Assembly: GCA_048939995.1 (NCBI GenBank)
Contig: JBHLOY010000003.1
Span: 397,345-461,344, forward strand
Source of the DNA: Promethearchaeota archaeon
Lineage (GTDB): Archaea > Asgardarchaeota > Lokiarchaeia > Sigyniarchaeales > SOKP01
Direction: 5' to 3'
DNA length: 64,000 nucleotides
Shown here: positions 1-64,000 of the stretch, piece by piece
Layout: every line of letters starts with the position of its first letter
Numbering within the stretch: position 1 is the first letter of the stretch
The notes under the pieces: generated by a model
What the model was told of the DNA's origin: nothing
The model's database searches: none
What the model saw: the letters and a program-made list of their open reading frames with translations, nothing else
Translations under genes and position numbers: made by a program

Positions 1-339
1 GCATATATAGATAATTCAAAGATTTGGGGAAATGTTATAATTGGATTAAACCATATTCTATATGAATTCGTTGATAAGACTGATAAAATTGATGTTATTC
101 AAACTAAACAAGCAGATATCGTTATGAATTATGATAATGAATATGGTTTTGCCATTATAGTAATAACCTCAAAAAAGAATGTGATTGTTGAGAGATTAAT
201 TCAAAACTTTTCCCAAGAATTCAAATCTTTCTATAAAAATGAACTGAATGAAATCCAAGATTTAAATCGGTTAATCAATGTTTCAGAATTCAAAGATACA
301 GGAAAAATAATTGAGAAACATTTTCAAATATATTTCTAA
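1..339 (+). CDS. Partial (5'-truncated) protein ending in a longin/roadblock-like domain
   Basis: Frame 1 is open from base 1 (AYIDNSKIWGNVIIGLNHIL...) through the 124..339 ORF. The helix-strands-helix pattern ending in EFKDTGKIIEKHF resembles Asgard longin-like domains. Confidence 0.55.
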   Translation, partial: AYIDNSKIWGNVIIGLNHILYEFVDKTDKIDVIQTKQADIVMNYDNEYGFAIIVITSKKNVIVERLIQNFSQEFKSFYKNELNEIQDLNRLINVSEFKDTGKIIEKHFQIYF

Positions 340-432
340 ATTTTAAAATTACTAAATCATAAATATCTAAACATTTTTTAATGTTTATTTCTATAAAACC
401 CATAAAAAAATAACATTTATAACTATACACAA

Positions 433-645
433 ATGAACCAAATAGAGATCCAGGATAAAGAATGGGCTCATGATTGGAAAATTATTGTCAGTATTTATGA
501 TACCATTGATCAATTAAAAGCATCATTTGCGAAATTAGATGTTCCTTATTTACGGGAGATTCAACAAAAAGTTCTCATTTTAAATCTTGAAAAATATGCA
601 TGGTCTCTGCAGAACTACATCATCGAAAAATATTCTCGAGAATAA
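433..645 (+). CDS. Small hypothetical protein (70 aa, helical)
   Basis: ATG-started ORF with protein-like composition; TATA-like sequence upstream. Confidence 0.6.
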   Translation: MNQIEIQDKEWAHDWKIIVSIYDTIDQLKASFAKLDVPYLREIQQKVLILNLEKYAWSLQNYIIEKYSRE

Positions 646-742
646 AATGGTAATTCTCTTTTGATGATTATAAAAAGGCTGAAGGCTTAACTGCCTCAAA
701 AATAGTCTTACCAGATGGTATTGAGATTAAAGAAAATGATAC

Positions 743-1477
743 TTAATCACTTTCTATATCGGAATTTTTAATACTATCATCAATTTCCACTTTTTGCAAA
801 AGTTCAGTAAGAACAACTTTATTATAAGATAAAAGCATTCTTGGGACATAATTTTCGGCTAAATAAGCGCCATCCTCAACCTCTTCTTTTAAAGGAAATA
901 GATCTTTTTCCTTGATAACTGAACCTAGATAATTACGGTCATATTCTTTATAACCAAATAGTTCATTTCTTACAATAACCATTTTTCGCTCATATCCTTC
1001 TGGTAAACCAGCCTTTTCAAGTAATAATAATATCTTCTCTCGAGATAGCGATTCTAACAATTCAAGATCTTCTCGAGTCCCTTCATAAGTTGGTCCAGTT
1101 TGGCTCACCTCATAATCAATTTCTTCTTCTATTCCAATCATGACTTTGAAAGCTTGAGTCTCATTTTCTTGATCTACAGCAGTTATTTTAAAAGCAATTC
1201 CGTGTTTATCTCTAATCGGGGCAGCCATTTTAGCTGCTAGAAACTTCATCCTAGTTGTGGTATTAGAACCATGCCATAACCAGACCCGATAATGTTGAGG
1301 GTCTACGAAGAGGAGAACGAAATCATCATCCAATAAATCCTTCAAATTTACGTCTGTATCGATAACTAGCTCCTCAAAATCTCCTATAGTGTCATTAAAT
1401 TGATAGACTATTATTGGTTGTTCTTGTCTTCCTACTTTAGTCAATTCTTCTTTGCCTTCAGATTGCTTGTTTGACAT
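743..1477 (-). CDS. Gelsolin-homology-domain protein with an additional C-terminal domain (Asgard actin regulator)
   Basis: Gelsolin-fold motif LDDDFVLLFVD...VWLWHGSNTT...KFLAAKMA..IRD...ITAVDQENET.AF, followed by an acidic linker and a second domain. Confidence 0.8.
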   Translation of the reverse strand: MSNKQSEGKEELTKVGRQEQPIIVYQFNDTIGDFEELVIDTDVNLKDLLDDDFVLLFVDPQHYRVWLWHGSNTTTRMKFLAAKMAAPIRDKHGIAFKITAVDQENETQAFKVMIGIEEEIDYEVSQTGPTYEGTREDLELLESLSREKILLLLEKAGLPEGYERKMVIVRNELFGYKEYDRNYLGSVIKEKDLFPLKEEVEDGAYLAENYVPRMLLSYNKVVLTELLQKVEIDDSIKNSDIESD

Positions 1478-1664
1478 TTTAAATTAAGAAAGTAGTTGAA
1501 TATATTACTTATAAGTTCTAATAATATATTATTATTTTCCGTATTAAAATAGATATGTTGAATTGTTTACCATCTAAAAAATAAAAATTAGAGTTTTAAA
1601 CAATTTTATAGATTATATAATAATGACATAAATATGTAATTTTCACGTACTTTTTTAGAAATAA

Positions 1665-1749
1665 GCGGGAATCGCCAAGTTTGGTCAAAGGCGCTGGACT
1701 CAGAATCCAGTCCCGTAGGGGTTCGGGAGTTCGAATCTCCCTTCCCGCA
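1665..1749 (+). tRNA. tRNA-Leu(CAG)
   Basis: Acceptor stem GCGGGAA/TTCCCGC, D arm, anticodon arm CTGGA-CT-CAG-AA-TCCAG, long variable arm CCC-GTA-GGG, T arm GGGAG-TTCGAAT-CTCCC. No intron and no encoded CCA. Confidence 0.97.
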
Positions 1750-1765
1750 TAAATAACCCTTCTTC

Positions 1766-1975
1766 TTATCTTAATTCTAATCTAATTTTACAATAAGGAC
1801 AATGTAATGGTAATTCTTCATTGCATGTCTCTAATTCTTCACTACTTAATATATTTTTCCAGCAAATCAATTTATCTCCTCTTTTAATCATATCCCTTCC
1901 ATGATGTTGGGGTATAATATCTTTTGTTTGACAGTTATCGCAGATTACCAATTTTGCTTCGTTTTCCAGCTCCCA
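1766..1975 (-). repeat. Diverged copy of the last ~68 codons of the P-type ATPase (Cys/His metal-binding domain); gene fragment or small standalone protein
   Basis: ELENEAKLVICDNC...HCPYCKIRLELR matches the ATPase C-terminus DLESEATLIICDNC...HCPYCNNRLELK at 51/68 residues, with all Cys/His kept. Confidence 0.85.
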
Positions 1976-2336
1976 CTGAATAAAATATATCTGAAACTCT
2001 GCGACAAACTTCGGTTTCAAAGCTTTTATCAACGCACTTCAAAATGAGATGTACAACTTGCATATATTGTTTTCGACTAATTTTTTGGTGAATAAAATCT
2101 TGTGAGGTTACATCCAAAATATCTAAATAGGTGGTAATAGGTGTTTCAGTAACCTCATTGAAACAGTCTAACTTTTTCTTAAAATCCTCAGCAGAGATAA
2201 TCGGGAAGTTTTCGCCAATAGCTTTTCGTAAAATCATGTTTTTAAACATACGTGCTACCCGATATGAAAAATGATACTGAGAATTCCATGTTTCAAAAAA
2301 CTTAAATATCATCTTATTTTCATTATTGATTGACAA
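1935..2336 (-). CDS. Hypothetical protein; its 3' end runs out of frame into the duplicated ATPase domain (possibly disrupted)
   Basis: 133-aa ORF; the last ~13 codons are an alternative-frame reading of the duplicated segment. Confidence 0.45.
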   Translation of the reverse strand: MSINNENKMIFKFFETWNSQYHFSYRVARMFKNMILRKAIGENFPIISAEDFKKKLDCFNEVTETPITTYLDILDVTSQDFIHQKISRKQYMQVVHLILKCVDKSFETEVCRRVSDIFYSVGAGKRSKIGNLR

Positions 2337-2475
2337 TCTAATGTAAAGTGATTGATTTCTATAAGTAATTCAAAAATTTTTTTTAAATATGATCATAGAT
2401 TCAGTTTTAGATGATCATTTCTGAAAATATGATAAATAAGAATTAAAAGAAAAAATATTAAGAGAGAGAGTTTGA

Positions 2476-3027
2476 ATGAAAAAACAAACAGTTTCATGGA
2501 TATTAATAGGAATGTTATTTCTTATAGGTATATCAGGAATTATGATCCCTGTTTCAGCGCAGAAACCTACTCAAATATATATTACCTTTGAGGTAGAATT
2601 TACTGTATATACACCTCAGGGGAATATTTTAGCCTATATCCCAAGCATGGTCGTCGAACAGCCGTTTTTGAAAACTGGGAGTGGATATCATACAGACAAA
2701 ATGTGGCATTTAATACCTTGGTTATACCCCGAAGACATAACTGGTTCACCAGTAATTATATCTCAAGGACAATTCCACTGCTGGTTGAGTTTTATGTCAC
2801 ACTGGCCTGAACCACCCCTTCCGTTAGTTCAAGAATTTTGGGGGGATTTGACTATCATTTATGATCAAACGATGATGGGTAATTATTTCGACCGTGGATA
2901 TGTAATTAGTGAAGAATTTCCATGGGATTTTTATATTCCGGATTTGATGATTCCTGTGCAAATTGGTAACACAGATATTTGGTACCTAGGGTATACTTTA
3001 TACACTGTTAGTCCAGTATACTCATAA
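2476..3027 (+). CDS. Secreted/surface hypothetical protein
   Basis: Signal peptide MKKQTVSWILIGMLFLIGISGIMIPVSA; aromatic- and Pro-rich mature region. Confidence 0.75.
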   Translation: MKKQTVSWILIGMLFLIGISGIMIPVSAQKPTQIYITFEVEFTVYTPQGNILAYIPSMVVEQPFLKTGSGYHTDKMWHLIPWLYPEDITGSPVIISQGQFHCWLSFMSHWPEPPLPLVQEFWGDLTIIYDQTMMGNYFDRGYVISEEFPWDFYIPDLMIPVQIGNTDIWYLGYTLYTVSPVYS

Positions 3028-3069
3028 CTATTAATTAATCATTAAAATGATTAATTGATTATTAAAAAG

Positions 3070-3108
3070 AACTCTGGAACTGAGTGTTTCAGAGTTAAAG
3101 TTTTTTTT
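3070..3108 (+). terminator. Hairpin plus T-tract terminator after the secreted-protein gene
   Basis: AACTCTGGAAC-TGAGT-GTTTCAGAGTT (11-bp stem with one G-U pair), then AAAG and TTTTTTTT. Confidence 0.6.
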
Positions 3109-3367
3109 ATATCTTTAATCGATTCTCAATTAATTAGTTGAAGAATTTGGTTATAAATACATATTTATTATCCTACACTTATTTAAGATTCGTAAGAGCT
3201 ATGTGGTATGAATTTTGTAATGACAAAATTTTCTAAATATACTTTTAAATGATTTGTATATTTATAAAAACCCTTTACCCCACTCCGGGGAGTGGCATTC
3301 TTTCAGGTGAAGAAATTAAAGTTCAAAAAGATAAAATAGAAAAATAATAGCCTTGAATATAGTAGAG

Positions 3368-5518
3368 TTATTTCAATTCTAATCTGTTATTACAGTAAGG
3401 ACAATGGAGAGGAAGTTCCTCATCACATGCTTCCATTTCATCATTACTTAATATATTTTTCCAACATACAAGTTTATCTTTTCTTTGGACCATATCACGT
3501 CCATGATGTTGTGGGATAATATCTTTTGTCTTACAATTATCACATATAATCAGAGTTGCCTCACTTTCCAAATCCTCTGTTGAGGCTTCCTTATATTTAA
3601 ATTTATATCTGAAAATAGTTAGACTGTTAAGTAAAACTAGGAGAGATACCCCCATGTCCCCTGCTCCTACAGCGAGCCAGAGTGTCATAAAGCCAATAAC
3701 AGTTAAAATCGCAAATGAAACTTTAACAATTATGGATGTCCAAATATTTTGCTTTATTTTTCTATTTGTTTTCTTAGAGATGTCAATATAAGTAAGAATT
3801 TTTTTCAAATCATCACCAATAACTATAATGTCAGCAGTTTCTAATGTAATGTCTGTAGCTGAAGCTCCTATAGCTATTCCTAGATCTGCTAACGCTAAAG
3901 CAGGAGCATCATTTATTCCGTCCCCTACCATAGCTATTCCTTTATTTTCCCTTTTTAGGGCTTTAATTTCTTCTAGTTTTTGATCTGGTAAATGTTCACC
4001 ATAAGTTTTATCAATATTTAAACAAGATCCAATTGAATTGCACACATTTTGATTATCACCGGAAATTAATACAGTTTCATAACCTCTTTTTTTCAAACCA
4101 TTAATTAGAATTGGAGCAGATATTCTTAATACATCTCTGATAGTAATAATTCCTAATAGATGTTGTTGATTTCCTAAAAGTATTGGGATAGTTCCAGAAG
4201 TTTCAATATCAGTAATATCCTTGAGAGGAAGATTATATTTTAGTTCTTCCATAAAGCTTTTACTACCAACGTAAAAAATCTCTCCATTTATCTTTCCCCT
4301 TATACCCTTTCCTTTTATTACTTCAAAATCATCAACTGAGTGGAATTCTAAATTCATCTCTTTTGCTTGGTTCACTATTGCTTTACCAATTGGGTGTTCT
4401 GAAAGAGATTCCAAGCTAGCTGCAATGCTTATTACATCTTGCTTTTTAACATTATTATAAGAAAGGATATCAAATATCTTTAATTTACCCTCAGTAAGAG
4501 TTCCTGTCTTATCAAATGCGAATATTTTGATATCTTCTAATTTTTCAATAAATTTATTCCCCTTGATTAATATACCTTCTCTTGCTTGTTTTGTTAACGA
4601 AGCTATATTCGCTAAAGGTGTGGATAGAGTTAGAGCACAAGGGCATGAAACCACAAGTAATACTAACCCTCGATAGAACCAATCATAAAAATTAAATCCT
4701 AATAAAGAGGGAATAATCATAACCAAAATGGATGATAAAAGAACAATAGGTGTATAATATTTTGCAAATTTTTCAATAAATTTTTCTTGTTTACTTTTAT
4801 TTTGTTGAGCAAGCTTCACACTTTCTGCAATTTGTGCTACTATTGTATTAGCACTTTCTCTTGTTACCTCAATATCGACGAAACTATCTGAATTTAAACT
4901 TGCAGCAAACACCTCATTGCCTTCTTTTTTAAAAACCGGTACAGATTCACCAGTAATAGCACTTTCATCAAAATATGAACCTCCTTTAATGATGATACCA
5001 TCTAAAGGGACTTTCATTCCAGGTTTTATCCCAACAATACTTCCAAGTTTTATTTCTCTTGAAGGAACATTCTTATAGCCATTCTCAGTTTTTAGAAGAG
5101 CATCATCAGGGGCAAGTTCAAGTAGTTCTTTAATTGCATTCCTTGATTTTTCAGTAGTTATTTCTTCTAATCTTTCCGCTATGGCATATAAAAGCAATGC
5201 AGTAGCCCCTTCTTGACCGTGAAATATGAAAAAGGAAGCAACACCAGCGATTAACATCAATAAATTAGCGGTGATTTTTTTCTCTCTCACATCCTCAATA
5301 GCTTCCTTCACAATACCAAAACTCGAAAGAAAAATTGAAGAAACAGCAAGAATTTGAGCAATTAACACAATTTCAAATGCAAATTCTAAAAAGATTGAAA
5401 TAGCAAGTAAAATTGCTGAAGGAATAATAAAATACCAAAAATTCCTTTCAAAAAATGATTCTCCTTCTTCCTCTTCTTCGATTTCGCAAAGGGATGATGA
5501 ACATTCTATAGTTGTAAT
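3368..5518 (-). CDS. zntA: Heavy-metal translocating P1B-type ATPase (ZntA/CadA-like) with a C-terminal Cys/His domain
   Basis: TGES, CPC, DKTGTLT, SEHP and GDGINDAP motifs. The ORF track starts at GTG 5368, but the frame stays open for 50 more codons (first TM helix and CxxxxC) to an ATT at 5518 with an AGGTGA SD. Confidence 0.92.
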   Translation of the reverse strand: MTTIECSSSLCEIEEEEEGESFFERNFWYFIIPSAILLAISIFLEFAFEIVLIAQILAVSSIFLSSFGIVKEAIEDVREKKITANLLMLIAGVASFFIFHGQEGATALLLYAIAERLEEITTEKSRNAIKELLELAPDDALLKTENGYKNVPSREIKLGSIVGIKPGMKVPLDGIIIKGGSYFDESAITGESVPVFKKEGNEVFAASLNSDSFVDIEVTRESANTIVAQIAESVKLAQQNKSKQEKFIEKFAKYYTPIVLLSSILVMIIPSLLGFNFYDWFYRGLVLLVVSCPCALTLSTPLANIASLTKQAREGILIKGNKFIEKLEDIKIFAFDKTGTLTEGKLKIFDILSYNNVKKQDVISIAASLESLSEHPIGKAIVNQAKEMNLEFHSVDDFEVIKGKGIRGKINGEIFYVGSKSFMEELKYNLPLKDITDIETSGTIPILLGNQQHLLGIITIRDVLRISAPILINGLKKRGYETVLISGDNQNVCNSIGSCLNIDKTYGEHLPDQKLEEIKALKRENKGIAMVGDGINDAPALALADLGIAIGASATDITLETADIIVIGDDLKKILTYIDISKKTNRKIKQNIWTSIIVKVSFAILTVIGFMTLWLAVGAGDMGVSLLVLLNSLTIFRYKFKYKEASTEDLESEATLIICDNCKTKDIIPQHHGRDMVQRKDKLVCWKNILSNDEMEACDEELPLHCPYCNNRLELK

Positions 5519-5693
5519 ACTTCCTCACCTAAGTAGTGATTGGATATCGTTCAATTAGAACTTAACATTTATTGAGTATAAAAGAATGCATCCAAGTATG
5601 AACTTTATTTATGATTTTTTATTTTTATTATTATTTTTAATAAATATGAGGATATAAAAGAAATTTATAATCTGAGATAATATAAAAATAATG

Positions 5694-7124
5694 CTATCCT
5701 TGATTGAGATTCATTGCTAATTTTTTTAAATAATTTCGTTTCTGGAGCAAAATTTCAATTTGGTCGTTAATTTGCGCTAAATTCATACGTTCTAACATCT
5801 TAGCTTCTGAAGCTTTAATTTTTTCCCATTTCGCAAGATTATTAGATAATTCGTATTGCTCATTTATTAAGCGTTTAGCTAATCGACTTAAACCATATTT
5901 TTCAGCAATATTATGAGCTTTAATTAACAAATTCTGAGCCTCTTCAAACTCAAAAATTATTAATTTTAACTTAGCTTGAAATAATAATGCTTCAGCTAGT
6001 AGCCAAAATGACTCTTGTTTTTTGGCAATATTTTCTATTTGAATAACATAAGGATGAATTCTCTCTAATACTTTTAAATCATCAGTTTTACTTAATTCTT
6101 CTAAAAATAACTCACATAAGTTTATTAAAGCAAGATATTCAAACTCAACAAAAGTACCCTCTTCCTCAATAATTTGCTTGAAAATCTCTTTTGCTTTTAA
6201 ACGATTGGTGTCTTGAGGTTTCTTCTTTAATAAAATTGCCTTCTTAAGACGATAATTATCATCTAGACCTCGAATATTTTCTTGATCTCTAAATACTCTA
6301 ATCCTGTTTAGGCAGTACTGAGCCTTTTCAATTAAATTTATATTTATGTATAAATCAAAAAGAGAATCAAGAATATAAGGTGTTTTATAACTGCTAATCT
6401 CATCGCATAATAGTAAACTTTGCTCTAAATAACCTAAAGCCTGAGTAAATTCACCTTTTTGAGACAGAATCAATCCAATGATGTTAAAAGCACCAATAAT
6501 TTCTTGCTTATTATTTATTTCCTCTGCAGCTGCTAAATAATATTTACTATATTCGAGAGCAAGGTCAATTTTACCCAAAAGATTATAAGTAGCGGCAAAT
6601 AGTTTTGTTGCTTGCATTATAAGCTCTTTACTTTTAATTTCTTTAGCGATTGTTGAGACTTCTTCAGCGTATTTTAAAGAACAATTTAAATCACCCAAAC
6701 TAAAATAACAGAAACCTTTATTAAGGGCCAAAAATGCGCTTTTCACTTCACATTCTATCGAAGATTCTTGAATGATCGTGTGAAGTATTTGTTCGGCTTT
6801 TTCAATGATCTTAAACGCTATATTTACATCTTCCCCTCTTAGAAACGAACTCTTGAGAAGGAGAACATCAATAATTTGAAGTTTATTTTTTAATTTTTGA
6901 CTCTCTCTATAAGCTAGTTCAATATATTTTAGAATTTCATTGGATTTTGAAGGTCCAAGTTCTAAAAGGAGACAAGCCTTTAAATAATAACAATCAAATT
7001 TTTCTTGGTCAGTTAGATCTTGGTCTTTTTCAAGCTCATCTACAATTCGAAGAGCTTCATTAAATTTAAATTCTTCAATCAACTTTTTTGTATTGAAAAA
7101 GTCTTTTCTATATAAATATAACAT
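5694..7124 (-). CDS. Tetratricopeptide-repeat protein
   Basis: Repeated TPR-like helical motifs (e.g. AFNIIGLILSQKGEFTQALGYLEQSL). Confidence 0.85.
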   Translation of the reverse strand: MLYLYRKDFFNTKKLIEEFKFNEALRIVDELEKDQDLTDQEKFDCYYLKACLLLELGPSKSNEILKYIELAYRESQKLKNKLQIIDVLLLKSSFLRGEDVNIAFKIIEKAEQILHTIIQESSIECEVKSAFLALNKGFCYFSLGDLNCSLKYAEEVSTIAKEIKSKELIMQATKLFAATYNLLGKIDLALEYSKYYLAAAEEINNKQEIIGAFNIIGLILSQKGEFTQALGYLEQSLLLCDEISSYKTPYILDSLFDLYININLIEKAQYCLNRIRVFRDQENIRGLDDNYRLKKAILLKKKPQDTNRLKAKEIFKQIIEEEGTFVEFEYLALINLCELFLEELSKTDDLKVLERIHPYVIQIENIAKKQESFWLLAEALLFQAKLKLIIFEFEEAQNLLIKAHNIAEKYGLSRLAKRLINEQYELSNNLAKWEKIKASEAKMLERMNLAQINDQIEILLQKRNYLKKLAMNLNQG

Positions 7125-7313
7125 TTATTTTGACCTTAATGATCTTTCATCCAATTCTTATTTTTTTAATTCTCTTGATTTCGTTTTTTTATTACAAATA
7201 CAATAGTTAGGGGTAAAAATATGTCAAAATATACAAAAGGCTCTTCAGTATTTAAATCTTGTTCTATATATAATTTATTTAAAACGAGAAAAAAATTGAA
7301 TTGAATAAAAATA

Positions 7314-8060
7314 TTAACCTGGAGTGTTTTTGATTAATGGTTCTAATTTAAATACTATTTGTTCATCTAATCGAGCTCGTTTAATTTTTCTTCTTAATTC
7401 AAATAGAGCAGCTAAGGGTAAAGACATATCAAAATATACAAAAGCCTCTTTAGTATTTAATTCTTCTTCCATAGCTAATCTATGTAGTTTTAAAACATAT
7501 TCAGAACGTAAATCCATGAATTTTTGAGCCCTCTTTTTGTCAAAGTATAAAAAGACTGGCTCGTCTATATATGATAAATACTCATCATAGGTATTTTTAG
7601 CTTTCTTAAGATCTCCTAATTGGTTTTGAAGTAGATCTAACAATGGATCTAAATAATCAAGTAACTGGGTAATATTATAACCTATATATCTGTAATTTTT
7701 GATCTCTCTTTTAAAAAATTGTTTAAGTTTCTGAGGATCGCCCGAAAGATCTATCTCATCAAATTCTAAATCCTGCTCTTTAAACTTTGGATTAATTTGA
7801 AAAATCTTTGGGGGGATCCTCCCTTTAATATCTGTTTCTCCAGCCCTCGATACAAGAAGTCCATCTTTTTCCATTAACTTAAGATGTCTCGCAACAGTTG
7901 ATTTACTGTGCTCTATATAGTGAGTAATTTGAGTTACATTTAACTCTTTATGAAGCTCAAGGATAGCCCATATCTCGAATCGTAATTTATGTTTAGCTAT
8001 TAATTGATCCCATTTCTCTCCAAAAGTATCATGTTTTTCATCATTCAATTGATCTTTCAT
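7314..8060 (-). CDS. ArsR-like winged-HTH transcriptional regulator
   Basis: LRFEIWAILE...LNVTQI...SKSTVARHLKLMEKDGLLVS wHTH, plus a helical C-terminal domain. Confidence 0.85.
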   Translation of the reverse strand: MKDQLNDEKHDTFGEKWDQLIAKHKLRFEIWAILELHKELNVTQITHYIEHSKSTVARHLKLMEKDGLLVSRAGETDIKGRIPPKIFQINPKFKEQDLEFDEIDLSGDPQKLKQFFKREIKNYRYIGYNITQLLDYLDPLLDLLQNQLGDLKKAKNTYDEYLSYIDEPVFLYFDKKRAQKFMDLRSEYVLKLHRLAMEEELNTKEAFVYFDMSLPLAALFELRRKIKRARLDEQIVFKLEPLIKNTPG

Positions 8061-8362
8061 ACCCCTTTTCTAATTAAGTGTTAAAGTTTTCCTTAAGTCT
8101 TAATTATTTCCTTTAGTATTACTTTCTTTTAATAATATTCTTAAAAATTCAAATTAAAGTTCAAAAAACGTTCTTAAATTTTATCTCTTTAATATATATA
8201 TTTCTTATATATATAAATATTTGATCATAACATTTAAATATAAAACGTTCTATTCATATGATATTATGGCACGTCAATATTTTTAAACTATAAAAAAATG
8301 AAAGAAGATGTCATAATTTTAGAGAAAAAAATTTGAAAACAAAATTTAGAGTTGAAAAATAA

Positions 8363-9100
8363 ATGAATAGTTCTAAAATAATACCCAAATTAATAGTACT
8401 TACGACAGTAGGAATTCTTATTTGTAGCTTCATACCTATAGTTATTGCAAGTGAAGGAAAAGGAAGGATAACCACTAGACCAATAGAAGATTGGCTGATC
8501 CCTAATAATAGTGATATTGATCTTGCTGTAGGGGGATGGTTGGATTTTGAGACTTGGTTAGTTATTTGGCCTCATCTTGTTGATCCAGCGGCATTCCTGA
8601 ACCCACCTACTCCAAGTTGTATGCCAATATTAAGTTGTTCTTATACTGGCTTCATACTTCAACGAGAACTCAACGATAATAAACTCTCGATCACTATAAA
8701 CTTACATGTTGAGGATGTTCCTTTTTATGTCTGCCTAAACCCACTTACACCGATATTTAATGGAGATATGGATTATACATATCATTTCAAATTCTTAATT
8801 GACTTAAACTTGTATCCTGAGTTTCTATTTGATGAGTTTGGAAATGTAATGTTTGCTCCATGGTATATGTATGTTTATTTTCCAGATATGATGGGGACTG
8901 AATTAGTTTCAATCCATTTAAATGGTGAGGGAGAAGGTTCCTTTTTGGAATCATGGAACTCATGGGAAGCGGGAGACATAGGGAAAATGAAAGTGAATAA
9001 CATCTTGCTTATAAAGGATGATTTTAAACAAGATCACCCTAATTATAATCTATATGGTTTGAACGAGCTATTACCAGTAGCTTTCATTTTCTTACATTAA
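8363..9100 (+). CDS. Secreted hypothetical protein
   Basis: N-terminal hydrophobic signal ending IPIVIA; divergent from the regulator gene. Confidence 0.75.
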   Translation: MNSSKIIPKLIVLTTVGILICSFIPIVIASEGKGRITTRPIEDWLIPNNSDIDLAVGGWLDFETWLVIWPHLVDPAAFLNPPTPSCMPILSCSYTGFILQRELNDNKLSITINLHVEDVPFYVCLNPLTPIFNGDMDYTYHFKFLIDLNLYPEFLFDEFGNVMFAPWYMYVYFPDMMGTELVSIHLNGEGEGSFLESWNSWEAGDIGKMKVNNILLIKDDFKQDHPNYNLYGLNELLPVAFIFLH

Positions 9101-9276
9101 AAGTCTGAAAAGAATAATAGGAGAGGGTTGGAATCTCTAAATAAAAGTATAGAATAAGGAGGATATTGTTTAGATAATTGGCTTCTCGAAAACCACACCT
9201 AAACTCATATTCCTCCAATTCTATATATCTTTTTTTTCCTTTTTATTATTTGCTAAAAAAAAAAAATTAATTAGCA

Positions 9277-10170
9277 TTATTTTATAATATACACTAGTTT
9301 TTGACCTTCTTGTTCCTCAAGATTTAGTTTACGTCTTATTGCATTTCTTACCAAGTATCCCCCAACATGCAAAATCGAATCTTTTAATATAGGATCTTGT
9401 TCCATTGAGGCATTACAAGGATAGGCATGGTGAGCCTTACTTATCCTTTCGTTTAATGAAAGGTCTCCACTCTCTCCATTTTTAAAATACTTTGCTTTTA
9501 ATTGCTGGCAAACGTAATATGTACTTCCACATGGAGCGCTTTGAATAACACACGTATCATCTATCGATTCTTCGTCTTTACTTAATAGAAATGAGACAAT
9601 AGGTTCACCAATTTTAAAATAATCTATGAACTCATAAATAAGATTGTGAGTTTCAGTTAAATGAAAGCCAAATTTATTATATTGATTTACTTCTTTACTT
9701 AATGAGCAAAAAGGCTTGGGAAAGGCGGCTTGAATCCCACATTTCTCAAACTCTTCCAGAACTTGAACCTGTAGTCCAGCAGGCACCCATTTTGGATCTT
9801 CTATTGGAACAATTACTGCTTTTATTCCCTTATTTTTAAGATAAGGGGGAAGACCAGAGAGTAAGTCTTGATGGATTCCTACAACCATTAAAAAATCGAC
9901 AGGAGGTAAATTTTCTGGTAAGTAATTTTCTGGTTCTTCAATGAATTCAGGTACATTTTGGCCGATTTTTTCATAAAAATAGATTGAACTTGAATAATTC
10001 GTTAAATGCTCACGGCATTTATCGCATTTTACGTTTTGTTCCAACACTTCACAAGCTTTACAAAAATCCTCATGGTTAATAAGATTTCCAACAAACTTTT
10101 GAGTTAGCATTTCTGTGTCTGGATTGGTTCCGTAAAATATTCCAAGAGTATAATGTTTGTCAGCCATCAC
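9277..10170 (-). CDS. DUF166-family protein
   Basis: Motifs LPENLPPVD..VGIHQDL, PKPFCSL, SAPCGSTYYV, HHAYPCNASM. Confidence 0.75.
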   Translation of the reverse strand: MMADKHYTLGIFYGTNPDTEMLTQKFVGNLINHEDFCKACEVLEQNVKCDKCREHLTNYSSSIYFYEKIGQNVPEFIEEPENYLPENLPPVDFLMVVGIHQDLLSGLPPYLKNKGIKAVIVPIEDPKWVPAGLQVQVLEEFEKCGIQAAFPKPFCSLSKEVNQYNKFGFHLTETHNLIYEFIDYFKIGEPIVSFLLSKDEESIDDTCVIQSAPCGSTYYVCQQLKAKYFKNGESGDLSLNERISKAHHAYPCNASMEQDPILKDSILHVGGYLVRNAIRRKLNLEEQEGQKLVYIIK

Positions 10171-10388
10171 GTACTATATTAATCCTTAATTTTTATCTGT
10201 GATTCTAATAATCTAAAACTTTTATAATTTTTAACCCGAACATCTTCATATCATAATGTTAAAAAAACTTTCTAGAAAAAAAAAGAAGAAGAGGGAATTC
10301 ATTTAAGAATATAATTTAAATATCATATAAGTTATGCTTCACATATAAGACCATATTTTAATAAGCAGCTAATTAGCGATAATAAGAA

Positions 10389-11225
10389 ATGGAAATATTA
10401 GAAATAAGGAAGCGATTAATCATTGATTTAAGGGAAGATATTCCAGAATTAGTGGACAAATTCAATCATTTTATCTTAAAAAAACTACCCAGTAGAAGAA
10501 ATTCTGTTTTAAATATAGTGTTTAACCGTAATACTGACCGTTTTCCTAAAGAGTTCATCATTAAACTGTTTAAAACTGAAAATTTCAAAAATGAATACAA
10601 TACCCTAAATAGTTTAGCAGAACAGAAATTACTGATTCCTAAAATTATTTTTTATAAAGCACCATATTTATTTTTAGAGAAAATCCCTGGTATAAATTTA
10701 TGTGATTTCATTAATGATAGTTTGCGTAATGTAGTAAGTTTAGATGATTTAGAGAGAGAATCTAAAAAGGAAATTTTTAGGAGTTTAGAAAGATTAGCTT
10801 CCTGGTTAGCTCAATTACATAAAACTAATAAATCTGATGATTCTAGCAATTCTGAAATTATCGTTTTAAATAAAGGGGATACGCGATTGAGAGATTTTAT
10901 TTACAATATTGAAGAGGATAAAATAACTGGATTAGATTTTGAAGATTCTTATTATGGAAATCATTTAAATGATATTGCGTGGATTTGCTGTGCATTACTT
11001 GACACAAATCCGGGTATTTTCGAATTAGATGATCCCAAATTAAAAATTGACCTTTTTAATTTCTTTTTAAAAAGTTACTACAAAATAAATAAAAATTTCC
11101 AATTTAATTATAACTATTTTGCCGGCCAATTAATTGAAGATCTTAATCTTGTAATGAGAAGGAGAAATATTAATTTGACTCTTGATAAGACATACTTTAT
11201 TAAGGAGATTTCGAAAGAAATCTAA
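10389..11225 (+). CDS. Protein kinase-like phosphotransferase (RIO/Bud32/APH-like)
   Basis: IIKLF beta-3 Lys, NEY helix-C Glu, LEKIPG, catalytic loop NKGDTRLRDF, DFE motif. Confidence 0.8.
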   Translation: MEILEIRKRLIIDLREDIPELVDKFNHFILKKLPSRRNSVLNIVFNRNTDRFPKEFIIKLFKTENFKNEYNTLNSLAEQKLLIPKIIFYKAPYLFLEKIPGINLCDFINDSLRNVVSLDDLERESKKEIFRSLERLASWLAQLHKTNKSDDSSNSEIIVLNKGDTRLRDFIYNIEEDKITGLDFEDSYYGNHLNDIAWICCALLDTNPGIFELDDPKLKIDLFNFFLKSYYKINKNFQFNYNYFAGQLIEDLNLVMRRRNINLTLDKTYFIKEISKEI

Positions 11226-11350
11226 TAGCTCTTCTTATAATCGTCTATATAAATAAGATTTGGTAAGTAGATTAGTATAAATATATAAAATTTTATCTAT
11301 AATACATCAAATTTAATTAACTATATTCCAAAATTATAGGAGATTTAATA

Positions 11351-12103
11351 ATGAGCAACCCATTATTGGACACAAAAACCTCGTTAAAGAAAATGATATC
11401 TAACGTCGATTATTTAGAGAGTCTAAATAAAGATTATATCCCCAAATTAAAAGAATTACCAACCAATTTACTAGAGGCAATTCAAAAACTTGAAGATGAA
11501 AAATCCAAAATATTAAAGATGATTGATAATAATTTAGTTGAAATTGATTCATATAAAAATAAAATATCTGAAAGTCAGAGAGATGTATCAAAACTCGAGG
11601 ATTTTAACTCAGAATTGTCTCAACAGCGTCAAAACCTTATTGATAAAATACAAATCAAGCAAACTGAATTAAAGCAAACAAAAGATAAAATTAGAGAAAA
11701 AAATGAAGAATTTTCAAATCGTACGAAAAGATTGAGTGACTTAGAGGATAAAATTAATGATTTATCTAGAGATCTAAGTCAGTTGGATGATAACCTAAAG
11801 GAGATTGAAAGAGATCTGGAAAATACTTTTCTTAAGAAAGAAAGACAAGTCCAGAATTTTGGCTATCGCGTACAGGGAATGAAAATTCTAATTAATAAGA
11901 AGTATATTAACTCATCATTATATCAGTTCATAAGAGCATTACAGGTAGGAAGCACATTAGATTTGAAGAACATCTTATTAGCAATCGATATGAGGGAAGA
12001 TCAAGCAATAAAGATTCTTAATAAAATGTTAGACGAAAATGGTCCGATTGAATTCGATTCTACAACTGGGACAGTGAAATTAAAACAGGAGGTGGACTTC
12101 TGA
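11351..12103 (+). CDS. Long coiled-coil protein with a C-terminal winged-helix-like domain
   Basis: About 170 aa of heptad repeats, then LYQFIRAL..LDLKNILLAIDMREDQAIKILNKMLDENGPIEFD..GTVKL. Confidence 0.75.
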   Translation: MSNPLLDTKTSLKKMISNVDYLESLNKDYIPKLKELPTNLLEAIQKLEDEKSKILKMIDNNLVEIDSYKNKISESQRDVSKLEDFNSELSQQRQNLIDKIQIKQTELKQTKDKIREKNEEFSNRTKRLSDLEDKINDLSRDLSQLDDNLKEIERDLENTFLKKERQVQNFGYRVQGMKILINKKYINSSLYQFIRALQVGSTLDLKNILLAIDMREDQAIKILNKMLDENGPIEFDSTTGTVKLKQEVDF

Positions 12104-12840
12104 TGAGTTCGTATTTAAAAAATGTATTTGGTTTGATTGAAACTCTCGAAAAATCCTTGGATGGATACCGCCAGTATTTTCAAGAAACTCACGAAACATT
12201 AACCCAAGATTTGGGTACTAGCTGGAAAAGAATGAAAGATGAGCAAAAAGAAATTGAAGATCTCGAAGCTGTTGTCCGTTCTCAAAATTCCGAAATTACG
12301 GAATTAAAGCTTAAATCTGATGAATTATCCAAAAAAATTGAGGAACTACAAAACACTAAAACTGAATTAACATCAAAAATTTCTGAATTAAATAGTTCTT
12401 TAGAAAAGGTAACTGATGACCTTAAAACACCTCAACTAGAATTAGACAATTTAAGGTCAAAGCTTAATTCTTTAAATCAAAAAATTACGACGAAAGAAGA
12501 TGAAAAATCAGCAATGGAACAGGAAAAGCTAGATTATCAGAACCGCGAGAATTACCTTAAAACCATATATTCTGAAGAAAAGATGGCAGATCTGAACAGA
12601 AAATTATCTCAATTAAAAAGAAATAATTTCTTTACTTCCTTTTTAATTGAAAATTCAGAAGAAGAGATTTCAGAAGTTGATATAATCGCTACTATTATGA
12701 CTCAAGGGAGTGTAAATCTTGATGAACTTAAAAAGTTACTTGACGTTCCTCCAATTATGGCAGTGAGGACTATCAAACAACTGGCAGTTGCTGGTATTAT
12801 AAATCTAGATGAAAATACTAATATAATCACTATGCCATAA
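12103..12840 (+). CDS. Long coiled-coil protein with a C-terminal winged-helix domain
   Basis: Heptad repeats, then DIIATIMTQGSVNLDELKKLLDVPPIMAVRTIKQLAVAGIINLD. TGATG overlap with the upstream gene. Confidence 0.75.
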   Translation: MSSYLKNVFGLIETLEKSLDGYRQYFQETHETLTQDLGTSWKRMKDEQKEIEDLEAVVRSQNSEITELKLKSDELSKKIEELQNTKTELTSKISELNSSLEKVTDDLKTPQLELDNLRSKLNSLNQKITTKEDEKSAMEQEKLDYQNRENYLKTIYSEEKMADLNRKLSQLKRNNFFTSFLIENSEEEISEVDIIATIMTQGSVNLDELKKLLDVPPIMAVRTIKQLAVAGIINLDENTNIITMP

Positions 12841-12922
12841 TCAAATTTTTCAATCTTATTTATTCTTTTTACGTTTTAATTCTTTTTTAATAGGTTTTTA
12901 AAATTACAAATATAAAAAATGG

Positions 12923-12946
12923 CGTTATGTTTTACCGGTAATAACG
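12923..12946 (+). promoter_or_regulatory. ModE-type operator upstream of tupA
   Basis: CGTTAT-N12-ATAACG inverted repeat, directly 5' of a TTTAAAT TATA-like box. Confidence 0.7.
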
Positions 12947-13003
12947 TTTAAATTTGAGGCAAATTTTGCATTAATATAAATTAATCAAAATTTTTGAAAA
13001 AAA

Positions 13004-14041
13004 ATGCCCTCAATAAGAAATTTATTTAAAAAGTCATTAACTGAACATAAAACAGCCTTTTTAATATTAGTTTTAATAATTGTGGGAGGAGTAATTGGAG
13101 TATATTTCGTAGTGGATTACTTAAATGCACAAAATCCAGAAAAAATAACATTAGCTACTACAACATCAACTTACGATTCTGGATTATTAGATTATTTATT
13201 ACCAAAATTTACTGAATTAACTGGAATTCAAGTTAGTATATTATCAGTAGGTACAGGAACCGCAATACAATATGGTAAAGATGGAAATGTGGATGTGATT
13301 CTCGTTCATTCGAGATCAAGAGAGGATGATTTTGTAAATGCAAGTCTTGGTGTCAATGGAATTTCGTTTGGTATTCATCGTGCATGTGTCATGTTTAATG
13401 ATTTTATTATTGTTGGACACGAATCAAATCCTGCCAATTTACAAATCGGTGATAATATAACAACAGTTATGATAAAATTAAGAGACGCTATTGATATAGG
13501 TAACATGACATTTTATTCAAGAGGAGATAATTCTGGAACTCATTCGAAAGAAAAAGAATTATGGGGATTAATTGGTGTTATTGCAGAGACAAGATGGGCT
13601 TTAGCACCTGATAAATATACAGAAACAGGACAAGGTATGGCAGAAACACTATTAATGACTTATGAAGATATCGATCCTGCCCATGAAGGATACACCTTAG
13701 TTGATAGAGGTACATGGCTTTCCTTCAACGATACATACACCTCACTAAACATTTTAGCTGAATCTGTTATTGGTGAGAATTTCCTACTTAATCCATACGG
13801 TGTTATTCCTATTAATCCAATATTATATCAAAATATAAAATATATTTCTGCTTGCCGATTTGTAGGGTTCCTTACCTCAAATTACGGACAGTCATTAATT
13901 AATTCATTCAAAAAAAATAATGCTACTTTATTTCACGCTGATTTTGGAACATGTAATTATGAAACAAGCTGCATGACAACTGAGGATGAAATAGCTATCT
14001 GGACTCCTTTTCAAGCTGAATTCGCAGGATTAACAATATAG
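13004..14041 (+). CDS. tupA: Tungstate ABC transporter substrate-binding protein
   Basis: ATTTSTYDSGLL (TTTS motif), GTGTA, SRGDNSGTHSKE, LLNPYGVI; N-terminal TM anchor. Confidence 0.93.
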   Translation: MPSIRNLFKKSLTEHKTAFLILVLIIVGGVIGVYFVVDYLNAQNPEKITLATTTSTYDSGLLDYLLPKFTELTGIQVSILSVGTGTAIQYGKDGNVDVILVHSRSREDDFVNASLGVNGISFGIHRACVMFNDFIIVGHESNPANLQIGDNITTVMIKLRDAIDIGNMTFYSRGDNSGTHSKEKELWGLIGVIAETRWALAPDKYTETGQGMAETLLMTYEDIDPAHEGYTLVDRGTWLSFNDTYTSLNILAESVIGENFLLNPYGVIPINPILYQNIKYISACRFVGFLTSNYGQSLINSFKKNNATLFHADFGTCNYETSCMTTEDEIAIWTPFQAEFAGLTI

Positions 14042-14094
14042 AATTACATTTTTCAATTTCAATTTAAATAGAAAAATAACTTTAAAACAAGATA

Positions 14095-14790
14095 ATGGTA
14101 AATGAAATTATTGAAGGAATATTAGAAGCAATACGTTTAATATTTACATTTGATCCCGAGGTTTGGGGTATTATTGGTGTTTCTTTTCGAGTTTCTTTAA
14201 CCTCAACTTTTCTTGCTGCTTTAGTAGCACTACCAATTGGGTCATTTATAGGTTTAAGAGAATTTAAAGGAAAAAGAAGTCTAACTAATCTGATTAATAC
14301 TTTTATGGGATTTCCTCCTGTAGTTATGGGATTAATAGTTTATTTACTACTTTCTCGAACTGGTCCTCTTGGTGCTTTAGGGTTATTGTATTCGACAACT
14401 GCCATGATTTTTGTTCAATTTCTTTTGGCAGTTCCAATAATTATGGGAACAGCAAAGGCTGCCATTGAAAGCGTGGATCCTACTTTAAAGGAAACTGTGC
14501 TCTCATTGGGGGCAAATGAACGTCAGTTATGGTGGGAATTAATAAAAAGTTCAAGGAGATCAATAATAGCAGGATTTCTTGTTGCTTTTGGTCAAGCTAT
14601 TTCAGAAGTAGGTGCCGTTATAATAGTGGGAGGTAATATCAGGTGGGAAACAAGAACATTTACAACCGCGATTGTACTTCAAACTCGTATGGGAGAATTT
14701 GGAATGGCAATAGCGTTAGGGATTATTCTTCTTCTAATCGCTTTTATTATAAATTATGGAATGACTCGTTTACAATCTAGGGCTAATTAA
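14095..14790 (+). CDS. tupB: Tungstate ABC transporter permease
   Basis: PPVVMGLIVYLLLSRTGPLG, AFGQAISEVGAVIIVGGNI..ETRTFTTAI. Confidence 0.93.
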   Translation: MVNEIIEGILEAIRLIFTFDPEVWGIIGVSFRVSLTSTFLAALVALPIGSFIGLREFKGKRSLTNLINTFMGFPPVVMGLIVYLLLSRTGPLGALGLLYSTTAMIFVQFLLAVPIIMGTAKAAIESVDPTLKETVLSLGANERQLWWELIKSSRRSIIAGFLVAFGQAISEVGAVIIVGGNIRWETRTFTTAIVLQTRMGEFGMAIALGIILLLIAFIINYGMTRLQSRAN

Positions 14791-14791
14791 T

Positions 14792-15883
14792 ATGAAAATA
14801 ATTGAAATTAGTAATCTTTGCAAAGAATACTATAAAGAAAAGGAATCTTCAATAAGGGTTCTCTCTAATATTAGTTTTTCAGTTAATAAAGCAGAATTTT
14901 TTGTTATTATCGGTCCAAATGGAAGCGGTAAAACTACTCTACTTAGGTTAATAGGCTTGCTTGATTCACCAACAAGTGGAAAAATATATTATAATAATAA
15001 AGATTTAACAAATATTTCACGAAAAGAGAGAGTAAGAATACGAAGGCAATTCTCTTTTGTTAGACAAAAACCGGTAGTAAGGAATACAACTGTATTCAAT
15101 AATATTGCTTATGGTCTTAAGATACGTGGCGTTAAGTTTAATGAATATAAAAAATCTGTAGAGGAAATAATTGAATTTATAGGATTGAAGGGTATGGAAA
15201 ACAAAAATGCACGGTCATTATCTGGTGGAGAAATGCAGCGTGTAGCAATTGCAATGAATTTTATTATTAATCCCGAAATTTACCTATTAGATGAAGTCTC
15301 AGCAAATCTTGATTCAATGAATCTCAAATTATTAGAAGATTTTATAATGAAAATAAAGCAAGAGAGAGGAAAGACTATCATTATGAGCACTCATGATCCA
15401 ATTGAAGCTATAAAATATGCAGATCGTATTGCCGTACTAAATAGTGGACAAATAACTCAAATTGGAACTCCAAATGAGATATTCACCGCACCAAAAGATG
15501 AATTTACAGCTCTTTTTATGGGATATGAAAATATTTTTCATGGATTTGCAAAATTAGATGAATCTTCAGGATTATTACTGGTTAAAGTAAATGATTTAGT
15601 TATAACAGCATCCAGTCAGCAGGAGGGTGAGGTAAAAGTATGCATTCGCCCAGAAAGTATAGGGATAGTTAAAGAGTCTGTGGAGGATACGAGCTATAGA
15701 AATACATTTAAAGGAATCATTGAGAATGTCCGTGAACTCGGTAATATTTGTCATTTAATTGTTAAATGCCAATCTGAAAAATTCTTGATTACAGTAACAG
15801 ATTTATCAAGAAGGAATTTAGCACTAGAAATCAATTCTGAAGTGTTTATCAATTTTAAAGCGACAGACGTTAAAATATTATGA
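14792..15883 (+). CDS. tupC: Tungstate ABC transporter ATP-binding protein with a TOBE domain
   Basis: GPNGSGKT, LSGGEMQR, LLDE and a C-terminal TOBE-like region; operon context. Confidence 0.88.
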   Translation: MKIIEISNLCKEYYKEKESSIRVLSNISFSVNKAEFFVIIGPNGSGKTTLLRLIGLLDSPTSGKIYYNNKDLTNISRKERVRIRRQFSFVRQKPVVRNTTVFNNIAYGLKIRGVKFNEYKKSVEEIIEFIGLKGMENKNARSLSGGEMQRVAIAMNFIINPEIYLLDEVSANLDSMNLKLLEDFIMKIKQERGKTIIMSTHDPIEAIKYADRIAVLNSGQITQIGTPNEIFTAPKDEFTALFMGYENIFHGFAKLDESSGLLLVKVNDLVITASSQQEGEVKVCIRPESIGIVKESVEDTSYRNTFKGIIENVRELGNICHLIVKCQSEKFLITVTDLSRRNLALEINSEVFINFKATDVKIL

Positions 15884-15920
15884 ATAAATTTTTAAGAAAT
15901 ATCAATTTAAATTATTTAAC

Positions 15921-15944
15921 CGTTATGTATCGCGAGTGATATCG
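15921..15944 (+). promoter_or_regulatory. Second ModE-type operator upstream of moaC
   Basis: CGTTAT-N12-ATATCG, located between a TTTAAAT box (15906) and the moaC ATG. Confidence 0.6.
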
Positions 15945-15949
15945 TTAAA

Positions 15950-16384
15950 ATGATTGATATATCTAACAAAGAAACAATTCTTAGGATAGCCACAGCCTCG
16001 GGCGGGATTAAACTAAAAAAAGAAACAATTGATAAGATTAGGAATAACCAAGTTGAAAAGGGAGATGCATTAACTATAGCTAAAATTACTGCTATTAGTG
16101 CAGTAAAAAAAGTTCCTGAATTAGTTCCTTTTTGTCATCCCATTGACATAACAAATGTTGATGTAGATTTTGAGATCGAGGATGAAAAAATAAATGTAAT
16201 ATGTAAAGTTAAGAGTATCGCTAAAACAGGAGTTGAAATAGAAGCTCTAACTGGAGTTAGTATCGCCCTTTTGAACTTATGGGATGTAGTTAAGAAATAT
16301 GAAAAGGATGATAAGGGACAATATCCCACAACAGAAATTTTTGACATAAGTGTTGTAGAAAAAATCAAAAAATGGAACTCTTAG
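15950..16384 (+). CDS. moaC: Cyclic pyranopterin monophosphate synthase
   Basis: [43 protein letters not shown]. Confidence 0.95.
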
Positions 16385-16387
16385 GAT

Positions 16388-17308
16388 ATGAAAGATAAAT
16401 GTAACAGAGAAATTAAGCACATTAGATTTTCTATTACCTCTAAATGTAATTATGATTGCATTTATTGTGATCAAGAAGGTTTTATCCCTAAAACTTCAGA
16501 TTTAACTGTTAAAGAAATCACTAATTTATGTAAAATATTAGCTGAAATACTTAAAGTAACAAGAATTAAGTTTACTGGAGGAGAACCTTTATGTCGAGAA
16601 GAAGTCGTTCAAATAATAAAAAATGTGGCTGATCTGCACTTATACAAAGATATTTCCATAACTACTAATGGATTGCTTTTATATGAAAAAGCAGATGAAT
16701 TATATAAATCAGGCTTAAATAGGATAAATGTTTCATTGGGATCACTCAACCGAGAAGTATATAAATTTATATATGGTTCAGATACTCTAAATAGGGTTTT
16801 GATGGGTTTAAAACTAGCGAAAGAAGTAGGGTTAAATCCAATAAAATTAAATTTTGTTTTAATGAAGGGACTTAATGATAATGAATTAGAGTCTATGTTC
16901 GACTTTTGCGGAAAAAATGGATACATTCTACAATTAATTGAATTACACGAAGTATCAAGTTCAGTAGTAAAGAATGGTGAATTTTATAGTAAATATCACA
17001 TGGATATTAAACCTATCATAGATAAACTTGAATCAAGAGCAAAAAAAACAATAATAAGAGGTTCTATGCAAAATCGAAAAGTCTTCATATTACCTAATTC
17101 AGTAACAATTGAAACAATCACACCTAGTCATGAATCTTGTATGGGCTGCACTAAATTGCGTGTAGGATGTGATGGAAATCTTTTTGGATGTTTATATCGA
17201 TCTGAACTTGGAAAGAATATTAAGGAAGCTCTGAAGAATCATTATTCATTATCCAAATATGAAGAAATTGTCAAACAAGTGGTAGATTCACGAGAGCCTT
17301 ACTATTAA
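16388..17308 (+). CDS. moaA: GTP 3',8-cyclase (radical SAM)
   Basis: RFSIT..CNYDCIYC, TGGEPL, TTNG, C-terminal CMGCTKLR...GCL. Confidence 0.93.
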   Translation: MKDKCNREIKHIRFSITSKCNYDCIYCDQEGFIPKTSDLTVKEITNLCKILAEILKVTRIKFTGGEPLCREEVVQIIKNVADLHLYKDISITTNGLLLYEKADELYKSGLNRINVSLGSLNREVYKFIYGSDTLNRVLMGLKLAKEVGLNPIKLNFVLMKGLNDNELESMFDFCGKNGYILQLIELHEVSSSVVKNGEFYSKYHMDIKPIIDKLESRAKKTIIRGSMQNRKVFILPNSVTIETITPSHESCMGCTKLRVGCDGNLFGCLYRSELGKNIKEALKNHYSLSKYEEIVKQVVDSREPYY

Positions 17309-17334
17309 CAAATATTAAAATATGAATTGAAATT

Positions 17335-17613
17335 ATGAAAGTAGAAGTTCTATATTTTGCGGAATTTAAGGAGATAACAAGAAAAGAGAAAGAGGAATTT
17401 AATTTATCTAGTGAAAATTTACTGGACCTATTAAATTTATTATTTGATAAATATAAGCTAAAAGATTTAATTTGGGATGAAAGATGTCAAAAAATACATG
17501 ATATGATTTCAATTATAATAAATAACCAATCTATTCAAGAGAAAAATCCTTTATTAATTAGTTTAAAGAATGGGGATAAAGTTGCTTTTTTATTACCAGT
17601 ATCAGGAGGGTAA
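17335..17613 (+). CDS. moaD: Molybdopterin synthase sulfur carrier (MoaD/SAMP ubiquitin-like)
   Basis: VEVLYFA...LKNGDKVAFLLPVSGG with C-terminal GG. Confidence 0.9.
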   Translation: MKVEVLYFAEFKEITRKEKEEFNLSSENLLDLLNLLFDKYKLKDLIWDERCQKIHDMISIIINNQSIQEKNPLLISLKNGDKVAFLLPVSGG

Positions 17614-17619
17614 AATCTA

Positions 17620-18063
17620 ATGAAAGGTGGGATAAAAATTAAATCTGGGATATATAATAAAGGAGAAATTGAATTAGAAAGCATAATTAATTCTGTTAAG
17701 GCAAATCCCAAAATAAAGGAAGCTGGATCTATCCATACTTTTACTGGAATTGTAAGGAATAGTTCTAATAATGGCAAACCAGTAATTGGAATGAAAATTG
17801 ATGCATATGATGAATTAGCCAGTAAAAGTATAACTGATATTTGTGAAAGATTGAAGAGAATAAACGGAATTATAGATATTAAAATTATTCATTTAAAGGG
17901 AGATTTTAATCTTTCTGAAGATTTAGTTTATGTTGTTGTAGCATCTGCACACAGAAAAGAAGGGTTTGAGGTTATTAAAAAAGCGATTGAAATGTACAAA
18001 AAAGAAGTAGCAGTTTGGAAGAGAGAAGATTTTAATGATGGAACATCAGAATGGATTCATTAA
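17620..18063 (+). CDS. moaE: Molybdopterin synthase catalytic subunit
   Basis: GSIHTFTGIVR, VVVASAHRKEGF, VWKRE...SEWI. Confidence 0.92.
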   Translation: MKGGIKIKSGIYNKGEIELESIINSVKANPKIKEAGSIHTFTGIVRNSSNNGKPVIGMKIDAYDELASKSITDICERLKRINGIIDIKIIHLKGDFNLSEDLVYVVVASAHRKEGFEVIKKAIEMYKKEVAVWKREDFNDGTSEWIH

Positions 18064-18105
18064 ATTGATTTAGAAAATACTAAATTATGAGTTTTATATA
18101 CAAAA

Positions 18106-19335
18106 ATGAAATTTCTAAAGACTATTAGCGTGGAAGAGTTTAGAACTATACTTAATTCAATAGAAAAGATTACTCCCTCCGATGAACTAGTCTCTTTAGA
18201 AGATAGCTTTAAGAGAATAATTTCTAAAGACATAGTTAGTCGAATAAATGTTCCACATTTTAGAAAGTCACGGATGGATGGGTATGCTGTAATTGCTGAG
18301 GACACATTCGAAGCAGAAGAAGACAATTTAGTCGAGCTTGAATTAATTGACACAATAAAAGCGGGAGAAATCCCTCAAAGGAAGCTAAAAACCGGTCAAT
18401 GTTCTTATGTAGCAACAGGAGCTGCAATCCCAGATAATTCTAATGGAGTAGTAATGGTCGAGTTCACAGAAAAATTAATAAATAATAAAATTTTAATTTC
18501 TAAGGCTATAACCCCTGGAACTCATATTATAGAAATCGGACATGATATAAAAAAGGGGGATATCATTGTGAAAAAAGACAAATTGATTGATTTAGCTACT
18601 TTAGGGATTTTTGCTTCATGTGGTATCAGAGATGTACCTGTTTATGAGAAACCAATCGTTAGTCTTATAAGTACCGGTAATGAATTAGTAAATCAAGATA
18701 CAGAAGAATTAGAAATTGGAAAGATATATGATGTAAATTCAATCCTTCTAAAAAAGGCTTTAGAAAACACAGGAGTTCATGTGAATTTTTTAGGCGTAGT
18801 GAGGGATGATTATGAAGATTTGAAGAATGCTATGGATACTGCCTTAGAAAATAGCGATATTATCATATTATCAGGTGGAACATCTAAAGGAGAAGGTGAT
18901 TTAGGACCAAGACTTTTAGAACAATATAAGGATATCGAAATTGAAGTACATGGAGTCAAAATTAAGCCAGGAAAGCCAATAATTTTTGCTAAACTAAAGG
19001 AAAAAATAATCTTTATTTTGCCAGGATATCCAACCTCTGCGTTAAGTTGTTTTTTCCTTTTTATAGATAATTTCTTAAGGAGAATGTCAGGTTATCCTTT
19101 AAGAGACCGATTTTCAAAAGAACTAGAAATTGGAGAGAGAATTTATAGCACCCTTGGCAGACATGAGTTTAAAGCCGTACAAATGCAGGAAGTGGACGGA
19201 AAAAAGAAAATATTTCCTATAAAGACGGGATCAGAAGCGATAAGTACAATGTTCTATGCAGATGGATATATAGAGATTGAGGAGTTGGAATCAGTTATAG
19301 AAAAGGGAGATAAAAGAATGATATATTTCTTCTAA
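18106..19335 (+). CDS. moeA: Molybdopterin molybdo/tungsto-transferase MoeA
   Basis: SRMDGYAV, ATGAAIP, STGNEL, SGGTSKG, KPGKP, LPGYP. Confidence 0.93.
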   Translation: MKFLKTISVEEFRTILNSIEKITPSDELVSLEDSFKRIISKDIVSRINVPHFRKSRMDGYAVIAEDTFEAEEDNLVELELIDTIKAGEIPQRKLKTGQCSYVATGAAIPDNSNGVVMVEFTEKLINNKILISKAITPGTHIIEIGHDIKKGDIIVKKDKLIDLATLGIFASCGIRDVPVYEKPIVSLISTGNELVNQDTEELEIGKIYDVNSILLKKALENTGVHVNFLGVVRDDYEDLKNAMDTALENSDIIILSGGTSKGEGDLGPRLLEQYKDIEIEVHGVKIKPGKPIIFAKLKEKIIFILPGYPTSALSCFFLFIDNFLRRMSGYPLRDRFSKELEIGERIYSTLGRHEFKAVQMQEVDGKKKIFPIKTGSEAISTMFYADGYIEIEELESVIEKGDKRMIYFF

Positions 19336-19361
19336 ATAAATTAATTTAAATTAATAAAACA

Positions 19362-19931
19362 ATGATAAAAATGGTAAAAGAAGTAAAAGTTCCAGAAGAA
19401 CATAAAAAAAATGCTCCTGAAAAAATAAATTTGGCTCTGATTATTGTAAGCACTAGTCGATTTAATGAGATCGAGTCTGGAAAAAAAAGTTCGGATAAAA
19501 CTATCCCTAGAGTACAACAAATATTAGATGATAATAACTCGCTTTCATTAAACTTTACATCTATTATATCAGATTCAGAAGAACATATAGAAAAAACCCT
19601 CTCTCAGGTAATGAAGGATCCTACTATTGATGCAATAATCTTTAGTGGTGGCACTGGATTGTCAAGAAAAGATATTACCTATGAAACCTTGGAACCGCGA
19701 TTAAAAAAGAAAATTAATGGTTTTGGAGAACTTTTTAGATCACTTTCTTTCAATGAAATTGGGGCCTCAGCTATGCTATCAAGGGCAACGGCAGGTATTT
19801 TGAGAGGTGAAGAGAAGAATAAAGCTATTTTTTTACTGCCAGGGTCTCCAAATGCAGTGAAATTAGCTTTAAATCATATTATAATACCTGAATTGGGACA
19901 TATTTTATATATAATCAATAAGCAAGAGTGA
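19362..19931 (+). CDS. moaB: Molybdopterin adenylyltransferase MoaB/MogA
   Basis: SGGTGLSRKDIT.E, GFGELFR.LS, AMLSRA.AG, LPGSPNAV. Confidence 0.92.
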   Translation: MIKMVKEVKVPEEHKKNAPEKINLALIIVSTSRFNEIESGKKSSDKTIPRVQQILDDNNSLSLNFTSIISDSEEHIEKTLSQVMKDPTIDAIIFSGGTGLSRKDITYETLEPRLKKKINGFGELFRSLSFNEIGASAMLSRATAGILRGEEKNKAIFLLPGSPNAVKLALNHIIIPELGHILYIINKQE

Positions 19932-21184
19932 TACTTGTGGAAAAACTCCGAAAAATTGGATTTTCCAAGTTAACACCGATAAATGATGCTTTAGGCAAAT
20001 TATTTTCAAAAATTCAAGAAAGTTCAATTGAAGAAATTGAAATTAAGCATGCTCTAAATCGCATTTTAGCAGAAGATATAGTCAGTGAATTGGATATCCC
20101 TCCATTTGATCGATCAGCTATGGATGGTTATGCTATTAAAGCAGAAGATTCATTTAATGCTTCACTAAAAAACCCGAAAAAGATTAAACTTATTGGAATT
20201 ATTGAAATCGGAGAATCTGCAAACTTTAAAGTTCATAAAGGTGAAGCGTGTAAAATTTCCACAGGGGCACCACTACCAGAAGGTACTGATGCAGTTATAA
20301 AAATTGAAGATACAGAATTAGAAAATGATTTAATTAGTTTATACACATCTTTAGTCCCAGGAAAAAATGTTTCAAAGAAAGGAGAAGATATTAAGAAAGG
20401 AACCCAAGTATTAAAAAAAGGTTTGGACCTAAAGGCTGAACATATTGCACTTCTCTCTTCTTTAGGGTATAACTATGTAAGAGTAAAAGTTAAACCAAGA
20501 GTAAGTATTTTTGCATCTGGAGATGAACTACTTGAACCTGGTGATACCTTGAAACCGGGTAAAATTTACAATTCAAACACTCTAATGATCTCAACCTTAG
20601 TGAATTTATATGGAGGGCTTGTCATTAGAGCTGAAACTGTTAAAGATGACAAATCCATTATTAAAAAGAGACTAATTGAAGCAAAAGATGACTCTCAGAT
20701 TCTAGTCTTCACCGGAGGCACATCAGTTGGCACAAAAGATTATCTACCTGAAATAATTAATGAATTAGGTATCATTTTAACTCATGGTATAGCAATGAGG
20801 CCAGGATCACCTGTTTTATTAGGTCTCCTTAATGATACTCTTATTTTTTGTCTACCTGGTACACCAGTCGCAGCATATGTTTCATTTTTAAAAATAACTG
20901 GACTTGCTATTAGAAAAATGTTAGGATGCTCTATCTTAGATCCAAGAGTCGAAATTTTAGCAATAATTAATAAAGATGTTCCTGTTTCAAGCTTAGGAAT
21001 TCTACATTATTTAAGAGTAAAAATAGAACAAGATAATTATAACTATGTAGCTTATCCAATTAAATTGAAAGGTTCTAGTATTATAACTTCATTGATACAC
21101 TCAGATGGAATAGTTGAAATCCCTCCAAATCAAGAAGGATTGAAAAAGGGAGAAATAGTCAATGTGAAACTCTTTCCTAAATAA
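19928..21184 (+). CDS. moeA: Second MoeA paralog
   Basis: PPFDRSAMDGYA, ISTGAPLPEG, SGDEL, TGGTSVG, RPGSP, LPGTP. Confidence 0.93.
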   Translation: MILVEKLRKIGFSKLTPINDALGKLFSKIQESSIEEIEIKHALNRILAEDIVSELDIPPFDRSAMDGYAIKAEDSFNASLKNPKKIKLIGIIEIGESANFKVHKGEACKISTGAPLPEGTDAVIKIEDTELENDLISLYTSLVPGKNVSKKGEDIKKGTQVLKKGLDLKAEHIALLSSLGYNYVRVKVKPRVSIFASGDELLEPGDTLKPGKIYNSNTLMISTLVNLYGGLVIRAETVKDDKSIIKKRLIEAKDDSQILVFTGGTSVGTKDYLPEIINELGIILTHGIAMRPGSPVLLGLLNDTLIFCLPGTPVAAYVSFLKITGLAIRKMLGCSILDPRVEILAIINKDVPVSSLGILHYLRVKIEQDNYNYVAYPIKLKGSSIITSLIHSDGIVEIPPNQEGLKKGEIVNVKLFPK

Positions 21185-21293
21185 GAATATAGTAGAATTC
21201 TGTTTTCTATTTTCTTCTCCTTCAATGTGTCAGAAAAATTTTGAAAATTCTCGTCTTAGTTTAATTTTTTAGAAATAAAACATTATTAAAATT

Positions 21294-22166
21294 ATGGTTA
21301 ATACCTCAGAGATAGTTAAAGATCTACAGCAAAAATATCGAATTATTGGAAGAAATACGGAACTAAGCAAGATTATACTTGCTAGATCTGTTGGAAAGCA
21401 TATTTTGATTGAAGGTGAAGTCGGTGTTGGAAAAACTACTATAGCTCGCGCAATAGCATCTTATTTTGATTCAGATTTTTATAGAATAGATTGTAATGAG
21501 GAAACTTTATCGCACAATTTGGTTGGGTTTTGGGATCCTCCCTTAGTAATCGCGAAAGGTTATATCGAAGAATCATACGTTTATGGACCGCTTTCTTCAG
21601 CTATGTTAAAAGGGGGATGTTTATTCATTAATGAAATAAATAGAATGCCAGAGAGCACTCAAAATTCTCTTTTAACCGCTTTAGATGAAGGAATAATTGA
21701 AATTCCTAAATTAAAAACAATAAAATCCGATAAGAAATTCTTTGTTATTGCCACGCAAAATCCTGGAGCTCATGTAGGGGTAACTGTTTTAGGTGAAGCT
21801 TTAAAGGATAGATTCATATGGATCAAATTAGATTACCAAACACCAGAAGAAGAAATCTTAATCATAAAAAAAGAAGCAAATTTAAATAACTCTAATACAG
21901 ATAAGATCGCCAAAATTTGCCAAAATATAATTCAATTAACAAGAGAAAGTGCTTCAATCCGAAGAGGTAGTTCAATTAGGGGCGCAATAGATCTTGCAGG
22001 ATTAGTTTTGAATTCAGGAAAACAAACTAGCACAAGAAATTGGGTAGAAGCAGGTATTATGGCTCTATACAACAAGATTGAATTAGAAGATGGAGTAACT
22101 AAATCTAAAACAGAAATAATTACAGATATTATCCTTTCCACTCTAACTAAGCTGGATTTTCAGTAA
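21294..22166 (+). CDS. MoxR-family AAA+ ATPase
   Basis: GEVGVGKT Walker A, LFINEINR Walker B variant, ATQNP, ALKDRF, SSIRGAI. Confidence 0.9.
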   Translation: MVNTSEIVKDLQQKYRIIGRNTELSKIILARSVGKHILIEGEVGVGKTTIARAIASYFDSDFYRIDCNEETLSHNLVGFWDPPLVIAKGYIEESYVYGPLSSAMLKGGCLFINEINRMPESTQNSLLTALDEGIIEIPKLKTIKSDKKFFVIATQNPGAHVGVTVLGEALKDRFIWIKLDYQTPEEEILIIKKEANLNNSNTDKIAKICQNIIQLTRESASIRRGSSIRGAIDLAGLVLNSGKQTSTRNWVEAGIMALYNKIELEDGVTKSKTEIITDIILSTLTKLDFQ

Positions 22167-22321
22167 TCGATGATTTCTCTTCAAAAAAGTCTGAAGAGAT
22201 TGAGAATAAACGGTTACATGTAAGGTTAACAGAAAAACTTCCCGATAAAGAAATTTTAAGATATGAAATCATTAGAAAAAAGAGAAAAAGACCTAATTAT
22301 TATCAACATCTAGCAAATTCT

Positions 22322-23278
22322 TTGGATTATAAACAGATTAAGGAATTAACCTATTTAGCAATTGAATATAAAAATCTAGAGGCTATTATCGGTTTACTCA
22401 AGTCAAACGTTTATGCTGCGACTGATGCCTTAGATTGCGATGAGGGTGTTAAATTTTTCTCTGAAAAAGCAAAAGATTCGGCAACCTCTATGGCAGAGGT
22501 TTACTTTTTTATAAGACGACCCATATCTGAAAAGTATAAAAAGATATTTAGGAGATTAGCTCGGCAAAGTATATTGAAAACAGCGCTCAAAATCACGAGT
22601 AAAGGTATAAGAGGAAATTACAAGAAAGTTATCCCTCATTACGAAATCGGTATGCCCGAATTTGATTTGGATGAGACAATTCAGCATAATCCGTTAAAAA
22701 TCTATCAAAAAACTCTTACCTATAACGATATTTATGGCATTAAAAGAATGCAACAAAAGCGTAAGATTGTATTGATTCTAGACACAAGTGGGAGCATGTA
22801 TGGACGACTACTTCTCAATGCGGCTTTAACAGCTTCTGTGCTTGCCTATAATATGGAAAAAGAAGATTATGCGATAATATTATTTAACTCAACAGCAATG
22901 ATCTTAAAAAAGATCGATGAAAAAAAACCTATTACAACTATTATAGATGATATTTTAGACTCTGAAGCAAGTGGTTTTACAAACATCTATATTGGTTTAG
23001 AAAAAGGATTAAAAGAATTAAATAAAGTTAAAAAGGAACCGAGAAATCAATTCGGAATTTTAATAACAGATGGAAATTATAATCGAGGCGAAAACCCACT
23101 TAACTTGGCCGAAGATTATTCTAAACTGCATGTAATAGGAATGCCAGCTGAAAACGATGCAGATAGAGGAATTGATGTATGTAAAGAAATCGCCAATAAA
23201 GGAAGAGGAAAATTTTATGCGGTAAAAGATTATAAAGAAATTCCAAGAGCCCTAATAGATTTATTATCACAATATTGA
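22322..23278 (+). CDS. von Willebrand factor A domain protein; frame is open from 22151, so possibly translated as a -1 frameshift fusion with MoxR
   Basis: MIDAS DTSGSM, GFTNI, ITDG. The 57 open codons upstream lack ATG/GTG/TTG. Confidence 0.88.
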   Translation: MDYKQIKELTYLAIEYKNLEAIIGLLKSNVYAATDALDCDEGVKFFSEKAKDSATSMAEVYFFIRRPISEKYKKIFRRLARQSILKTALKITSKGIRGNYKKVIPHYEIGMPEFDLDETIQHNPLKIYQKTLTYNDIYGIKRMQQKRKIVLILDTSGSMYGRLLLNAALTASVLAYNMEKEDYAIILFNSTAMILKKIDEKKPITTIIDDILDSEASGFTNIYIGLEKGLKELNKVKKEPRNQFGILITDGNYNRGENPLNLAEDYSKLHVIGMPAENDADRGIDVCKEIANKGRGKFYAVKDYKEIPRALIDLLSQY

Positions 23279-23293
23279 TTATAAAGAATAGAT

Positions 23294-23767
23294 GTGTTTT
23301 TAGTGGAAAAGATAATAAGATACGCTAATGAGAAAGATTTTAATCTTTTAAGAGAAATGTACTTAAATGAAGTTGAAAATCATGAACAGAGAGCTGGAAA
23401 ATTCGCAGAAGACTTAATTTTTAGATTAAAGACAATCATCTGCATAGCTAATCTTAAAATTATCGGAACTGTTTCATGGGACACTCGTGGTGGATTAAAT
23501 GATGGAGTTATTGAGTTAATTGGGCTTGGGGTAGTTCAAGGTTATAGAAGGCAAGGAATAGCAAAGGAGTTAGTATTAACATTAATCAACGAAAATAAAA
23601 GCTTTTTTAAACTAAGAGGTTATAAATTACGAGTTATATATTTTTTCATGGAAAGTTTAAATGAGAATGGACGAGCATTCTATAAAAGTATGGGATTTCG
23701 AGAAGTGTCAAACATTCCTGCTTTTTATCCTAATGATGCTGCTGTTATTTGGATTAAATACTTTTAA
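23294..23767 (+). CDS. GNAT family N-acetyltransferase
   Basis: LGVVQGYRRQGIAKEL acetyl-CoA motif; N..GRAFYKSMGF. Confidence 0.88.
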   Translation: MFLVEKIIRYANEKDFNLLREMYLNEVENHEQRAGKFAEDLIFRLKTIICIANLKIIGTVSWDTRGGLNDGVIELIGLGVVQGYRRQGIAKELVLTLINENKSFFKLRGYKLRVIYFFMESLNENGRAFYKSMGFREVSNIPAFYPNDAAVIWIKYF

Positions 23768-23877
23768 GAATCATTCGATTTTTCTAAAGGCTTGAAATTT
23801 AATAACTCAACGCTTAAAGCGTTAATACTTTATGGAATTGTTCATCTAATTTCTGGTATCCAAAGTAAATAGAAAAA

Positions 23878-25014
23878 TTACAACCATTTTTTTCTTTTAA
23901 AATAATAAAGCATCAAACCTCCTACTATTATCATTCCAATTATTAATAAAGGATAAGCGAATGGATTTGATAATTCAGGCATATATTGAAAATTCATTCC
24001 ATAAAATCCCGCTAGAAATGATAATGGAATGAAAATTGTTGAAATTATCGTTAAAACTTTCATTATCTCATTCATTCTATTACTAATGCTTGAAAGATAC
24101 ATATCTAGCATTCCAAAGATTATATCACGATAGCCTTCTAAAAGATCATTAATTTTGTAAATATGATCATATAGATCTCTTAAATATATTTGCAAACTAT
24201 CCCGAATCAATTTAGTTGGCTCCCTTTGCAGCATGTTTACTAATTCTCGCAAAGGCCAAACAGATTTCCTTAGTTCAATTGTGGCTCTTTTAAGTTTATA
24301 GATTGCTTGAAGAGTATCAGGTGAAGGATTAGAGATCAACTCATTTTCAATATCCTCTATTTTTTCACTTGTAATCTCTAAGATTATAAAATAATTATCA
24401 ATAATAATGTCAATTAGCGCATAGAGTAGATAATCTGCTGCCATAAATCGTACTTTTCCTCTTGGGACTCTAATTCGTTCGATAATGGGATTAAAAATGT
24501 TAGTTTCATGTTCTTCTAGTGAAATTACATAATTAGAACCTAAAATTAAACTCACTTGCTCGTGTTCGAAAACCGCGTCTTCCACATTCCAAAAGATTCT
24601 TTCAATTATAATAAAAATATAATCTCCGGACACTTCGAATTTAGGTCTCTGATATGTGTTTAATATGTCTTCTAACACAAGGGGATGTAAATTAAATTGC
24701 TTTCCTATTTCCTCAATGATATCTACTTGAGCTAATCCTGTTATTTTAATCCATCTAACTTTATTCTTTTCAATTTGGTTAAAATTATCTTCTATATCAC
24801 TATATTCTTTAAAATCGTAGCTTTCTTCATCATAATCGATTACTTTTATTTTCGTATCTACTTTTTTTTTATCTCCAGTATATACTAAAGTTCCAGGGGG
24901 ATATCCTACTTTTTCTTTCTTCTTTATGCGAGCAATTCTTCTACGAATAGATGGCGTTTTCAAATCACCCTTATAAAATATAAAAAATTGATATATATGT
25001 AAATCGGAATTCAA
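23878..25014 (-). CDS. corA: Magnesium/cobalt transporter CorA
   Basis: HPLVLEDI..QRPK, MNEIMKVLTII, GFYGMNF..MPEL. The true start may be ~15-20 codons downstream. Confidence 0.95.
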   Translation of the reverse strand: MNSDLHIYQFFIFYKGDLKTPSIRRRIARIKKKEKVGYPPGTLVYTGDKKKVDTKIKVIDYDEESYDFKEYSDIEDNFNQIEKNKVRWIKITGLAQVDIIEEIGKQFNLHPLVLEDILNTYQRPKFEVSGDYIFIIIERIFWNVEDAVFEHEQVSLILGSNYVISLEEHETNIFNPIIERIRVPRGKVRFMAADYLLYALIDIIIDNYFIILEITSEKIEDIENELISNPSPDTLQAIYKLKRATIELRKSVWPLRELVNMLQREPTKLIRDSLQIYLRDLYDHIYKINDLLEGYRDIIFGMLDMYLSSISNRMNEIMKVLTIISTIFIPLSFLAGFYGMNFQYMPELSNPFAYPLLIIGMIIVGGLMLYYFKRKKWL

Positions 25015-25143
25015 GATAATAATATCTTATGATTATTTGATAATTGTAAGTTTTAAGAGTTATTTAATGACATTAGAAAAAAATATTTAAATTAAGCGAG
25101 GAATTCTTAAATCTAAAGTGTATTCTCGAGGTTATTTTGAAAT

Positions 25144-26070
25144 ATGAAACGAGTGTATAAGATTATTATTTGGTTAGGAAGTATTGGAATTTTATTATGG
25201 CTTTATTTTGGAGTGATAAGAAACTATTTGGATTTTATTGTGGGTTATGAACCATTAATAAATTTACTCATCTTAAACATTATTGCTTATTTTTTAAGAT
25301 CTCTTTTCATTAACTTGATGGATGCTTTTATTAAAAAACTATTTGCTCGTTATATAGCTAAGATATTAATAAATATAACATGGTTAGTATTTCCTTTTTG
25401 GTTAATTTTCAGTATCTCGCAGATTTACTTCATAGCAATTATATCTTTCTTAGTGGTAGCAATATCATTAACCTTTCAAAATATCATTAACAATGTTGTT
25501 TCAGGTATTATGCTTTTATCATCAGAAGGTTTTGAAGCAGGTGATTTAATTGAAACAAATGGAATTGAAGGAATTGTAAAAGATATTACGCTAAATTACG
25601 TAAAGTTAGAAGACTTTGACGGTTCATTGACTTATATACCTAATAAAAATGCGTTTAATTCATCTACTGTTCGTTATACTCACAAACCAATTAAAAAGGA
25701 AGTTAAGTTTGGGATTACGGATGTTATTAAAGCGATTAGCAAGATTTTAACAAAAGAGGAGAAAATCACTCGTTATAGAAAAGTAGTCGAACTTCTAATT
25801 TCAGTTGACATAGAAAAACTAGATGAATTGCTAGACCCTGTTTTTGAAAAGTATAAAACCATATTTGGCGTAAGACCATATTATTATGCTAATAATACTG
25901 TTACGGGAATAACCAACAGATTAAGTATCACTATACAAATTATAACAGAAGATCCAAAGTTAATCTTAACATACACCGACCTATTAATGAGAGATATCTT
26001 GTTTAAAATCTATGATAAAGAAATCAATTATCAGTGGAATTCTGATGATATATCTGGGGAGGTTGATTAA
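25144..26070 (+). CDS. MscS-family mechanosensitive channel
   Basis: N-terminal TMs, QNIINNVVSGIMLL..FEAGDLI...EGIVKDITL...IPN. Confidence 0.8.
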   Translation: MKRVYKIIIWLGSIGILLWLYFGVIRNYLDFIVGYEPLINLLILNIIAYFLRSLFINLMDAFIKKLFARYIAKILINITWLVFPFWLIFSISQIYFIAIISFLVVAISLTFQNIINNVVSGIMLLSSEGFEAGDLIETNGIEGIVKDITLNYVKLEDFDGSLTYIPNKNAFNSSTVRYTHKPIKKEVKFGITDVIKAISKILTKEEKITRYRKVVELLISVDIEKLDELLDPVFEKYKTIFGVRPYYYANNTVTGITNRLSITIQIITEDPKLILTYTDLLMRDILFKIYDKEINYQWNSDDISGEVD

Positions 26071-26072
26071 AT

Positions 26073-26981
26073 TTGGTAATTTTTAATACCGATTTGGAAG
26101 CATTAATTTATTTCTTAATCATTGTAATAGCCCTTTATCTTCTTAATAAACTGATTTCTTCAACTATAGGTAAAAGCAAAAAAATTGCGTTAAGAAAAAA
26201 AATAATCATTAATTTTGGTTTTAAAATTATAATGGTATTTATTATCGCATATTTTATTATTGAAGGTTTCCCTGTTATTTCTTTAATCGATCCTACGTAC
26301 ACCGCAATAATTACTGGAGCAATAAGTACTGGTATAGCTTTTGCATCTAGTGGGATATTTACAAATTTTATTTCTGGAATAGTTATAATGTTAGTTAGAC
26401 CCTTTGAAGTCGATGATCTAATCAAGATTGAGGGAGATAAAGGAATTGTCCGAGCAATTAACTTAACTAAGATAAAATTAGAAAATTTTGATAATATTAT
26501 AATTGAAAAATCTAATGCTCAAGTCCTCTCCTCAGAAGTTATAAATTACACAGTGAAACTCGGAAAGAAAAAATCTTTTAAACATTTTAAGAATAAGATT
26601 CTAGCACCTCAAGATAAAGGTTTTAAGGATATTTATGATGGTATTCCAGAATCAAAAAAAGAGTTCGAGCGTAATCTAAAAAATGTTTATGAATCCTTTT
26701 CGGGTAAATATTACCCAAAACTTTATAATTTTACCTTTAGAATGGCTTTCCCTTATAAGGGATTCAATATGATGATGAACAAAGTCACAGAATTGTGTAA
26801 TTTATATAATGAAAAAGGAATCTTCAAGATAAAACCGCAATTTGATATTATATCCTTTAATATAAACATAATAGTCAAATTTAGGTTATTAACTTTTAAT
26901 CCACAAAAAATTTTCGATTTTCAACCTAAATTTGCTCAAGATGTCTATAATATTATAAGAAAAAATTATACGGAAATCTAG
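26073..26981 (+). CDS. MscS-family mechanosensitive channel (second paralog)
   Basis: GIAFAS..FTNFISGI...RPFEVDDLIKI.G.KGIV. Confidence 0.8.
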   Translation: MVIFNTDLEALIYFLIIVIALYLLNKLISSTIGKSKKIALRKKIIINFGFKIIMVFIIAYFIIEGFPVISLIDPTYTAIITGAISTGIAFASSGIFTNFISGIVIMLVRPFEVDDLIKIEGDKGIVRAINLTKIKLENFDNIIIEKSNAQVLSSEVINYTVKLGKKKSFKHFKNKILAPQDKGFKDIYDGIPESKKEFERNLKNVYESFSGKYYPKLYNFTFRMAFPYKGFNMMMNKVTELCNLYNEKGIFKIKPQFDIISFNINIIVKFRLLTFNPQKIFDFQPKFAQDVYNIIRKNYTEI

Positions 26982-27003
26982 AAAGTCTAATCGATTATCT
27001 TAA

Positions 27004-27837
27004 GTGGTTTACTTGAAAAAAGGAACTATTGTTGGAAAAGGGAGAGAGGCGGAGGTAATAGCTTGGGATGATGGGTACGTTCTAAAGTTATTCTATAATA
27101 TCGTTTCAAGACAACGTATTGAATATGAATTTAAGGTAAACATTTTAGTTCAAAAAGTTTTTGATAATTGCCCTAAAGCATTTAAAATTATAGAAGAAAA
27201 TGAAAGAATCGGCATTTTATTTGAATTTATTGAGGGTAAGAATTTAGGAGAAGTTGGGGGTAAAAATATCTTTAAGCTAGTTAAATTGGTTAAATTAGTT
27301 GCGAAATTACATGCTGAATTGCATAAACACAAAATTAATAATTTAAACCTTCAAAAAGATGTCTATACCCGCTCAATTCAACGTACTCCACTCCTAAATA
27401 AACTAGAAAAAATGAAGATAATTAAATATTTGGAGAGAATATCGGAAGGAAATACTATTTGTCATAGTGATTTTCACCCAGAAAATATAATTATATCCCA
27501 AAGTAAATTATACATAATTGATTGGGCAAATACAACGTTAGGTAACCCAAACGGAGATGTCGCTAGAACCTATTATTTATTAAAGTATGGAATGGGTCCC
27601 GATGATGTTGAGCTTATCGAAAAAAGTGTATTTCATAAACTTATATTTAGATTATTTAAGAAAATTTTATCAAAAGTATACTTAAAGCAATATATTAAAT
27701 TAACTAGTTCTTCATTAGAAAATATCAAAGAATGGGACATTATTATATATGCTGCTCGCTTGAATGAAGATATAGAAGAAGAACAGGAAATCTTACTCAA
27801 TTTGATACATCAAAGATTAAAAAACTTGGATTTTTAG
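27004..27837 (+). CDS. Aminoglycoside/choline phosphotransferase (APH)-family kinase
   Basis: GKGREAEV, CHSDFHPENII, IIDWAN, GDVART. Confidence 0.88.
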   Translation: MVYLKKGTIVGKGREAEVIAWDDGYVLKLFYNIVSRQRIEYEFKVNILVQKVFDNCPKAFKIIEENERIGILFEFIEGKNLGEVGGKNIFKLVKLVKLVAKLHAELHKHKINNLNLQKDVYTRSIQRTPLLNKLEKMKIIKYLERISEGNTICHSDFHPENIIISQSKLYIIDWANTTLGNPNGDVARTYYLLKYGMGPDDVELIEKSVFHKLIFRLFKKILSKVYLKQYIKLTSSSLENIKEWDIIIYAARLNEDIEEEQEILLNLIHQRLKNLDF

Positions 27838-28205
27838 TCTCCTGTAGGTATAATTGTGCTCTTTTCTATCAATAACACAGAAGTGCGGGAAGGAGCTCTT
27901 GTTCGATGTTTTACGCCTTTAGGCACTACAAATCCTTGTTTGGTTCCTAATCTAATTGTCTCATCTTCTAAATCTATCAAAAGAAATCCTTCGATTACAA
28001 AAAAAAATTCATCCTCCTTTTCATGTTTATGCCAATGGAATTCTCCTTCAATAATAGCAAGTCTAATAACAGAATCATTAACTTCACATAAGGATAAGTT
28101 TTGCCACTTCTTTGTACTTTCAGTTATTAACTCTGGGATGTTAATAATTTCCAGAGGTTTAAATTTAACTTCAAGATCAATAGAATATTTGTTATAATCA
28201 TTCAT
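27834..28205 (-). CDS. Cupin domain protein
   Basis: GEFHWHKHEKEDEFFFV.EG, VVPKGVKHRT. Confidence 0.9.
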   Translation of the reverse strand: MNDYNKYSIDLEVKFKPLEIINIPELITESTKKWQNLSLCEVNDSVIRLAIIEGEFHWHKHEKEDEFFFVIEGFLLIDLEDETIRLGTKQGFVVPKGVKHRTRAPSRTSVLLIEKSTIIPTGD

Positions 28206-28356
28206 TTTTAGTTCCTTTAATTGAGAATTAAAATTTATAATTAAATATGACTATCTTTAGATTTATTTCAATTTTTATTTTTTGAAAATTGCTTTCCTTT
28301 GGACTTAGAGAAGAAAATTGCCTATATTTTTAAATGGTTTAAGATTTTTTTAAATA

Positions 28357-29352
28357 ATGGCAGAAAAGCGAAAAGAAACCCAAAATTATCCACCAATAAA
28401 TAATATTACTCATACTTTTTATCCTAAACGGAGGATAGGGATTTCATTATCATTTATCTCATTCTTTCTTCTTGGAATACTACCAATTATATCAAATAGT
28501 CGCCCTTCCTCTTTGGATGCATTGGCTTTTGCCTTCTATTTATCTTTATGGGAGCTAATTTGTTCATTTCCCTTACTTTTCTTTGAATTAACTAGAAATG
28601 ATAAAGGGATCTTTCAAAAGGGAATAAATATTAAGGTGCGTAAAAAAACTCTTACAATTATGGTGATTACAGGTATAATTTTTACAATTTCAACATTTTT
28701 CTATGTCTATGCTTTTGAGACTGCAGGCACCGTTAGTGCGGCTATTGCTATCCAAACTTACCCTTTATTCTCAATCCTTATGGAATTCATTATGTTTAAG
28801 AAGAAAAAACGATTGCTTGAGCTCCTATTCACTTTAAGCATGATTATTGGTATATATTATCTTGGTACAGAAGGTACTTGGCTTATCTTGGGTTTTTCTC
28901 CTTGGTTTGCATTAGCCTTAATTGTTCCTTTTTTATGGAGTATTGCTCATGTAACTATTAAGCATACATTAGATAATTCTCCAATTACTCCGAATCAAGT
29001 TACTTTCTTCCGTGTGTTCTTATCCTCATTATTATTACTTATAATATCCTCTTTAGTAAGAGGGAGTACTGACATTATCGAAGGATTATTGAATCCGGAA
29101 TATCAAATATTTGGATTCCTTATGGGAATAGTTTATTATTTAGAACTTGTTAATTGGTTTTATGCTGTAAAACATATAGAAGTATCAGTGGCAAGTACAA
29201 TTACTACACCAAATCCAGTAATTACTATGATTTTAGCTTTATTTATCCTAAAAGAACCTATTGAATTATATCAGATTATCGCTATGATTATTATCTTTGC
29301 TAGTCTTTATGGATTAATCTGGTCAGGAAAAGCATATCATAAAGAACAATGA
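28357..29352 (+). CDS. DMT/EamA-family transporter
   Basis: About 10 TM helices in two EamA-like repeats (YPLFS..FKKK; PVITMILALFILKE). Confidence 0.85.
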   Translation: MAEKRKETQNYPPINNITHTFYPKRRIGISLSFISFFLLGILPIISNSRPSSLDALAFAFYLSLWELICSFPLLFFELTRNDKGIFQKGINIKVRKKTLTIMVITGIIFTISTFFYVYAFETAGTVSAAIAIQTYPLFSILMEFIMFKKKKRLLELLFTLSMIIGIYYLGTEGTWLILGFSPWFALALIVPFLWSIAHVTIKHTLDNSPITPNQVTFFRVFLSSLLLLIISSLVRGSTDIIEGLLNPEYQIFGFLMGIVYYLELVNWFYAVKHIEVSVASTITTPNPVITMILALFILKEPIELYQIIAMIIIFASLYGLIWSGKAYHKEQ

Positions 29353-29400
29353 ATTTTAACTATTTCCACTAATCTTTTATGATTTAATTAATTAACCGTA

Positions 29401-31185
29401 TTGTTAAAGGATATGAGTATAGAATATAAAGAGTATAAAAATTACTTAAGATGGCTTTTACACCACCTTTTAAAGCAAAAATATCTGGTTTTGTGTGTAA
29501 TAGTTGGAATAATTCTGGTAACATCTACGAGAACTTTAATCCCATTGATACTGGGAGACATAATTGATAAAATTCCAACTATAAGTAACATTTCAGAGAT
29601 TTTACCACTAATTTTCACTGCACTAGTAATTTATGGAGTAAATATCATTTTAGACTATAGTTCTATGATGGCAGGACATTTTTTGGGTTTGAAAACAGAA
29701 AAAAATATGCGCACAGAATTTTTCGATATAATCCAATCGAAATCTTTAAAATATCATGACAGCGCAAGAACTGGGGATTTACAAGCACTTGCGACATATG
29801 ATTTAAGAATTGTAAACACAATGGTCTCCCATGGTGCGTTTTACATATATCCATTTATACAAGTATTTGTAGCGTTAATTGTTTTGTTTAATAACCTTGA
29901 TTTAAGATTAGCGTTACTATTTTTGCCATTTCTTTTGTTTTATTGTGTTTTTATTTTGTATTATCGAAAGAAACTTGTTCCAATTGTAAGAGCACGTATG
30001 GAAAAGCACTCGAATATAGCAGTAACCCTTCAAGATAATATAAGTGGTTCCAAAGTGATTAAAATCTTTACAAAAGAAAGATTGGAAAGAAAAAAATTCC
30101 TTTCAGCTGTTCGAGCATTTAGAGATAATTGGATTGCAGAAAATAATGTACAATCGAAATATTATCCTCTATTAATTCTTTATCTTGCAATAAGTATATT
30201 ATTTCTAATAAGTTGCTTTTTTGTTTATTTTAACACGCTTACAATTGGTGAATTAGTTGCTGCTAATTTACTTTTAATCACTCTGATTGATCCAACTAAC
30301 TTGATTTTTTGGGCTACAAATGATATGACTAGTGGTTTTGCAGCTTGTTCTCGTGTATTTAATGCTCTTTCAAAGGGTGAAAAGGAAAAATCAAATCCTA
30401 ATGCTAAGGAAATTACTACTAAATTTAAAGGGAAAATAGAATTTAAGGATATATCCTTTTCATATGAAGATAAGAATCATAAAATCACTACTGTGTTTGA
30501 AAATCTTAATTTCATTATAAATCCAAAACAGAAAGTTGCCTTAGTGGGACCTACAGGATGCGGTAAGACAACTCTCGCCAAAATAATTTTATCGTTATAT
30601 GAACCACAGAATGGGGCAATCTATATAGATGATATAGATATAAAAAATTATACTTTTGAGAAATTAAGGAAACGGATAGGGTATATTGAACAAGATATCT
30701 ATCTATTCCCAAGATCAATCAAGGAAAACATTGCTTTTGGCAAACCAAATGCCTCTGATGAAGAGATTAAGAAAGCTGCTAAACTAGCACAAGTTGATGA
30801 TTTTGTAAAGAACTTTCCAAATGGTTATGATACAATTGTTGGTGAACGTGGAACGAGACTTTCAGGAGGAGAAAGACAACGTATAGCAATTGCACGTGCA
30901 TTGTTAACTGATCCAGATATCATTATTCTTGATGATTCTGTTTCTGCCGTAGATAGTGAGACCGAAGAAAAAATAGGTAAAGCAATTGACAATGTCTTAA
31001 AGAAAAGAACTACGCTGATTATAACTCATCGTTTAAATACAATCCGATCTTCTGATAAAATTCTAGTACTTAAAGATAGAAGTATTGTGGCAGAAGGGAA
31101 CCACCAAGAATTATTAAAAAGATCACAAGATTATAGAAGGATATTCGGAAGAGCTATTCCATTGCCTGATATAAAAATAAAATAA
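29401..31185 (+). CDS. ABC exporter half-transporter (TMD+NBD), degenerate-site subunit
   Basis: GPTGCGKT, LSGGERQRI, Walker B ILDDSVSAVD (catalytic E replaced by D). Confidence 0.92.
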   Translation: MLKDMSIEYKEYKNYLRWLLHHLLKQKYLVLCVIVGIILVTSTRTLIPLILGDIIDKIPTISNISEILPLIFTALVIYGVNIILDYSSMMAGHFLGLKTEKNMRTEFFDIIQSKSLKYHDSARTGDLQALATYDLRIVNTMVSHGAFYIYPFIQVFVALIVLFNNLDLRLALLFLPFLLFYCVFILYYRKKLVPIVRARMEKHSNIAVTLQDNISGSKVIKIFTKERLERKKFLSAVRAFRDNWIAENNVQSKYYPLLILYLAISILFLISCFFVYFNTLTIGELVAANLLLITLIDPTNLIFWATNDMTSGFAACSRVFNALSKGEKEKSNPNAKEITTKFKGKIEFKDISFSYEDKNHKITTVFENLNFIINPKQKVALVGPTGCGKTTLAKIILSLYEPQNGAIYIDDIDIKNYTFEKLRKRIGYIEQDIYLFPRSIKENIAFGKPNASDEEIKKAAKLAQVDDFVKNFPNGYDTIVGERGTRLSGGERQRIAIARALLTDPDIIILDDSVSAVDSETEEKIGKAIDNVLKKRTTLIITHRLNTIRSSDKILVLKDRSIVAEGNHQELLKRSQDYRRIFGRAIPLPDIKIK

Positions 31186-31200
31186 AAAGAGATAATAGAA

Positions 31201-32982
31201 ATGTATCGAAGTTTAATAAAAGAAAAACGTCAACGGAGATATTCGGATCGTGAGTTATTTAGCAGATATATTAAAAGATTAGTTCCCTTTAAAAAGAATA
31301 TGCTAATTGTTGCATTATTTATCTTTATAGCAACAATAGCAGAAATTCTTGGTCCTTTAATTATAGGATTTACTGTTGATCAGTTAGCCATCATATCCAA
31401 TCAATTTATCTTGATACTATCTCTTGCTCTAAGCTATGTTTTCCTTTCTACTATTCAATGGATTATGTTCTTTTTACGGAGAAGAGAATATGGTAAATTT
31501 GTACCTTTTTTTCTAGAATATTTACGGATGGATATTTTTGAAAAATTACAAACACAAGATATAGGTTTTTTTGATAAATATCAAAGTGGGGCTTTGAATA
31601 CAAGAGTATCAAATGATGCGTTAGATTTTGGTGACATAACAGCGCTTATTTCAGAAACAATAGGAAATTTTCTTGTAAGTATATTAACCTTTACTATCTT
31701 AGCGCTTCTAAATCTCTTTTTAGCATTAATCGCGTTAATCGCAGTGCCAATTGTATTACTTTTAATGTTTTCTTTGCGAAAAATAGCACGAATAGTCAGT
31801 AGAGCATATAGAAAAGCAATAGAGAAGGTTAATAATGCTATGGTAGAATCAATTGAAGGAATTCATGTCTCTAAAAGTTACGGTCAAGAAACTACAATCT
31901 CAAATCAATTTAGTGATATAAATAAGGAATACTTTCGCTCAACTTTTAAATTAACAGCTATTACTCATTTGTGGAGGCATATATTGAACTTAATAGCCTC
32001 AATTACTATATTGATTATAATTTTTTATGGAACTCAAATTTTTTTAGAGGGTTATTTAACTACGGGCATAATTTTCACATTCATTCTCTATCTACAGAGC
32101 TTTTTTAGACCGATAATTGTTCTTGCTACATTTTTTCCACAATTAAGTACTGGAATGGCTGCATATGAAAGAATTTTAGAAATACTAGATTCTAAACCTA
32201 TGGTTGAACAAAAAATTAATCCAATTAATGTGGGAGAATTAGAAGGCAAAATTGAGTTTGAAAATGTTAATTTTCGTTATGGAGATAATCACTGGATTTT
32301 CAAGGATTTTAATCTTAAAATACCTAAAGGAGAGAAACTGGCAATTGTAGGTCATACTGGCGCAGGTAAAACATCATTGGTGTCATTATTAGCCCGATTT
32401 TATGAATTTCAAGGCGGAAGTATTAAAATTGATGGCATTGATATCAGGGATATGACTTTAGATACCTATAGAAAAAATATCGCTATGGTTCAACAAGAAA
32501 TATTCTTATTTTCAGGTACTCTAGAAGAAAACATCCGTTATGGAAAACGCAATGCTTCAAAGGAAGAATTGGAGAGAGCAATTAGAGCTGTACATGGCGA
32601 GGAAATAATTAAATATTTACCTGATGGTATTAAAACCAGAGTGGGTGAGAGAGGAAAAGGATTATCTATGGGGCAACAGCAAATTATTAGTTTTGCAAGA
32701 GCAATTTTAAGTGATCCAAAAATTCTTATTCTAGATGAGGCAACTTCTAGTGTTGATGCGTATACAGAGGCAATAATCCAAGAGGCTCTTCAAGAGTTAA
32801 TGTTAAATCGTACTTCTATAATAATCGCTCATAGATTATCAACTGTTCTTAATGCTGACCGTATAATAGTCATGGATCATGGAAAAATTATTGAAGAAGG
32901 AACTCATGCATCATTAATTGCACAAAATGGAAAATATGCTGAACTTTATAAACAATATTTTGAACATCAGAGCTTAAATTAA
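31201..32982 (+). CDS. ABC exporter half-transporter (TMD+NBD), partner subunit
   Basis: GHTGAGKT, degenerate signature LSMGQQQ, ILDEATSSVD; TM287/288-type heterodimer arrangement. Confidence 0.92.
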   Translation: MYRSLIKEKRQRRYSDRELFSRYIKRLVPFKKNMLIVALFIFIATIAEILGPLIIGFTVDQLAIISNQFILILSLALSYVFLSTIQWIMFFLRRREYGKFVPFFLEYLRMDIFEKLQTQDIGFFDKYQSGALNTRVSNDALDFGDITALISETIGNFLVSILTFTILALLNLFLALIALIAVPIVLLLMFSLRKIARIVSRAYRKAIEKVNNAMVESIEGIHVSKSYGQETTISNQFSDINKEYFRSTFKLTAITHLWRHILNLIASITILIIIFYGTQIFLEGYLTTGIIFTFILYLQSFFRPIIVLATFFPQLSTGMAAYERILEILDSKPMVEQKINPINVGELEGKIEFENVNFRYGDNHWIFKDFNLKIPKGEKLAIVGHTGAGKTSLVSLLARFYEFQGGSIKIDGIDIRDMTLDTYRKNIAMVQQEIFLFSGTLEENIRYGKRNASKEELERAIRAVHGEEIIKYLPDGIKTRVGERGKGLSMGQQQIISFARAILSDPKILILDEATSSVDAYTEAIIQEALQELMLNRTSIIIAHRLSTVLNADRIIVMDHGKIIEEGTHASLIAQNGKYAELYKQYFEHQSLN

Positions 32983-33062
32983 GCATAAAATTATATATTT
33001 CAGATTCAGATAATTCTATTGAAAAACTCGACTTAAAAAGTTTAATCTATAAAAATTGATTT

Positions 33063-33869
33063 ATGAGCGAATGGAAAAAGGCTATTGAATTTATTAATCA
33101 AAACGGAGTTTTACTTGATAGGCTCAGAATTAAAAATTTATTCAAACTATCTTATAAGAAAAGTGAAGTTGAAGAAATATTATCTGACTATCAATTTCCA
33201 AATGGAAGTTGGGATTATAAATCTTCTGAGGAAAATTTAGATCGAATAGGTTCATTAGGAGGAACTATTCATTGTCTAAGATGGATAAGGGAATTTCATC
33301 TTGAAAAATCAGACAAAATGAAATTAACTTTACCCTTCTTGCAAAAAATTCAAAAAGACGATGGTTCTTTCTATGAAACTCCAGCTAAACTTAATCATTC
33401 ACCGCAAAGGTGGCTTAATGAAGATCGCATTATTGATACATTCTATTTTACAGCAGCAGTACCTATGCGGCTTTTTTCATTAGGATATAAAAAAAGTCCC
33501 ATCATTCAACCCTCTTTAAATTGGTTAAAGTTAAAATGGAATGATTGGAATATTGTTGCTGGAACTTGGTATGGTGCTTGGGCATTATTATGTTTAAATT
33601 CTTATAATATTGGTCTTGATACGTCTCTTTATAATCATTGTAGACAATATACTTTAGATTGGTTACCAAGACTGCCCGCACAACCTCTTACTTGGCTCTT
33701 AGATGTCCTAATTGCTGCAGAATACTCCTTAGATGATGAAATTGTTAAGAAAGGTATTAACCATCTGAAATCTTTACAAAATTCAAATAGTCTATGGAAT
33801 GATAAGAAATATTCAACAATAGAGACTACAATAACCGCAATTCGAATTATTGAGTTATTAAACCATTAG
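33063..33869 (+). CDS. Prenyltransferase/squalene-cyclase-repeat (alpha-alpha barrel) protein
   Basis: QW-like repeats QFPNGSW, QKDDGSF, QNSNSLW. Confidence 0.65.
   Translation: MSEWKKAIEFINQNGVLLDRLRIKNLFKLSYKKSEVEEILSDYQFPNGSWDYKSSEENLDRIGSLGGTIHCLRWIREFHLEKSDKMKLTLPFLQKIQKDDGSFYETPAKLNHSPQRWLNEDRIIDTFYFTAAVPMRLFSLGYKKSPIIQPSLNWLKLKWNDWNIVAGTWYGAWALLCLNSYNIGLDTSLYNHCRQYTLDWLPRLPAQPLTWLLDVLIAAEYSLDDEIVKKGINHLKSLQNSNSLWNDKKYSTIETTITAIRIIELLNH
33819..33866 (+). repeat. Left copy of the direct repeat flanking valS
   Basis: Core ACCGCAATTCGAATTATTG (33834-33852) is identical to 36478-36496. Confidence 0.8.
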
Positions 33870-33939
33870 TTAAACTTTTTTTTTGAATTTGTATCAAAAT
33901 TTTATTATGATTGGTTCCTACCCCGTTTTAACTCTAAAC

Positions 33940-36309
33940 CTAATTCGTTATATTGTGCATATTCGTTAATTCATCGGAAAACGGTTCAAGTTCTTGAGGG
34001 ATTTCCAACTTAATAGGTGATCTGAGTGAAATTTTTTGTTCATTTTTTTTCTTCCAAACCATCGAGTTAAACTCCAACAAAGGTTTGCTGTATTTCAAAT
34101 AATCTTGGACGTCATCTGGTTTGTACAGCTCTGGAAATGATTCATCGTGAATATCAATATTATATAAATCCATACAGATACGATATGTGAAGAAAGGGAT
34201 AATTGGGGATAGTAATTTCAAAATAACTTTCAATACATGATGAAGAGATGCTATAGTTGCCGGATCTCCTTGATAAGCCTTATCCTTTGCGATCTCAATG
34301 AAATGGGATGCAAATTTTCCCATTGCAAAAATTCTAACAGAGTCAGCAGGAACTTTGAAGTTAAATTCATCATATCCCTTACCTGCAGTTCTGATGAGTT
34401 GATTTACTTCTGCCAGTATCCATTTGCTAAGGGGTGAAAGCTCAAACTTATCTAGATCGCTGGAATTATCCTCGAATAATGAAACGAACCGGCAAAGATT
34501 AAAAATTTTAGTTATTACCTTCTGGGTTGCAGCAATCTTTCTCTCGTCAATACGAAAATCTTCACCTACATTGCATACACTAGCAGCCCAGAACCGAAAC
34601 ACATCTGCTCCATATTTTTCTATGATTTCGTCCGCATCAATTATGTTTCCTAATGATTTACTCATCTTTCTTCCTCGAGCATCGAGCCCCATCCCTGAAA
34701 TCCACACGTGTTCAAACGGTTTTTTGCTTAGTAAAAGCCAGTTTTTCAACATCGTGTAATAAAGCCAAGTTCGAATAATATCTTTACCCTGTGGTCGGAT
34801 GGAGCATGGATGATGCATCATGAAGAATTCTGGGTCTTTAGAATATTTCAAGGTATAAAGGTTACTATTTGAGCTATCCATCCATGTATCAAAAGTCTTT
34901 TCTTCTCCAACATAACCAGCCGTATTACCACATTTTCTACATGGTAGTGTCGCAAAAGGTGGATCCTCTCGCCATGGTTGGACATATAAACCTTTCGGGG
35001 CTAGATGGATCTCACCGCACTGCTTACATTTCCAGAGGGGTATTTCTGTATGGTAATATCGTCTTCTAGAAATGGGCCAGTCAATTGAGATACGTTCTAT
35101 CCAGTCAAGGAGCCATTGCTTATTTTGGTCAGGATGAAATTGCATTTCACCAACCATGTGCTTTAGATCCTCAACAAATTCTAGTTGTTTAATATAGTAT
35201 TCCTTTAGCATGACAATTTCAAGACTATCACCAGATCTTTCACAAATAGGATAACGGTGTGGAACTTCTTCCACGTTTTCCAGTAGCCCCCATCCTTCTA
35301 AATCGTCAACGATATACTCGCGTGCTTTCTTTGTTGTTTGTCCAATATATTTTCCTGCAACCTCAGTTAATAACCCATGTTCATCTAAAGCAATAACTGG
35401 CTCAAGATTCAACTCACGGAATAGAACAATGTCAGTTTGGTCTCCAAACGAACAGATCATTAAAGCTCCAGTTCCGTATTCCATGCTAGCGGATGGATGT
35501 GTTATAATGGGAACTGTTCGATCATATAACGGTAATTTGGCTAGTTTTCCTACGAATTTTTTATGTCGGTCATCATCGGGGTGTATCAAGATAATCTGGC
35601 AAGCGCAAATTAATTCTGGTCGAGTGGTTGCTACTAGGATATACCCGTCTTCATCGTCTAATTCTTTACTTTCGATTTGAAACTTTATATAATATAGGTT
35701 AGTCATTCCTTCCTCGTAATATATCTCCGCATCTGCGATTGTAGTCTGGCATCCAGGACAAAAATTATTCGGACGATAATCTTCAACAACTAGTCCTTTC
35801 TCGTAAAGTTCAATAAAAGTACGCTGAGTACAAGCACGATATTCATCACTATCAGTCATATAATAATCCTGGTAATCAGGGGAGAGTCCAATTCGTTTAG
35901 CAATTCTTGTCATATCATCAGAAATCTTTGTAATCTCCTCACGACAGCGGGTAATAAAATCAGCCCGATCAAATTCAAACAAACTTTTTTTCTCCTTCTT
36001 CTCTATAACGAGTTCGATGTTGATACCATTGCGATCTAATCCCCAAGGGAATAAAACATCGTATCCCCGTAAACGTTGGATTCGGGCTATCATATCAATC
36101 AAGGAGTAGTGGGCTACAGCACCAATATGCCACTTTCCAGAGGGATATGGTGGAGGAGTATCAATGCTAAAGAAAGGTTTTGACTTATCTCTCTCATGAA
36201 AGCTAACCTTATCATAGATATCTTTTTCTTCCCACTCTTTTAGGATCTCAAACTCTTCTTTAAAATTCCATCGTTTCAATGAGAGTTTAGACTTGTATTT
36301 ATTGGACAA
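33940..36309 (-). CDS. valS: Valine--tRNA ligase (archaeal type)
   Basis: FSIDTPPPYPSG.WHIG, ATTRPEL, GTGALM, DWPISRRRYY, FDTWMDSS, RPQGKDIIRTW, KMSKSLGN. Confidence 0.95.
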   Translation of the reverse strand: MSNKYKSKLSLKRWNFKEEFEILKEWEEKDIYDKVSFHERDKSKPFFSIDTPPPYPSGKWHIGAVAHYSLIDMIARIQRLRGYDVLFPWGLDRNGINIELVIEKKEKKSLFEFDRADFITRCREEITKISDDMTRIAKRIGLSPDYQDYYMTDSDEYRACTQRTFIELYEKGLVVEDYRPNNFCPGCQTTIADAEIYYEEGMTNLYYIKFQIESKELDDEDGYILVATTRPELICACQIILIHPDDDRHKKFVGKLAKLPLYDRTVPIITHPSASMEYGTGALMICSFGDQTDIVLFRELNLEPVIALDEHGLLTEVAGKYIGQTTKKAREYIVDDLEGWGLLENVEEVPHRYPICERSGDSLEIVMLKEYYIKQLEFVEDLKHMVGEMQFHPDQNKQWLLDWIERISIDWPISRRRYYHTEIPLWKCKQCGEIHLAPKGLYVQPWREDPPFATLPCRKCGNTAGYVGEEKTFDTWMDSSNSNLYTLKYSKDPEFFMMHHPCSIRPQGKDIIRTWLYYTMLKNWLLLSKKPFEHVWISGMGLDARGRKMSKSLGNIIDADEIIEKYGADVFRFWAASVCNVGEDFRIDERKIAATQKVITKIFNLCRFVSLFEDNSSDLDKFELSPLSKWILAEVNQLIRTAGKGYDEFNFKVPADSVRIFAMGKFASHFIEIAKDKAYQGDPATIASLHHVLKVILKLLSPIIPFFTYRICMDLYNIDIHDESFPELYKPDDVQDYLKYSKPLLEFNSMVWKKKNEQKISLRSPIKLEIPQELEPFSDELTNMHNITN

Positions 36310-36462
36310 TCAAATCACAACAATATTCCTTGTATATATTTAAAATTTTCTTCGAGTGTGTGATATGTATAGTTTAATTTTAATCAATTTTAATACTTTT
36401 TCACAAAATTTTCAATAAAATCAGACTCCGAATCGACCTTTCTGTCAAATTAATAGCTTCCT

Positions 36463-36510
36463 ATCGAAACTTCAATTACCGCAATTCGAATTATTGGATC
36501 GTTAGACCGT
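36463..36510 (+). repeat. Right copy of the direct repeat flanking valS (displaced 3' end of the 33063..33869 gene)
   Basis: Encodes IETSITAIRIIGSLDR versus IETTITAIRIIELLNH at the end of the upstream gene. Confidence 0.8.
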
Positions 36511-36534
36511 CAAGGCCAATTCTTTCTAAAACTT

Positions 36535-36933
36535 TCAAAATTTGATAATATAGGGTTTCTTTCCCCTTTCAATTCTAATTAGATTTTCATACGCTTTCCT
36601 ATGATGAGTCCCTTGCTCAACCCATTTTTTATATTCGTCACATGGAAAATCTCCACATTCAGAACAATTATTTAATTGTTTCTTATCAATGCAGCATATC
36701 AAAAGAGAGCAATTTGAAGCCCAATGGAAATCTGTTCTATCACTTCGGCAACCCTTACAATAATCTTTATTCTCTATTATGTTGGAGACGGTTTGATCTT
36801 CTCGATACCATCCTTCAGATTGAAACCATTCCAGTACTTCCTTTCCAGATTTTTCATCCCAAGGTAAATTTAATAACGGGCATGAATTGCATGTTAGTCC
36901 ACATACGCTAATGTTTAGATCTTCTTTCTTCAT
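36535..36933 (-). CDS. DUF3795-family Cys-rich protein
   Basis: CGLTCNSCP...CKGCRS...C...CC...NNCSECGDFPC. Confidence 0.85.
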   Translation of the reverse strand: MKKEDLNISVCGLTCNSCPLLNLPWDEKSGKEVLEWFQSEGWYREDQTVSNIIENKDYCKGCRSDRTDFHWASNCSLLICCIDKKQLNNCSECGDFPCDEYKKWVEQGTHHRKAYENLIRIERGKKPYIIKF

Positions 36934-36970
36934 CTTACTTTTAAAATACTCATCCCAAATAAATATTAAA

Positions 36971-38245
36971 TTATAAAATTGTTATTTTTTGAATTTTTTC
37001 TCTTGAGTTTCTTACATCCAATAGTTTGGAACAGTTATCAATACTTAAAATATCAGCCCAATCATTCAATTCTTTAGCGTTTCGATCTGAAACTTTCTTA
37101 GATTCAATTAATTCATGATATTGGGACTCCATTTTTATTATTGCATTTTTATTACCGGCTCCATTCCTTCTTAAATTATTGTATTTTGCAAGATTAATAT
37201 CTGACTGACTATTCCTATATTCACTATCTTCCAATGAATTATGAATGAAATAATTGTGCCATATCTTATTTTCAATTGGTGGAATTGTTAAAATCGATAA
37301 TGTATCACTCAATTTTCCGTATAGATTATTTCTTAAATAATTTCCTACACTTTCCTCAAAACCAAATAGAGAAAGAAAGATAATTTGGGGATAGATATGA
37401 TTATATAGGTTAAAGTCTTTCTTATACACTAAGTGAGTAAATCTCTTTACTTCCTCTAATAACTTTAACATCTGAATTAATTTTAATGGTGCCTTCTTCT
37501 TATGGGCAAATACAAACGTAATTTTAAGATTAAGTTTTTTTTCATTTAAATTCTGTGAGTTATTAAGAGAGTTTCCTGAATATTTTTCTTCTTCACTAAT
37601 GATTAAATCAGCAATTCGCTGATAGTAAGCATTCTCTAATGCAAAATCATAATTTCTAAATACTTTTAAAGAGTTATTTTTAACATTTATAAACTTATTT
37701 TCTAATAGCTCAATATATTGGCGATATATATCATACCATATTTCCCAAGAACCATCAATATCACTTAAAGAGAAAGGATATTTTCTTAAACCATCATTAT
37801 AATCATAAATTTCTTGCAATGAATCTAACAAATTCATTAGTATCTCTTTTTCAATTTCAATCAATTGATTTAGTAAACTCTTTTCTTCTATTCGCTTAAT
37901 TTTTAAATTTGAAAATACATAATTTTTCTCATTTTCTTTCCTAAGCTTGGTTAAATTATATAAAGTCTTTCCTAATGGTTTAATAGTCTTATTGGATGAA
38001 TTATGATCCTTAAATATTTGATTGTTAAATAAAGCTAAAATAGAAAAAGAAGTTCGATTTTTTGATTTATTAACGGAACCACGTACAATAACGGATTGAT
38101 CTTTTCTATTTATTCCTATAATTAATAAATTAAGATCATCTGTATTAGAATTCTTATCAATTTCAAAGTTGGGTTTAATTTTATTTTTTATGTTCGAAAA
38201 AATATCATTTAATCTAATTACTCTTTCAATTGTATGGACTCTCAT
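36971..38245 (-). CDS. Hypothetical protein, possibly with a degenerate restriction-endonuclease-like (PD-(D/E)XK) C-terminal domain
   Basis: 424-aa very AT-rich ORF; ADLII...FVFAHKK...IIFLSLFGF pattern. Confidence 0.55.
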   Translation of the reverse strand: MRVHTIERVIRLNDIFSNIKNKIKPNFEIDKNSNTDDLNLLIIGINRKDQSVIVRGSVNKSKNRTSFSILALFNNQIFKDHNSSNKTIKPLGKTLYNLTKLRKENEKNYVFSNLKIKRIEEKSLLNQLIEIEKEILMNLLDSLQEIYDYNDGLRKYPFSLSDIDGSWEIWYDIYRQYIELLENKFINVKNNSLKVFRNYDFALENAYYQRIADLIISEEEKYSGNSLNNSQNLNEKKLNLKITFVFAHKKKAPLKLIQMLKLLEEVKRFTHLVYKKDFNLYNHIYPQIIFLSLFGFEESVGNYLRNNLYGKLSDTLSILTIPPIENKIWHNYFIHNSLEDSEYRNSQSDINLAKYNNLRRNGAGNKNAIIKMESQYHELIESKKVSDRNAKELNDWADILSIDNCSKLLDVRNSREKIQKITIL

Positions 38246-38404
38246 TCAATTTTCACTTACTTTTTTGATTTTAAAAATTTTTTTAAACATTAAAGAAGGG
38301 AACGAAATATTTAATTACTCGTTATTTTACTCTACTTCCTCAACTATTTGAAGATCTACTGTTCATATTATAAAATTAATGATAAACTCCTTTGCCCATA
38401 CTCT

Positions 38405-38626
38405 TTATATATAAGAGAAAATATAAATCGAATCTGTTAAATTAAATTCTTCAATCTTAATATCATATATTAATCCATTTTTATATGAAAGAGATAATGG
38501 TATCTTGATTACAATTTTATATTCATCTAAATATAAGTTATTATAATAAACCCTTTCATTTTTATTAAAGTCAATAAACTTATTCAAAAAATTTTTGGAT
38601 CTACTATTATTCTTATTTTTATTCAT
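38405..38626 (-). CDS. Small hypothetical protein (doubtful)
   Basis: 73-aa ATG ORF in an extremely AT-rich region. Confidence 0.3.
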   Translation of the reverse strand: MNKNKNNSRSKNFLNKFIDFNKNERVYYNNLYLDEYKIVIKIPLSLSYKNGLIYDIKIEEFNLTDSIYIFSYI

Positions 38627-39053
38627 TGAAACATCTCTAATTCAAGTTAAATCTGGTGATTTTCACCATATTTTCTTAAATGAAACGAAATAAAGTTTTT
38701 GAGTTTTCGTTATCAAAATGGCAAATAATGATCTAAGAAATATGATTAAAAGAGTAAATCAGAAATTTCAAATTTTTAAGAATTTCAAATTTCTTTACTG
38801 TTTGAAGTAATATAGTTAAAAATAATATTTAAATTTATCGCTAAATAATTCTAAATTCTTAAATCCTAACAGAGGTAAAACTTTTATTTATTAAAGTTAC
38901 AGAACTGAACTCTATTTAACTTTTCCTTTTAATTTTCTCCTTATCTGACTAAATCTTTTCTCTAATTATATTATTTTTCAATTTCATTTGAATTTGGAAT
39001 AAGAAAAGTATAATAACATTTTTATCTGTAGTTTCAAATCCACTTAAGCCTAT

Positions 39054-39479
39054 TTAAAAGATGCCTTTAGATAAAACTTTCTCAATTTCTAAATCTAATT
39101 CATCTGTAGGGGTCTTAACACACCCTATTTTTGCAATTACTTGAATTCCAGTTGGTTTCATAATTTTTGCGATATCATTACAAATTTTAGGAGGACCCGT
39201 TTTAGATGTTCCTGTAGCAAATACGATAAGTTTTTTTCCTTTCAGATTAAAGTTAGTAATTTTTTGTAGGAATTCTTTATACTCCTTTGCTATCTGAAAA
39301 TAGTGTGTAGGAGAACCCAAACATATGATCTCAAAATCATTAAAAGAATTATTTTGTTCAAAATTCTTATCTTGATAAATCTGAACTATTATATGAAGCG
39401 TTTCTAACCTATTTTTAATTTTTTCTGCCAAAATTTTAGTATTTCCTGAACGCGTATGAAATATTATAACTGCTTTCAT
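39054..39479 (-). CDS. Flavodoxin-like protein
   Basis: FHTRSGNTKILAE phosphate loop, LGSPTH, VFAT. Confidence 0.88.
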   Translation of the reverse strand: MKAVIIFHTRSGNTKILAEKIKNRLETLHIIVQIYQDKNFEQNNSFNDFEIICLGSPTHYFQIAKEYKEFLQKITNFNLKGKKLIVFATGTSKTGPPKICNDIAKIMKPTGIQVIAKIGCVKTPTDELDLEIEKVLSKGIF

Positions 39480-39599
39480 TTTTATTGGTTTACTCTTTAA
39501 AAAATTTAAATTTATTCTATCCTTCTTACTTAAATAAAATTTTGTATCTTAAATATATTAATCCAGATTTTCAGTAATGTATAAAATTCGCAAAAATTA

Positions 39600-39742
39600 T
39601 TATCTAAAAATTTCTTTTTGAGCTCTTTCTGCCTGATCCTTCACAAAATCAATGAAATCTAATTATTTTCCAAAAATATTTCATCTTCCTTGGAAGCAGG
39701 GATTTCCTCTGGTTGGGATTTATTTTTAATTATTATACTCAT
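39600..39742 (-). pseudogene. Remnant of a paralog of the 39855..40343 regulator (N-terminus, then a stop and deletion)
   Basis: MSIIIKNKSQPEEIPASKEDEIFLENN* versus MNKNKSKPEENPASKEDEIFK; near-identical DNA over ~55 nt. Confidence 0.7.
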
Positions 39743-39854
39743 TTTAAAGATTCGAATATTTAATAAATTATAGGAGTACAAGTTTTTAAAGAAAGGGTGC
39801 ATTAAGAGAGGGAAATTTTAAATTTATTTGATAAAAAGCTTTTCGATTTGATAG

Positions 39855-40343
39855 CTAAGTGTAGCGGCTTTTTAGTTGTCCAAGAATAATCAAATTGATT
39901 GTACAAATTACATTTATCGTGATTTGAATTATTAAATTGGAAAGAGTTTTAGGGGAAATGAACCAAAAAGCAAGAGGAGTTAATATTTCAGCAGCTATCC
40001 AACAAAGCAGTGTTATTACATAAGCATAAACGAAATTTCTTCTATATCGTGACATTTTTATAGATTGGTCTGTTTTTGTAAGAAGCAATAATGCAGCTCT
40101 TCCAATATCAGAGAAGGAATATTTAGTATTTTTTTGAATTATAAATTGCTTCATGCTTTTGAGGTGATAGGAAAGAGTTGGACTATCAATTGGTTCTAAT
40201 CCTCTTTTTATTTCTGAGAAAGTCAAATCCTTATTACCGAGTACCTTTATAATACTCCGACGTGTATCATGTGTTAATATTTTAAAAATCTCATCTTCCT
40301 TAGAAGCAGGATTTTCTTCAGGTTTAGATTTATTTTTATTCAT
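39855..40343 (-). CDS. Winged-HTH (ArsR-like) regulator with two C-terminal TM helices
   Basis: IFKILTHDTRRSIIKVL...LTFSEIK...SPTLSYHLKSM, then hydrophobic segments. Confidence 0.8.
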   Translation of the reverse strand: MNKNKSKPEENPASKEDEIFKILTHDTRRSIIKVLGNKDLTFSEIKRGLEPIDSPTLSYHLKSMKQFIIQKNTKYSFSDIGRAALLLLTKTDQSIKMSRYRRNFVYAYVITLLCWIAAEILTPLAFWFISPKTLSNLIIQITINVICTINLIILGQLKSRYT

Positions 40344-40742
40344 CTTAATTATTATAACCCTTTTATTACTTATAAAAATTAATATCGTTGATATTTGACC
40401 GAAATAAGTTATTGAAATTTATCCATTTATATAAATTCCAAAAATATAATAATAATTTATGATAAAAATTCAATATATTAACCAAAAAAATTCGATGTTA
40501 GCCCTATTTTTATTAATCCTGATTATCATGATAAATTTTTCTATATTCAGAATCCCGATTGATTTAGCAAATCAATTTTTTTGATAGTCAACACTTCTAT
40601 ACCATGTTTGGGATAGTCAAACTCCCTTTACTAAACGGTTCTACACTTACTAGGTTAAATATTTTTGAAATCCTAATAAAATTAAATATAAATGTGAATC
40701 AAACATGAAAAAAAATAACGAAATAAGAAGAGGTGTTTATGA

Positions 40743-41561
40743 GTGATAAATAATGAAAATATAAGATACTCTAGCAGCGAATCAGTCCATATTTCGGATA
40801 ATTCAAATGCAATTGAAGTCATTGATTTGAAAAAAGTATATAAAGATAAAAGACGTGTTGAAGAAGTTAATGCTGTTGATGGTATATCGTTTTCAATAAA
40901 GAAGGGTGAGATATTTGGTCTATTAGGACCAAATGGAGCAGGAAAAACTACCACAATAAATATTTTAAGTGGTCTAATAGAGCAAACCGAAGGAGAAGCT
41001 TTTGTTGGAGGTTATTGCGTAAAGGAGGAACTTCAGGACATCAAAGAAATAATTGGTGTTTGTCCTCAACAAGCAGCAGTTTATCCATATCTTAATGCTA
41101 AGGAAAATATTGAGTTTTTCGGGAAATTACATCTTATGGATAAAGAAGAAATAAACAGAAGGGCTGATAAATTTTTAGATTTATTAAGTTTATCTAAAGC
41201 AAAGGGTAGAAAAGCTAAGAACTATAGTGGGGGAATGTTAAGACAATTAAATCTTATTATAGCTTTAATAAGTGACCCTCCCATTTTGTTTTTGGATGAA
41301 CCAACAGTTGGAATGGATCCACGAGTCAGGCGAATAACCTGGAAATTCATTAGCTCTTTAAAGGAATCGAATAAAACAGTAGTTTTAACAACGCATTATA
41401 TAGAAGAAGCGGAAGAGCTTTGTGATCGAGTTGCTATAATTGAATATGGTAAATTAATTGCGATAGGATCACCAAAAAATTTGATCAGGGAACATACTGC
41501 AAAAGACTTGGAAGAAGTATTTTTAAAAATTACAGGAAGAAGAATTATGGAGGGAGTTTAA
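40743..41561 (+). CDS. ABC-2 type exporter ATP-binding protein
   Basis: GPNGAGKTT, YSGGM, LDEPTVGMDP, TTHYIEEAE. Confidence 0.93.
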   Translation: MINNENIRYSSSESVHISDNSNAIEVIDLKKVYKDKRRVEEVNAVDGISFSIKKGEIFGLLGPNGAGKTTTINILSGLIEQTEGEAFVGGYCVKEELQDIKEIIGVCPQQAAVYPYLNAKENIEFFGKLHLMDKEEINRRADKFLDLLSLSKAKGRKAKNYSGGMLRQLNLIIALISDPPILFLDEPTVGMDPRVRRITWKFISSLKESNKTVVLTTHYIEEAEELCDRVAIIEYGKLIAIGSPKNLIREHTAKDLEEVFLKITGRRIMEGV

Positions 41562-41563
41562 AA

Positions 41564-42313
41564 ATGAAAAGTAAGAGAATTTTCGCTATTCTGAAAATAC
41601 AATATAAAAATCTTATAAGGTCACCAGCCCCACTATCTATAATACTTTTACTCCCTATAGTATTAACATTGATATTTAGCCTGATGTTTGGATCGGTGAT
41701 CATAGAAGATATGGGAAAGAGCGTATTTGAATTACTTGTTCCTGGTTTATATGCCTTTAGTGCTCTTTTTATGGCAATACCAGTTGCTTTATCATTTTCA
41801 GAGGACCGAGAACAAGGTTTGTTAAAAAGAATTAACACGACTCCAACGACTGGGACAGAGTTCATAGTAAGTCACCTATTATCAAATATAACCATGTCAA
41901 TCATTCAAGTAGCAATTATTGCCGTTCTTACTTTTCTAATGGGATATCGTGGATCCACCGAGGGAACCTTCCTTGCGTTTGTCTTAATGGTTATCTTTTC
42001 CATGTCTACTATTGGTTTTGGATTAATAACGGCAACTATCGCAAAAAGTGCCAAAGCAGCTGGAGGAATAATTCAAATTTTCGTGCTCCCTCAACAGATG
42101 CTTGCCTCTGGGTTATATCCCTTGCCATCTGAAGCTAAGGCAGTTAGTATGTTCATGCCTTTACATTATGTGTCTGATGCTTTAACTCTCCTCTCTAACG
42201 GTGTACCGCTAATTGATTTAAGAATTTGGGGTGATTTGTTAATACTTATAATCTTCAGCCTTGTAATTATTAGCATAGGAATCTTATTGTTTAAAAAGTA
42301 TAGCAAAGTATAA
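41564..42313 (+). CDS. ABC-2 type exporter permease
   Basis: Six TMs, EDREQGLLKRI.TTP, SGLYPL...MPLHY. Confidence 0.9.
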   Translation: MKSKRIFAILKIQYKNLIRSPAPLSIILLLPIVLTLIFSLMFGSVIIEDMGKSVFELLVPGLYAFSALFMAIPVALSFSEDREQGLLKRINTTPTTGTEFIVSHLLSNITMSIIQVAIIAVLTFLMGYRGSTEGTFLAFVLMVIFSMSTIGFGLITATIAKSAKAAGGIIQIFVLPQQMLASGLYPLPSEAKAVSMFMPLHYVSDALTLLSNGVPLIDLRIWGDLLILIIFSLVIISIGILLFKKYSKV

Positions 42314-42567
42314 TTTTTTATTTTCTTTTTTTTTATTAAATAAGTGTGTTTAAAGAAAAAAAAAAAATCTATTCTTCGATTTTAAGTTTTCTTTCCTTTA
42401 AAACCATTTTTAATTTAAAATCATTAAGAATATTTGTGAATCGATATCTTCAATAGAAAATTTATATTATTTTTTCTATAAATGTTAAAAATTTATACTC
42501 TTTTAACTTTTTAATAAGTAAGAGTATTATTATAATTATATTCTACTACTTTTTAAGCGAAAAAAGA

Positions 42568-43899
42568 TTGGTTCGGCCTCCGACTGAAGGAAATATTTGT
42601 CTTAGATGCAAAGGCTCAAGGTTATTATGCGGTAAAAAATCTTGTCCTATTCTTCTAAAGAAATCAGTTTTAAAATCAATGGTACCATTTAAACTGGATA
42701 CAGGGATAAGGGATGTTGAAATCTTCGGTGCAAGTCCTCCAGGAGTATTTGTAGGGCATTTCAATTATCCTAATGTATATATTGGACCACTCGTTCCTTA
42801 TCAAGAATTTCATTTAAACTTAGACATTTCGGATAACTATATTCTTGATGCTCCAGAACTTTGGTTTGGAAAGGAAATGACTGATGTCATAAGATATAGA
42901 AGTAGTTTGGTTCGTAATAATTTTAAGTCAAATGTAAGGATTGGTCAAACTAGTAGAAAAAACACTCCCCCAATCAGAGTGCAAAGACTATTAGATACTT
43001 CACAAGAGTTAGCTATGGCAGCAAAACCAGTAGATACTGAAACAAAATTAAAAAAAATGAACTTTAGAATGTTAATGGATAATCATGCTCCACCACTTGG
43101 ACCTACTGGTATGACTGAAAAAATCAATATTACTGAGAATGTAAAAGTCCATCCAAAAGTTGAATATTGCGTATCAGACACAGATTTAAAAGCAACTGAG
43201 GCTGTATCTGATTATTTATATTTTGATGGGCATGTCCCAGAATCAACAATAAGGAGAGTTTTTTCTGCGGGATTACTTGGCCAAAAGTCAAATAGAAGAC
43301 TCGTCCCAACTCGTTGGAGTATAACAGCTGTTGACGATATCATTTCAAAGGCTTTAATTGAGGAAATCAAAAAATTCCCCGAGATAAACCAATTTCAAAT
43401 TTTTGAATCAACATACCTAGATAATCATTTCAAAATTTTACTTTTTCCTGGAAGCTTTATGTATGAAATGAATGAAGTTTGGGCTCCAAATACGTTATGG
43501 AATATCTCTCTTGATGGTAGTCCTCGGAAATTAAAGCCTCAGATAATGACAGATTATGAATTTTATCGCGGAAGGAAGAATTATGCAAGTAATATTACAG
43601 GGGCATATTATGCTGCTCGGCTCTCAGTATGCGAATATCTTTATAATATTAGACGGCAAGCAAGAGTTCTCATTTTCAGAGAAGTTTCAGGAGGTTATCT
43701 TGTTCCTCTAGGAGTATGGGTAATTAGAGAGACAGTTCGGAATGCTATGTTAGCGAGTGACCCTGTTATCATAGACAATTTTGATGATTCTATCTATAAA
43801 ATGGCAGATGGCTTTATGGTAGATTATAAATTCTGGAGAAATAGCAGTAAAATAATTAATTATATCAAAACACAGAAAACAATCAAAGATTTTTTATAG
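42568..43899 (+). CDS. nreA: Archaeal DNA repair protein NreA
   Basis: CLRCKG..LCGK..CP, SPPGVFVG..NYP, RRLVPTRWSITAVDD, GAYYAARL, PLGVWVIRE; C-terminal PIP box QKTIKDFL. Confidence 0.92.
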   Translation: MVRPPTEGNICLRCKGSRLLCGKKSCPILLKKSVLKSMVPFKLDTGIRDVEIFGASPPGVFVGHFNYPNVYIGPLVPYQEFHLNLDISDNYILDAPELWFGKEMTDVIRYRSSLVRNNFKSNVRIGQTSRKNTPPIRVQRLLDTSQELAMAAKPVDTETKLKKMNFRMLMDNHAPPLGPTGMTEKINITENVKVHPKVEYCVSDTDLKATEAVSDYLYFDGHVPESTIRRVFSAGLLGQKSNRRLVPTRWSITAVDDIISKALIEEIKKFPEINQFQIFESTYLDNHFKILLFPGSFMYEMNEVWAPNTLWNISLDGSPRKLKPQIMTDYEFYRGRKNYASNITGAYYAARLSVCEYLYNIRRQARVLIFREVSGGYLVPLGVWVIRETVRNAMLASDPVIIDNFDDSIYKMADGFMVDYKFWRNSSKIINYIKTQKTIKDFL

Positions 43900-43953
43900 A
43901 ATTTTAGATTATAACCAGTTTTAGTTAAACGAAAACAATAAGATTATTATTAT

Positions 43954-44766
43954 ATGGACGATAAAGAAGTAGGTAAATTTTGGGATGAGAATGCGGAAAA
44001 TTGGACTACGCTTGCCAGATTAGGGTACGATCGGTGTAGAAATTTGATAAATACGCCTGCCTTTTTTAAAATGCTCCCTGACATCTCAGGTTTAAGCGGT
44101 TTAGATATAGGTTGTGGAGAGGGATATAATACACGAATAGCAGCAAAAAAAGGGGCGAATATGACAGCAATCGATATATCTGAAACCTTTATTAAATATG
44201 CTAAAGAGTCTGAACAACTAGAACCTTTGGGAATTAAATTTCAAATTGCGAATGCAGTGGACCTTCCTTTTCCAGATGATTATTATCATTTCATAATAGC
44301 TACTATGAGTTTAATGGATATAGCAGATCATAAGAAAGCCTTAAAGGAGGTTTTTCGAGTTCTCAAACCCAATGGATTCTTTCAATTTTCTATAAGTCAT
44401 CCAATTTCAACAGGTATATGGGAATGGGTTAGAGATGAAAATGATAAGGTACGTTCTTCTGATGGAACTTTTCAACCCAGAAAGATAGGATTCATTATTA
44501 AGGATTACTTTAAGAAAGTTGAAGGGGAAATAGATGAGTGGATATTTGGTGCTGCCCCAATAGAAATGACTGAAAAGATGAAGAAGTTTAGAATTCCAAG
44601 GTTTAACCATACTCTTTCTGAATGGCTTAACCTACTTATAAAAACAGGGTTTAAGCTGGAGGAGTTCTGTGAACCTTATGCTAGTGATGAAATTTTAAAG
44701 GAATATCCTGAAGAGTATGATTCTCGTATAGCTCCCTTTTTCTTAATTATTAGATGCAGAAAGTAA
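43954..44766 (+). CDS. Class I SAM-dependent methyltransferase
   Basis: LDIGCGEG, AIDIS, RVLKPNG. Confidence 0.9.
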   Translation: MDDKEVGKFWDENAENWTTLARLGYDRCRNLINTPAFFKMLPDISGLSGLDIGCGEGYNTRIAAKKGANMTAIDISETFIKYAKESEQLEPLGIKFQIANAVDLPFPDDYYHFIIATMSLMDIADHKKALKEVFRVLKPNGFFQFSISHPISTGIWEWVRDENDKVRSSDGTFQPRKIGFIIKDYFKKVEGEIDEWIFGAAPIEMTEKMKKFRIPRFNHTLSEWLNLLIKTGFKLEEFCEPYASDEILKEYPEEYDSRIAPFFLIIRCRK

Positions 44767-44920
44767 AATTAATTATTAGAAGAACCAAGCAGTTAATCTA
44801 TGGAGGATGAATTTTCTTAATCGAATTTTAGATATTCTATTATTTAAAACTTTAAATTGAATCTTATCAATTATATGATTTATATAATCAAAAGTTTAAT
44901 ATAAAAAAAAGTGAATAATT

Positions 44921-46153
44921 ATGGCTTTAGCTGGTGAAAAAGTAGGAATTCCCTCTGCTGATGAGGCTCCCATGATCGTTATGGCTCGATTTAAGCAACC
45001 ATTAGCAGGAATTTTATCAATATTGCTTGTATTTGTTATTGCTTGGGTTACATGGTTAATTTTTTTTGACCCTCGTTTACATCCAACTGAGAGTTGGGCA
45101 ATCATGGGTTATACTGCTTGGGCAACTGTCATTGGTGGTTTTGGATTAATTGGAGTAGTGTGGGCAATATGGTTTGAGAATTGGCCTTATTATAATTGGT
45201 TCAAAACTCCTTGGAAAGTAGGATTAGTAGGTACTGCAATTAACGCGGGTATTATTATCTTGTTTACCTTTATCTTGCTTCCGACGTTTAATATATTTTA
45301 TGGAAGTGAAACGACAAATCCTTCGCCAATAATTAATATATATATAAGCTGGTTTTTAGGAGCATCCATCTTTGGAGCATTGAGTGGTTCTTGCTTTTCT
45401 TTTGCTGTTTTATGGGTAGCTGGGACAATGTATTGGCCATTCTTTAAAATAAAGCAACCTAAACGTGGAATAATCGTGTGGTTAATTGGAAATGCTATAA
45501 CTACGGTTATTTGGCTTATATTGTTCCTTCCAACGGGTGTACGTACAACTAGTTCTGAAGCTGGAGCTGTTGTAGACGTCTACCATTTTCCTAGTTATGC
45601 GTTCTCACTTGGATGGACTCAGTGGATAATATTTTTCTCACTTCTCACCCTTATGGTATTTGAATATTGGCCATGGAGTAAGTTAGGTAGGAAGCAGCCC
45701 TTTATAGGAATAATTGCGTTTGTTTCGTGTGTTTTATTGGGGCTATTAATTTCTGTATATTTCCCATACGTCGCAGGTTTTCTTTTCGATCCTTTTTTTC
45801 AGGCAATCGGTGGAGATCCTATTGATTCTGTAACTCAATTTAAAGGGTGGTACATGATGAGTATTACCTATGCAATATTTCTGATATGCGCTGTTGTATT
45901 AGTATCGTTATTCTTTGATAATTGGCCAAAAAAATATGCGCAATGGAAGAATTTTCTTTTCAGATTTTTACTTGTTATAGCTATTGGAACGGCAACTTTT
46001 TTTGGTTATTACTTATTATCCCCAGTTTTGTTTGGTGATGATACAAATTACTGGAGAATGAATCCAACTCCTTTTACGTTATGGTTTTTATGGATTGAAA
46101 TTTTATTTGCCTATGTCTGGAGAAAGTGGCCGATTTATAGAGCAGTAGGGTGA
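44921..46153 (+). CDS. Multi-pass membrane protein (putative permease) with internal repeats
   Basis: About 11-12 TMs; recurring motifs FENWP, MYWPF, FEYWP, FDNWP, RKWP. Confidence 0.7.
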   Translation: MALAGEKVGIPSADEAPMIVMARFKQPLAGILSILLVFVIAWVTWLIFFDPRLHPTESWAIMGYTAWATVIGGFGLIGVVWAIWFENWPYYNWFKTPWKVGLVGTAINAGIIILFTFILLPTFNIFYGSETTNPSPIINIYISWFLGASIFGALSGSCFSFAVLWVAGTMYWPFFKIKQPKRGIIVWLIGNAITTVIWLILFLPTGVRTTSSEAGAVVDVYHFPSYAFSLGWTQWIIFFSLLTLMVFEYWPWSKLGRKQPFIGIIAFVSCVLLGLLISVYFPYVAGFLFDPFFQAIGGDPIDSVTQFKGWYMMSITYAIFLICAVVLVSLFFDNWPKKYAQWKNFLFRFLLVIAIGTATFFGYYLLSPVLFGDDTNYWRMNPTPFTLWFLWIEILFAYVWRKWPIYRAVG

Positions 46154-46161
46154 GATTCTAA

Positions 46162-47712
46162 TTGGTTAGAGTAGAAAACAAAATAATTCCCGATGAATTC
46201 AGTTGGATTGGTGATTGGGCCAAACGACGTGCCACTTTGACCCCAAATCGGCATGCAATTGTTGATAATATTGATAAAAACCTCTATACATATCAAGATC
46301 TTAATTTAAGAGCAAATAAACTCGCTAGAGTACTGTTGAATGAAGGAATCTCTAAAGGAGATCGTGTAGCAATGTTTTCTACTAACAGAATTGAATGTAT
46401 CGATCTTTTTTTAGCTACAGGGAAAATAGGAGCAATCCTAGTTCCGTTTAATATAAGGTTATCACTCCAAGAACTTGAATACTTATTAAAAAAGATTAAA
46501 CCGTTAATTTTTTTCTATGAACCTAAATTTGAAGAAATAGTCAATCAAATTAAACAAAAAGCTGTAATTCGAAAATGTGTTGTAATGGGGAACGGAACTA
46601 GTTTAAATGATCCTTCTACCATTTCTTTAACAAAAAAAGTTTCAAAATTAGAAATTGATCGGCCTATTGTAAATTTTGAAGATCCACACCTCATATTATT
46701 TACAGGTGGTACAACTGGACTTCCTAAAGGGGCTGTACTTTCTCATAGATTAATCTTTTGGAATTCTGTGAACACTATAATATCTTGGAGTTTAAATTCC
46801 GATGATATTCAACCGTTATTATTTCCACTCTTTCACACTGGAGGGTGGAATGTTCTTCTAGTTCCATTTTACCATCTTGGAGCAAAGACCATATTAATGG
46901 GAGACTTCAACCCGGAAGAGACAATTAACATCATAGAAAAAGAAAATTGCAGTATTGTTATAGGAGTTCCAACTATGTTTCATATGATGGCAAATTCACT
47001 ACTTTTCGAGAAAACCAATTTTAAGTCTGTTAGAATATTCATCTCAGGAGGAGCTCCATGTCCCGTAGCGATAATGGAGAGATACTGGGCGAAAAATAAG
47101 TTATTTAAGATGGGTTATGGTCTAACTGAAGTCGGTCCTAATAATTTCTATCTTCCTGAAGAAATAATTAAACAAAAGCCCACTTCAGTAGGTTTACCTG
47201 TATTTCATTGTGACATGAAAATAATCAATACAAAAACGGACAAGATTGTGAACCAAGGAGAAGTCGGAGAACTCATGCTCAAAGGACCCCATATTTTTTC
47301 AGGATACTGGGATGAACCAGAAGAAACTAAAAAGACTATTGGGCCAGATGGATGGGTTCATACGGGAGATTTAGCGATGCAAGATGACGAAGGTTTTTAT
47401 TATATTGTAGGTCGCAGGAAAGAAATGTATATTAGTGGAGGAGAAAACGTATATCCTGTAGAAATCGAGGAATTATTATTCAAACATCCCGCTATTGATC
47501 TAGCTGCTGTTATAGGAGTATCTGATGAGAAATGGGGCGAAGTTGGAAAAGCATTTTTAACCTTAAAACCAGATCATAAAGTTACTGTTGATGAAATTCG
47601 GAATTATTTGACAGAACGATTAGCAAAATATAAAATCCCTAAATATTTCGAGATACGGGATTCTTTACCGACAAGTGCAACTGGAAAGATCTTAAAACGT
47701 GAATTAGAATAG
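46162..47712 (+). CDS. Long-chain fatty acid--CoA ligase (ANL superfamily)
   Basis: FTGGTTGLPKG, PLFHTGG, GYGLTE, HTGD, SGGENVYPVEIE, TGKILK. Confidence 0.92.
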   Translation: MVRVENKIIPDEFSWIGDWAKRRATLTPNRHAIVDNIDKNLYTYQDLNLRANKLARVLLNEGISKGDRVAMFSTNRIECIDLFLATGKIGAILVPFNIRLSLQELEYLLKKIKPLIFFYEPKFEEIVNQIKQKAVIRKCVVMGNGTSLNDPSTISLTKKVSKLEIDRPIVNFEDPHLILFTGGTTGLPKGAVLSHRLIFWNSVNTIISWSLNSDDIQPLLFPLFHTGGWNVLLVPFYHLGAKTILMGDFNPEETINIIEKENCSIVIGVPTMFHMMANSLLFEKTNFKSVRIFISGGAPCPVAIMERYWAKNKLFKMGYGLTEVGPNNFYLPEEIIKQKPTSVGLPVFHCDMKIINTKTDKIVNQGEVGELMLKGPHIFSGYWDEPEETKKTIGPDGWVHTGDLAMQDDEGFYYIVGRRKEMYISGGENVYPVEIEELLFKHPAIDLAAVIGVSDEKWGEVGKAFLTLKPDHKVTVDEIRNYLTERLAKYKIPKYFEIRDSLPTSATGKILKRELE

Positions 47713-47720
47713 GTGAGAAT

Positions 47721-48749
47721 ATGAAGTATCGTTCTGTTGGCTTGGAATCATGGGGGATTTATCTTCCAAAAGAGAGACACTCAAGCTATCTGATATCAGA
47801 AGAGACTGGGATTCCTAAAGATGTCATTGAGGAGAAGTTCGGATTGAAAAGTAAAACAGTTCCTGGAAAAGAAGATCACACGGTTGCAATGGGTGCAAAA
47901 GCAAGTTTTCAAGCTCTTGAACGAGCAAAAATTGCCCCTAATGATCTTGATCTGATTATTTGGGCTGGAGAAGTCTATGCAGAAAGACCAATGATGACAT
48001 ACGGGATAAAACTGCAGCAATTATTGGGAAATCCAACACATCCATGGGCGTTTGATATCAATCAAAGATGTGGTACATTTTTGGTTGGAATGCTGTTAGC
48101 CAAAAGTCTAATTCAAACAAACGCTGAAATAAATAAAGTATTGGTTGCCAGTGGGTACAGAAATTCTGATCTGATTAATTATAAGAATCAAAGATCTCGC
48201 TTTATGATAAGTTTGGCAGCGAGTGGTGCTGCAGCTGTTATCAAAGGTGATTCTAAAAAGAATGAAATTTTAGGAATATCTGCTATATCAGATGGTAGAT
48301 TTGCCGATGATGTATATGTACCGGCTGGTGGAACCATACAGCCAATTTCTCCTAAGGCTATTGAAGAAGAGTTAGTCTATTTGGATGTTCCCGATCCAGA
48401 AGGGTTGAAAGAAAGATTAGATCAATTTTCTATGGATTCTTTTATTAGGGTAATTGATGATGCTTTATTCAAATCTGGTTATAAAAGAGAGGATGTTGAT
48501 TACTTAGCTCTTTTACATATGAAAAGAAGCGCCTTTGAATATGTTGCTAACACAGTGGGAGTTGATCCTTATAAGCAAGCTACCTATTTTGAGGATATCG
48601 GGCATAATGGGCAAAATGATGGTATAATTTCTTTAGAGTACGGAGTTAAAAGTGGAAAAATTAAAGATGGAGATATAGTGGTACTTACAGCTGCAGGGAT
48701 TGGATGGGCATGGAATGCTGGAGTAATTAAATGGGGCCCAATAAAATAA
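47721..48749 (+). CDS. 3-oxoacyl-ACP synthase III (FabH)-like condensing enzyme
   Basis: Cys-His-Asn triad positions in QRCGT, LHMKRS and GHNGQ; IKDGDIVVLTAAGIGWAW. Confidence 0.85.
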   Translation: MKYRSVGLESWGIYLPKERHSSYLISEETGIPKDVIEEKFGLKSKTVPGKEDHTVAMGAKASFQALERAKIAPNDLDLIIWAGEVYAERPMMTYGIKLQQLLGNPTHPWAFDINQRCGTFLVGMLLAKSLIQTNAEINKVLVASGYRNSDLINYKNQRSRFMISLAASGAAAVIKGDSKKNEILGISAISDGRFADDVYVPAGGTIQPISPKAIEEELVYLDVPDPEGLKERLDQFSMDSFIRVIDDALFKSGYKREDVDYLALLHMKRSAFEYVANTVGVDPYKQATYFEDIGHNGQNDGIISLEYGVKSGKIKDGDIVVLTAAGIGWAWNAGVIKWGPIK

Positions 48750-48770
48750 AATTTTATAATTCTTTTTTTC

Positions 48771-49547
48771 TTATTTTTTCCAAAAATTTAATGTGAGGTC
48801 ATTAAATTCTTTAGGATGATCTAATATAGTTAAATGGCCGGCATCTGGCATGATTATTAATTCTGATTGAGGAAGCCATTCGTGAATCATTTCACTGGCC
48901 CATACAGGTGTAGTAATATCTTTTTTACCTACCAAAACTAAAATTGGAATTTGAAGATTTTTTAGATGCTCACAAATATTGAAACCTGCAGAAGCGGCAG
49001 TTGCTTGAAGACAATCTTTTTTTGTCATATGGTCTGTCACTAATTTAGCCACAAATTCAGCCACCTCTTGATTATAAGGGAGTAAACCCCTTACACTAAT
49101 GCCAATAGCAAATCTTTCTAATTTACTGCTATTAACTCTTCCCAATACATCAGTAATTGCTTCTTGGCTGATAAAACAAAAGCTATCTGCCACTACCATC
49201 TTTTTAACATGAGAAGGATTTTCAAGACCGTAAACTAAAGCAATCATACCCCCTAGAGAGTGTCCCACTAAATACAAATCTTGAGTCCATCCAATATGAC
49301 TTAATAAGGATGTCATATCATCAACATAATTCCGAATGGTAAAGCGTTTTTTTGGTTTTGTAGATCTTCCATGGCCACGAAGATCGAATCTAAGTATATT
49401 AAATATATTTTCAAATTCGGAAAGTTGATATTTCCAACAATCACTGTTCAAGAAGAGGCCATGTAATAAGACCATTTTAGGCCCATCAGCTTTCCCACTG
49501 ATAATATAGGCAATATCGATGCCTTTTTCGGGAGAGAAGTATTCCAT
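48771..49547 (-). CDS. Alpha/beta hydrolase (3-oxoadipate enol-lactonase-like)
   Basis: LLHGL, DLRGHGRS, GHSLGG, KKD, AGH. Confidence 0.9.
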   Translation of the reverse strand: MEYFSPEKGIDIAYIISGKADGPKMVLLHGLFLNSDCWKYQLSEFENIFNILRFDLRGHGRSTKPKKRFTIRNYVDDMTSLLSHIGWTQDLYLVGHSLGGMIALVYGLENPSHVKKMVVADSFCFISQEAITDVLGRVNSSKLERFAIGISVRGLLPYNQEVAEFVAKLVTDHMTKKDCLQATAASAGFNICEHLKNLQIPILVLVGKKDITTPVWASEMIHEWLPQSELIIMPDAGHLTILDHPKEFNDLTLNFWKK

Positions 49548-49739
49548 TGTTTTAAATCTCGTTAATATTTAAATTCATTTATAAATAATTCTAATAACAT
49601 ATTGTATTATTTATATCTAATTCTAAGCTTTTAGGGAAAGTTTAATCTATTAAAGAAATGTTTATATAGAAAATTAATAAATTATAGATTAAATCTTAAT
49701 CTTAAATCTTAATTAAAAAATTATTATAAAGGGTTAAAA

Positions 49740-50582
49740 ATGAAAAAAACAAAATTGTCAATTTTAGCCGTAATTTCCTTAGCTTTGACTCTTTCATTTG
49801 TTCCCTCTGTAGTTCCTCAAGTTGGTACATATACATTTCATGGATCAGCAGGAAATGTTAAAATCTTGAAAGTCAATACGGTAAATAATGCTAGTTTGGC
49901 AAGTTTATTTGGAGATCCAACATGGCTTAGTGTTATTGGAGTTTTTGGGGCAGGTGCTGTTAATGTAGGTGCTAGATCAAAATCTTTAGTAACTGCTGTT
50001 AATTTTAGTGCAATCTATGATTCTGTATTTTATGGAGTATATGACGTAACTACATATAACACAAGTAATTGGGAATTTACAACTGGAGCATTCAATGCTA
50101 CACCTGATTCTGTAGGAGATATTGTAACTAGCTTTTATGATCCGACCAATTTATCTTATTTTATACACACATTATGGGGCGGATTCCCATATTTTGTCAA
50201 TGTAAATATTTCTCTACACACTGCTGGTGCTTATCTTGCACAACTTCCAACTCCAGTAGAACAATATTTAGGTGCTTTAATTTGGGAACCCAAATGGGAA
50301 AATATAGGAAATACTATTGTTCACCATGCAGAAGCACTTGATACCGCATTTTATTATGGATTCACTTATTTAGAAAATTGTACTGAAATATGGACCTATG
50401 ATACAACATATGGAGCATGGATTGGCTATAAGATCCTAGATTATGCTGATAATGTAATTTATGAATTCTCAATTGAGTTAGCAATTCCGGGTATTCCTGG
50501 TTTTGAACTTCCAATCTTTTTAGGGATTACAGGTATAACTTCCGTAGGAATAATTTATGTTGTAATGAAAAAGAAAAAATAA
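49740..50582 (+). CDS. Secreted surface protein with a Loki-CTERM/PGF-type C-terminal sorting signal
   Basis: Signal peptide; several N-x-S/T sequons; C-terminal IPGFELP + TM + KKKK. Confidence 0.85.
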   Translation: MKKTKLSILAVISLALTLSFVPSVVPQVGTYTFHGSAGNVKILKVNTVNNASLASLFGDPTWLSVIGVFGAGAVNVGARSKSLVTAVNFSAIYDSVFYGVYDVTTYNTSNWEFTTGAFNATPDSVGDIVTSFYDPTNLSYFIHTLWGGFPYFVNVNISLHTAGAYLAQLPTPVEQYLGALIWEPKWENIGNTIVHHAEALDTAFYYGFTYLENCTEIWTYDTTYGAWIGYKILDYADNVIYEFSIELAIPGIPGFELPIFLGITGITSVGIIYVVMKKKK

Positions 50583-50693
50583 CATTAAAATTCCTTTTTT
50601 TTTTAAATTTTATTTGTAAGAAAATTAGTTTCTTCAAATTTTTGATTACAAATAATACATTGATTATAGATTTAGCATGAAAAAGATGGAAGA

Positions 50694-51230
50694 TCATATT
50701 TGAAACATCCTGTATTTAACAATATTAAATAATAATATTCCAAGAATTGATAAAACTACTTCAGAAATTAGCACTTGAATGAAACTCAACGGAATTGGTA
50801 ATCCAAATGCAAAATTGAGTACAGTAGCAACATATAATGAGATTATAGCAGAATAGATTATTCCTCCCAGATATTTTAACAATTTCATATTTCTTAGTAA
50901 TACAATGCAATAGAGTGCAGGAATGTTGACAAAGACACTTATTAGATCAATCGGTCCTAGTGGTGAGGTTAGATTAACAAAAAAAACTCCAATTACCTTT
51001 CCAATCAAGCCTTCCCAAGGGAATATTATGCACATTCCAACCATTAGTTCTGCAACACGAAATTGGATTCCATAAAAGCTAATTGGTTGGAATATATATC
51101 CCAATGTAATATATAAAGATGCTGTTATAGCTGTTATGGCAACACGAATACTCAATTTGTTTTGATCAATGCTAATGCTTTCTTTTTCCTCTTCATTTGA
51201 TTCCATCCTTACATTCACACATTTTTGCAT
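50694..51230 (-). CDS. queT: QueT-family (7-deazaguanine precursor) transporter
   Basis: AITASLYITL...PISFYGIQFRVAE, G..IG.FFVNLTSPLGPID. The start is probably the second Met (51206). Confidence 0.8.
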   Translation of the reverse strand: MQKCVNVRMESNEEEKESISIDQNKLSIRVAITAITASLYITLGYIFQPISFYGIQFRVAELMVGMCIIFPWEGLIGKVIGVFFVNLTSPLGPIDLISVFVNIPALYCIVLLRNMKLLKYLGGIIYSAIISLYVATVLNFAFGLPIPLSFIQVLISEVVLSILGILLFNIVKYRMFQI

Positions 51231-51425
51231 TTATGAAATAATATTAAATTTCTATCTTTCCTGCTTTTTAAAATGTTCTCTTAGTATATTATTAAGAATG
51301 TAAGAATTGAATTTTATAAACATAATTTAGTAATTTGAATATGGTTTCGCTTTTACTAGAACGTATAATTTTAAAAACTCAGAATAGTATTTGATATTCA
51401 AGTATACTTTTAAATGAAATGGTGA

Positions 51426-54400
51426 ATGTATGTGTTGAATTTAAAAAAAAGAATGTTATATTCAATTTTTTTAATCTTTCTTATTTTATTACCTGGATCC
51501 ACTAACGTGCTTTTTACTTTAAATTCATGTAATTTTCATCCAATTGAAGAAAGTTATTTAAACTCTCAACAAGTCAATCGTACTGGAAAAGTTTTTACAA
51601 ATATTACACAAACAAGCGCAGATTGTTATATCTACAAAAGAAATCCGAGTCTTAATATTCAACCTAAAGTCTATATTCCAGATTATAACATATCCTACGC
51701 AAAAATGTCTTTTGAAAACATTCGAGCAATAAATTATACAAAAATTATTGAGCAAAATCCCACAGAAGTCATTTATAGTTCAGAAAGTGAACCGTTATAT
51801 ATATATCAAAAATTCTTCGTTGAACTTAGTCAATATGTCAATAATGTGAGTATTTTTATTCAAGATATCATAAATACCTATAATTATTCGGAAGATAATT
51901 CATGGGAAGTTGCTATTGTTAATTGTACAAGCGAAGGTACACCAAATAAAGAAACTCTTGGTGCTCTACTTAATCCTCACCCTTTAAATATAGCAGCACA
52001 TTGGGAGGTTTTTGATTTTTTAAACTCAGAAATAGGACCAATTTTCTTGAATATATCAAACACTTATCATACAATAGAAAATGGAATTGATAAATATTGG
52101 TTTGCTTTTAGAATAAAAATTCCTCCTGATGATACACTATATGGAGGTGGTCCAAAATTCCTTTATTTCAATCCAGATCAAGAGGATAGTGATCAAGGTG
52201 ATACTTATTTATTCTATAACACTGTTTTTATTGAAAATTTTACTGTAAATGATGTTAAAGAAATAATAGGTATCATAAATGGTACAAATACAGAGGGAGA
52301 TTTATTATCCTTTAGAGAATTTGATGAAGATAGATATAATTGTTTGGTTAATACAAATAATTTAACATTAGATCTAAAATTTCAAATTCAAAATTTAGCA
52401 TCAGGAATCTTAAATGAGACAATTGTAAACTTCTTCATAGCTTTTCCAGGACTTTGGCAATTAGTTCACACTGCCTTCTTAAATAGCATAGATTTCTATT
52501 TAGTTACGAATGTAAGTAACATTATCGACATAAATACAGCTAATCTTTTTATGAAAAATTATAGTAGTAATGAATGGGTGGATATGTCTGAAAAAATTGA
52601 TCTTATGCAGGAAAATGAAACGCTTTTGAGTTATAAAATAAGTGATCCACTTGAAAAACTTTACTTTCTTAAATTTTTCATAAATTATAGTAATAATAAT
52701 TCAATGGAATTTCGATTCCAATATATAGGAGTAGGGACATTTGATATATCTTATAATTTATTCAAAGTTAATTTTGGAGAAAGACTTCAAATAAATAACA
52801 CCATACTACCGTACGATCCATTAATTCAAGATTTAATCTCTCCCATAGAAATAAATTTAAATGCACTAAATGGGACTATAATCAGTGAAAATAACTTGCA
52901 TTTATTAAAATTAAATGATGATAAATTTTTTGAAGCCCAAGCTAGCTCCAATAATCTTTCATTAGAATTTAAGTTTAATATTTTGCCAGACGTTGAAAAT
53001 CCTTTCTGGGAGGTTGATATGCTTGACTGGGAGGATATTTTCACAGCACCAATTTATCCTTATCCCTACTTACCTCAGATTGATTTTAGAATTAGTTCAA
53101 ATGTAAGTATAGCAACGCAAGATGATTTAGATCTTGCGATAATCGAGATATATAAGGGGAACCGTAATTACACTTTTCTATCTCCAGAAGAAAATGAACG
53201 AGAATGGTTAGTCATAACAGAAGATAATAAAACATTAGCAAATAGATACGAAACCACTCAAGAAAGTTCTCTAAATTCTCTTTATACTTGGATAGCTTTA
53301 CAGTTAATAAATTCTAGCGATCAAAATTCTATACGGATGAGATTAAGATATTTAGGAGCTACTGGATTTGAGAATTTTAATGTCTCCGTCGATGAATTCA
53401 CTTTAAATTTATATATTCAAAATATAATAACTTCAGATATTGCTTCTAAAATTGGACTAGGATTGAAAAACAATGAAATAAAGGCATCAGATATTAATTT
53501 ACAAAATTTTGGTACTGATGTACAGGACCTCGGTGTAGGTAGGGGATACTGGGAGGGAGACATTGATAGAGGACAACCTACTCTAGGATTTTTTGAATTT
53601 AATGTGAGCTCACTATGGAATATTCTTAGGTTTGATGTAAATGGAACATATGAGGTGTATAAGGTTCAAGTAGTAGTAGACTTCTTAGAATTACCTATTA
53701 ATCAATATATGACAGGTAGTCAACCATTTTCAGTTAGAGTAACTACTTTTACAGGTAGACCAATAGAAAATTTGAATATAATTTTTGAACTCTTGGATTT
53801 AAATTCTGTTGTTAAATCAGAGGCCAGTGCTATCACAAATAACGAGGGGATTACATCGACCAGTTTACAATTTTCAGAAACAGGGGATTCCTACTCAATT
53901 AGGGTTCGATTTGATGGAGAAGGAATATATATGGATTATGAAATCGTATCAAGTAATTTTAGAATTGTTGATGATTTCATTATATTTATGGATACTTTCT
54001 TTCAATTACTTCCGTATTTATTAGCTATAGTTGGGGCGATATTTATTTTTGTAATGGTTAGGTTTCAAAGGCATAAGAAATTTAAAAGAATTTGGGCTAA
54101 TGAGGCAAAAATTTTGGATGATCTTATTAACATTTCTTATATAATGATTATCCATAAAGATGTTGGAGTCTCAATATTTAATAAACAAATTTCATTAGAT
54201 GCAATTGAACCAGATTTAGTTTCGGGCTTTCTCCAGGCGATTTCCCAATTTCGAAAAGAACTCAGTAAAACACCAACCGGCAAAAGTAAAGGATTTGAGA
54301 TGGATTACTATGACTTTAGAATAGTTATAACAGATGGAGATCATATAAGGGTAGCTTTAATTCTAGAAAGATCTCCTTCAGATCAGTTAAAAGAGAACCA

Positions 54401-54749
54401 AACAGCTTTTACAACTGCATTTGAAACTAAATATCAATCTTATTTAGAAAGATTTGATGGGGATTTATCACCCTTTCAAGACGCTGATTCTTTAATAGAG
54501 AAATATTTTAATATCTCATTAATGTATCCTCTCCAAGTAGCTAGTTTTAAAGATGTGTTTAAATTAAAAGCGTTAGAAAAAACTCTTATAGAAGTGGCAG
54601 AACAAATTCAAAAAGAGAAAAAGTTTTTTTTTGTATCAAGCCTATTAAGCTTTGGTTTAGCAGGAAGAAAAGAATCAAGAGATCAAATAATAAGTGCAAT
54701 TCTATCACTAAAAAATAAAGGAATACTCAAACCTGCTGATGTAAAATAA
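51426..54749 (+). CDS. Large single-pass membrane protein: glycosylated extracellular repeats plus a cytoplasmic longin-like and helical domain
   Basis: Signal/TM at the N-terminus, many NxS/T sequons, TM LLPYLLAIVGAIFIFVMV, then YIMIIHKDVGVSIF...PDLVSGFLQAISQF...FDGDLSPF...IEKYF. Confidence 0.8.
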   Translation: MYVLNLKKRMLYSIFLIFLILLPGSTNVLFTLNSCNFHPIEESYLNSQQVNRTGKVFTNITQTSADCYIYKRNPSLNIQPKVYIPDYNISYAKMSFENIRAINYTKIIEQNPTEVIYSSESEPLYIYQKFFVELSQYVNNVSIFIQDIINTYNYSEDNSWEVAIVNCTSEGTPNKETLGALLNPHPLNIAAHWEVFDFLNSEIGPIFLNISNTYHTIENGIDKYWFAFRIKIPPDDTLYGGGPKFLYFNPDQEDSDQGDTYLFYNTVFIENFTVNDVKEIIGIINGTNTEGDLLSFREFDEDRYNCLVNTNNLTLDLKFQIQNLASGILNETIVNFFIAFPGLWQLVHTAFLNSIDFYLVTNVSNIIDINTANLFMKNYSSNEWVDMSEKIDLMQENETLLSYKISDPLEKLYFLKFFINYSNNNSMEFRFQYIGVGTFDISYNLFKVNFGERLQINNTILPYDPLIQDLISPIEINLNALNGTIISENNLHLLKLNDDKFFEAQASSNNLSLEFKFNILPDVENPFWEVDMLDWEDIFTAPIYPYPYLPQIDFRISSNVSIATQDDLDLAIIEIYKGNRNYTFLSPEENEREWLVITEDNKTLANRYETTQESSLNSLYTWIALQLINSSDQNSIRMRLRYLGATGFENFNVSVDEFTLNLYIQNIITSDIASKIGLGLKNNEIKASDINLQNFGTDVQDLGVGRGYWEGDIDRGQPTLGFFEFNVSSLWNILRFDVNGTYEVYKVQVVVDFLELPINQYMTGSQPFSVRVTTFTGRPIENLNIIFELLDLNSVVKSEASAITNNEGITSTSLQFSETGDSYSIRVRFDGEGIYMDYEIVSSNFRIVDDFIIFMDTFFQLLPYLLAIVGAIFIFVMVRFQRHKKFKRIWANEAKILDDLINISYIMIIHKDVGVSIFNKQISLDAIEPDLVSGFLQAISQFRKELSKTPTGKSKGFEMDYYDFRIVITDGDHIRVALILERSPSDQLKENQTAFTTAFETKYQSYLERFDGDLSPFQDADSLIEKYFNISLMYPLQVASFKDVFKLKALEKTLIEVAEQIQKEKKFFFVSSLLSFGLAGRKESRDQIISAILSLKNKGILKPADVK

Positions 54750-54815
54750 TTAAATCTTATTTTTTTTAAATTTTAAAATATTCTTAGTAATTACGATAAT
54801 ACGAGGTTCATTAGA

Positions 54816-56129
54816 ATAAATAATTCTACAATTAAAGTAATTTTAAATTTAATTACTGAATTTCTTCTAGGAAAATCGCAAATTATTAATGAAAAAAATA
54901 GAGCTAATCCCCAAATTATTCATTATTACAGTGAAATTGTTCGATATTGGAACAAATTAAACTTTATTGCTAAAAAGACCCTTCGATCACTTCCAGAATC
55001 TGTTGATTTTGAATCTTATGGAATGGAAACGATACTTTACTCTACTTATCGTCTAATTTTTGAAAAGGCTTCTATTGAATCAGTTGTTAAGGAGTTGAAC
55101 CTACAAGATGATTTTATCTCTTTTTTAGAACAACTAAAAACCTTTTCATGGGAAATAGCTTTAAATAATAAAAGCAAAGTTGAAACTCTAAGTATCTTAG
55201 AAGCAATCCCAAATTTCTTTATTGAGCATTTAACTCCTGTAATGAATCTTAACTTTTTACAAAAAAATTTAAGATATATGAATCAGTTTTCTTATCAGAA
55301 GTCAATAACATTTAGGATTAATACATTGGCTTCTAATTATTCCTTATCTTCGTTAATTACTTCAGTAAAGAGAGATTTAAATAAAAGAAACATTAAAATT
55401 TCGAAAGATAAGCATATCCCTTATATTTTTCATACATCCATAAAAAACAAAGGAAAAATTCTCCTCAGTAGAAGTTACAAAAATGCTGATATAGTGCTTC
55501 ATGATAAAGCATCTTCAATAATAGTGGATTTATTAGCTCCAGTGCCAGAAGAAATGATTTTAGATATGTGTGCTGCTCCAGGTGTAAAGTCTAGTATAAT
55601 AGCACAAATGACAAACAATACAGCGAGAATCATTTGTAATGATTTTCATCAAACCAGATTGAAATCTACATTAAAATTTTTAGACTTTCTAAAGGTTTCA
55701 AATGTCTTCTTGTTGAATTCTGATGGAACAAATCTACCAGTTAAAAGAAATATAAAATTCGAGAAAATTTTGATAGACGCTCCTTGTACAGGAAGTGGGA
55801 CCTTCCTATTGAATCCTGAACTTAAATGGCGCCAAAATGAAAGATTTTTGAACCAAAACCTCTCAATTCAAGAAAAGCTCATAAAAACGGCATTAAAATA
55901 TTTAAAAGATAATGGAATATTAGTTTACTCTACTTGTAGTTTATATCCAGAGGAAGGAGAATTACAAATTATGAAATTTAAGGAATTATTAGAACCTTTA
56001 TCTATTCCAAAATGGTTTTCTCCAAGTTATAAAATTAATAATTATATTTTGGAAGGGGCTGGACGATTATTTCCAGCAATTCATAACACTCAAGGATTTT
56101 TTGTGGGTAGATTCAAAAAAAAAGAATAA
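54816..56129 (+). CDS. RsmB/NOP2/NSUN-family RNA m5C methyltransferase
   Basis: LDMCAAPGVKS, ILIDAPCTGSG, LVYSTCS..PEEGE, TQGFFV. The ORF track starts at 55023, but the frame is open from 54777 with a NusB-like segment; start uncertain. Confidence 0.88.
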   Translation: MNNSTIKVILNLITEFLLGKSQIINEKNRANPQIIHYYSEIVRYWNKLNFIAKKTLRSLPESVDFESYGMETILYSTYRLIFEKASIESVVKELNLQDDFISFLEQLKTFSWEIALNNKSKVETLSILEAIPNFFIEHLTPVMNLNFLQKNLRYMNQFSYQKSITFRINTLASNYSLSSLITSVKRDLNKRNIKISKDKHIPYIFHTSIKNKGKILLSRSYKNADIVLHDKASSIIVDLLAPVPEEMILDMCAAPGVKSSIIAQMTNNTARIICNDFHQTRLKSTLKFLDFLKVSNVFLLNSDGTNLPVKRNIKFEKILIDAPCTGSGTFLLNPELKWRQNERFLNQNLSIQEKLIKTALKYLKDNGILVYSTCSLYPEEGELQIMKFKELLEPLSIPKWFSPSYKINNYILEGAGRLFPAIHNTQGFFVGRFKKKE

Positions 56130-56169
56130 TAACATAAATTGATATAGATCTTTCAACTAGGTTTTTTCA

Positions 56170-56985
56170 ATGGAAAATAAAAAGACTCGATATTGGACTA
56201 TTAGTGAAATTGATGCCACTGGTGTGAGAGGCCCTCATGAAGTAGAACTTAGAAATATTAGCATTGCTAAGAATCATCACTTTATAAATATTAATCGTGA
56301 AAAACTCTTATATGTTGTAAAAGAAGATTTAAATGGAATAGTTGAGAATTTAGGACTGGAAGAGGATTGGACAGTTACAATCGAGATGTTTCCGCAAGTT
56401 AATATTCATTTGGTTTTTAATTATTTTGGTGATGAATTTGGTGGTGATATTGAAGCTGAATTTAAATTTCTATTTTCGGGTAAACATGTTAATATGGTTC
56501 CAGGGGAAGATAGTGCCACATTTATTGATATTATAATGGATTTCTTAGAAAGACGATTCAAAGAAGAGAAACCATTTGAAAAAAATTATGATAAGAAAAC
56601 AGACTTAATAGAAAAAGTTCTCTTGCAGAGATCGGAACCATTTTCATTATTAGACGAAAAAGATCGAGAAGACCTCGAAGCCTTTATCGGTGCCAAAGTA
56701 TGGCAAACCACAAATGGCTGGAAAATCAAGCGAGAACCTTTTCCTAAAATCTTCATTGAAATAACCTATGATAATCAAAAAGGTTTAGATATTTCTTTTA
56801 GTGGAGATAATTTATCGAAAAATATTGATAGTTATCATGCTGAATTAATTGGAATTTTTACAATTAATCACATCTTAAGATATATAACTATTAAAAATCA
56901 GAATAAAGAGTTACCAGATATTTGCTTTATGATGTTTTCTCGTTATTACACTAAAATTAAGAATTGGACTCATAGAACTAGATGA
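56170..56985 (+). CDS. Hypothetical protein with two DUF3786-like repeats
   Basis: WTVTIEMFPQVNIHLVF..FGDEF...FKFLFSG and WKIKREPFPKIFIEITY....LDISFSG. Confidence 0.55.
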   Translation: MENKKTRYWTISEIDATGVRGPHEVELRNISIAKNHHFININREKLLYVVKEDLNGIVENLGLEEDWTVTIEMFPQVNIHLVFNYFGDEFGGDIEAEFKFLFSGKHVNMVPGEDSATFIDIIMDFLERRFKEEKPFEKNYDKKTDLIEKVLLQRSEPFSLLDEKDREDLEAFIGAKVWQTTNGWKIKREPFPKIFIEITYDNQKGLDISFSGDNLSKNIDSYHAELIGIFTINHILRYITIKNQNKELPDICFMMFSRYYTKIKNWTHRTR

Positions 56986-57032
56986 GCAATTCATAATCGA
57001 TTTTGTTTTGAACTATAAGAAATTAATATCAA

Positions 57033-57590
57033 TTATATACTTGTCCAATAGACAGCTCTCCCTTTTCTATCGACACGCTTAATTCTATTACTATTTTCTA
57101 AATCTGACATAACTTTCCAAATTTGGGAATTACTTAATTTGAAATATCTTCTGAGTTCTGGCGTTGACATTTCATTTCCACTTAATAAATTTAATATTAA
57201 TCTCTTAACCTCTTCAATAGTATCTTCATCCGAACTCGTTGATTCTTCTTTAGAATTATCTTCATCAATCTCCATCTCACCTATTATCCTTTGGGCAATT
57301 TTGTTTAGTTGCTTTAAGTTATTTTCAATACCCTCAGGTTTCATGAATAAACAACATAATTCTAAATCTCTTGGAAAAGCTACGATATAAAAATTATCAT
57401 ATAAGATAGCTCGAGGTTTTTTTCCAGCATTACCGCCTCTAAAAGCAAGGTAAAAATTCATAGCGAAATCATCCAATTTCATGAATTCATTATCATTATT
57501 ATAGAATTTCGTCCACCGAGTGCAAGGCCCATCGATCATATCAAATCCAATAAGGGCTGCTCCAAATATTTCTTTTTCGTTAAAGTGCAA
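57033..57590 (-). CDS. uDENN/longin-like domain fused to a C-terminal winged HTH
   Basis: AALIGFDMIDGP N-terminal motif; acidic linker; ILNLLSGNEMSTPELRRYF.LSNSQIWKVMSDLE..NRIKR...GRAVYW. Confidence 0.65.
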   Translation of the reverse strand: MHFNEKEIFGAALIGFDMIDGPCTRWTKFYNNDNEFMKLDDFAMNFYLAFRGGNAGKKPRAILYDNFYIVAFPRDLELCCLFMKPEGIENNLKQLNKIAQRIIGEMEIDEDNSKEESTSSDEDTIEEVKRLILNLLSGNEMSTPELRRYFKLSNSQIWKVMSDLENSNRIKRVDRKGRAVYWTSI

Positions 57591-58116
57591 TTTCTTTCAT
57601 CCTCCTTTTAACTGAAATTTTTTCTAATTCTTTTTTTATGATATTTATAAGTTTAAGACGGTTATTTGGATTGATAGCAGTAAGACCATAGGTTTTTACA
57701 TGAAGTAGATCTTCAACTCTGGTTGGCTCCATTCTTCCATCATTTTTTATCAAATCTTGTTTATTAGCAAGGGCTATTATAGGAACATCTTTTTCAATAA
57801 AATGTGTAGCATAATTAATTAATTCGCGAGATCTTAGAACATTTCTTGGAGATGAATCTGTTACTATGAAAAGTATATCAGATCCCAACAAATGATCTCG
57901 GCTATAAGTTTTTAAATACGAATCTTGGCCCCCAAAGTCCCAAATTCGCACAACATAATCATCACACTTAACAGTTTTCAAATCAAATCCATGGGTCGGT
58001 AAATAAAGCCTATCTATTATATTTTTAGACAGTAATTTTAAGATGGTCGTTTTACCTACAGCAGGTAGACCTATTAGTGAAACTTTAAATAGGTTGTGTA
58101 ATTCTGAACTTAGCAT
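57580..58116 (-). CDS. Small Ras-superfamily GTPase (Arf/Rab-like)
   Basis: G1 GLPAVGKT, switch I YLPT.G, G3 WDFGGQ, G4 NKQD. Confidence 0.92.
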   Translation of the reverse strand: MLSSELHNLFKVSLIGLPAVGKTTILKLLSKNIIDRLYLPTHGFDLKTVKCDDYVVRIWDFGGQDSYLKTYSRDHLLGSDILFIVTDSSPRNVLRSRELINYATHFIEKDVPIIALANKQDLIKNDGRMEPTRVEDLLHVKTYGLTAINPNNRLKLINIIKKELEKISVKRRMKEIAL

Positions 58117-58216
58117 CGTTTAATTCATAAAAAAGAATTTATTTACACTAAAAAGAACCCACATTTTATATCAATCTGGATAATATCTACATATTATGTT
58201 AAAGGAAGAGTATTAC

Positions 58217-60133
58217 TCAGAATATATCTCCAAAAGTAATATTATAATAAAATAATAGTATTAATAATGAGAAAAATGTAGGTAATATCAGACTATAAGT
58301 AAGTAATTTTTGAGATACCTTAATACATTCTTGAAGTGTATCCATAATTGTATCAAAATATTTAGGGTCTCCCCATATCTTTACATTATCTACTTCTGAG
58401 CTGTAATAGCTGAATTCGACGTTAGTTAAGCTCTTTTCTGCTTTTGGGATTAAATCTTCTAATTTACGTAAAATGAAATCGAGTTTTATTTTTTCACCAA
58501 TAGGAGAATACCCTCTACTTGTAAATTGTCTAGCAACAGTATGAGAATCTGAAGTAGTAACTTCACCATATTCTATGCCACGATTTTGTAACATATTTAA
58601 AATAAATGATCTAATATCTGCATAAGCATTGTTCCCATCAAAATGGACCAATATAGTTTTTTGGTTAGTGATTGTGTTTACGAAAAGATGGACTACTAAA
58701 CCTCCAGTACCAATTCCATCGCGTTCCGAAAAATCCTTTAATAAATCTTTAGCCACACCATATTTGATAGGACTTAACTCAGTGTTTTGGGTCTTCTTGA
58801 GGGAAGTTAAGAAATTTTTACTAACATTTATCAAATCCCTTCCTTCAATAGAATCTTTTTTAACTGGCATCTCATCACCAATTATCGAATTATGAGAATC
58901 GATTATAATTACTTCCTGATATCCAAAAGACTGAGCAATTTTCCTAATGCTTTCTCCGATGTCGGCTTGAATATCATCTGAAGGTAAAGGATGTCTAGTA
59001 AGAAACATAATAGGAATATCTCCTATTTCCGTTCCTATTAATTTAGCGGAATTTTGCATCTTTCTAGATAAATTTTTAATTCCTTTTACCCAATTGATGT
59101 TCTCACCAGTTTCAATATGTTTCACATCAGAGGATATTCTAGTTAGAATTTTTTCAAGTTCCTCATGAGTTGTTAGATTTCGGCTATGATCATTGGTAGT
59201 GTGATAAACTGTTATACCAGGAATATTATTAAAAGAAGTATAAATCCGGGAAGGCAAATCTGAGGATCCGCACGTCTTGAAAGGCCCAAAATGTACATCA
59301 GGTATAATGTATAAGCCCTTGATTTTTTTTGATTTTACTGTTCGAATTGCCAAATACTGAATTTTTACCTTCGACTCAATACCCACCCTTTCAAAAAAAC
59401 TTTCAACTAGCTCATCATTATCCTTTGTCATCATAGATAATACGAAAGCTCTAATAAAAGGATATCCGCCTATCCCCGCCACTTTTTTATATATATTACT
59501 CACTGTTGACATTTCTCTCGCGTAGGGTATAACAAAGATTACTGCACATGAGCTAAAAAAAATTATAGCTCTTAAAAAAAAAGTCCAGGATACTTGGGCT
59601 GCTAAAAAGCTATACAGAATGATGCCAATTATTGGTTGGACCAAGGCTAAAATTAAATTCCCGTATTTTCCAATAGTAGTAAAAGAATAATAAATTACAT
59701 ACCCTATAATATAGGAAATAACTGCGCCTAGTATAAAGAACATTTCTAAAAAGGTAACATTATTAAGAAAAAGCGCCAAAATAGCACCAATTAGAAATGA
59801 AATTCCTAAAATACCTCCTAAAAAAGCATTTACTTGTAAAGCCCAACCGTTAGGAGGTAGCTTTAATATTGGAGATCTTTTAGAATAATAAAAAACTGTT
59901 ACTAAAACTCCTATTCCAGAAATGGTTAAAAAAATAAAAATTACAAAAAAAAAGTAATAAAAATTCCAAATTCCTGTAAAAATTGAATTTAATATAAATG
60001 AAATGATACCTATTAGAATTGGTATAATGAAAAAAAGAGAAATAGCTAATCGCTTAGAACTAAAAAAATCCATATAGGAAATAATTCCCGGTATCTGACG
60101 AGAGGGGGCTTTTTCTGTTACCATATAAGACAA
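58217..60133 (-). CDS. DUF2070-family membrane protein
   Basis: N-terminal TMs; PDVHFGPF..CGSSDLP, H..DHSRN, IDSHNS, DGNN, TTSDSH. Confidence 0.88.
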   Translation of the reverse strand: MSYMVTEKAPSRQIPGIISYMDFFSSKRLAISLFFIIPILIGIISFILNSIFTGIWNFYYFFFVIFIFLTISGIGVLVTVFYYSKRSPILKLPPNGWALQVNAFLGGILGISFLIGAILALFLNNVTFLEMFFILGAVISYIIGYVIYYSFTTIGKYGNLILALVQPIIGIILYSFLAAQVSWTFFLRAIIFFSSCAVIFVIPYAREMSTVSNIYKKVAGIGGYPFIRAFVLSMMTKDNDELVESFFERVGIESKVKIQYLAIRTVKSKKIKGLYIIPDVHFGPFKTCGSSDLPSRIYTSFNNIPGITVYHTTNDHSRNLTTHEELEKILTRISSDVKHIETGENINWVKGIKNLSRKMQNSAKLIGTEIGDIPIMFLTRHPLPSDDIQADIGESIRKIAQSFGYQEVIIIDSHNSIIGDEMPVKKDSIEGRDLINVSKNFLTSLKKTQNTELSPIKYGVAKDLLKDFSERDGIGTGGLVVHLFVNTITNQKTILVHFDGNNAYADIRSFILNMLQNRGIEYGEVTTSDSHTVARQFTSRGYSPIGEKIKLDFILRKLEDLIPKAEKSLTNVEFSYYSSEVDNVKIWGDPKYFDTIMDTLQECIKVSQKLLTYSLILPTFFSLLILLFYYNITFGDIF

Positions 60134-60260
60134 TTAATAGATTGATTCTTCAAAATAAATTTGTTTCTATTAGCACATAATTAAATAACTTAAATTCAAA
60201 TTAGTTTAATTATCTTTTTCATTTAAAAAATTATAAATATTTGCAAAAATAATAGACATT

Positions 60261-61292
60261 ATGTCGGATGAGATGCAACAATTACACAGAAGTGCATATA
60301 AATCTTATAGTGTAATTCTTGGCGATGGATTTATTTTGTTTACAAAAAGCTGGCTAACTATTATTGTTCCTATGACCTTCTTATCTATAATTTCAATCAT
60401 AATACAAAGTTTGATTATAACAGATATGAACTGGAATTTCACTTTGATGACTAGTGAAGTAGAAATAATTCTTAATAAAGATCCAACAAGTATTACAAAT
60501 GCAGATTTACAGGTTCTTCTGCGATATTTATCACTATATATAGGAATAATTGTTTTACAGTCTCTCATCGGTGCCTTTTTTACTGTGTTAGCGATGTGTT
60601 CAGTAAGTAGTTATCTTTTGAAAAAATTGAAAGGGTTGGATGTAAAATTTTTCCAAGAAGTAAAAACTTCCTTTAATTCAAAATTATTTATAGTACTAGT
60701 TCTACTAGGCGTTGTTGTTCCATTGGGAACCACTTTACTTATACCCGGGTTAATTCTCTTTAAACTATATATTTTCTCACTATTTACTTATAATGATGAA
60801 AATATCATAAAACCTTTGAAAGAGTCTCGATTTATTGCTAAAAAGACTTTCTGGAAAACAATAGGGATTTTTCTCATAGCTTTTGGGGTGCCTTTTCTTA
60901 TTAATTTCTTTGTATATCATCCTATTTTCTATTTTGTTTTCCCAAATAGAGCATCTTGGTATGATCCTGCTACTAGGAACTATCTTATGATAATACTCTA
61001 TAACTTTTTATATCAATTAACTGACATTCTTTTAGCTCCTTTATTCATTTGCTTACTTGCATCTTTTTATACTTCTCTAAAATCAAGGAGTGCAATAGTG
61101 TATCGATATCAAACCGAACCAATCCAAACTCGATATAGATCCTCAGAAAGCGAAGCTGCTAAACCAAAAGAACAAAATACTCAAGGATACAAATTTGATT
61201 CTGGATTATATTGCCCATATTGTGGATTTTTCATGGAAACCAAATTAGAAAGATGTCCTCAATGCAAAGAATCTTTAGATTTTCAATTTTAA
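60261..61292 (+). CDS. Membrane protein with a C-terminal zinc ribbon
   Basis: About 5-6 TMs; C-terminal CPYCG...CPQCK. Confidence 0.75.
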   Translation: MSDEMQQLHRSAYKSYSVILGDGFILFTKSWLTIIVPMTFLSIISIIIQSLIITDMNWNFTLMTSEVEIILNKDPTSITNADLQVLLRYLSLYIGIIVLQSLIGAFFTVLAMCSVSSYLLKKLKGLDVKFFQEVKTSFNSKLFIVLVLLGVVVPLGTTLLIPGLILFKLYIFSLFTYNDENIIKPLKESRFIAKKTFWKTIGIFLIAFGVPFLINFFVYHPIFYFVFPNRASWYDPATRNYLMIILYNFLYQLTDILLAPLFICLLASFYTSLKSRSAIVYRYQTEPIQTRYRSSESEAAKPKEQNTQGYKFDSGLYCPYCGFFMETKLERCPQCKESLDFQF

Positions 61293-61311
61293 AACAAACA
61301 ATGGTGGAAAA

Positions 61312-62103
61312 ATGTATATTAATATAAATAAGAAATTTGATCTAAAGCCAGAAAATATCAATAACCCAGTGGTTCTAATAGGCTGGCCAGGAATTGCTTT
61401 AGTAGCAAAATTAGCTATAACTTCAATTAAAGACTCAATTAAAGCAAAAGAGTTTTTGGATATCGAACATTTCGATTTTCCTCCCAAATCAAATGTTGAA
61501 AAAGGTAAGTTGGAAATTCCAACCGCAAAAGTTTATTATAAATCACGATCTGGTAAAAAAGAAAATGATTTATTTATTTTAACTGCTAATTATCAGCCTC
61601 AAACTCCCGAAGGGGTTTTTGAATTCTCTCAAAAATTTTGTGAGGAGATGGATAGAATAACAGATGGAACGATTTCCATGTACGTAAGTACTGGAGCTAT
61701 GGTTTCAGATAAAATTAGAGATGAACCAATAGTTCATGTGTGTGGAACTGATAAAAATATTACAGATTCGTTCTTAAAGTTTGAAAATACAACTTTAATG
61801 GAAGGAGGTATTATTGCAGGAGCAAACGGAATTTTACCTGCATGGGCGGGACAAAAAGGGTATGCTCCAGGAGTCTGCTTATTGGCAGAAACATTACCAT
61901 TACCTATGATGTCATTAGATCCTAAAGCTTCTAAAGCTTTAGTTACAATACTCAAAGATTTTTTCAATATAGATATGGGTTTTGAAGAGCTAGATAGACA
62001 AATAGAAGAAATGGAAGGAGTTATCGAATCTTATAAAAAGCAAGCAGAACATTTCATGAAAGGAGTTAGGGAAGATCGCGGCCCAGATTCATATTTTCGT
62101 TAG
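61312..62103 (+). CDS. PAC2-family proteasome assembly chaperone
   Basis: VLIGWPGIALVAKLA, QPQTPEG, GIIAGANG, CLLAET, DPKASK, DSYFR tail. Confidence 0.88.
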   Translation: MYININKKFDLKPENINNPVVLIGWPGIALVAKLAITSIKDSIKAKEFLDIEHFDFPPKSNVEKGKLEIPTAKVYYKSRSGKKENDLFILTANYQPQTPEGVFEFSQKFCEEMDRITDGTISMYVSTGAMVSDKIRDEPIVHVCGTDKNITDSFLKFENTTLMEGGIIAGANGILPAWAGQKGYAPGVCLLAETLPLPMMSLDPKASKALVTILKDFFNIDMGFEELDRQIEEMEGVIESYKKQAEHFMKGVREDRGPDSYFR

Positions 62104-62254
62104 TTAAATTTACTATTATCTTCTTTTTTAATAAACTATAATTTATACAAATTAGTAATTCTATTCTTAGCATTACAAGAGATAATAATTTAAATTGCTA
62201 TCAATTTTTATTACTAAAAATATTAATAATTAATCTAAATAATAGGAGTTCTTT

Positions 62255-64000
62255 ATGAAATTTTTCAAATTATTCGAACCTTTCAAAATTAAAAACATGA
62301 CTATTTCTAACCGTATTGTTATGCCAGCATTAAATCTCAATTACGCCAGTAATGGTTTTATAACCAAACGACTAATCGATTTCTATGTTGAAAGAGCCAA
62401 AGGTGGTGCCGGAATGTTAATTATCGGTGGCTCTTATGTTTCTATTTATGGCAAAGGTTTACCAATGATGATTGGTGTTGATGATGACAAATTTATTCCA
62501 AAACTAAAGGAATTTACCGAAGCTGTACATAAAACTCGACAGGATGTAAAACTCGTTTGCCAATTGTATCACGGTGGGGCTTATACTTATCCTCAAATTA
62601 TTGGGAGAACGCCAATAGCTCCATCTGCTGTATATAGTAAATTTAGTAAAACAACCCCTCGAGAGATGACGATAGAAGATATTGAACGAGAAAAGCAAGC
62701 ATTTGCAGATGCCACTATCCGTGCTAAAGAATCAGGTTTTGATGCTGTTGAAATATGCGCCAATGCGGGATATTTAATGGATCAATTTATATCTCCCTTA
62801 AAAAATAAAAGAAATGATAACTATGGAGGAGATCTTGAAAATAGGCTGAGGTTTCCTATTGAAACTATTGAATTAATGAAATCAAGTGTAAAGGATTTCA
62901 TATTTGGTTATCGTATTTCTGGCGATGATTTTGTTCCAGGTAGTAATACATATAAAGAAAAAGCTATAATAGCTGAGGAATTAGGAAAACACTTAGATTA
63001 TTTCAATGTTACGGGAGGCTGGCATGTGACAAAAACCCCCCAGACTACAATGGACGTTCCAGAGGGATGTTATACATATCTTGCTGAAAACATTAAGAAA
63101 AAAGTATCTATTCCCGTGTTCGCTTCTAACAGAATTAATGATCCTGAATTAGCTGAAAAGGTATTGATGGCAAATAAGGCAGATGCGATATGCATGGGTA
63201 GAGCATTAGTTGCCGATCCCTATTTGCCTACGAAAGCTAAGAATGGAGAATTAAGAGATATCATGAATTGCGTTGGTTGCAATCAAGGCTGTTTCGACAA
63301 CATTTTTAAAATGAAACCAGTTGGATGCTTAAGAAATGCAAGAGCAGGTAATGAAGCTCGTACAGAGTTAAAACCAATTAAAGAAAAAAAGAGAATTATG
63401 GTGGTTGGATCTGGACCTGGAGGTTTAGAGTCTGCTAGAATTGCAGCAATGAGAGGACATGAAGTTCATGTTTTTGAGAAAGATGATAAAATTGGAGGTT
63501 TATTAAACTTAATTTGGAGACCTCCAGGAAGAAATGAATTTAAAAAAATGATTGAAAATTATAACTATTGGCTCCAAAAATATAATATCCATCTACATTT
63601 GCAAGAAGAAGTCACTCTCGAGAAAGTTAAGGAATTTAATCCTGATGTAGTATTTATAGCTACAGGATCCAAGCCAATTTCGCCTCCTATTCTTGGTATA
63701 GATAAAGCATTTTGGGCAAATGATGCTTTTAATGGAGATGCGCCAATAGGTAAAAATAATGTCATAATTGGTGGTGGTGCTACGGGGATTGAATTAGCAA
63801 TTTATTTAGCAAAATATGGCACGTTAAGTTTAGAAGCATTTGATTTTCTTACATTTTATCAAGCACTAGAAGCTGAATATGCGTTAAATATGCTTCATGG
63901 AGCAAGAAACAAAGTTACAGTTTTAGAACAATTGCCCAAACTTGGTTCCGCATTAGGAAGAACTACAAAATGGGTTATGCTTGATAAATGTGATGCCTTA
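62255..64000 (+). CDS. NADH:flavin oxidoreductase / 2,4-dienoyl-CoA reductase (FadH-like), 3'-truncated by the window
   Basis: Absent from the ORF track because there is no stop codon in the window. AGGAG SD + ATG; MKFFKLFEPFKIKNMTISNRIVMPA, ERAKGGAG, AGYLMDQFISP, CVGCNQGC, VVGSGPGG, IIGGGATG. Confidence 0.9.
   Translation, partial: MKFFKLFEPFKIKNMTISNRIVMPALNLNYASNGFITKRLIDFYVERAKGGAGMLIIGGSYVSIYGKGLPMMIGVDDDKFIPKLKEFTEAVHKTRQDVKLVCQLYHGGAYTYPQIIGRTPIAPSAVYSKFSKTTPREMTIEDIEREKQAFADATIRAKESGFDAVEICANAGYLMDQFISPLKNKRNDNYGGDLENRLRFPIETIELMKSSVKDFIFGYRISGDDFVPGSNTYKEKAIIAEELGKHLDYFNVTGGWHVTKTPQTTMDVPEGCYTYLAENIKKKVSIPVFASNRINDPELAEKVLMANKADAICMGRALVADPYLPTKAKNGELRDIMNCVGCNQGCFDNIFKMKPVGCLRNARAGNEARTELKPIKEKKRIMVVGSGPGGLESARIAAMRGHEVHVFEKDDKIGGLLNLIWRPPGRNEFKKMIENYNYWLQKYNIHLHLQEEVTLEKVKEFNPDVVFIATGSKPISPPILGIDKAFWANDAFNGDAPIGKNNVIIGGGATGIELAIYLAKYGTLSLEAFDFLTFYQALEAEYALNMLHGARNKVTVLEQLPKLGSALGRTTKWVMLDKCDAL

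Follow-up and report, generated by a model that had tools for sequence, protein, structure and literature searches.

Do the overlapping reading frames for a MoxR-class AAA+ ATPase and a vWA protein in the genome of a Promethearchaeota archaeon represent two genes, or a single gene whose message is read in two frames? The locus lies within the 64,000-nucleotide stretch of DNA that we analysed (contig JBHLOY010000003.1, positions 397,345 to 461,344; hereafter the window), and an earlier note, made from the letters alone, had read it as a -1 ribosomal frameshift. Our comparison of orthologous loci supports this reading through the conserved phase of the two frames, a covarying heptamer, the lack of a conserved start, a downstream structure, and the existence of fused homologs. 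The most likely explanation of these sequence patterns is that, in most Asgard archaea, one message gives rise to a short ATPase and a longer ATPase-vWA protein through a -1 slip before a conserved kinked hairpin. We assign a probability of about 0.87 to the reading that the two ORFs are one gene, recoded by programmed -1 frameshifting at a kink-turn (k-turn) hairpin.

Organization of the locus

The ATPase ORF occupies positions 21294-22166 of the forward strand in the zero frame, and its 290 aa would be the product of normal termination (Pfam AAA_5 1e-21, AAA_3 2e-20). Its translation contains a Walker A motif, GEVGVGKT (21414-21437), and a variant Walker B motif, LFINE (21621-21635), in which Asn replaces the usual Asp; family comparison showed that this N-E (hhhNE instead of hhhDE) is invariant across the family. 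The ORF ends in CTG GAT TTT CAG TAA, with the heptamer G_GAU_UUU at 22154-22160 and the MoxR stop at 22164-22166, 3 nt past the heptamer. A TAA in the -1 frame (22148-22150) limits the possible shift window to 16 nt, counting in the MoxR stop, and the -1 frame is then open from 22151 to 23278, a total of 375 codons. All of the coordinates previously given for the ORFs, this TAA, the heptamer, the 57 codons without ATG/GTG/TTG, and an 8-bp stem were confirmed on the sequence. The predicted slip product is 661 aa long, with LDF followed by SVIDDFSSK at the junction, and 372 of these residues (22160-23278) would come from the -1 frame. They comprise an acidic linker, a conserved helical segment, and a vWA domain, as judged from translation, Pfam, and the third-position-biased changes upstream of TTG 22322 (see below). 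The vWA domain carries the MIDAS motif DTSGS (22781-22795; translation and Pfam VWA), and an AAA_5/AAA_3 ATPase next to a MIDAS vWA protein is the arrangement of a MoxR AAA+/vWA pair.

Within this genome there are 174 long ORF pairs that overlap in the -1 phase, and in only 12 of them does the downstream frame lack a start for 20 or more codons. Among those 12, the MoxR/vWA pair alone has a slippery heptamer 0-3 nt before the stop, which is more than chance would give in this genome. Directly upstream of the locus is a molybdopterin biosynthesis cluster (15950-21184; moaC, moaA, moaD, moaE, moeA, moaB, and moeA, identified by translation, with the last also checked using Pfam). We considered a role in the maturation of molybdopterin enzymes and rejected it, as moeA adjoins the pair in only five other loci (short flanks were available) and the cluster is not a conserved neighbour.

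Conservation of the -1 junction in Asgard archaea

We searched 301 Asgard genomes with the vWA query (E<=1e-30) and obtained matches in 183; none of the 76 genomes of family f12 was matched with this query. The junction was examined in 106 loci, of which one is a duplicate and one is the window itself. The two frames are in the -1 phase in 101 of these loci, representing 20 of 21 Asgard families, while the remaining five, all from family f32, are in the +1 phase. The loci are related and so not independent of one another. The -1 junction is also present in two cultured species with closed genomes, Ca. Lokiarchaeum ossiferum (6,035,313 bp; NEF87_002408/NEF87_002409) and Promethearchaeum syntrophicum (QEE14636.1), for which the fusions predicted would read ENF followed by SVEAE and ENF followed by SITAE, respectively, at the junction.

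One could suppose that the split reflects an assembly indel or the decay of a fused gene, given that in-frame AAA-vWA fusions do exist. We regard this as scarcely credible, since a single phase recurs in 101 loci from independent assemblies, closed genomes included, and the vWA frame is under purifying selection. The recurrence in the closed genomes of the two cultured species settles the concern, raised with the original proposal, that an indel might have created the junction.

The exceptional family f32 (L058, L060, L063, L065, and L069) has an invariant TTT_TTT_CGG ahead of the stop, and it is possible that this lineage has switched to +1 frameshifting at UUU_CGG. In four of the five f32 loci there is an ATG 10-13 nt past the stop.

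The slippery heptamer is conserved as a pattern

Comparison among orthologs points to selection on the slippery site at the RNA level. Within the window's own family the heptamer is identical in 31 of 37 loci. Across the Asgard loci, the base ahead of the first codon matches the first base of that codon (X1=X2) in 88 of 99 cases (G 55, A 21, C 7, T 5), against a background of 0.24 obtained for these amino acids within the ORFs concerned. The encoded residues, meanwhile, vary widely (DF, NF, HF, PF, GF, LF, FF, FL, and NP), and it is this retention of the X_XX rule despite changing residues that argues for selection on the RNA. The variants include G_GAU_UUU, A_AAU_UUU, C_CAU_UUU, C_CCU_UUU, G_GGU_UUU, U_UUU_UUM, and A_AAC_CCU, and no model based on initiation predicts such covariation. 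A YYY run lies no more than 12 nt from the stop in 105 of 106 loci, and the stop codon itself falls 0 or 3 nt past the heptamer in 98 of 99. Because the loci are relatives, these counts cannot be read as P-values, but the pattern holds in each family. For comparison, a U-run heptamer 0-3 nt ahead of the stop occurs in only 290 of 2907 ORFs of this genome.

The window's heptamer lies in the zero frame within the overlap and is of the X_XXY_YYZ type, and although G_GAU_UUU is non-canonical, its description as a functional -1 slippery site is borne out by PEMV RNA2, which shifts at this heptamer with a required stop 3 nt downstream (PMC5009743). Two observations count against slippage, namely that G_GAU_UUU allows P-site re-pairing at only two of three positions, and that ten loci have A_GAU_UUU.

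A slip during transcription, with the polymerase producing a longer mRNA on the T-run, would also join the frames. There is a homopolymer at the junction, and some non-Asgard homologs have runs of A9-A11. With just four T at this junction, the run is shorter than the A>7 or T>8 that known cases need (PMC3711429), and transcriptional slippage predicts neither the X1=X2 covariation nor a 3' structure at ribosomal spacing; we consider it very improbable.

In family f10 (Heimdallarchaeum; L066, L067, L073, L075-L077, L157, and L158), G_GAU_UUU_UUN is followed by the stop and then by a conserved purine-rich tract resembling GAGGGAGGAG.

A probable kink-turn downstream of the heptamer

The earlier note had also described a hairpin six nucleotides beyond the heptamer, formed by a TCGA/TTGA pairing, a 5-nt bulge, and an 8-bp stem. 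RNAfold returns this fold (-9.8 kcal/mol, z -1.5 for 46 nt; -15.7 kcal/mol, z -2.8 for 70 nt), so that in the window sequence alone the hairpin is only modestly above chance. The 8-bp stem (22176-83 with 22192-99) is real: across the own-family loci 96% of cells are paired, and two pairs have changed on both sides, which are compensatory changes. The TCGA/TTGA pairing is not kept, as its two T's vary (GG, AT, AA, TC), while TC-GAT-GA and GA-GA are invariant in all 37 own-family loci. This combination points to a k-turn register rather than a 4-bp stem with a 5-nt bulge. The bulged strand (22167-22175) would consist of the C-helix UC, the loop GAU, the sheared G22172 and A22173, and then UU; the NC helix with its terminal loop follows (22176-22199), and the non-bulged strand (22200-22205) supplies UU, the sheared G22202 and A22203, and G22204 and A22205 of the C-helix. 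The resulting pairs are U22167-A22205 and C22168-G22204 in a C-helix of only 2 bp, sheared G22172/A22203 and A22173/G22202, two U-U pairs, and then the 8-bp stem. Some of the codons at the invariant positions are minority codons (ATC 0.18, TTC 0.25, GAG 0.21). In the own family the hairpin begins 6 nt past the heptamer, within the 5-9 nt at which 3' structures stimulate -1 frameshifting. An alternative k-turn register in the window, based on a 5-bp UAAUC/GAUUG helix, was rejected because it breaks in L013 and L014.

The motif recurs beyond this family. A 3-nt bulge followed by tandem G-A/A-G pairs between a C-helix and an NC-helix was found in 15 of 20 families: family f5 has the polarity of the window, and 13 other families have the reversed polarity, with the GA strand first and covarying helices. 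For the reversed form we chose anchors by sequence alone in 42 loci from the 13 families and then scored pairing, which was observed at position -1 in 42/42, -2 in 38/42, -3 in 37/42, -4 in 36/42, 4 in 33/42, and 5 in 34/42 loci, with several pair types. When arms were swapped across families, 0 of 5000 draws reached the real score, and both sequence anchors occur together in just 1.6% of control coding windows. The first GA is 8 or 11 nt past the heptamer, a distance that is held when the stop moves. The acidic linker is rich in GAN codons, which readily give rise to GA-rich patterns; under synonymous resampling, 37.8 k-turn calls were expected against 72 observed (25 against 35 in the own family). 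We relied on the anchored tests because the background of a looser k-turn scan (213/2907) was too high. Taken as a comparative result, the k-turn is very probably a real conserved motif. It is absent in five -1 families (f9, f10, f14, f27, and f33) and in the 12 correctly located linkers of fused homologs (18 segments were taken, and six mislocated ones were left out), and a genome-wide scan revealed no second gene with a slip site and k-turn. Family f27 (L095-L099, L160, L165, and L178) has U_UUU_UUA and a plain 6-10 bp hairpin in place of the k-turn.

As GAUGA resembles box C, and there is a weak Rfam C/D match (E 4.7), a box C/D small RNA might overlap the junction, with the phase being incidental. 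This is highly improbable: the score is far below the gathering threshold and no Rfam match comes near it, only a single k-turn is present rather than boxes C, D', C', and D with guides, no box D or guide is conserved, the polarity flips between families, and such an RNA would supply no start for the vWA protein.

The vWA frame lacks a conserved start

If the vWA protein were made from its own start, a conserved initiation codon would be expected, but the frame runs for 57 codons without ATG/GTG/TTG, up to the TTG at 22322-22324. This mechanical start appears to be an internal Leu codon in relatives, with TTA in 20, TTG in 10, CTA in 3, CTT in 2, CTG in 1, and ATG in 1 of the 37 own-family loci. 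In the 36 codons upstream of it, 537 changes fall at third codon positions compared with 282 and 160 at the others, which indicates that the start-less stretch is translated, and this segment can be aligned to other Asgard families and to natural fusions. None of ATG, GTG, or TTG is conserved as an independent start, in line with the original proposal. As for the ATC/ATT starts that the proposal had also mentioned, an ATC at the stop overlap (TA-ATC, 22166-68) is kept in 36 of 37 own-family loci; it is not conserved in other families, and it has no SD.

That codon is the basis for a two-gene model, in which translation of the vWA gene begins at a non-AUG codon through coupling to termination of the ATPase, and the k-turn is a translational repressor site for L7Ae, as in l7ae leaders. 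The -1 phase is the usual one for TAATG/ATGA coupling, k-turns at start sites repress translation (PMC5539422), and the l7ae leader of this same genome has an identical UC-GAU-GA...GA-GA core. In addition, 65 of 147 SD-anchored long ORFs in this genome have no ATG/GTG/TTG, with ATT, ATA, and ATC among the in-frame codons there. Yet the ATC has no upstream SD (the best match is 3 nt in 31 loci, and there is none in six), and in many families no near-cognate codon is present at the overlap (GTA/GAG in L. ossiferum, TTA/GAA in f21, CTA/GGG in f30). The model also leaves unexplained both the covarying heptamer and the fact that the k-turn tracks the heptamer when the stop shifts by 3 nt (L021, L022, and L100). 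We therefore judge two separate genes to be unlikely, and favour programmed frameshifting.

Two further observations concern initiation in this genome. Raw counts of in-frame codons behind an SD hint at non-AUG initiation genome-wide (ATT 16, ATA 9, ATC 5; for example C38:45239 on the reverse strand and C6:40102 on the forward strand). A paralogous pair of MoxR and an 833-aa vWA protein (L114; G000:C23:4461-7783) has an ordinary SD and ATG start and no slippery site.

Fused homologs and non-Asgard relatives

A search for in-frame fused homologs, which had been proposed as a check, recovered 98 natural AAA-vWA fusions of 567-719 aa, with about 35-53% identity in the ATPase, and 62 of them align with the predicted 661-aa product across the junction in one segment. 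The closest, the Promethearchaeota protein P0041, has a linker of equal length and 42% identity across residues 8-658, and is placed as sister to f27 in a quick tree. Among named genomes, fused forms were found in Bathyarchaeia, Methanomethylicia, and Thermoplasmata. Spirochaetota and other bacteria, as well as Thermoplasmata and Methanomethylicus, have forms split in the -1 phase with A_AAA_AAN, and two TACK genomes have forms that combine a U-run with a plain hairpin. By eye, one locus from Hadarchaeota resembles the Asgard U-run and k-turn, but a strict script gave no call. Because fused and split forms are interleaved in the tree, conversion between them appears to have happened several times, although this quick tree, whose deep branches are weakly supported and whose outgroup is long, cannot order the events. 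Family f27, with its plain hairpin, and the non-Asgard homologs with A_AAA_AAN keep the -1 phase, suggesting that recoding was kept while its signal was swapped.

Two close Methanomethylicia relatives differ in form, one (L129) having a poly-A split and the other (L132) being fused. A Hadarchaeota locus (L171) has an A11 run in the +1 phase, which may reflect slippage or an assembly error.

A possible mechanism and a possible role of L7Ae

We propose that the ribosome pauses with the Asp and Phe tRNAs on GAU UUU, when the hairpin sits at the mRNA entry and the stop lies one codon further on. Ribosomes that terminate would release the 290-aa ATPase, while those slipping one base back would yield the 661-aa ATPase-linker-vWA protein. 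The earlier note's view that the fusion is the minority product and fixes the stoichiometry of ring and adaptor goes further than these comparisons support. By analogy with chlI/chlD (PMC9227772), the two products probably assemble together, giving one AAA+ ring of ATPase with one or a few MIDAS adaptors. The k-turn would serve as the roadblock, its fold held either by Mg2+ or by an L7Ae/L30e clamp.

L7Ae-family genes are present in this genome. Since every k-turn tested folds on L7Ae (PMC6298567) and L7Ae binds k-turns in archaeal mRNAs (PMC5539422), binding to the junction k-turn is likely by analogy. A C:G pair at position -1 favours folding in Mg2+ alone, so L7Ae may be dispensable. The stronger idea, that L7Ae or L30e clamps the k-turn and sets the frameshift rate, such that the level of free L7Ae governs how much ATPase is made relative to ATPase-vWA, and that this control is ancestral to Asgard archaea, is one we put forward tentatively, at somewhat under even odds. 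In the l7ae leader (L201:1372-1417; G000:C11:82252-82297), the UC-GAU-GA...GA-GA core overlaps the SD, as expected for autoregulation.

Provided that frameshifting is real, there is about an even chance that its stimulator is simply a plain hairpin together with the pause at the stop codon, with the kink being Mg2+-folded or incidental and no protein exerting control. The pair at -1b:-1n is C:G in most loci, which allows ion-induced folding free of protein (PMC6298567), plain hairpins take the place of the k-turn in f27 and are found in some TACK homologs, and the 6-nt spacing falls within the 5-9 nt typical of stimulators made of RNA only (PMC8211752). On the other hand, the invariant unpaired GAU-GA and GA, occurring in two polarities, point to a protein-binding or tertiary motif, several of the hairpins are too weak alone (-4.2 kcal/mol and z -0.2 in P. 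syntrophicum), and the folding of every tested k-turn on L7Ae (PMC6298567) again suggests a protein partner.

Comparison with known systems

The closest parallel to the proposed frameshift is fs-chlD of the Mg/Co chelatases (Antonov et al. 2013, PMC3711429; Kuznetsov et al. 2022, PMC9227772), which the earlier note had cited as precedent and which works alike. There too, a -1 shift close to the end of the AAA+ ORF joins it to a vWA ORF, one mRNA yields both a short and a long subunit, in-frame fused homologs exist, and both bacteria and archaea are represented; frameshifting reaches up to 63% in reporters (PMC3711429). In contrast, fs-chlD has a ChlI ATPase and A_AAA_AAR, whereas the locus described here has an ATPase of the MoxR/AAA_5 class and a U-run heptamer with a putative k-turn stimulator, and no chelatase large subunit was seen near it. 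The ATPase scores only 23-24 bits against the ChlI/ChlD-type models, whose cut-offs are 500 and 779 (BchD-ChlD 23 vs 500). It is likewise not an ortholog of GvpN (71 bits vs 267), CobS, or NorQ/CbbQ (NorQ 44 bits).

The umbravirus/dianthovirus signals, such as PEMV RNA2 (PMC5009743), share the heptamer, the stop 3 nt downstream, and a 3' bulged stem-loop, but they are viral, act on the eukaryotic ribosome, and need long-range pairing, and a k-turn has not been reported in them. The k-turns of archaeal mRNAs (Daume et al. 2017, PMC5539422; Huang et al. 2019, PMC6298567) have the same GAU bulge and tandem G-A pairs in a hairpin, with a short C-helix and in either polarity. Those k-turns repress initiation, whereas the MoxR/vWA k-turn is located 6-8 nt behind a slippery site within the coding region. 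Cardiovirus 2A-stimulated frameshifting (G_GUU_UUU; PMC5472766, PMC4524249) shares G_GNU_UUU and, if L7Ae is involved here, a protein-clamped roadblock, but it depends on a viral protein and an unrelated RNA fold. The pairs NorQ/NorD, CbbQ/CbbO, and CoxD/CoxE, as well as midasin, all combine an AAA_5 ATPase with a MIDAS partner; the former are separately started genes and midasin is a single giant chain, and the similarity is at the family level only, with 40-44 bits per domain. A special link to midasin was rejected, as its top PDB match (E 4e-38) arises from summing modules, the best of which gives 40 bits, like NorQ.

Implications

Just as the earlier note knew of no such recoding of MoxR/vWA in Asgard archaea, our literature search, which covered few subscription papers, found no report of MoxR/vWA frameshifting, frameshifting in Asgard archaea, or stimulation of frameshifting by a k-turn or L7Ae; the list of Antonov 2020 may hold members of the family. 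In a 2021 review, fucA1 is the single archaeal gene listed for which cellular -1 frameshifting has been demonstrated (PMC8211752). Databases annotate the recoded gene as two genes with a truncated vWA protein, as in NEF87_002408/NEF87_002409. If our reading is true, this would be a phylum-wide cellular -1 frameshift in the closest prokaryotic relatives of eukaryotes, two cultured species included, and it would extend the trick used by chlD to MoxR chaperones. It also suggests a route by which an adaptor can be kept sub-stoichiometric on a six-fold ring. If the L7Ae/L30e clamp is also true, the locus would be a case of protein-stimulated frameshifting of an archaeal chromosomal gene, using a fold that is otherwise known from sRNPs and translation repression.

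Follow-up and report, generated by a model that had tools for sequence, protein, structure and literature searches.

A second, horizontally acquired valS gene lies within a duplicated gene junction in a Promethearchaeota genome

The window, that is, the whole 64,000-nucleotide stretch of DNA analysed here, comes from a Lokiarchaeia-type Asgard archaeon and contains a region of variable gene content that begins beyond an ABC transporter gene (ABC2, 31201–32982, plus strand). This gene is the conserved left anchor of the region. Its orthologues are 80–89% identical in seven genomes of the same genus (G047, G010, G021, G019, G007 and G046 among them), and the gene content on its 3' side is different in every relative compared. 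It is followed by geneA (33063–33869, plus strand), an intact open reading frame of 268 amino acids that resembles prenyltransferase/squalene-cyclase repeat proteins, with a weak match to PF13243 (SQHop_cyclase_C; E 6e-5, under the cut-off). GeneA is native-like in composition (GC3 0.208) and rare within the genus; in the related genome G010 it is reduced to its last 46 codons. Beyond geneA lies valS, an intact gene encoding 789 amino acids (33940–36309, minus strand, NF009687), which is referred to below as type A. Next comes an intact DUF3795 gene on the same strand (36535–36933, minus strand; PF12675, E 5.7e-14), with orthologues in G019 (78% identity over the full length) and G010 (84% over the C-terminal 80 amino acids).

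GeneA and the DUF3795 gene, the left and right targets of the insertion, are convergent, and their stop codons originally lay only about 10–25 bp apart. The segment that now separates them (33939–36462, about 2.52 kb) comprises one gene, valS, together with the 153 bp upstream (promoter) region that arrived with it (36310–36462, minus strand). Only the first 20 nt of this upstream region before the start of valS are common to the copy in G133, a genome of another genus, and the region has no match elsewhere in the genome and none in Rfam. An Rfam scan of the region as a whole gave only a sub-threshold match to PhrS, inside geneA, and a tRNA scan of the same region found no tRNA. There is no biosynthetic cluster near valS.

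The insert is bounded by a direct repeat. A sequence-only reading of this DNA had noticed that the 3' end of geneA recurs beyond valS; the recurrence is real and larger than was claimed, extending over about 120 bp (33819–33938 versus 36463–36579) and covering the geneA 3' end, the spacer, and the DUF3795 3' end. The first block, ATAGAGACTACAATAACCGCAATTCGAATTATTGAGTTATTAAACC (33819–33864), is 80% identical to 36463–36508, while the second, which corresponds to the DUF3795 3' end, shows 73% identity between 33894–33937 and 36535–36578. Homology begins sharply at 33819/36463. The local alignment of the repeat scores 60, against a mean of 22.8 (sd 2.6) and a maximum of 40 in 500 shuffles.

In each copy of the repeat, one gene end is intact and the other survives as a decayed remnant. 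The left copy (33819–33938) holds the true 3' end of geneA (33819–33869), a spacer with a new run of nine T residues (33876–33884), and a decayed DUF3795 3' end with an internal stop (33894–33938, minus strand). The right copy (36463–36579) holds a decayed geneA 3' end that has lost its stop codon (36463–36513, IETSITAIRIIGSLDRQ), the spacer, and the true 3' end of the DUF3795 gene (36535–36579). Read on the minus strand, the DUF3795 end is RIERGKKPYIIKF, followed by a stop, in the intact right copy, and RVKTG*EPIIIKF* in the left remnant (asterisks mark stops). A tail-to-tail junction of about 117–120 bp has been duplicated, with geneA keeping its own end on the left and the DUF3795 gene its own end on the right, and the two redundant half-copies are decaying. 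The duplication left geneA with a complete 3' end, in keeping with the earlier proposal that the 3' end of the target gene had been restored.

An identical 19-bp core, likewise proposed from the letters alone, is present as an exact 19-mer, ACCGCAATTCGAATTATTG, at 33834–33852 and 36478–36496. The left 19-mer is matched by G010 at 18 of 19 bases. The right one varies within the species, since a conspecific contig (strain X5) carries C>A at 36479, C>T at 36482, and C>T at 36487; seven of the 11 differences in X5 fall within 92 nt of the right copy (36479–36570). Neither the 19-mer, with up to two mismatches allowed, nor the 120-mer has a further copy in the 3.75-Mb genome, and on this ground neither was taken for a dispersed motif or a member of an att family. 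Over 107 ungapped columns, 20 changes are unique to the left copy and seven to the right when each is compared with G010 and the other copy, and the excess on the left includes the stretch in which the geneA C-terminus is still encoded. Both junctions are bridged, at 99% identity or more, by contigs of four independent studies. No 2644-nt joint, the mark of an excised or circular form, appeared in the contigs of four runs, in which rare variants are dropped.

Judged by its sequence, type A valS encodes an archaeal-type valine–tRNA ligase with class I and CP1 editing motifs. The protein scores 801.7 bits against NF009687 (PRK13208; cut-off 738) and 617.3 against TIGR00422 (cut-off 612.1). Against NF000540 (alt_ValS), which describes the resistance-type or alternative ValRS, it reaches 436.6 bits, below the cut-off of 900. 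Neither this score nor the gene neighbourhood lends support to the earlier suggestion of an inhibitor-resistant copy. The motifs WHIGAV, KMSKS, TTRPEL, and GTG..GD..D are shared by every relative in its clade and can be aligned with the Thermus thermophilus ValRS (1GAX). The suggestion that valS is richer in GC than the adjacent genes is borne out by sliding GC content (0.37–0.40 within valS, 0.28–0.33 beside it) and sharpened by GC3. At 0.33, the GC3 of valS stands at the 99.8th percentile of a genome with a value of 0.222 ± 0.026 (835 open reading frames of at least 400 amino acids), so its codon usage is atypical, and six other class I synthetase genes lie between 0.22 and 0.25. The donor is likely to have had a GC3 of about 0.30–0.33.

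Type A valS occurs in 5 of the 154 genomes of the order and in 1 of the 42 of the genus, the remaining 41 species of which lack it. In the tree, it groups with P0003, G133, and P0002 in a clade of their own, apart from types B and C of the genus, and it is thus not placed with the ValRS native to the genus. The nearest copies are 82–85% identical (84–85% for three other Promethearchaeota copies) and stand in other genomic contexts; the copies of family f2 are 60% identical. The G133 copy shares 84% identity with type A valS, although the IleRS proteins of the two genomes share only 70%, and P0002 is 99.6% identical to the valS copy on contig L044 of G133. G133 appears to have type A as its only ValRS type, and the repeats that were sought at the flanks of its valS do not exceed chance. 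Three other lineages that hold the gene have different neighbours, with homology ending at the edges of valS. In the other type A holders, valS has a higher GC3 than its neighbours, and in family f2 the two are equal. Viral contigs scanned for valS contained no relative. The order holds three ValRS types side by side, one of them bacterial. Type A valS is a xenologue, belonging to a Promethearchaeota clade whose other members in the order are few.

Related genomes supply the empty site. G010, of the same genus (IleRS 90% identical), has an undivided geneA/DUF3795 junction without valS, the left side of which matches the left copy of the repeat and the right side the right copy. In G019, ABC2 is followed directly by the DUF3795 gene, and both geneA and valS are absent. 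Both are also absent from a relative that is about 95% identical over the shared 107 nt of the ABC2 3' end, where the joint runs from 33028 to 36557. The empty site in G010 places the insertion in the lineage of the present genome, after its split from G010. Horizontal arrival between two neighbouring genes, as first proposed, stands: it is supported by the empty site, the atypical GC3, the patchy distribution, and the separate placement in the tree. None of the three observations named beforehand as able to overturn the original proposal was made, since codon usage is not typical, the tree keeps the gene apart from the native ValRS, and relatives do not have valS in synteny at this position.

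The genome also retains a native, vertically inherited valS of another type (valS-2), which spans the ends of contigs C23 and C5 through an exact 77-nt overlap and is intact. This gene is 87% identical to the G010 copy, groups with those of G010 and G019, and is 36–38% identical to type A valS. Of the two outcomes originally envisaged, a replacement or a second copy, the latter holds: because the native gene is intact elsewhere, type A valS is a second copy and not yet a replacement. With both genes intact, the genome shows the two-copy state through which any xenologous displacement has to pass. The native gene has not been lost, and displacement is not complete.

The valS locus was probably formed by insertion of a foreign single-gene segment, with the junction duplicated by recombination or repair in the recipient and not by a site-specific integrase. 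The recipient's own recombination or repair machinery would have made the duplication during integration, and candidate routes are staggered-break fill-in or template switching at a broken fork. Such a duplication would keep the neighbours intact and may explain why the insertion survived, as neither gene was truncated or deprived of its terminator.

Similar architectures occur elsewhere in the genome. They were scored by flank-to-flank local alignment of every open reading frame of at least 200 amino acids, which replaced a whole-genome self-BLAST (E <= 1e-4) that had missed the valS repeat. Flank repeats were found at 5 of 53 GC3-atypical open reading frames versus 23 of 1935 typical ones. 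The flanks of a multicopper oxidase gene, which has a GC3 of 0.355 and its nearest named relative in a Bathyarchaeota MAG, and those of a 224-amino-acid open reading frame (GC3 0.304) carry a duplicated 3' end of a neighbouring gene, and those of a third insert carry a 37-nt duplicated 5' end. For the multicopper oxidase repeat, alignment beyond about 110 nt was left out, as in AT-rich DNA it may have run on by chance. An empty site for this gene was sought in the genus and none was found, the upstream gene having only paralogue-level matches (67–70%). Among the cassette-like loci, only the valS insertion has an empty site. Gene-end duplications flank at least two other GC-atypical genes, or three if the shorter 5'-end case is counted, which points to integrase-independent, duplicative insertion, and it is this route that we infer as the mechanism. 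A wider proposal can be made only tentatively, namely that Lokiarchaeia capture single foreign genes by a host-driven, integrase-independent process that places them between or next to resident genes and duplicates about 40–180 bp of the target, thereby sparing the ends of the neighbours, so that valS, the multicopper oxidase gene, and the other cassettes would be products of one pathway.

The original interpretation was of attL/attR-like integration. On such an account, valS would have arrived on a small circle with an attP imitating the junction, and recombination at the 19-bp core would have relied on an integrase supplied in trans or by an element that was later deleted; attL would then be host-left/element-right, and attR element-left/host-right. 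The exact 19-mer, with its internal palindrome, does lie inside diverged arms. The left copy is most diverged to the right of the core, just where the right copy is closest to G010, as fits P' and B', and the reconstituted 3' end of the target gene is a classical signature of integrative elements. Nevertheless, no integrase is present in the window, as had been stated at the outset, and the one real gene of the insert is valS. Genome-wide, the tyrosine recombinase family PF00589 has a single match, far from valS on contig C7 and presumably a chromosomal Xer-type enzyme; there is no match to the serine recombinase family (PF00239) and nothing above cut-off for TnpB (PF07282). No inverted repeats were found at the ends of the insert. 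Further against an att site, the three other lineages with type A valS have different flanks and no repeat, the right core bears three substitutions in X5 and has no copy elsewhere in the genome, other cassette-like loci bear unrelated duplications of different lengths (37–160 bp), and no relative is found on viral contigs. The case for an att site and integrase is weak, and we consider such an origin unlikely.

Several other explanations were weighed. The incoming DNA, circular or ends-in, might have come from a related strain or species in which valS stood beside a copy of the ~120-bp junction, and have entered by a Campbell-type single crossover or homology-facilitated recombination. Homologous recombination automatically leaves the shared homology as a direct repeat, and the architecture is that of a pop-in product. 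The still-coding part of the copies differs more than a simple clock predicts, and the region is a recombination hotspot, as seen in the variable content past ABC2, the joint from 33028 to 36557, and the clustered differences of X5. Two observations sit uneasily with duplication by the recipient: the left copy is far more diverged, which also fits incoming DNA with a diverged junction copy of its own, and an exact 19-mer within arms of about 75% identity resembles a crossover point, the probability of its arising by chance being estimated at roughly 10%. However, entry by crossover leaves the first duplication to be explained in another genome, the known donors of the type A clade are so far without such a junction, and, geneA being uncommon in the genus, the anchor would have been available in few donors. 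This route has a low probability. It is very unlikely that the insertion is older than the G000/G010 split and that the clean junction of G010 is secondary, valS having popped out by recombination between the repeats. The neutral decay of the remnants (10–23%) is comparable in size to the neutral divergence from G010 per lineage, with 47% of fourfold sites differing between the two genomes, so the insertion could predate the split, and repeat recombination would give exactly the hybrid junction seen in G010. Yet the 41 remaining species of the genus lack type A valS, its GC3 is still far from the genome value, and G019 has neither geneA nor valS. Finally, the genome is a MAG with an estimated contamination of 5.3%, and conserved genes in AT-rich genomes do have higher GC1 and GC2. 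An assembly chimera or contaminant, or a vertically inherited gene made GC-rich by conservation or high expression, is nonetheless scarcely credible. The junctions are both spanned by contigs of four independent studies, the locus stands on a contig of 461 kb, it is GC3 that is anomalous while six other synthetase genes have normal values, and the empty site, patchy distribution, and placement apart from the native type all conflict with these ideas, which are already refuted by GC3, distribution, tree, and bridging contigs. Duplicative insertion by the recipient's own machinery is accordingly the reading that we prefer.

The locus can be set against several known systems. Integrative elements of bacteria and archaea target the 3' ends of tRNA or protein genes and restore them, leaving attL and attR repeats. 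As in such elements, direct repeats bound the valS insert, one completing the target gene and the other being redundant, and an exact core lies within less similar arms. In contrast to them, there is no integrase here, the cargo is one gene, the repeat spans two convergent gene ends, no att is common to the other holders, the core varies within the species, and unrelated repeats occur elsewhere in the genome. Campbell-type pop-in and homology-facilitated illegitimate recombination leave an insert flanked by a duplication of the homology, with no dedicated recombinase. The end product is the same as at the valS locus, but an incoming molecule with the junction is required, and no such donor is seen. 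Casposons are the subject of PMC5137440 and PMC8464041. Like transposons, which encode a transposase, casposons, with their casposase, end in terminal inverted repeats and generate short target-site duplications whose length is fixed (a few to about 15 bp). They share with the present case the duplication of the target on both sides of the insert, but here the duplications are 37–160 bp (117–120 bp for valS), with neither inverted repeats nor such a gene. Another route for foreign genes into Asgard genomes is provided by the aloposons and integrated viruses of Heimdallarchaeum, aloposons being large elements with giant genes that integrate at tRNA genes (PMC8813620). An aloposon origin was rejected, as nothing of this kind is present at the locus.

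Transfer of a synthetase gene is a known kind of event, seen here with its insertion scar and the empty site of a sister species. Horizontal transfer and xenologous displacement of synthetase genes were reportedly treated in earlier work by Wolf and Koonin and by Woese and colleagues. Chaliotis et al. 2017 (PMC5388404) attribute synthetase paralogue pairs of low similarity to horizontal transfer and describe ValRS as one of the most stable synthetases, in which paralogues are few. As in such cases, a synthetase of foreign lineage has entered a genome that already had one, the pair here being 36–38% identical; the difference is that the scar, the empty site, and the two-copy intermediate are all visible.

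Foreign replacement of essential translation genes is inferred from trees across life, and its intermediate steps are seldom seen. The valS locus unites a scar, an empty site, foreign codon usage, and an intact resident gene, and G133 apparently relies on the foreign type alone. The mixture of three ValRS types within one order matters where synthetases serve as markers of Asgard and eukaryote ancestry. Gene-end duplications, should those at several loci stem from a single route without an integrase, would be a signature by which the entry of foreign genes into Asgard genomes can be traced, and a host-driven capture pathway, if it exists, would rank among the chief physical routes behind the heavy influx of genes into these genomes.

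The acquired valS gene (33940..36309, minus strand; 789 aa) lies between geneA, a prenyltransferase/squalene-cyclase-repeat-like gene (33063..33869, plus strand), and a DUF3795 gene (36535..36933, minus strand; PF12675). The sequence-only reading described a direct repeat of the geneA end around valS. The final 16 codons of geneA (268 aa), which terminates in IETTITAIRIIELLNH and a stop codon, do recur at 36463-36513 as IETSITAIRIIGSLDRQ, with several differences at third codon positions, and a 19-mer is exactly shared (33834-33852 and 36478-36496). The repeat is, however, longer than first described. A second block lies in register (33894-33937 and 36535-36578, 73% identical), and gapped local alignment merges both blocks (33819-33938 and 36463-36579), with a sharp onset of homology at 33819/36463. 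This second block corresponds to the DUF3795 3' end, so that the duplication covers the full junction at which two convergent genes meet tail to tail. The real DUF3795 C-terminus (RIERGKKPYIIKF and a stop codon) comes from the right copy, and the left copy of this end translates as RVKTG, a stop codon, EPIIIKF and another stop. Each repeat copy carries one functional and one dead gene end. The alignment scores 60, against a mean of 22.8 (sd 2.6) and a maximum of 40 in 500 shuffles. No further copy of the 19-mer (at most two mismatches) or of the 120-mer was found in the 3.75-Mb genome.

The stretch was found in metagenome sequencing runs of eight studies (sediment, mangrove, soil). An assembly artefact is ruled out by contigs from four independent studies that bridge the junctions, on the left in runs X5 (32500-34076), X6 (33523-34049) and X9 (33439-34011), and on the right in X5 (35587-37500), X6 (35819-36378 and 36354-37231) and X8 (36399-36629).

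An empty site, which had been proposed as a check, is present in G010, a genome of the same genus that is 90% identical in IleRS and 88% in ABC2, the ABC transporter gene upstream of geneA (31201..32982, plus strand). On G010 contig C78, the transporter gene is followed by only the last 46 codons of geneA and directly by the DUF3795 3' end, and a single stretch matches both 33745-33868 and 36463-36778 of the window. This stretch is the undivided junction. A second relative, G019, has the order ABC2, 47 bp, DUF3795 gene and 424-aa gene, with neither geneA nor valS. One X8 contig (depth 5.8) joins 33028 to 36557, so that the spacer after ABC2 runs into the 3' end of DUF3795 with geneA and valS missing. 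It differs from the ABC2 3' end of the window at 5 of 107 positions, all within 32922-32997, and therefore derives from a close relative in a G019-like state. Since different genes follow ABC2 in each same-genus relative examined, the insertion site lies within a variable region. The contents between ABC2 and a 443-aa gene (42568..43899; 95% identical in G010) differ from one such relative to the next, and 33000-42500, which includes a very AT-rich tract (37400-39600; GC 0.20-0.25), looks like a flexible island.

The composition of valS is foreign to this genome. The suspected GC contrast holds (0.37-0.40 in the valS interior, 0.28-0.33 in the flanks), and codon composition agrees: the GC3 of valS is 0.33, the 99.8th percentile of 835 ORFs of at least 400 aa (mean 0.222, sd 0.026). 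The genes for IleRS, both LeuRS, MetRS, CysRS and a second ValRS have GC3 values of 0.22-0.25. The encoded protein is an ordinary archaeal-type ValRS: it is complete (NF009687, 801.7 bits; cut-off 738), carries the family's motifs and can be aligned to 1GAX. Nothing supports the suggestion of inhibitor resistance.

This ValRS, here type A (789-857 aa), is one of three ValRS types in the order and occurs in five of its 154 genomes (E at most 1e-200): one of the 42 from its own genus (this genome), one of 54 from a further genus of that family (G133, MAG DZ3M.28) and three from family f2. In the ValRS tree, the window protein, G133/P0002 and P0003 together make up a starred clade of four rows, whose members are 84-85% identical to each other. 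Its sister clade, at an identity of about 60%, unites sequences from f2 with unnamed Promethearchaeota ones. This genome and G133 share 84% identity in type A ValRS, but only 70% in IleRS. In G133 and in metagenome contig Ga0209536_100035271 (82%), the neighbours of valS are quite unlike those in the window, and DNA likeness to the window extends only some 20 nt upstream of the start codon and ends within a few nt of the stop. Several lineages have received the same gene, at different places. In both G133 and Ga0209536_100035271, the GC3 of valS (0.30-0.33) exceeds that of its neighbours (0.20-0.27), while in f2 genomes the two are equal; the donor was therefore probably a Promethearchaeote of somewhat higher GC3.

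A search for a second valS located a gene of type B, a divergent archaeal type (866-870 aa), split over two contig ends (C23:2-388, minus strand, and C5:2-2299, plus strand). An exact 77-nt overlap joins these ends into a single open gene (about 869 aa), which has 87% identity to its G010 counterpart, clusters with G010 and G019 in agreement with the species relationships, and shows an ordinary branch length; it is the native gene. Because G010 has type B only and G133 appears to have type A only, this genome represents a redundant stage between them. In one genus, some species have type B and others the bacterial type C (917-941 aa; PRK05729, 1099 bits), with both in G007 and G023; thus, ValRS has been repeatedly exchanged in this group (loci L013-L038). 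The HIGH motif (compared in C23:2-388 and loci L020, L021, L032 and L034) is LHIGQ in the type B proteins of this genome, G010 and G019, LHMGH in other type B genes and HLGQ in type C of G018 and G021; type A proteins all have Ala at the fourth position of the motif. This genome also has two LeuRS-like genes, one that looks archaeal-type by sequence (C38:40735-43635, 966 aa) and one that looks bacterial-type (C23:45088-47889, 933 aa). In the survey of Chaliotis et al. (PMC5388404), ValRS ranks with the synthetases for which paralogues are rarest, and dissimilar paralogue pairs are ascribed mostly to horizontal transfer.

The repeat and the empty site bear out arrival by insertion with a duplicated target, but not the attL/attR-like integration originally envisaged. 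A live att system is disfavoured: the insert is one gene, it shares no flank with other type A holders, and the right 19-mer has three substitutions in strain X5. Searches of the genome found just one tyrosine recombinase, encoded on a different contig, and neither a serine recombinase nor a TnpB scoring above cut-off. Site-specific integration or a Campbell-type crossover between diverged sequences would nevertheless account for two features: in the last six geneA codons the left copy has accumulated as much change as the dead right one, and an exact 19-mer within arms of about 75% identity has a chance of only about 10% by our estimate. Such a crossover is therefore possible. Across 107 ungapped columns aligned between the two copies and G010, private changes number 20 in the left copy, 7 in the right and 5 in G010. 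Most of those in the left copy affect sequence that no longer has to maintain the DUF3795 reading frame, and a T9 run right behind the geneA stop (33876-33884), absent from the right copy and G010, may be a terminator that evolved after insertion. This pattern fits decay combined with terminator re-tuning. Remnant decay is 10-23%, compared with 47% of ABC2 fourfold sites differing between this genome and G010, which places the insertion at 0.4 to 1 times the age of their split. In a 1.9-kb conspecific X5 contig, 7 of 11 differences are packed into 92 nt of the right copy (36479-36570), two of them showing the G010 state, and the adjacent 153 bp of non-coding DNA has none; the patch may be a recombination or gene-conversion tract.

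Similar repeats recur elsewhere in the genome. When 700-nt flanks were aligned for each ORF of at least 200 aa (n=2270; repeat score at least 45), repeats flanked 5 of 53 ORFs with GC3 of at least 0.29, compared with 23 of 1935 with GC3 below 0.25, most of the latter being tandem paralogues. Loci were checked by hand. An architecture like that at valS surrounds a 670-aa multicopper oxidase gene (C14:15815..17827; GC 0.39-0.47, GC3 0.355), whose nearest named relative is from a Bathyarchaeota MAG (69%). Its direct repeat, within 15315-18223, consists of the upstream gene's true 3' end (15315-15471; ending in KFQVKDAEDILKLINKKIFVPIVIAS and a stop codon) and a remnant of that end (18071-18223; SQVKDAEDILKLIRKKIFVPIVITS and a stop codon), about 95% identical over the first 93 nt or so. 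A 224-aa ORF (C17:375615-376704; GC3 0.304) is flanked by 145-nt copies (112/145) that include a neighbour's 3' end; the 37-nt copies (33/37) around a 234-aa ORF (C38:14255-15368; GC3 0.291) correspond to the start of a small-GTPase gene. Genes of normal GC3 are enclosed at three similar-looking loci (C31:68145-71781, C17:342054-343568 and C21:1983-5296), where one copy falls inside a gene, in most cases at the end, and the other in non-coding DNA past the next gene; insertion or decayed tandem duplication is possible there.

The repeats at these loci are unrelated in sequence and unequal in length, and the genes between them have different donors, which favours a process on the recipient side, independent of recombinases, that would duplicate the target during insertion, with the empty-site control available at the valS locus alone. 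Selection may also have acted, possibly in combination with such duplication, in favour of insertions that keep both neighbours intact, because the convergent genes here are only about 10-25 bp apart.

The acquisition of valS exemplifies the horizontal mobility for which synthetase genes are well known. What is less common here is the full set of footprints at one locus, the junction-spanning duplication of about 120 bp without an integrase, and the apparent recurrence of such duplications in the genome.
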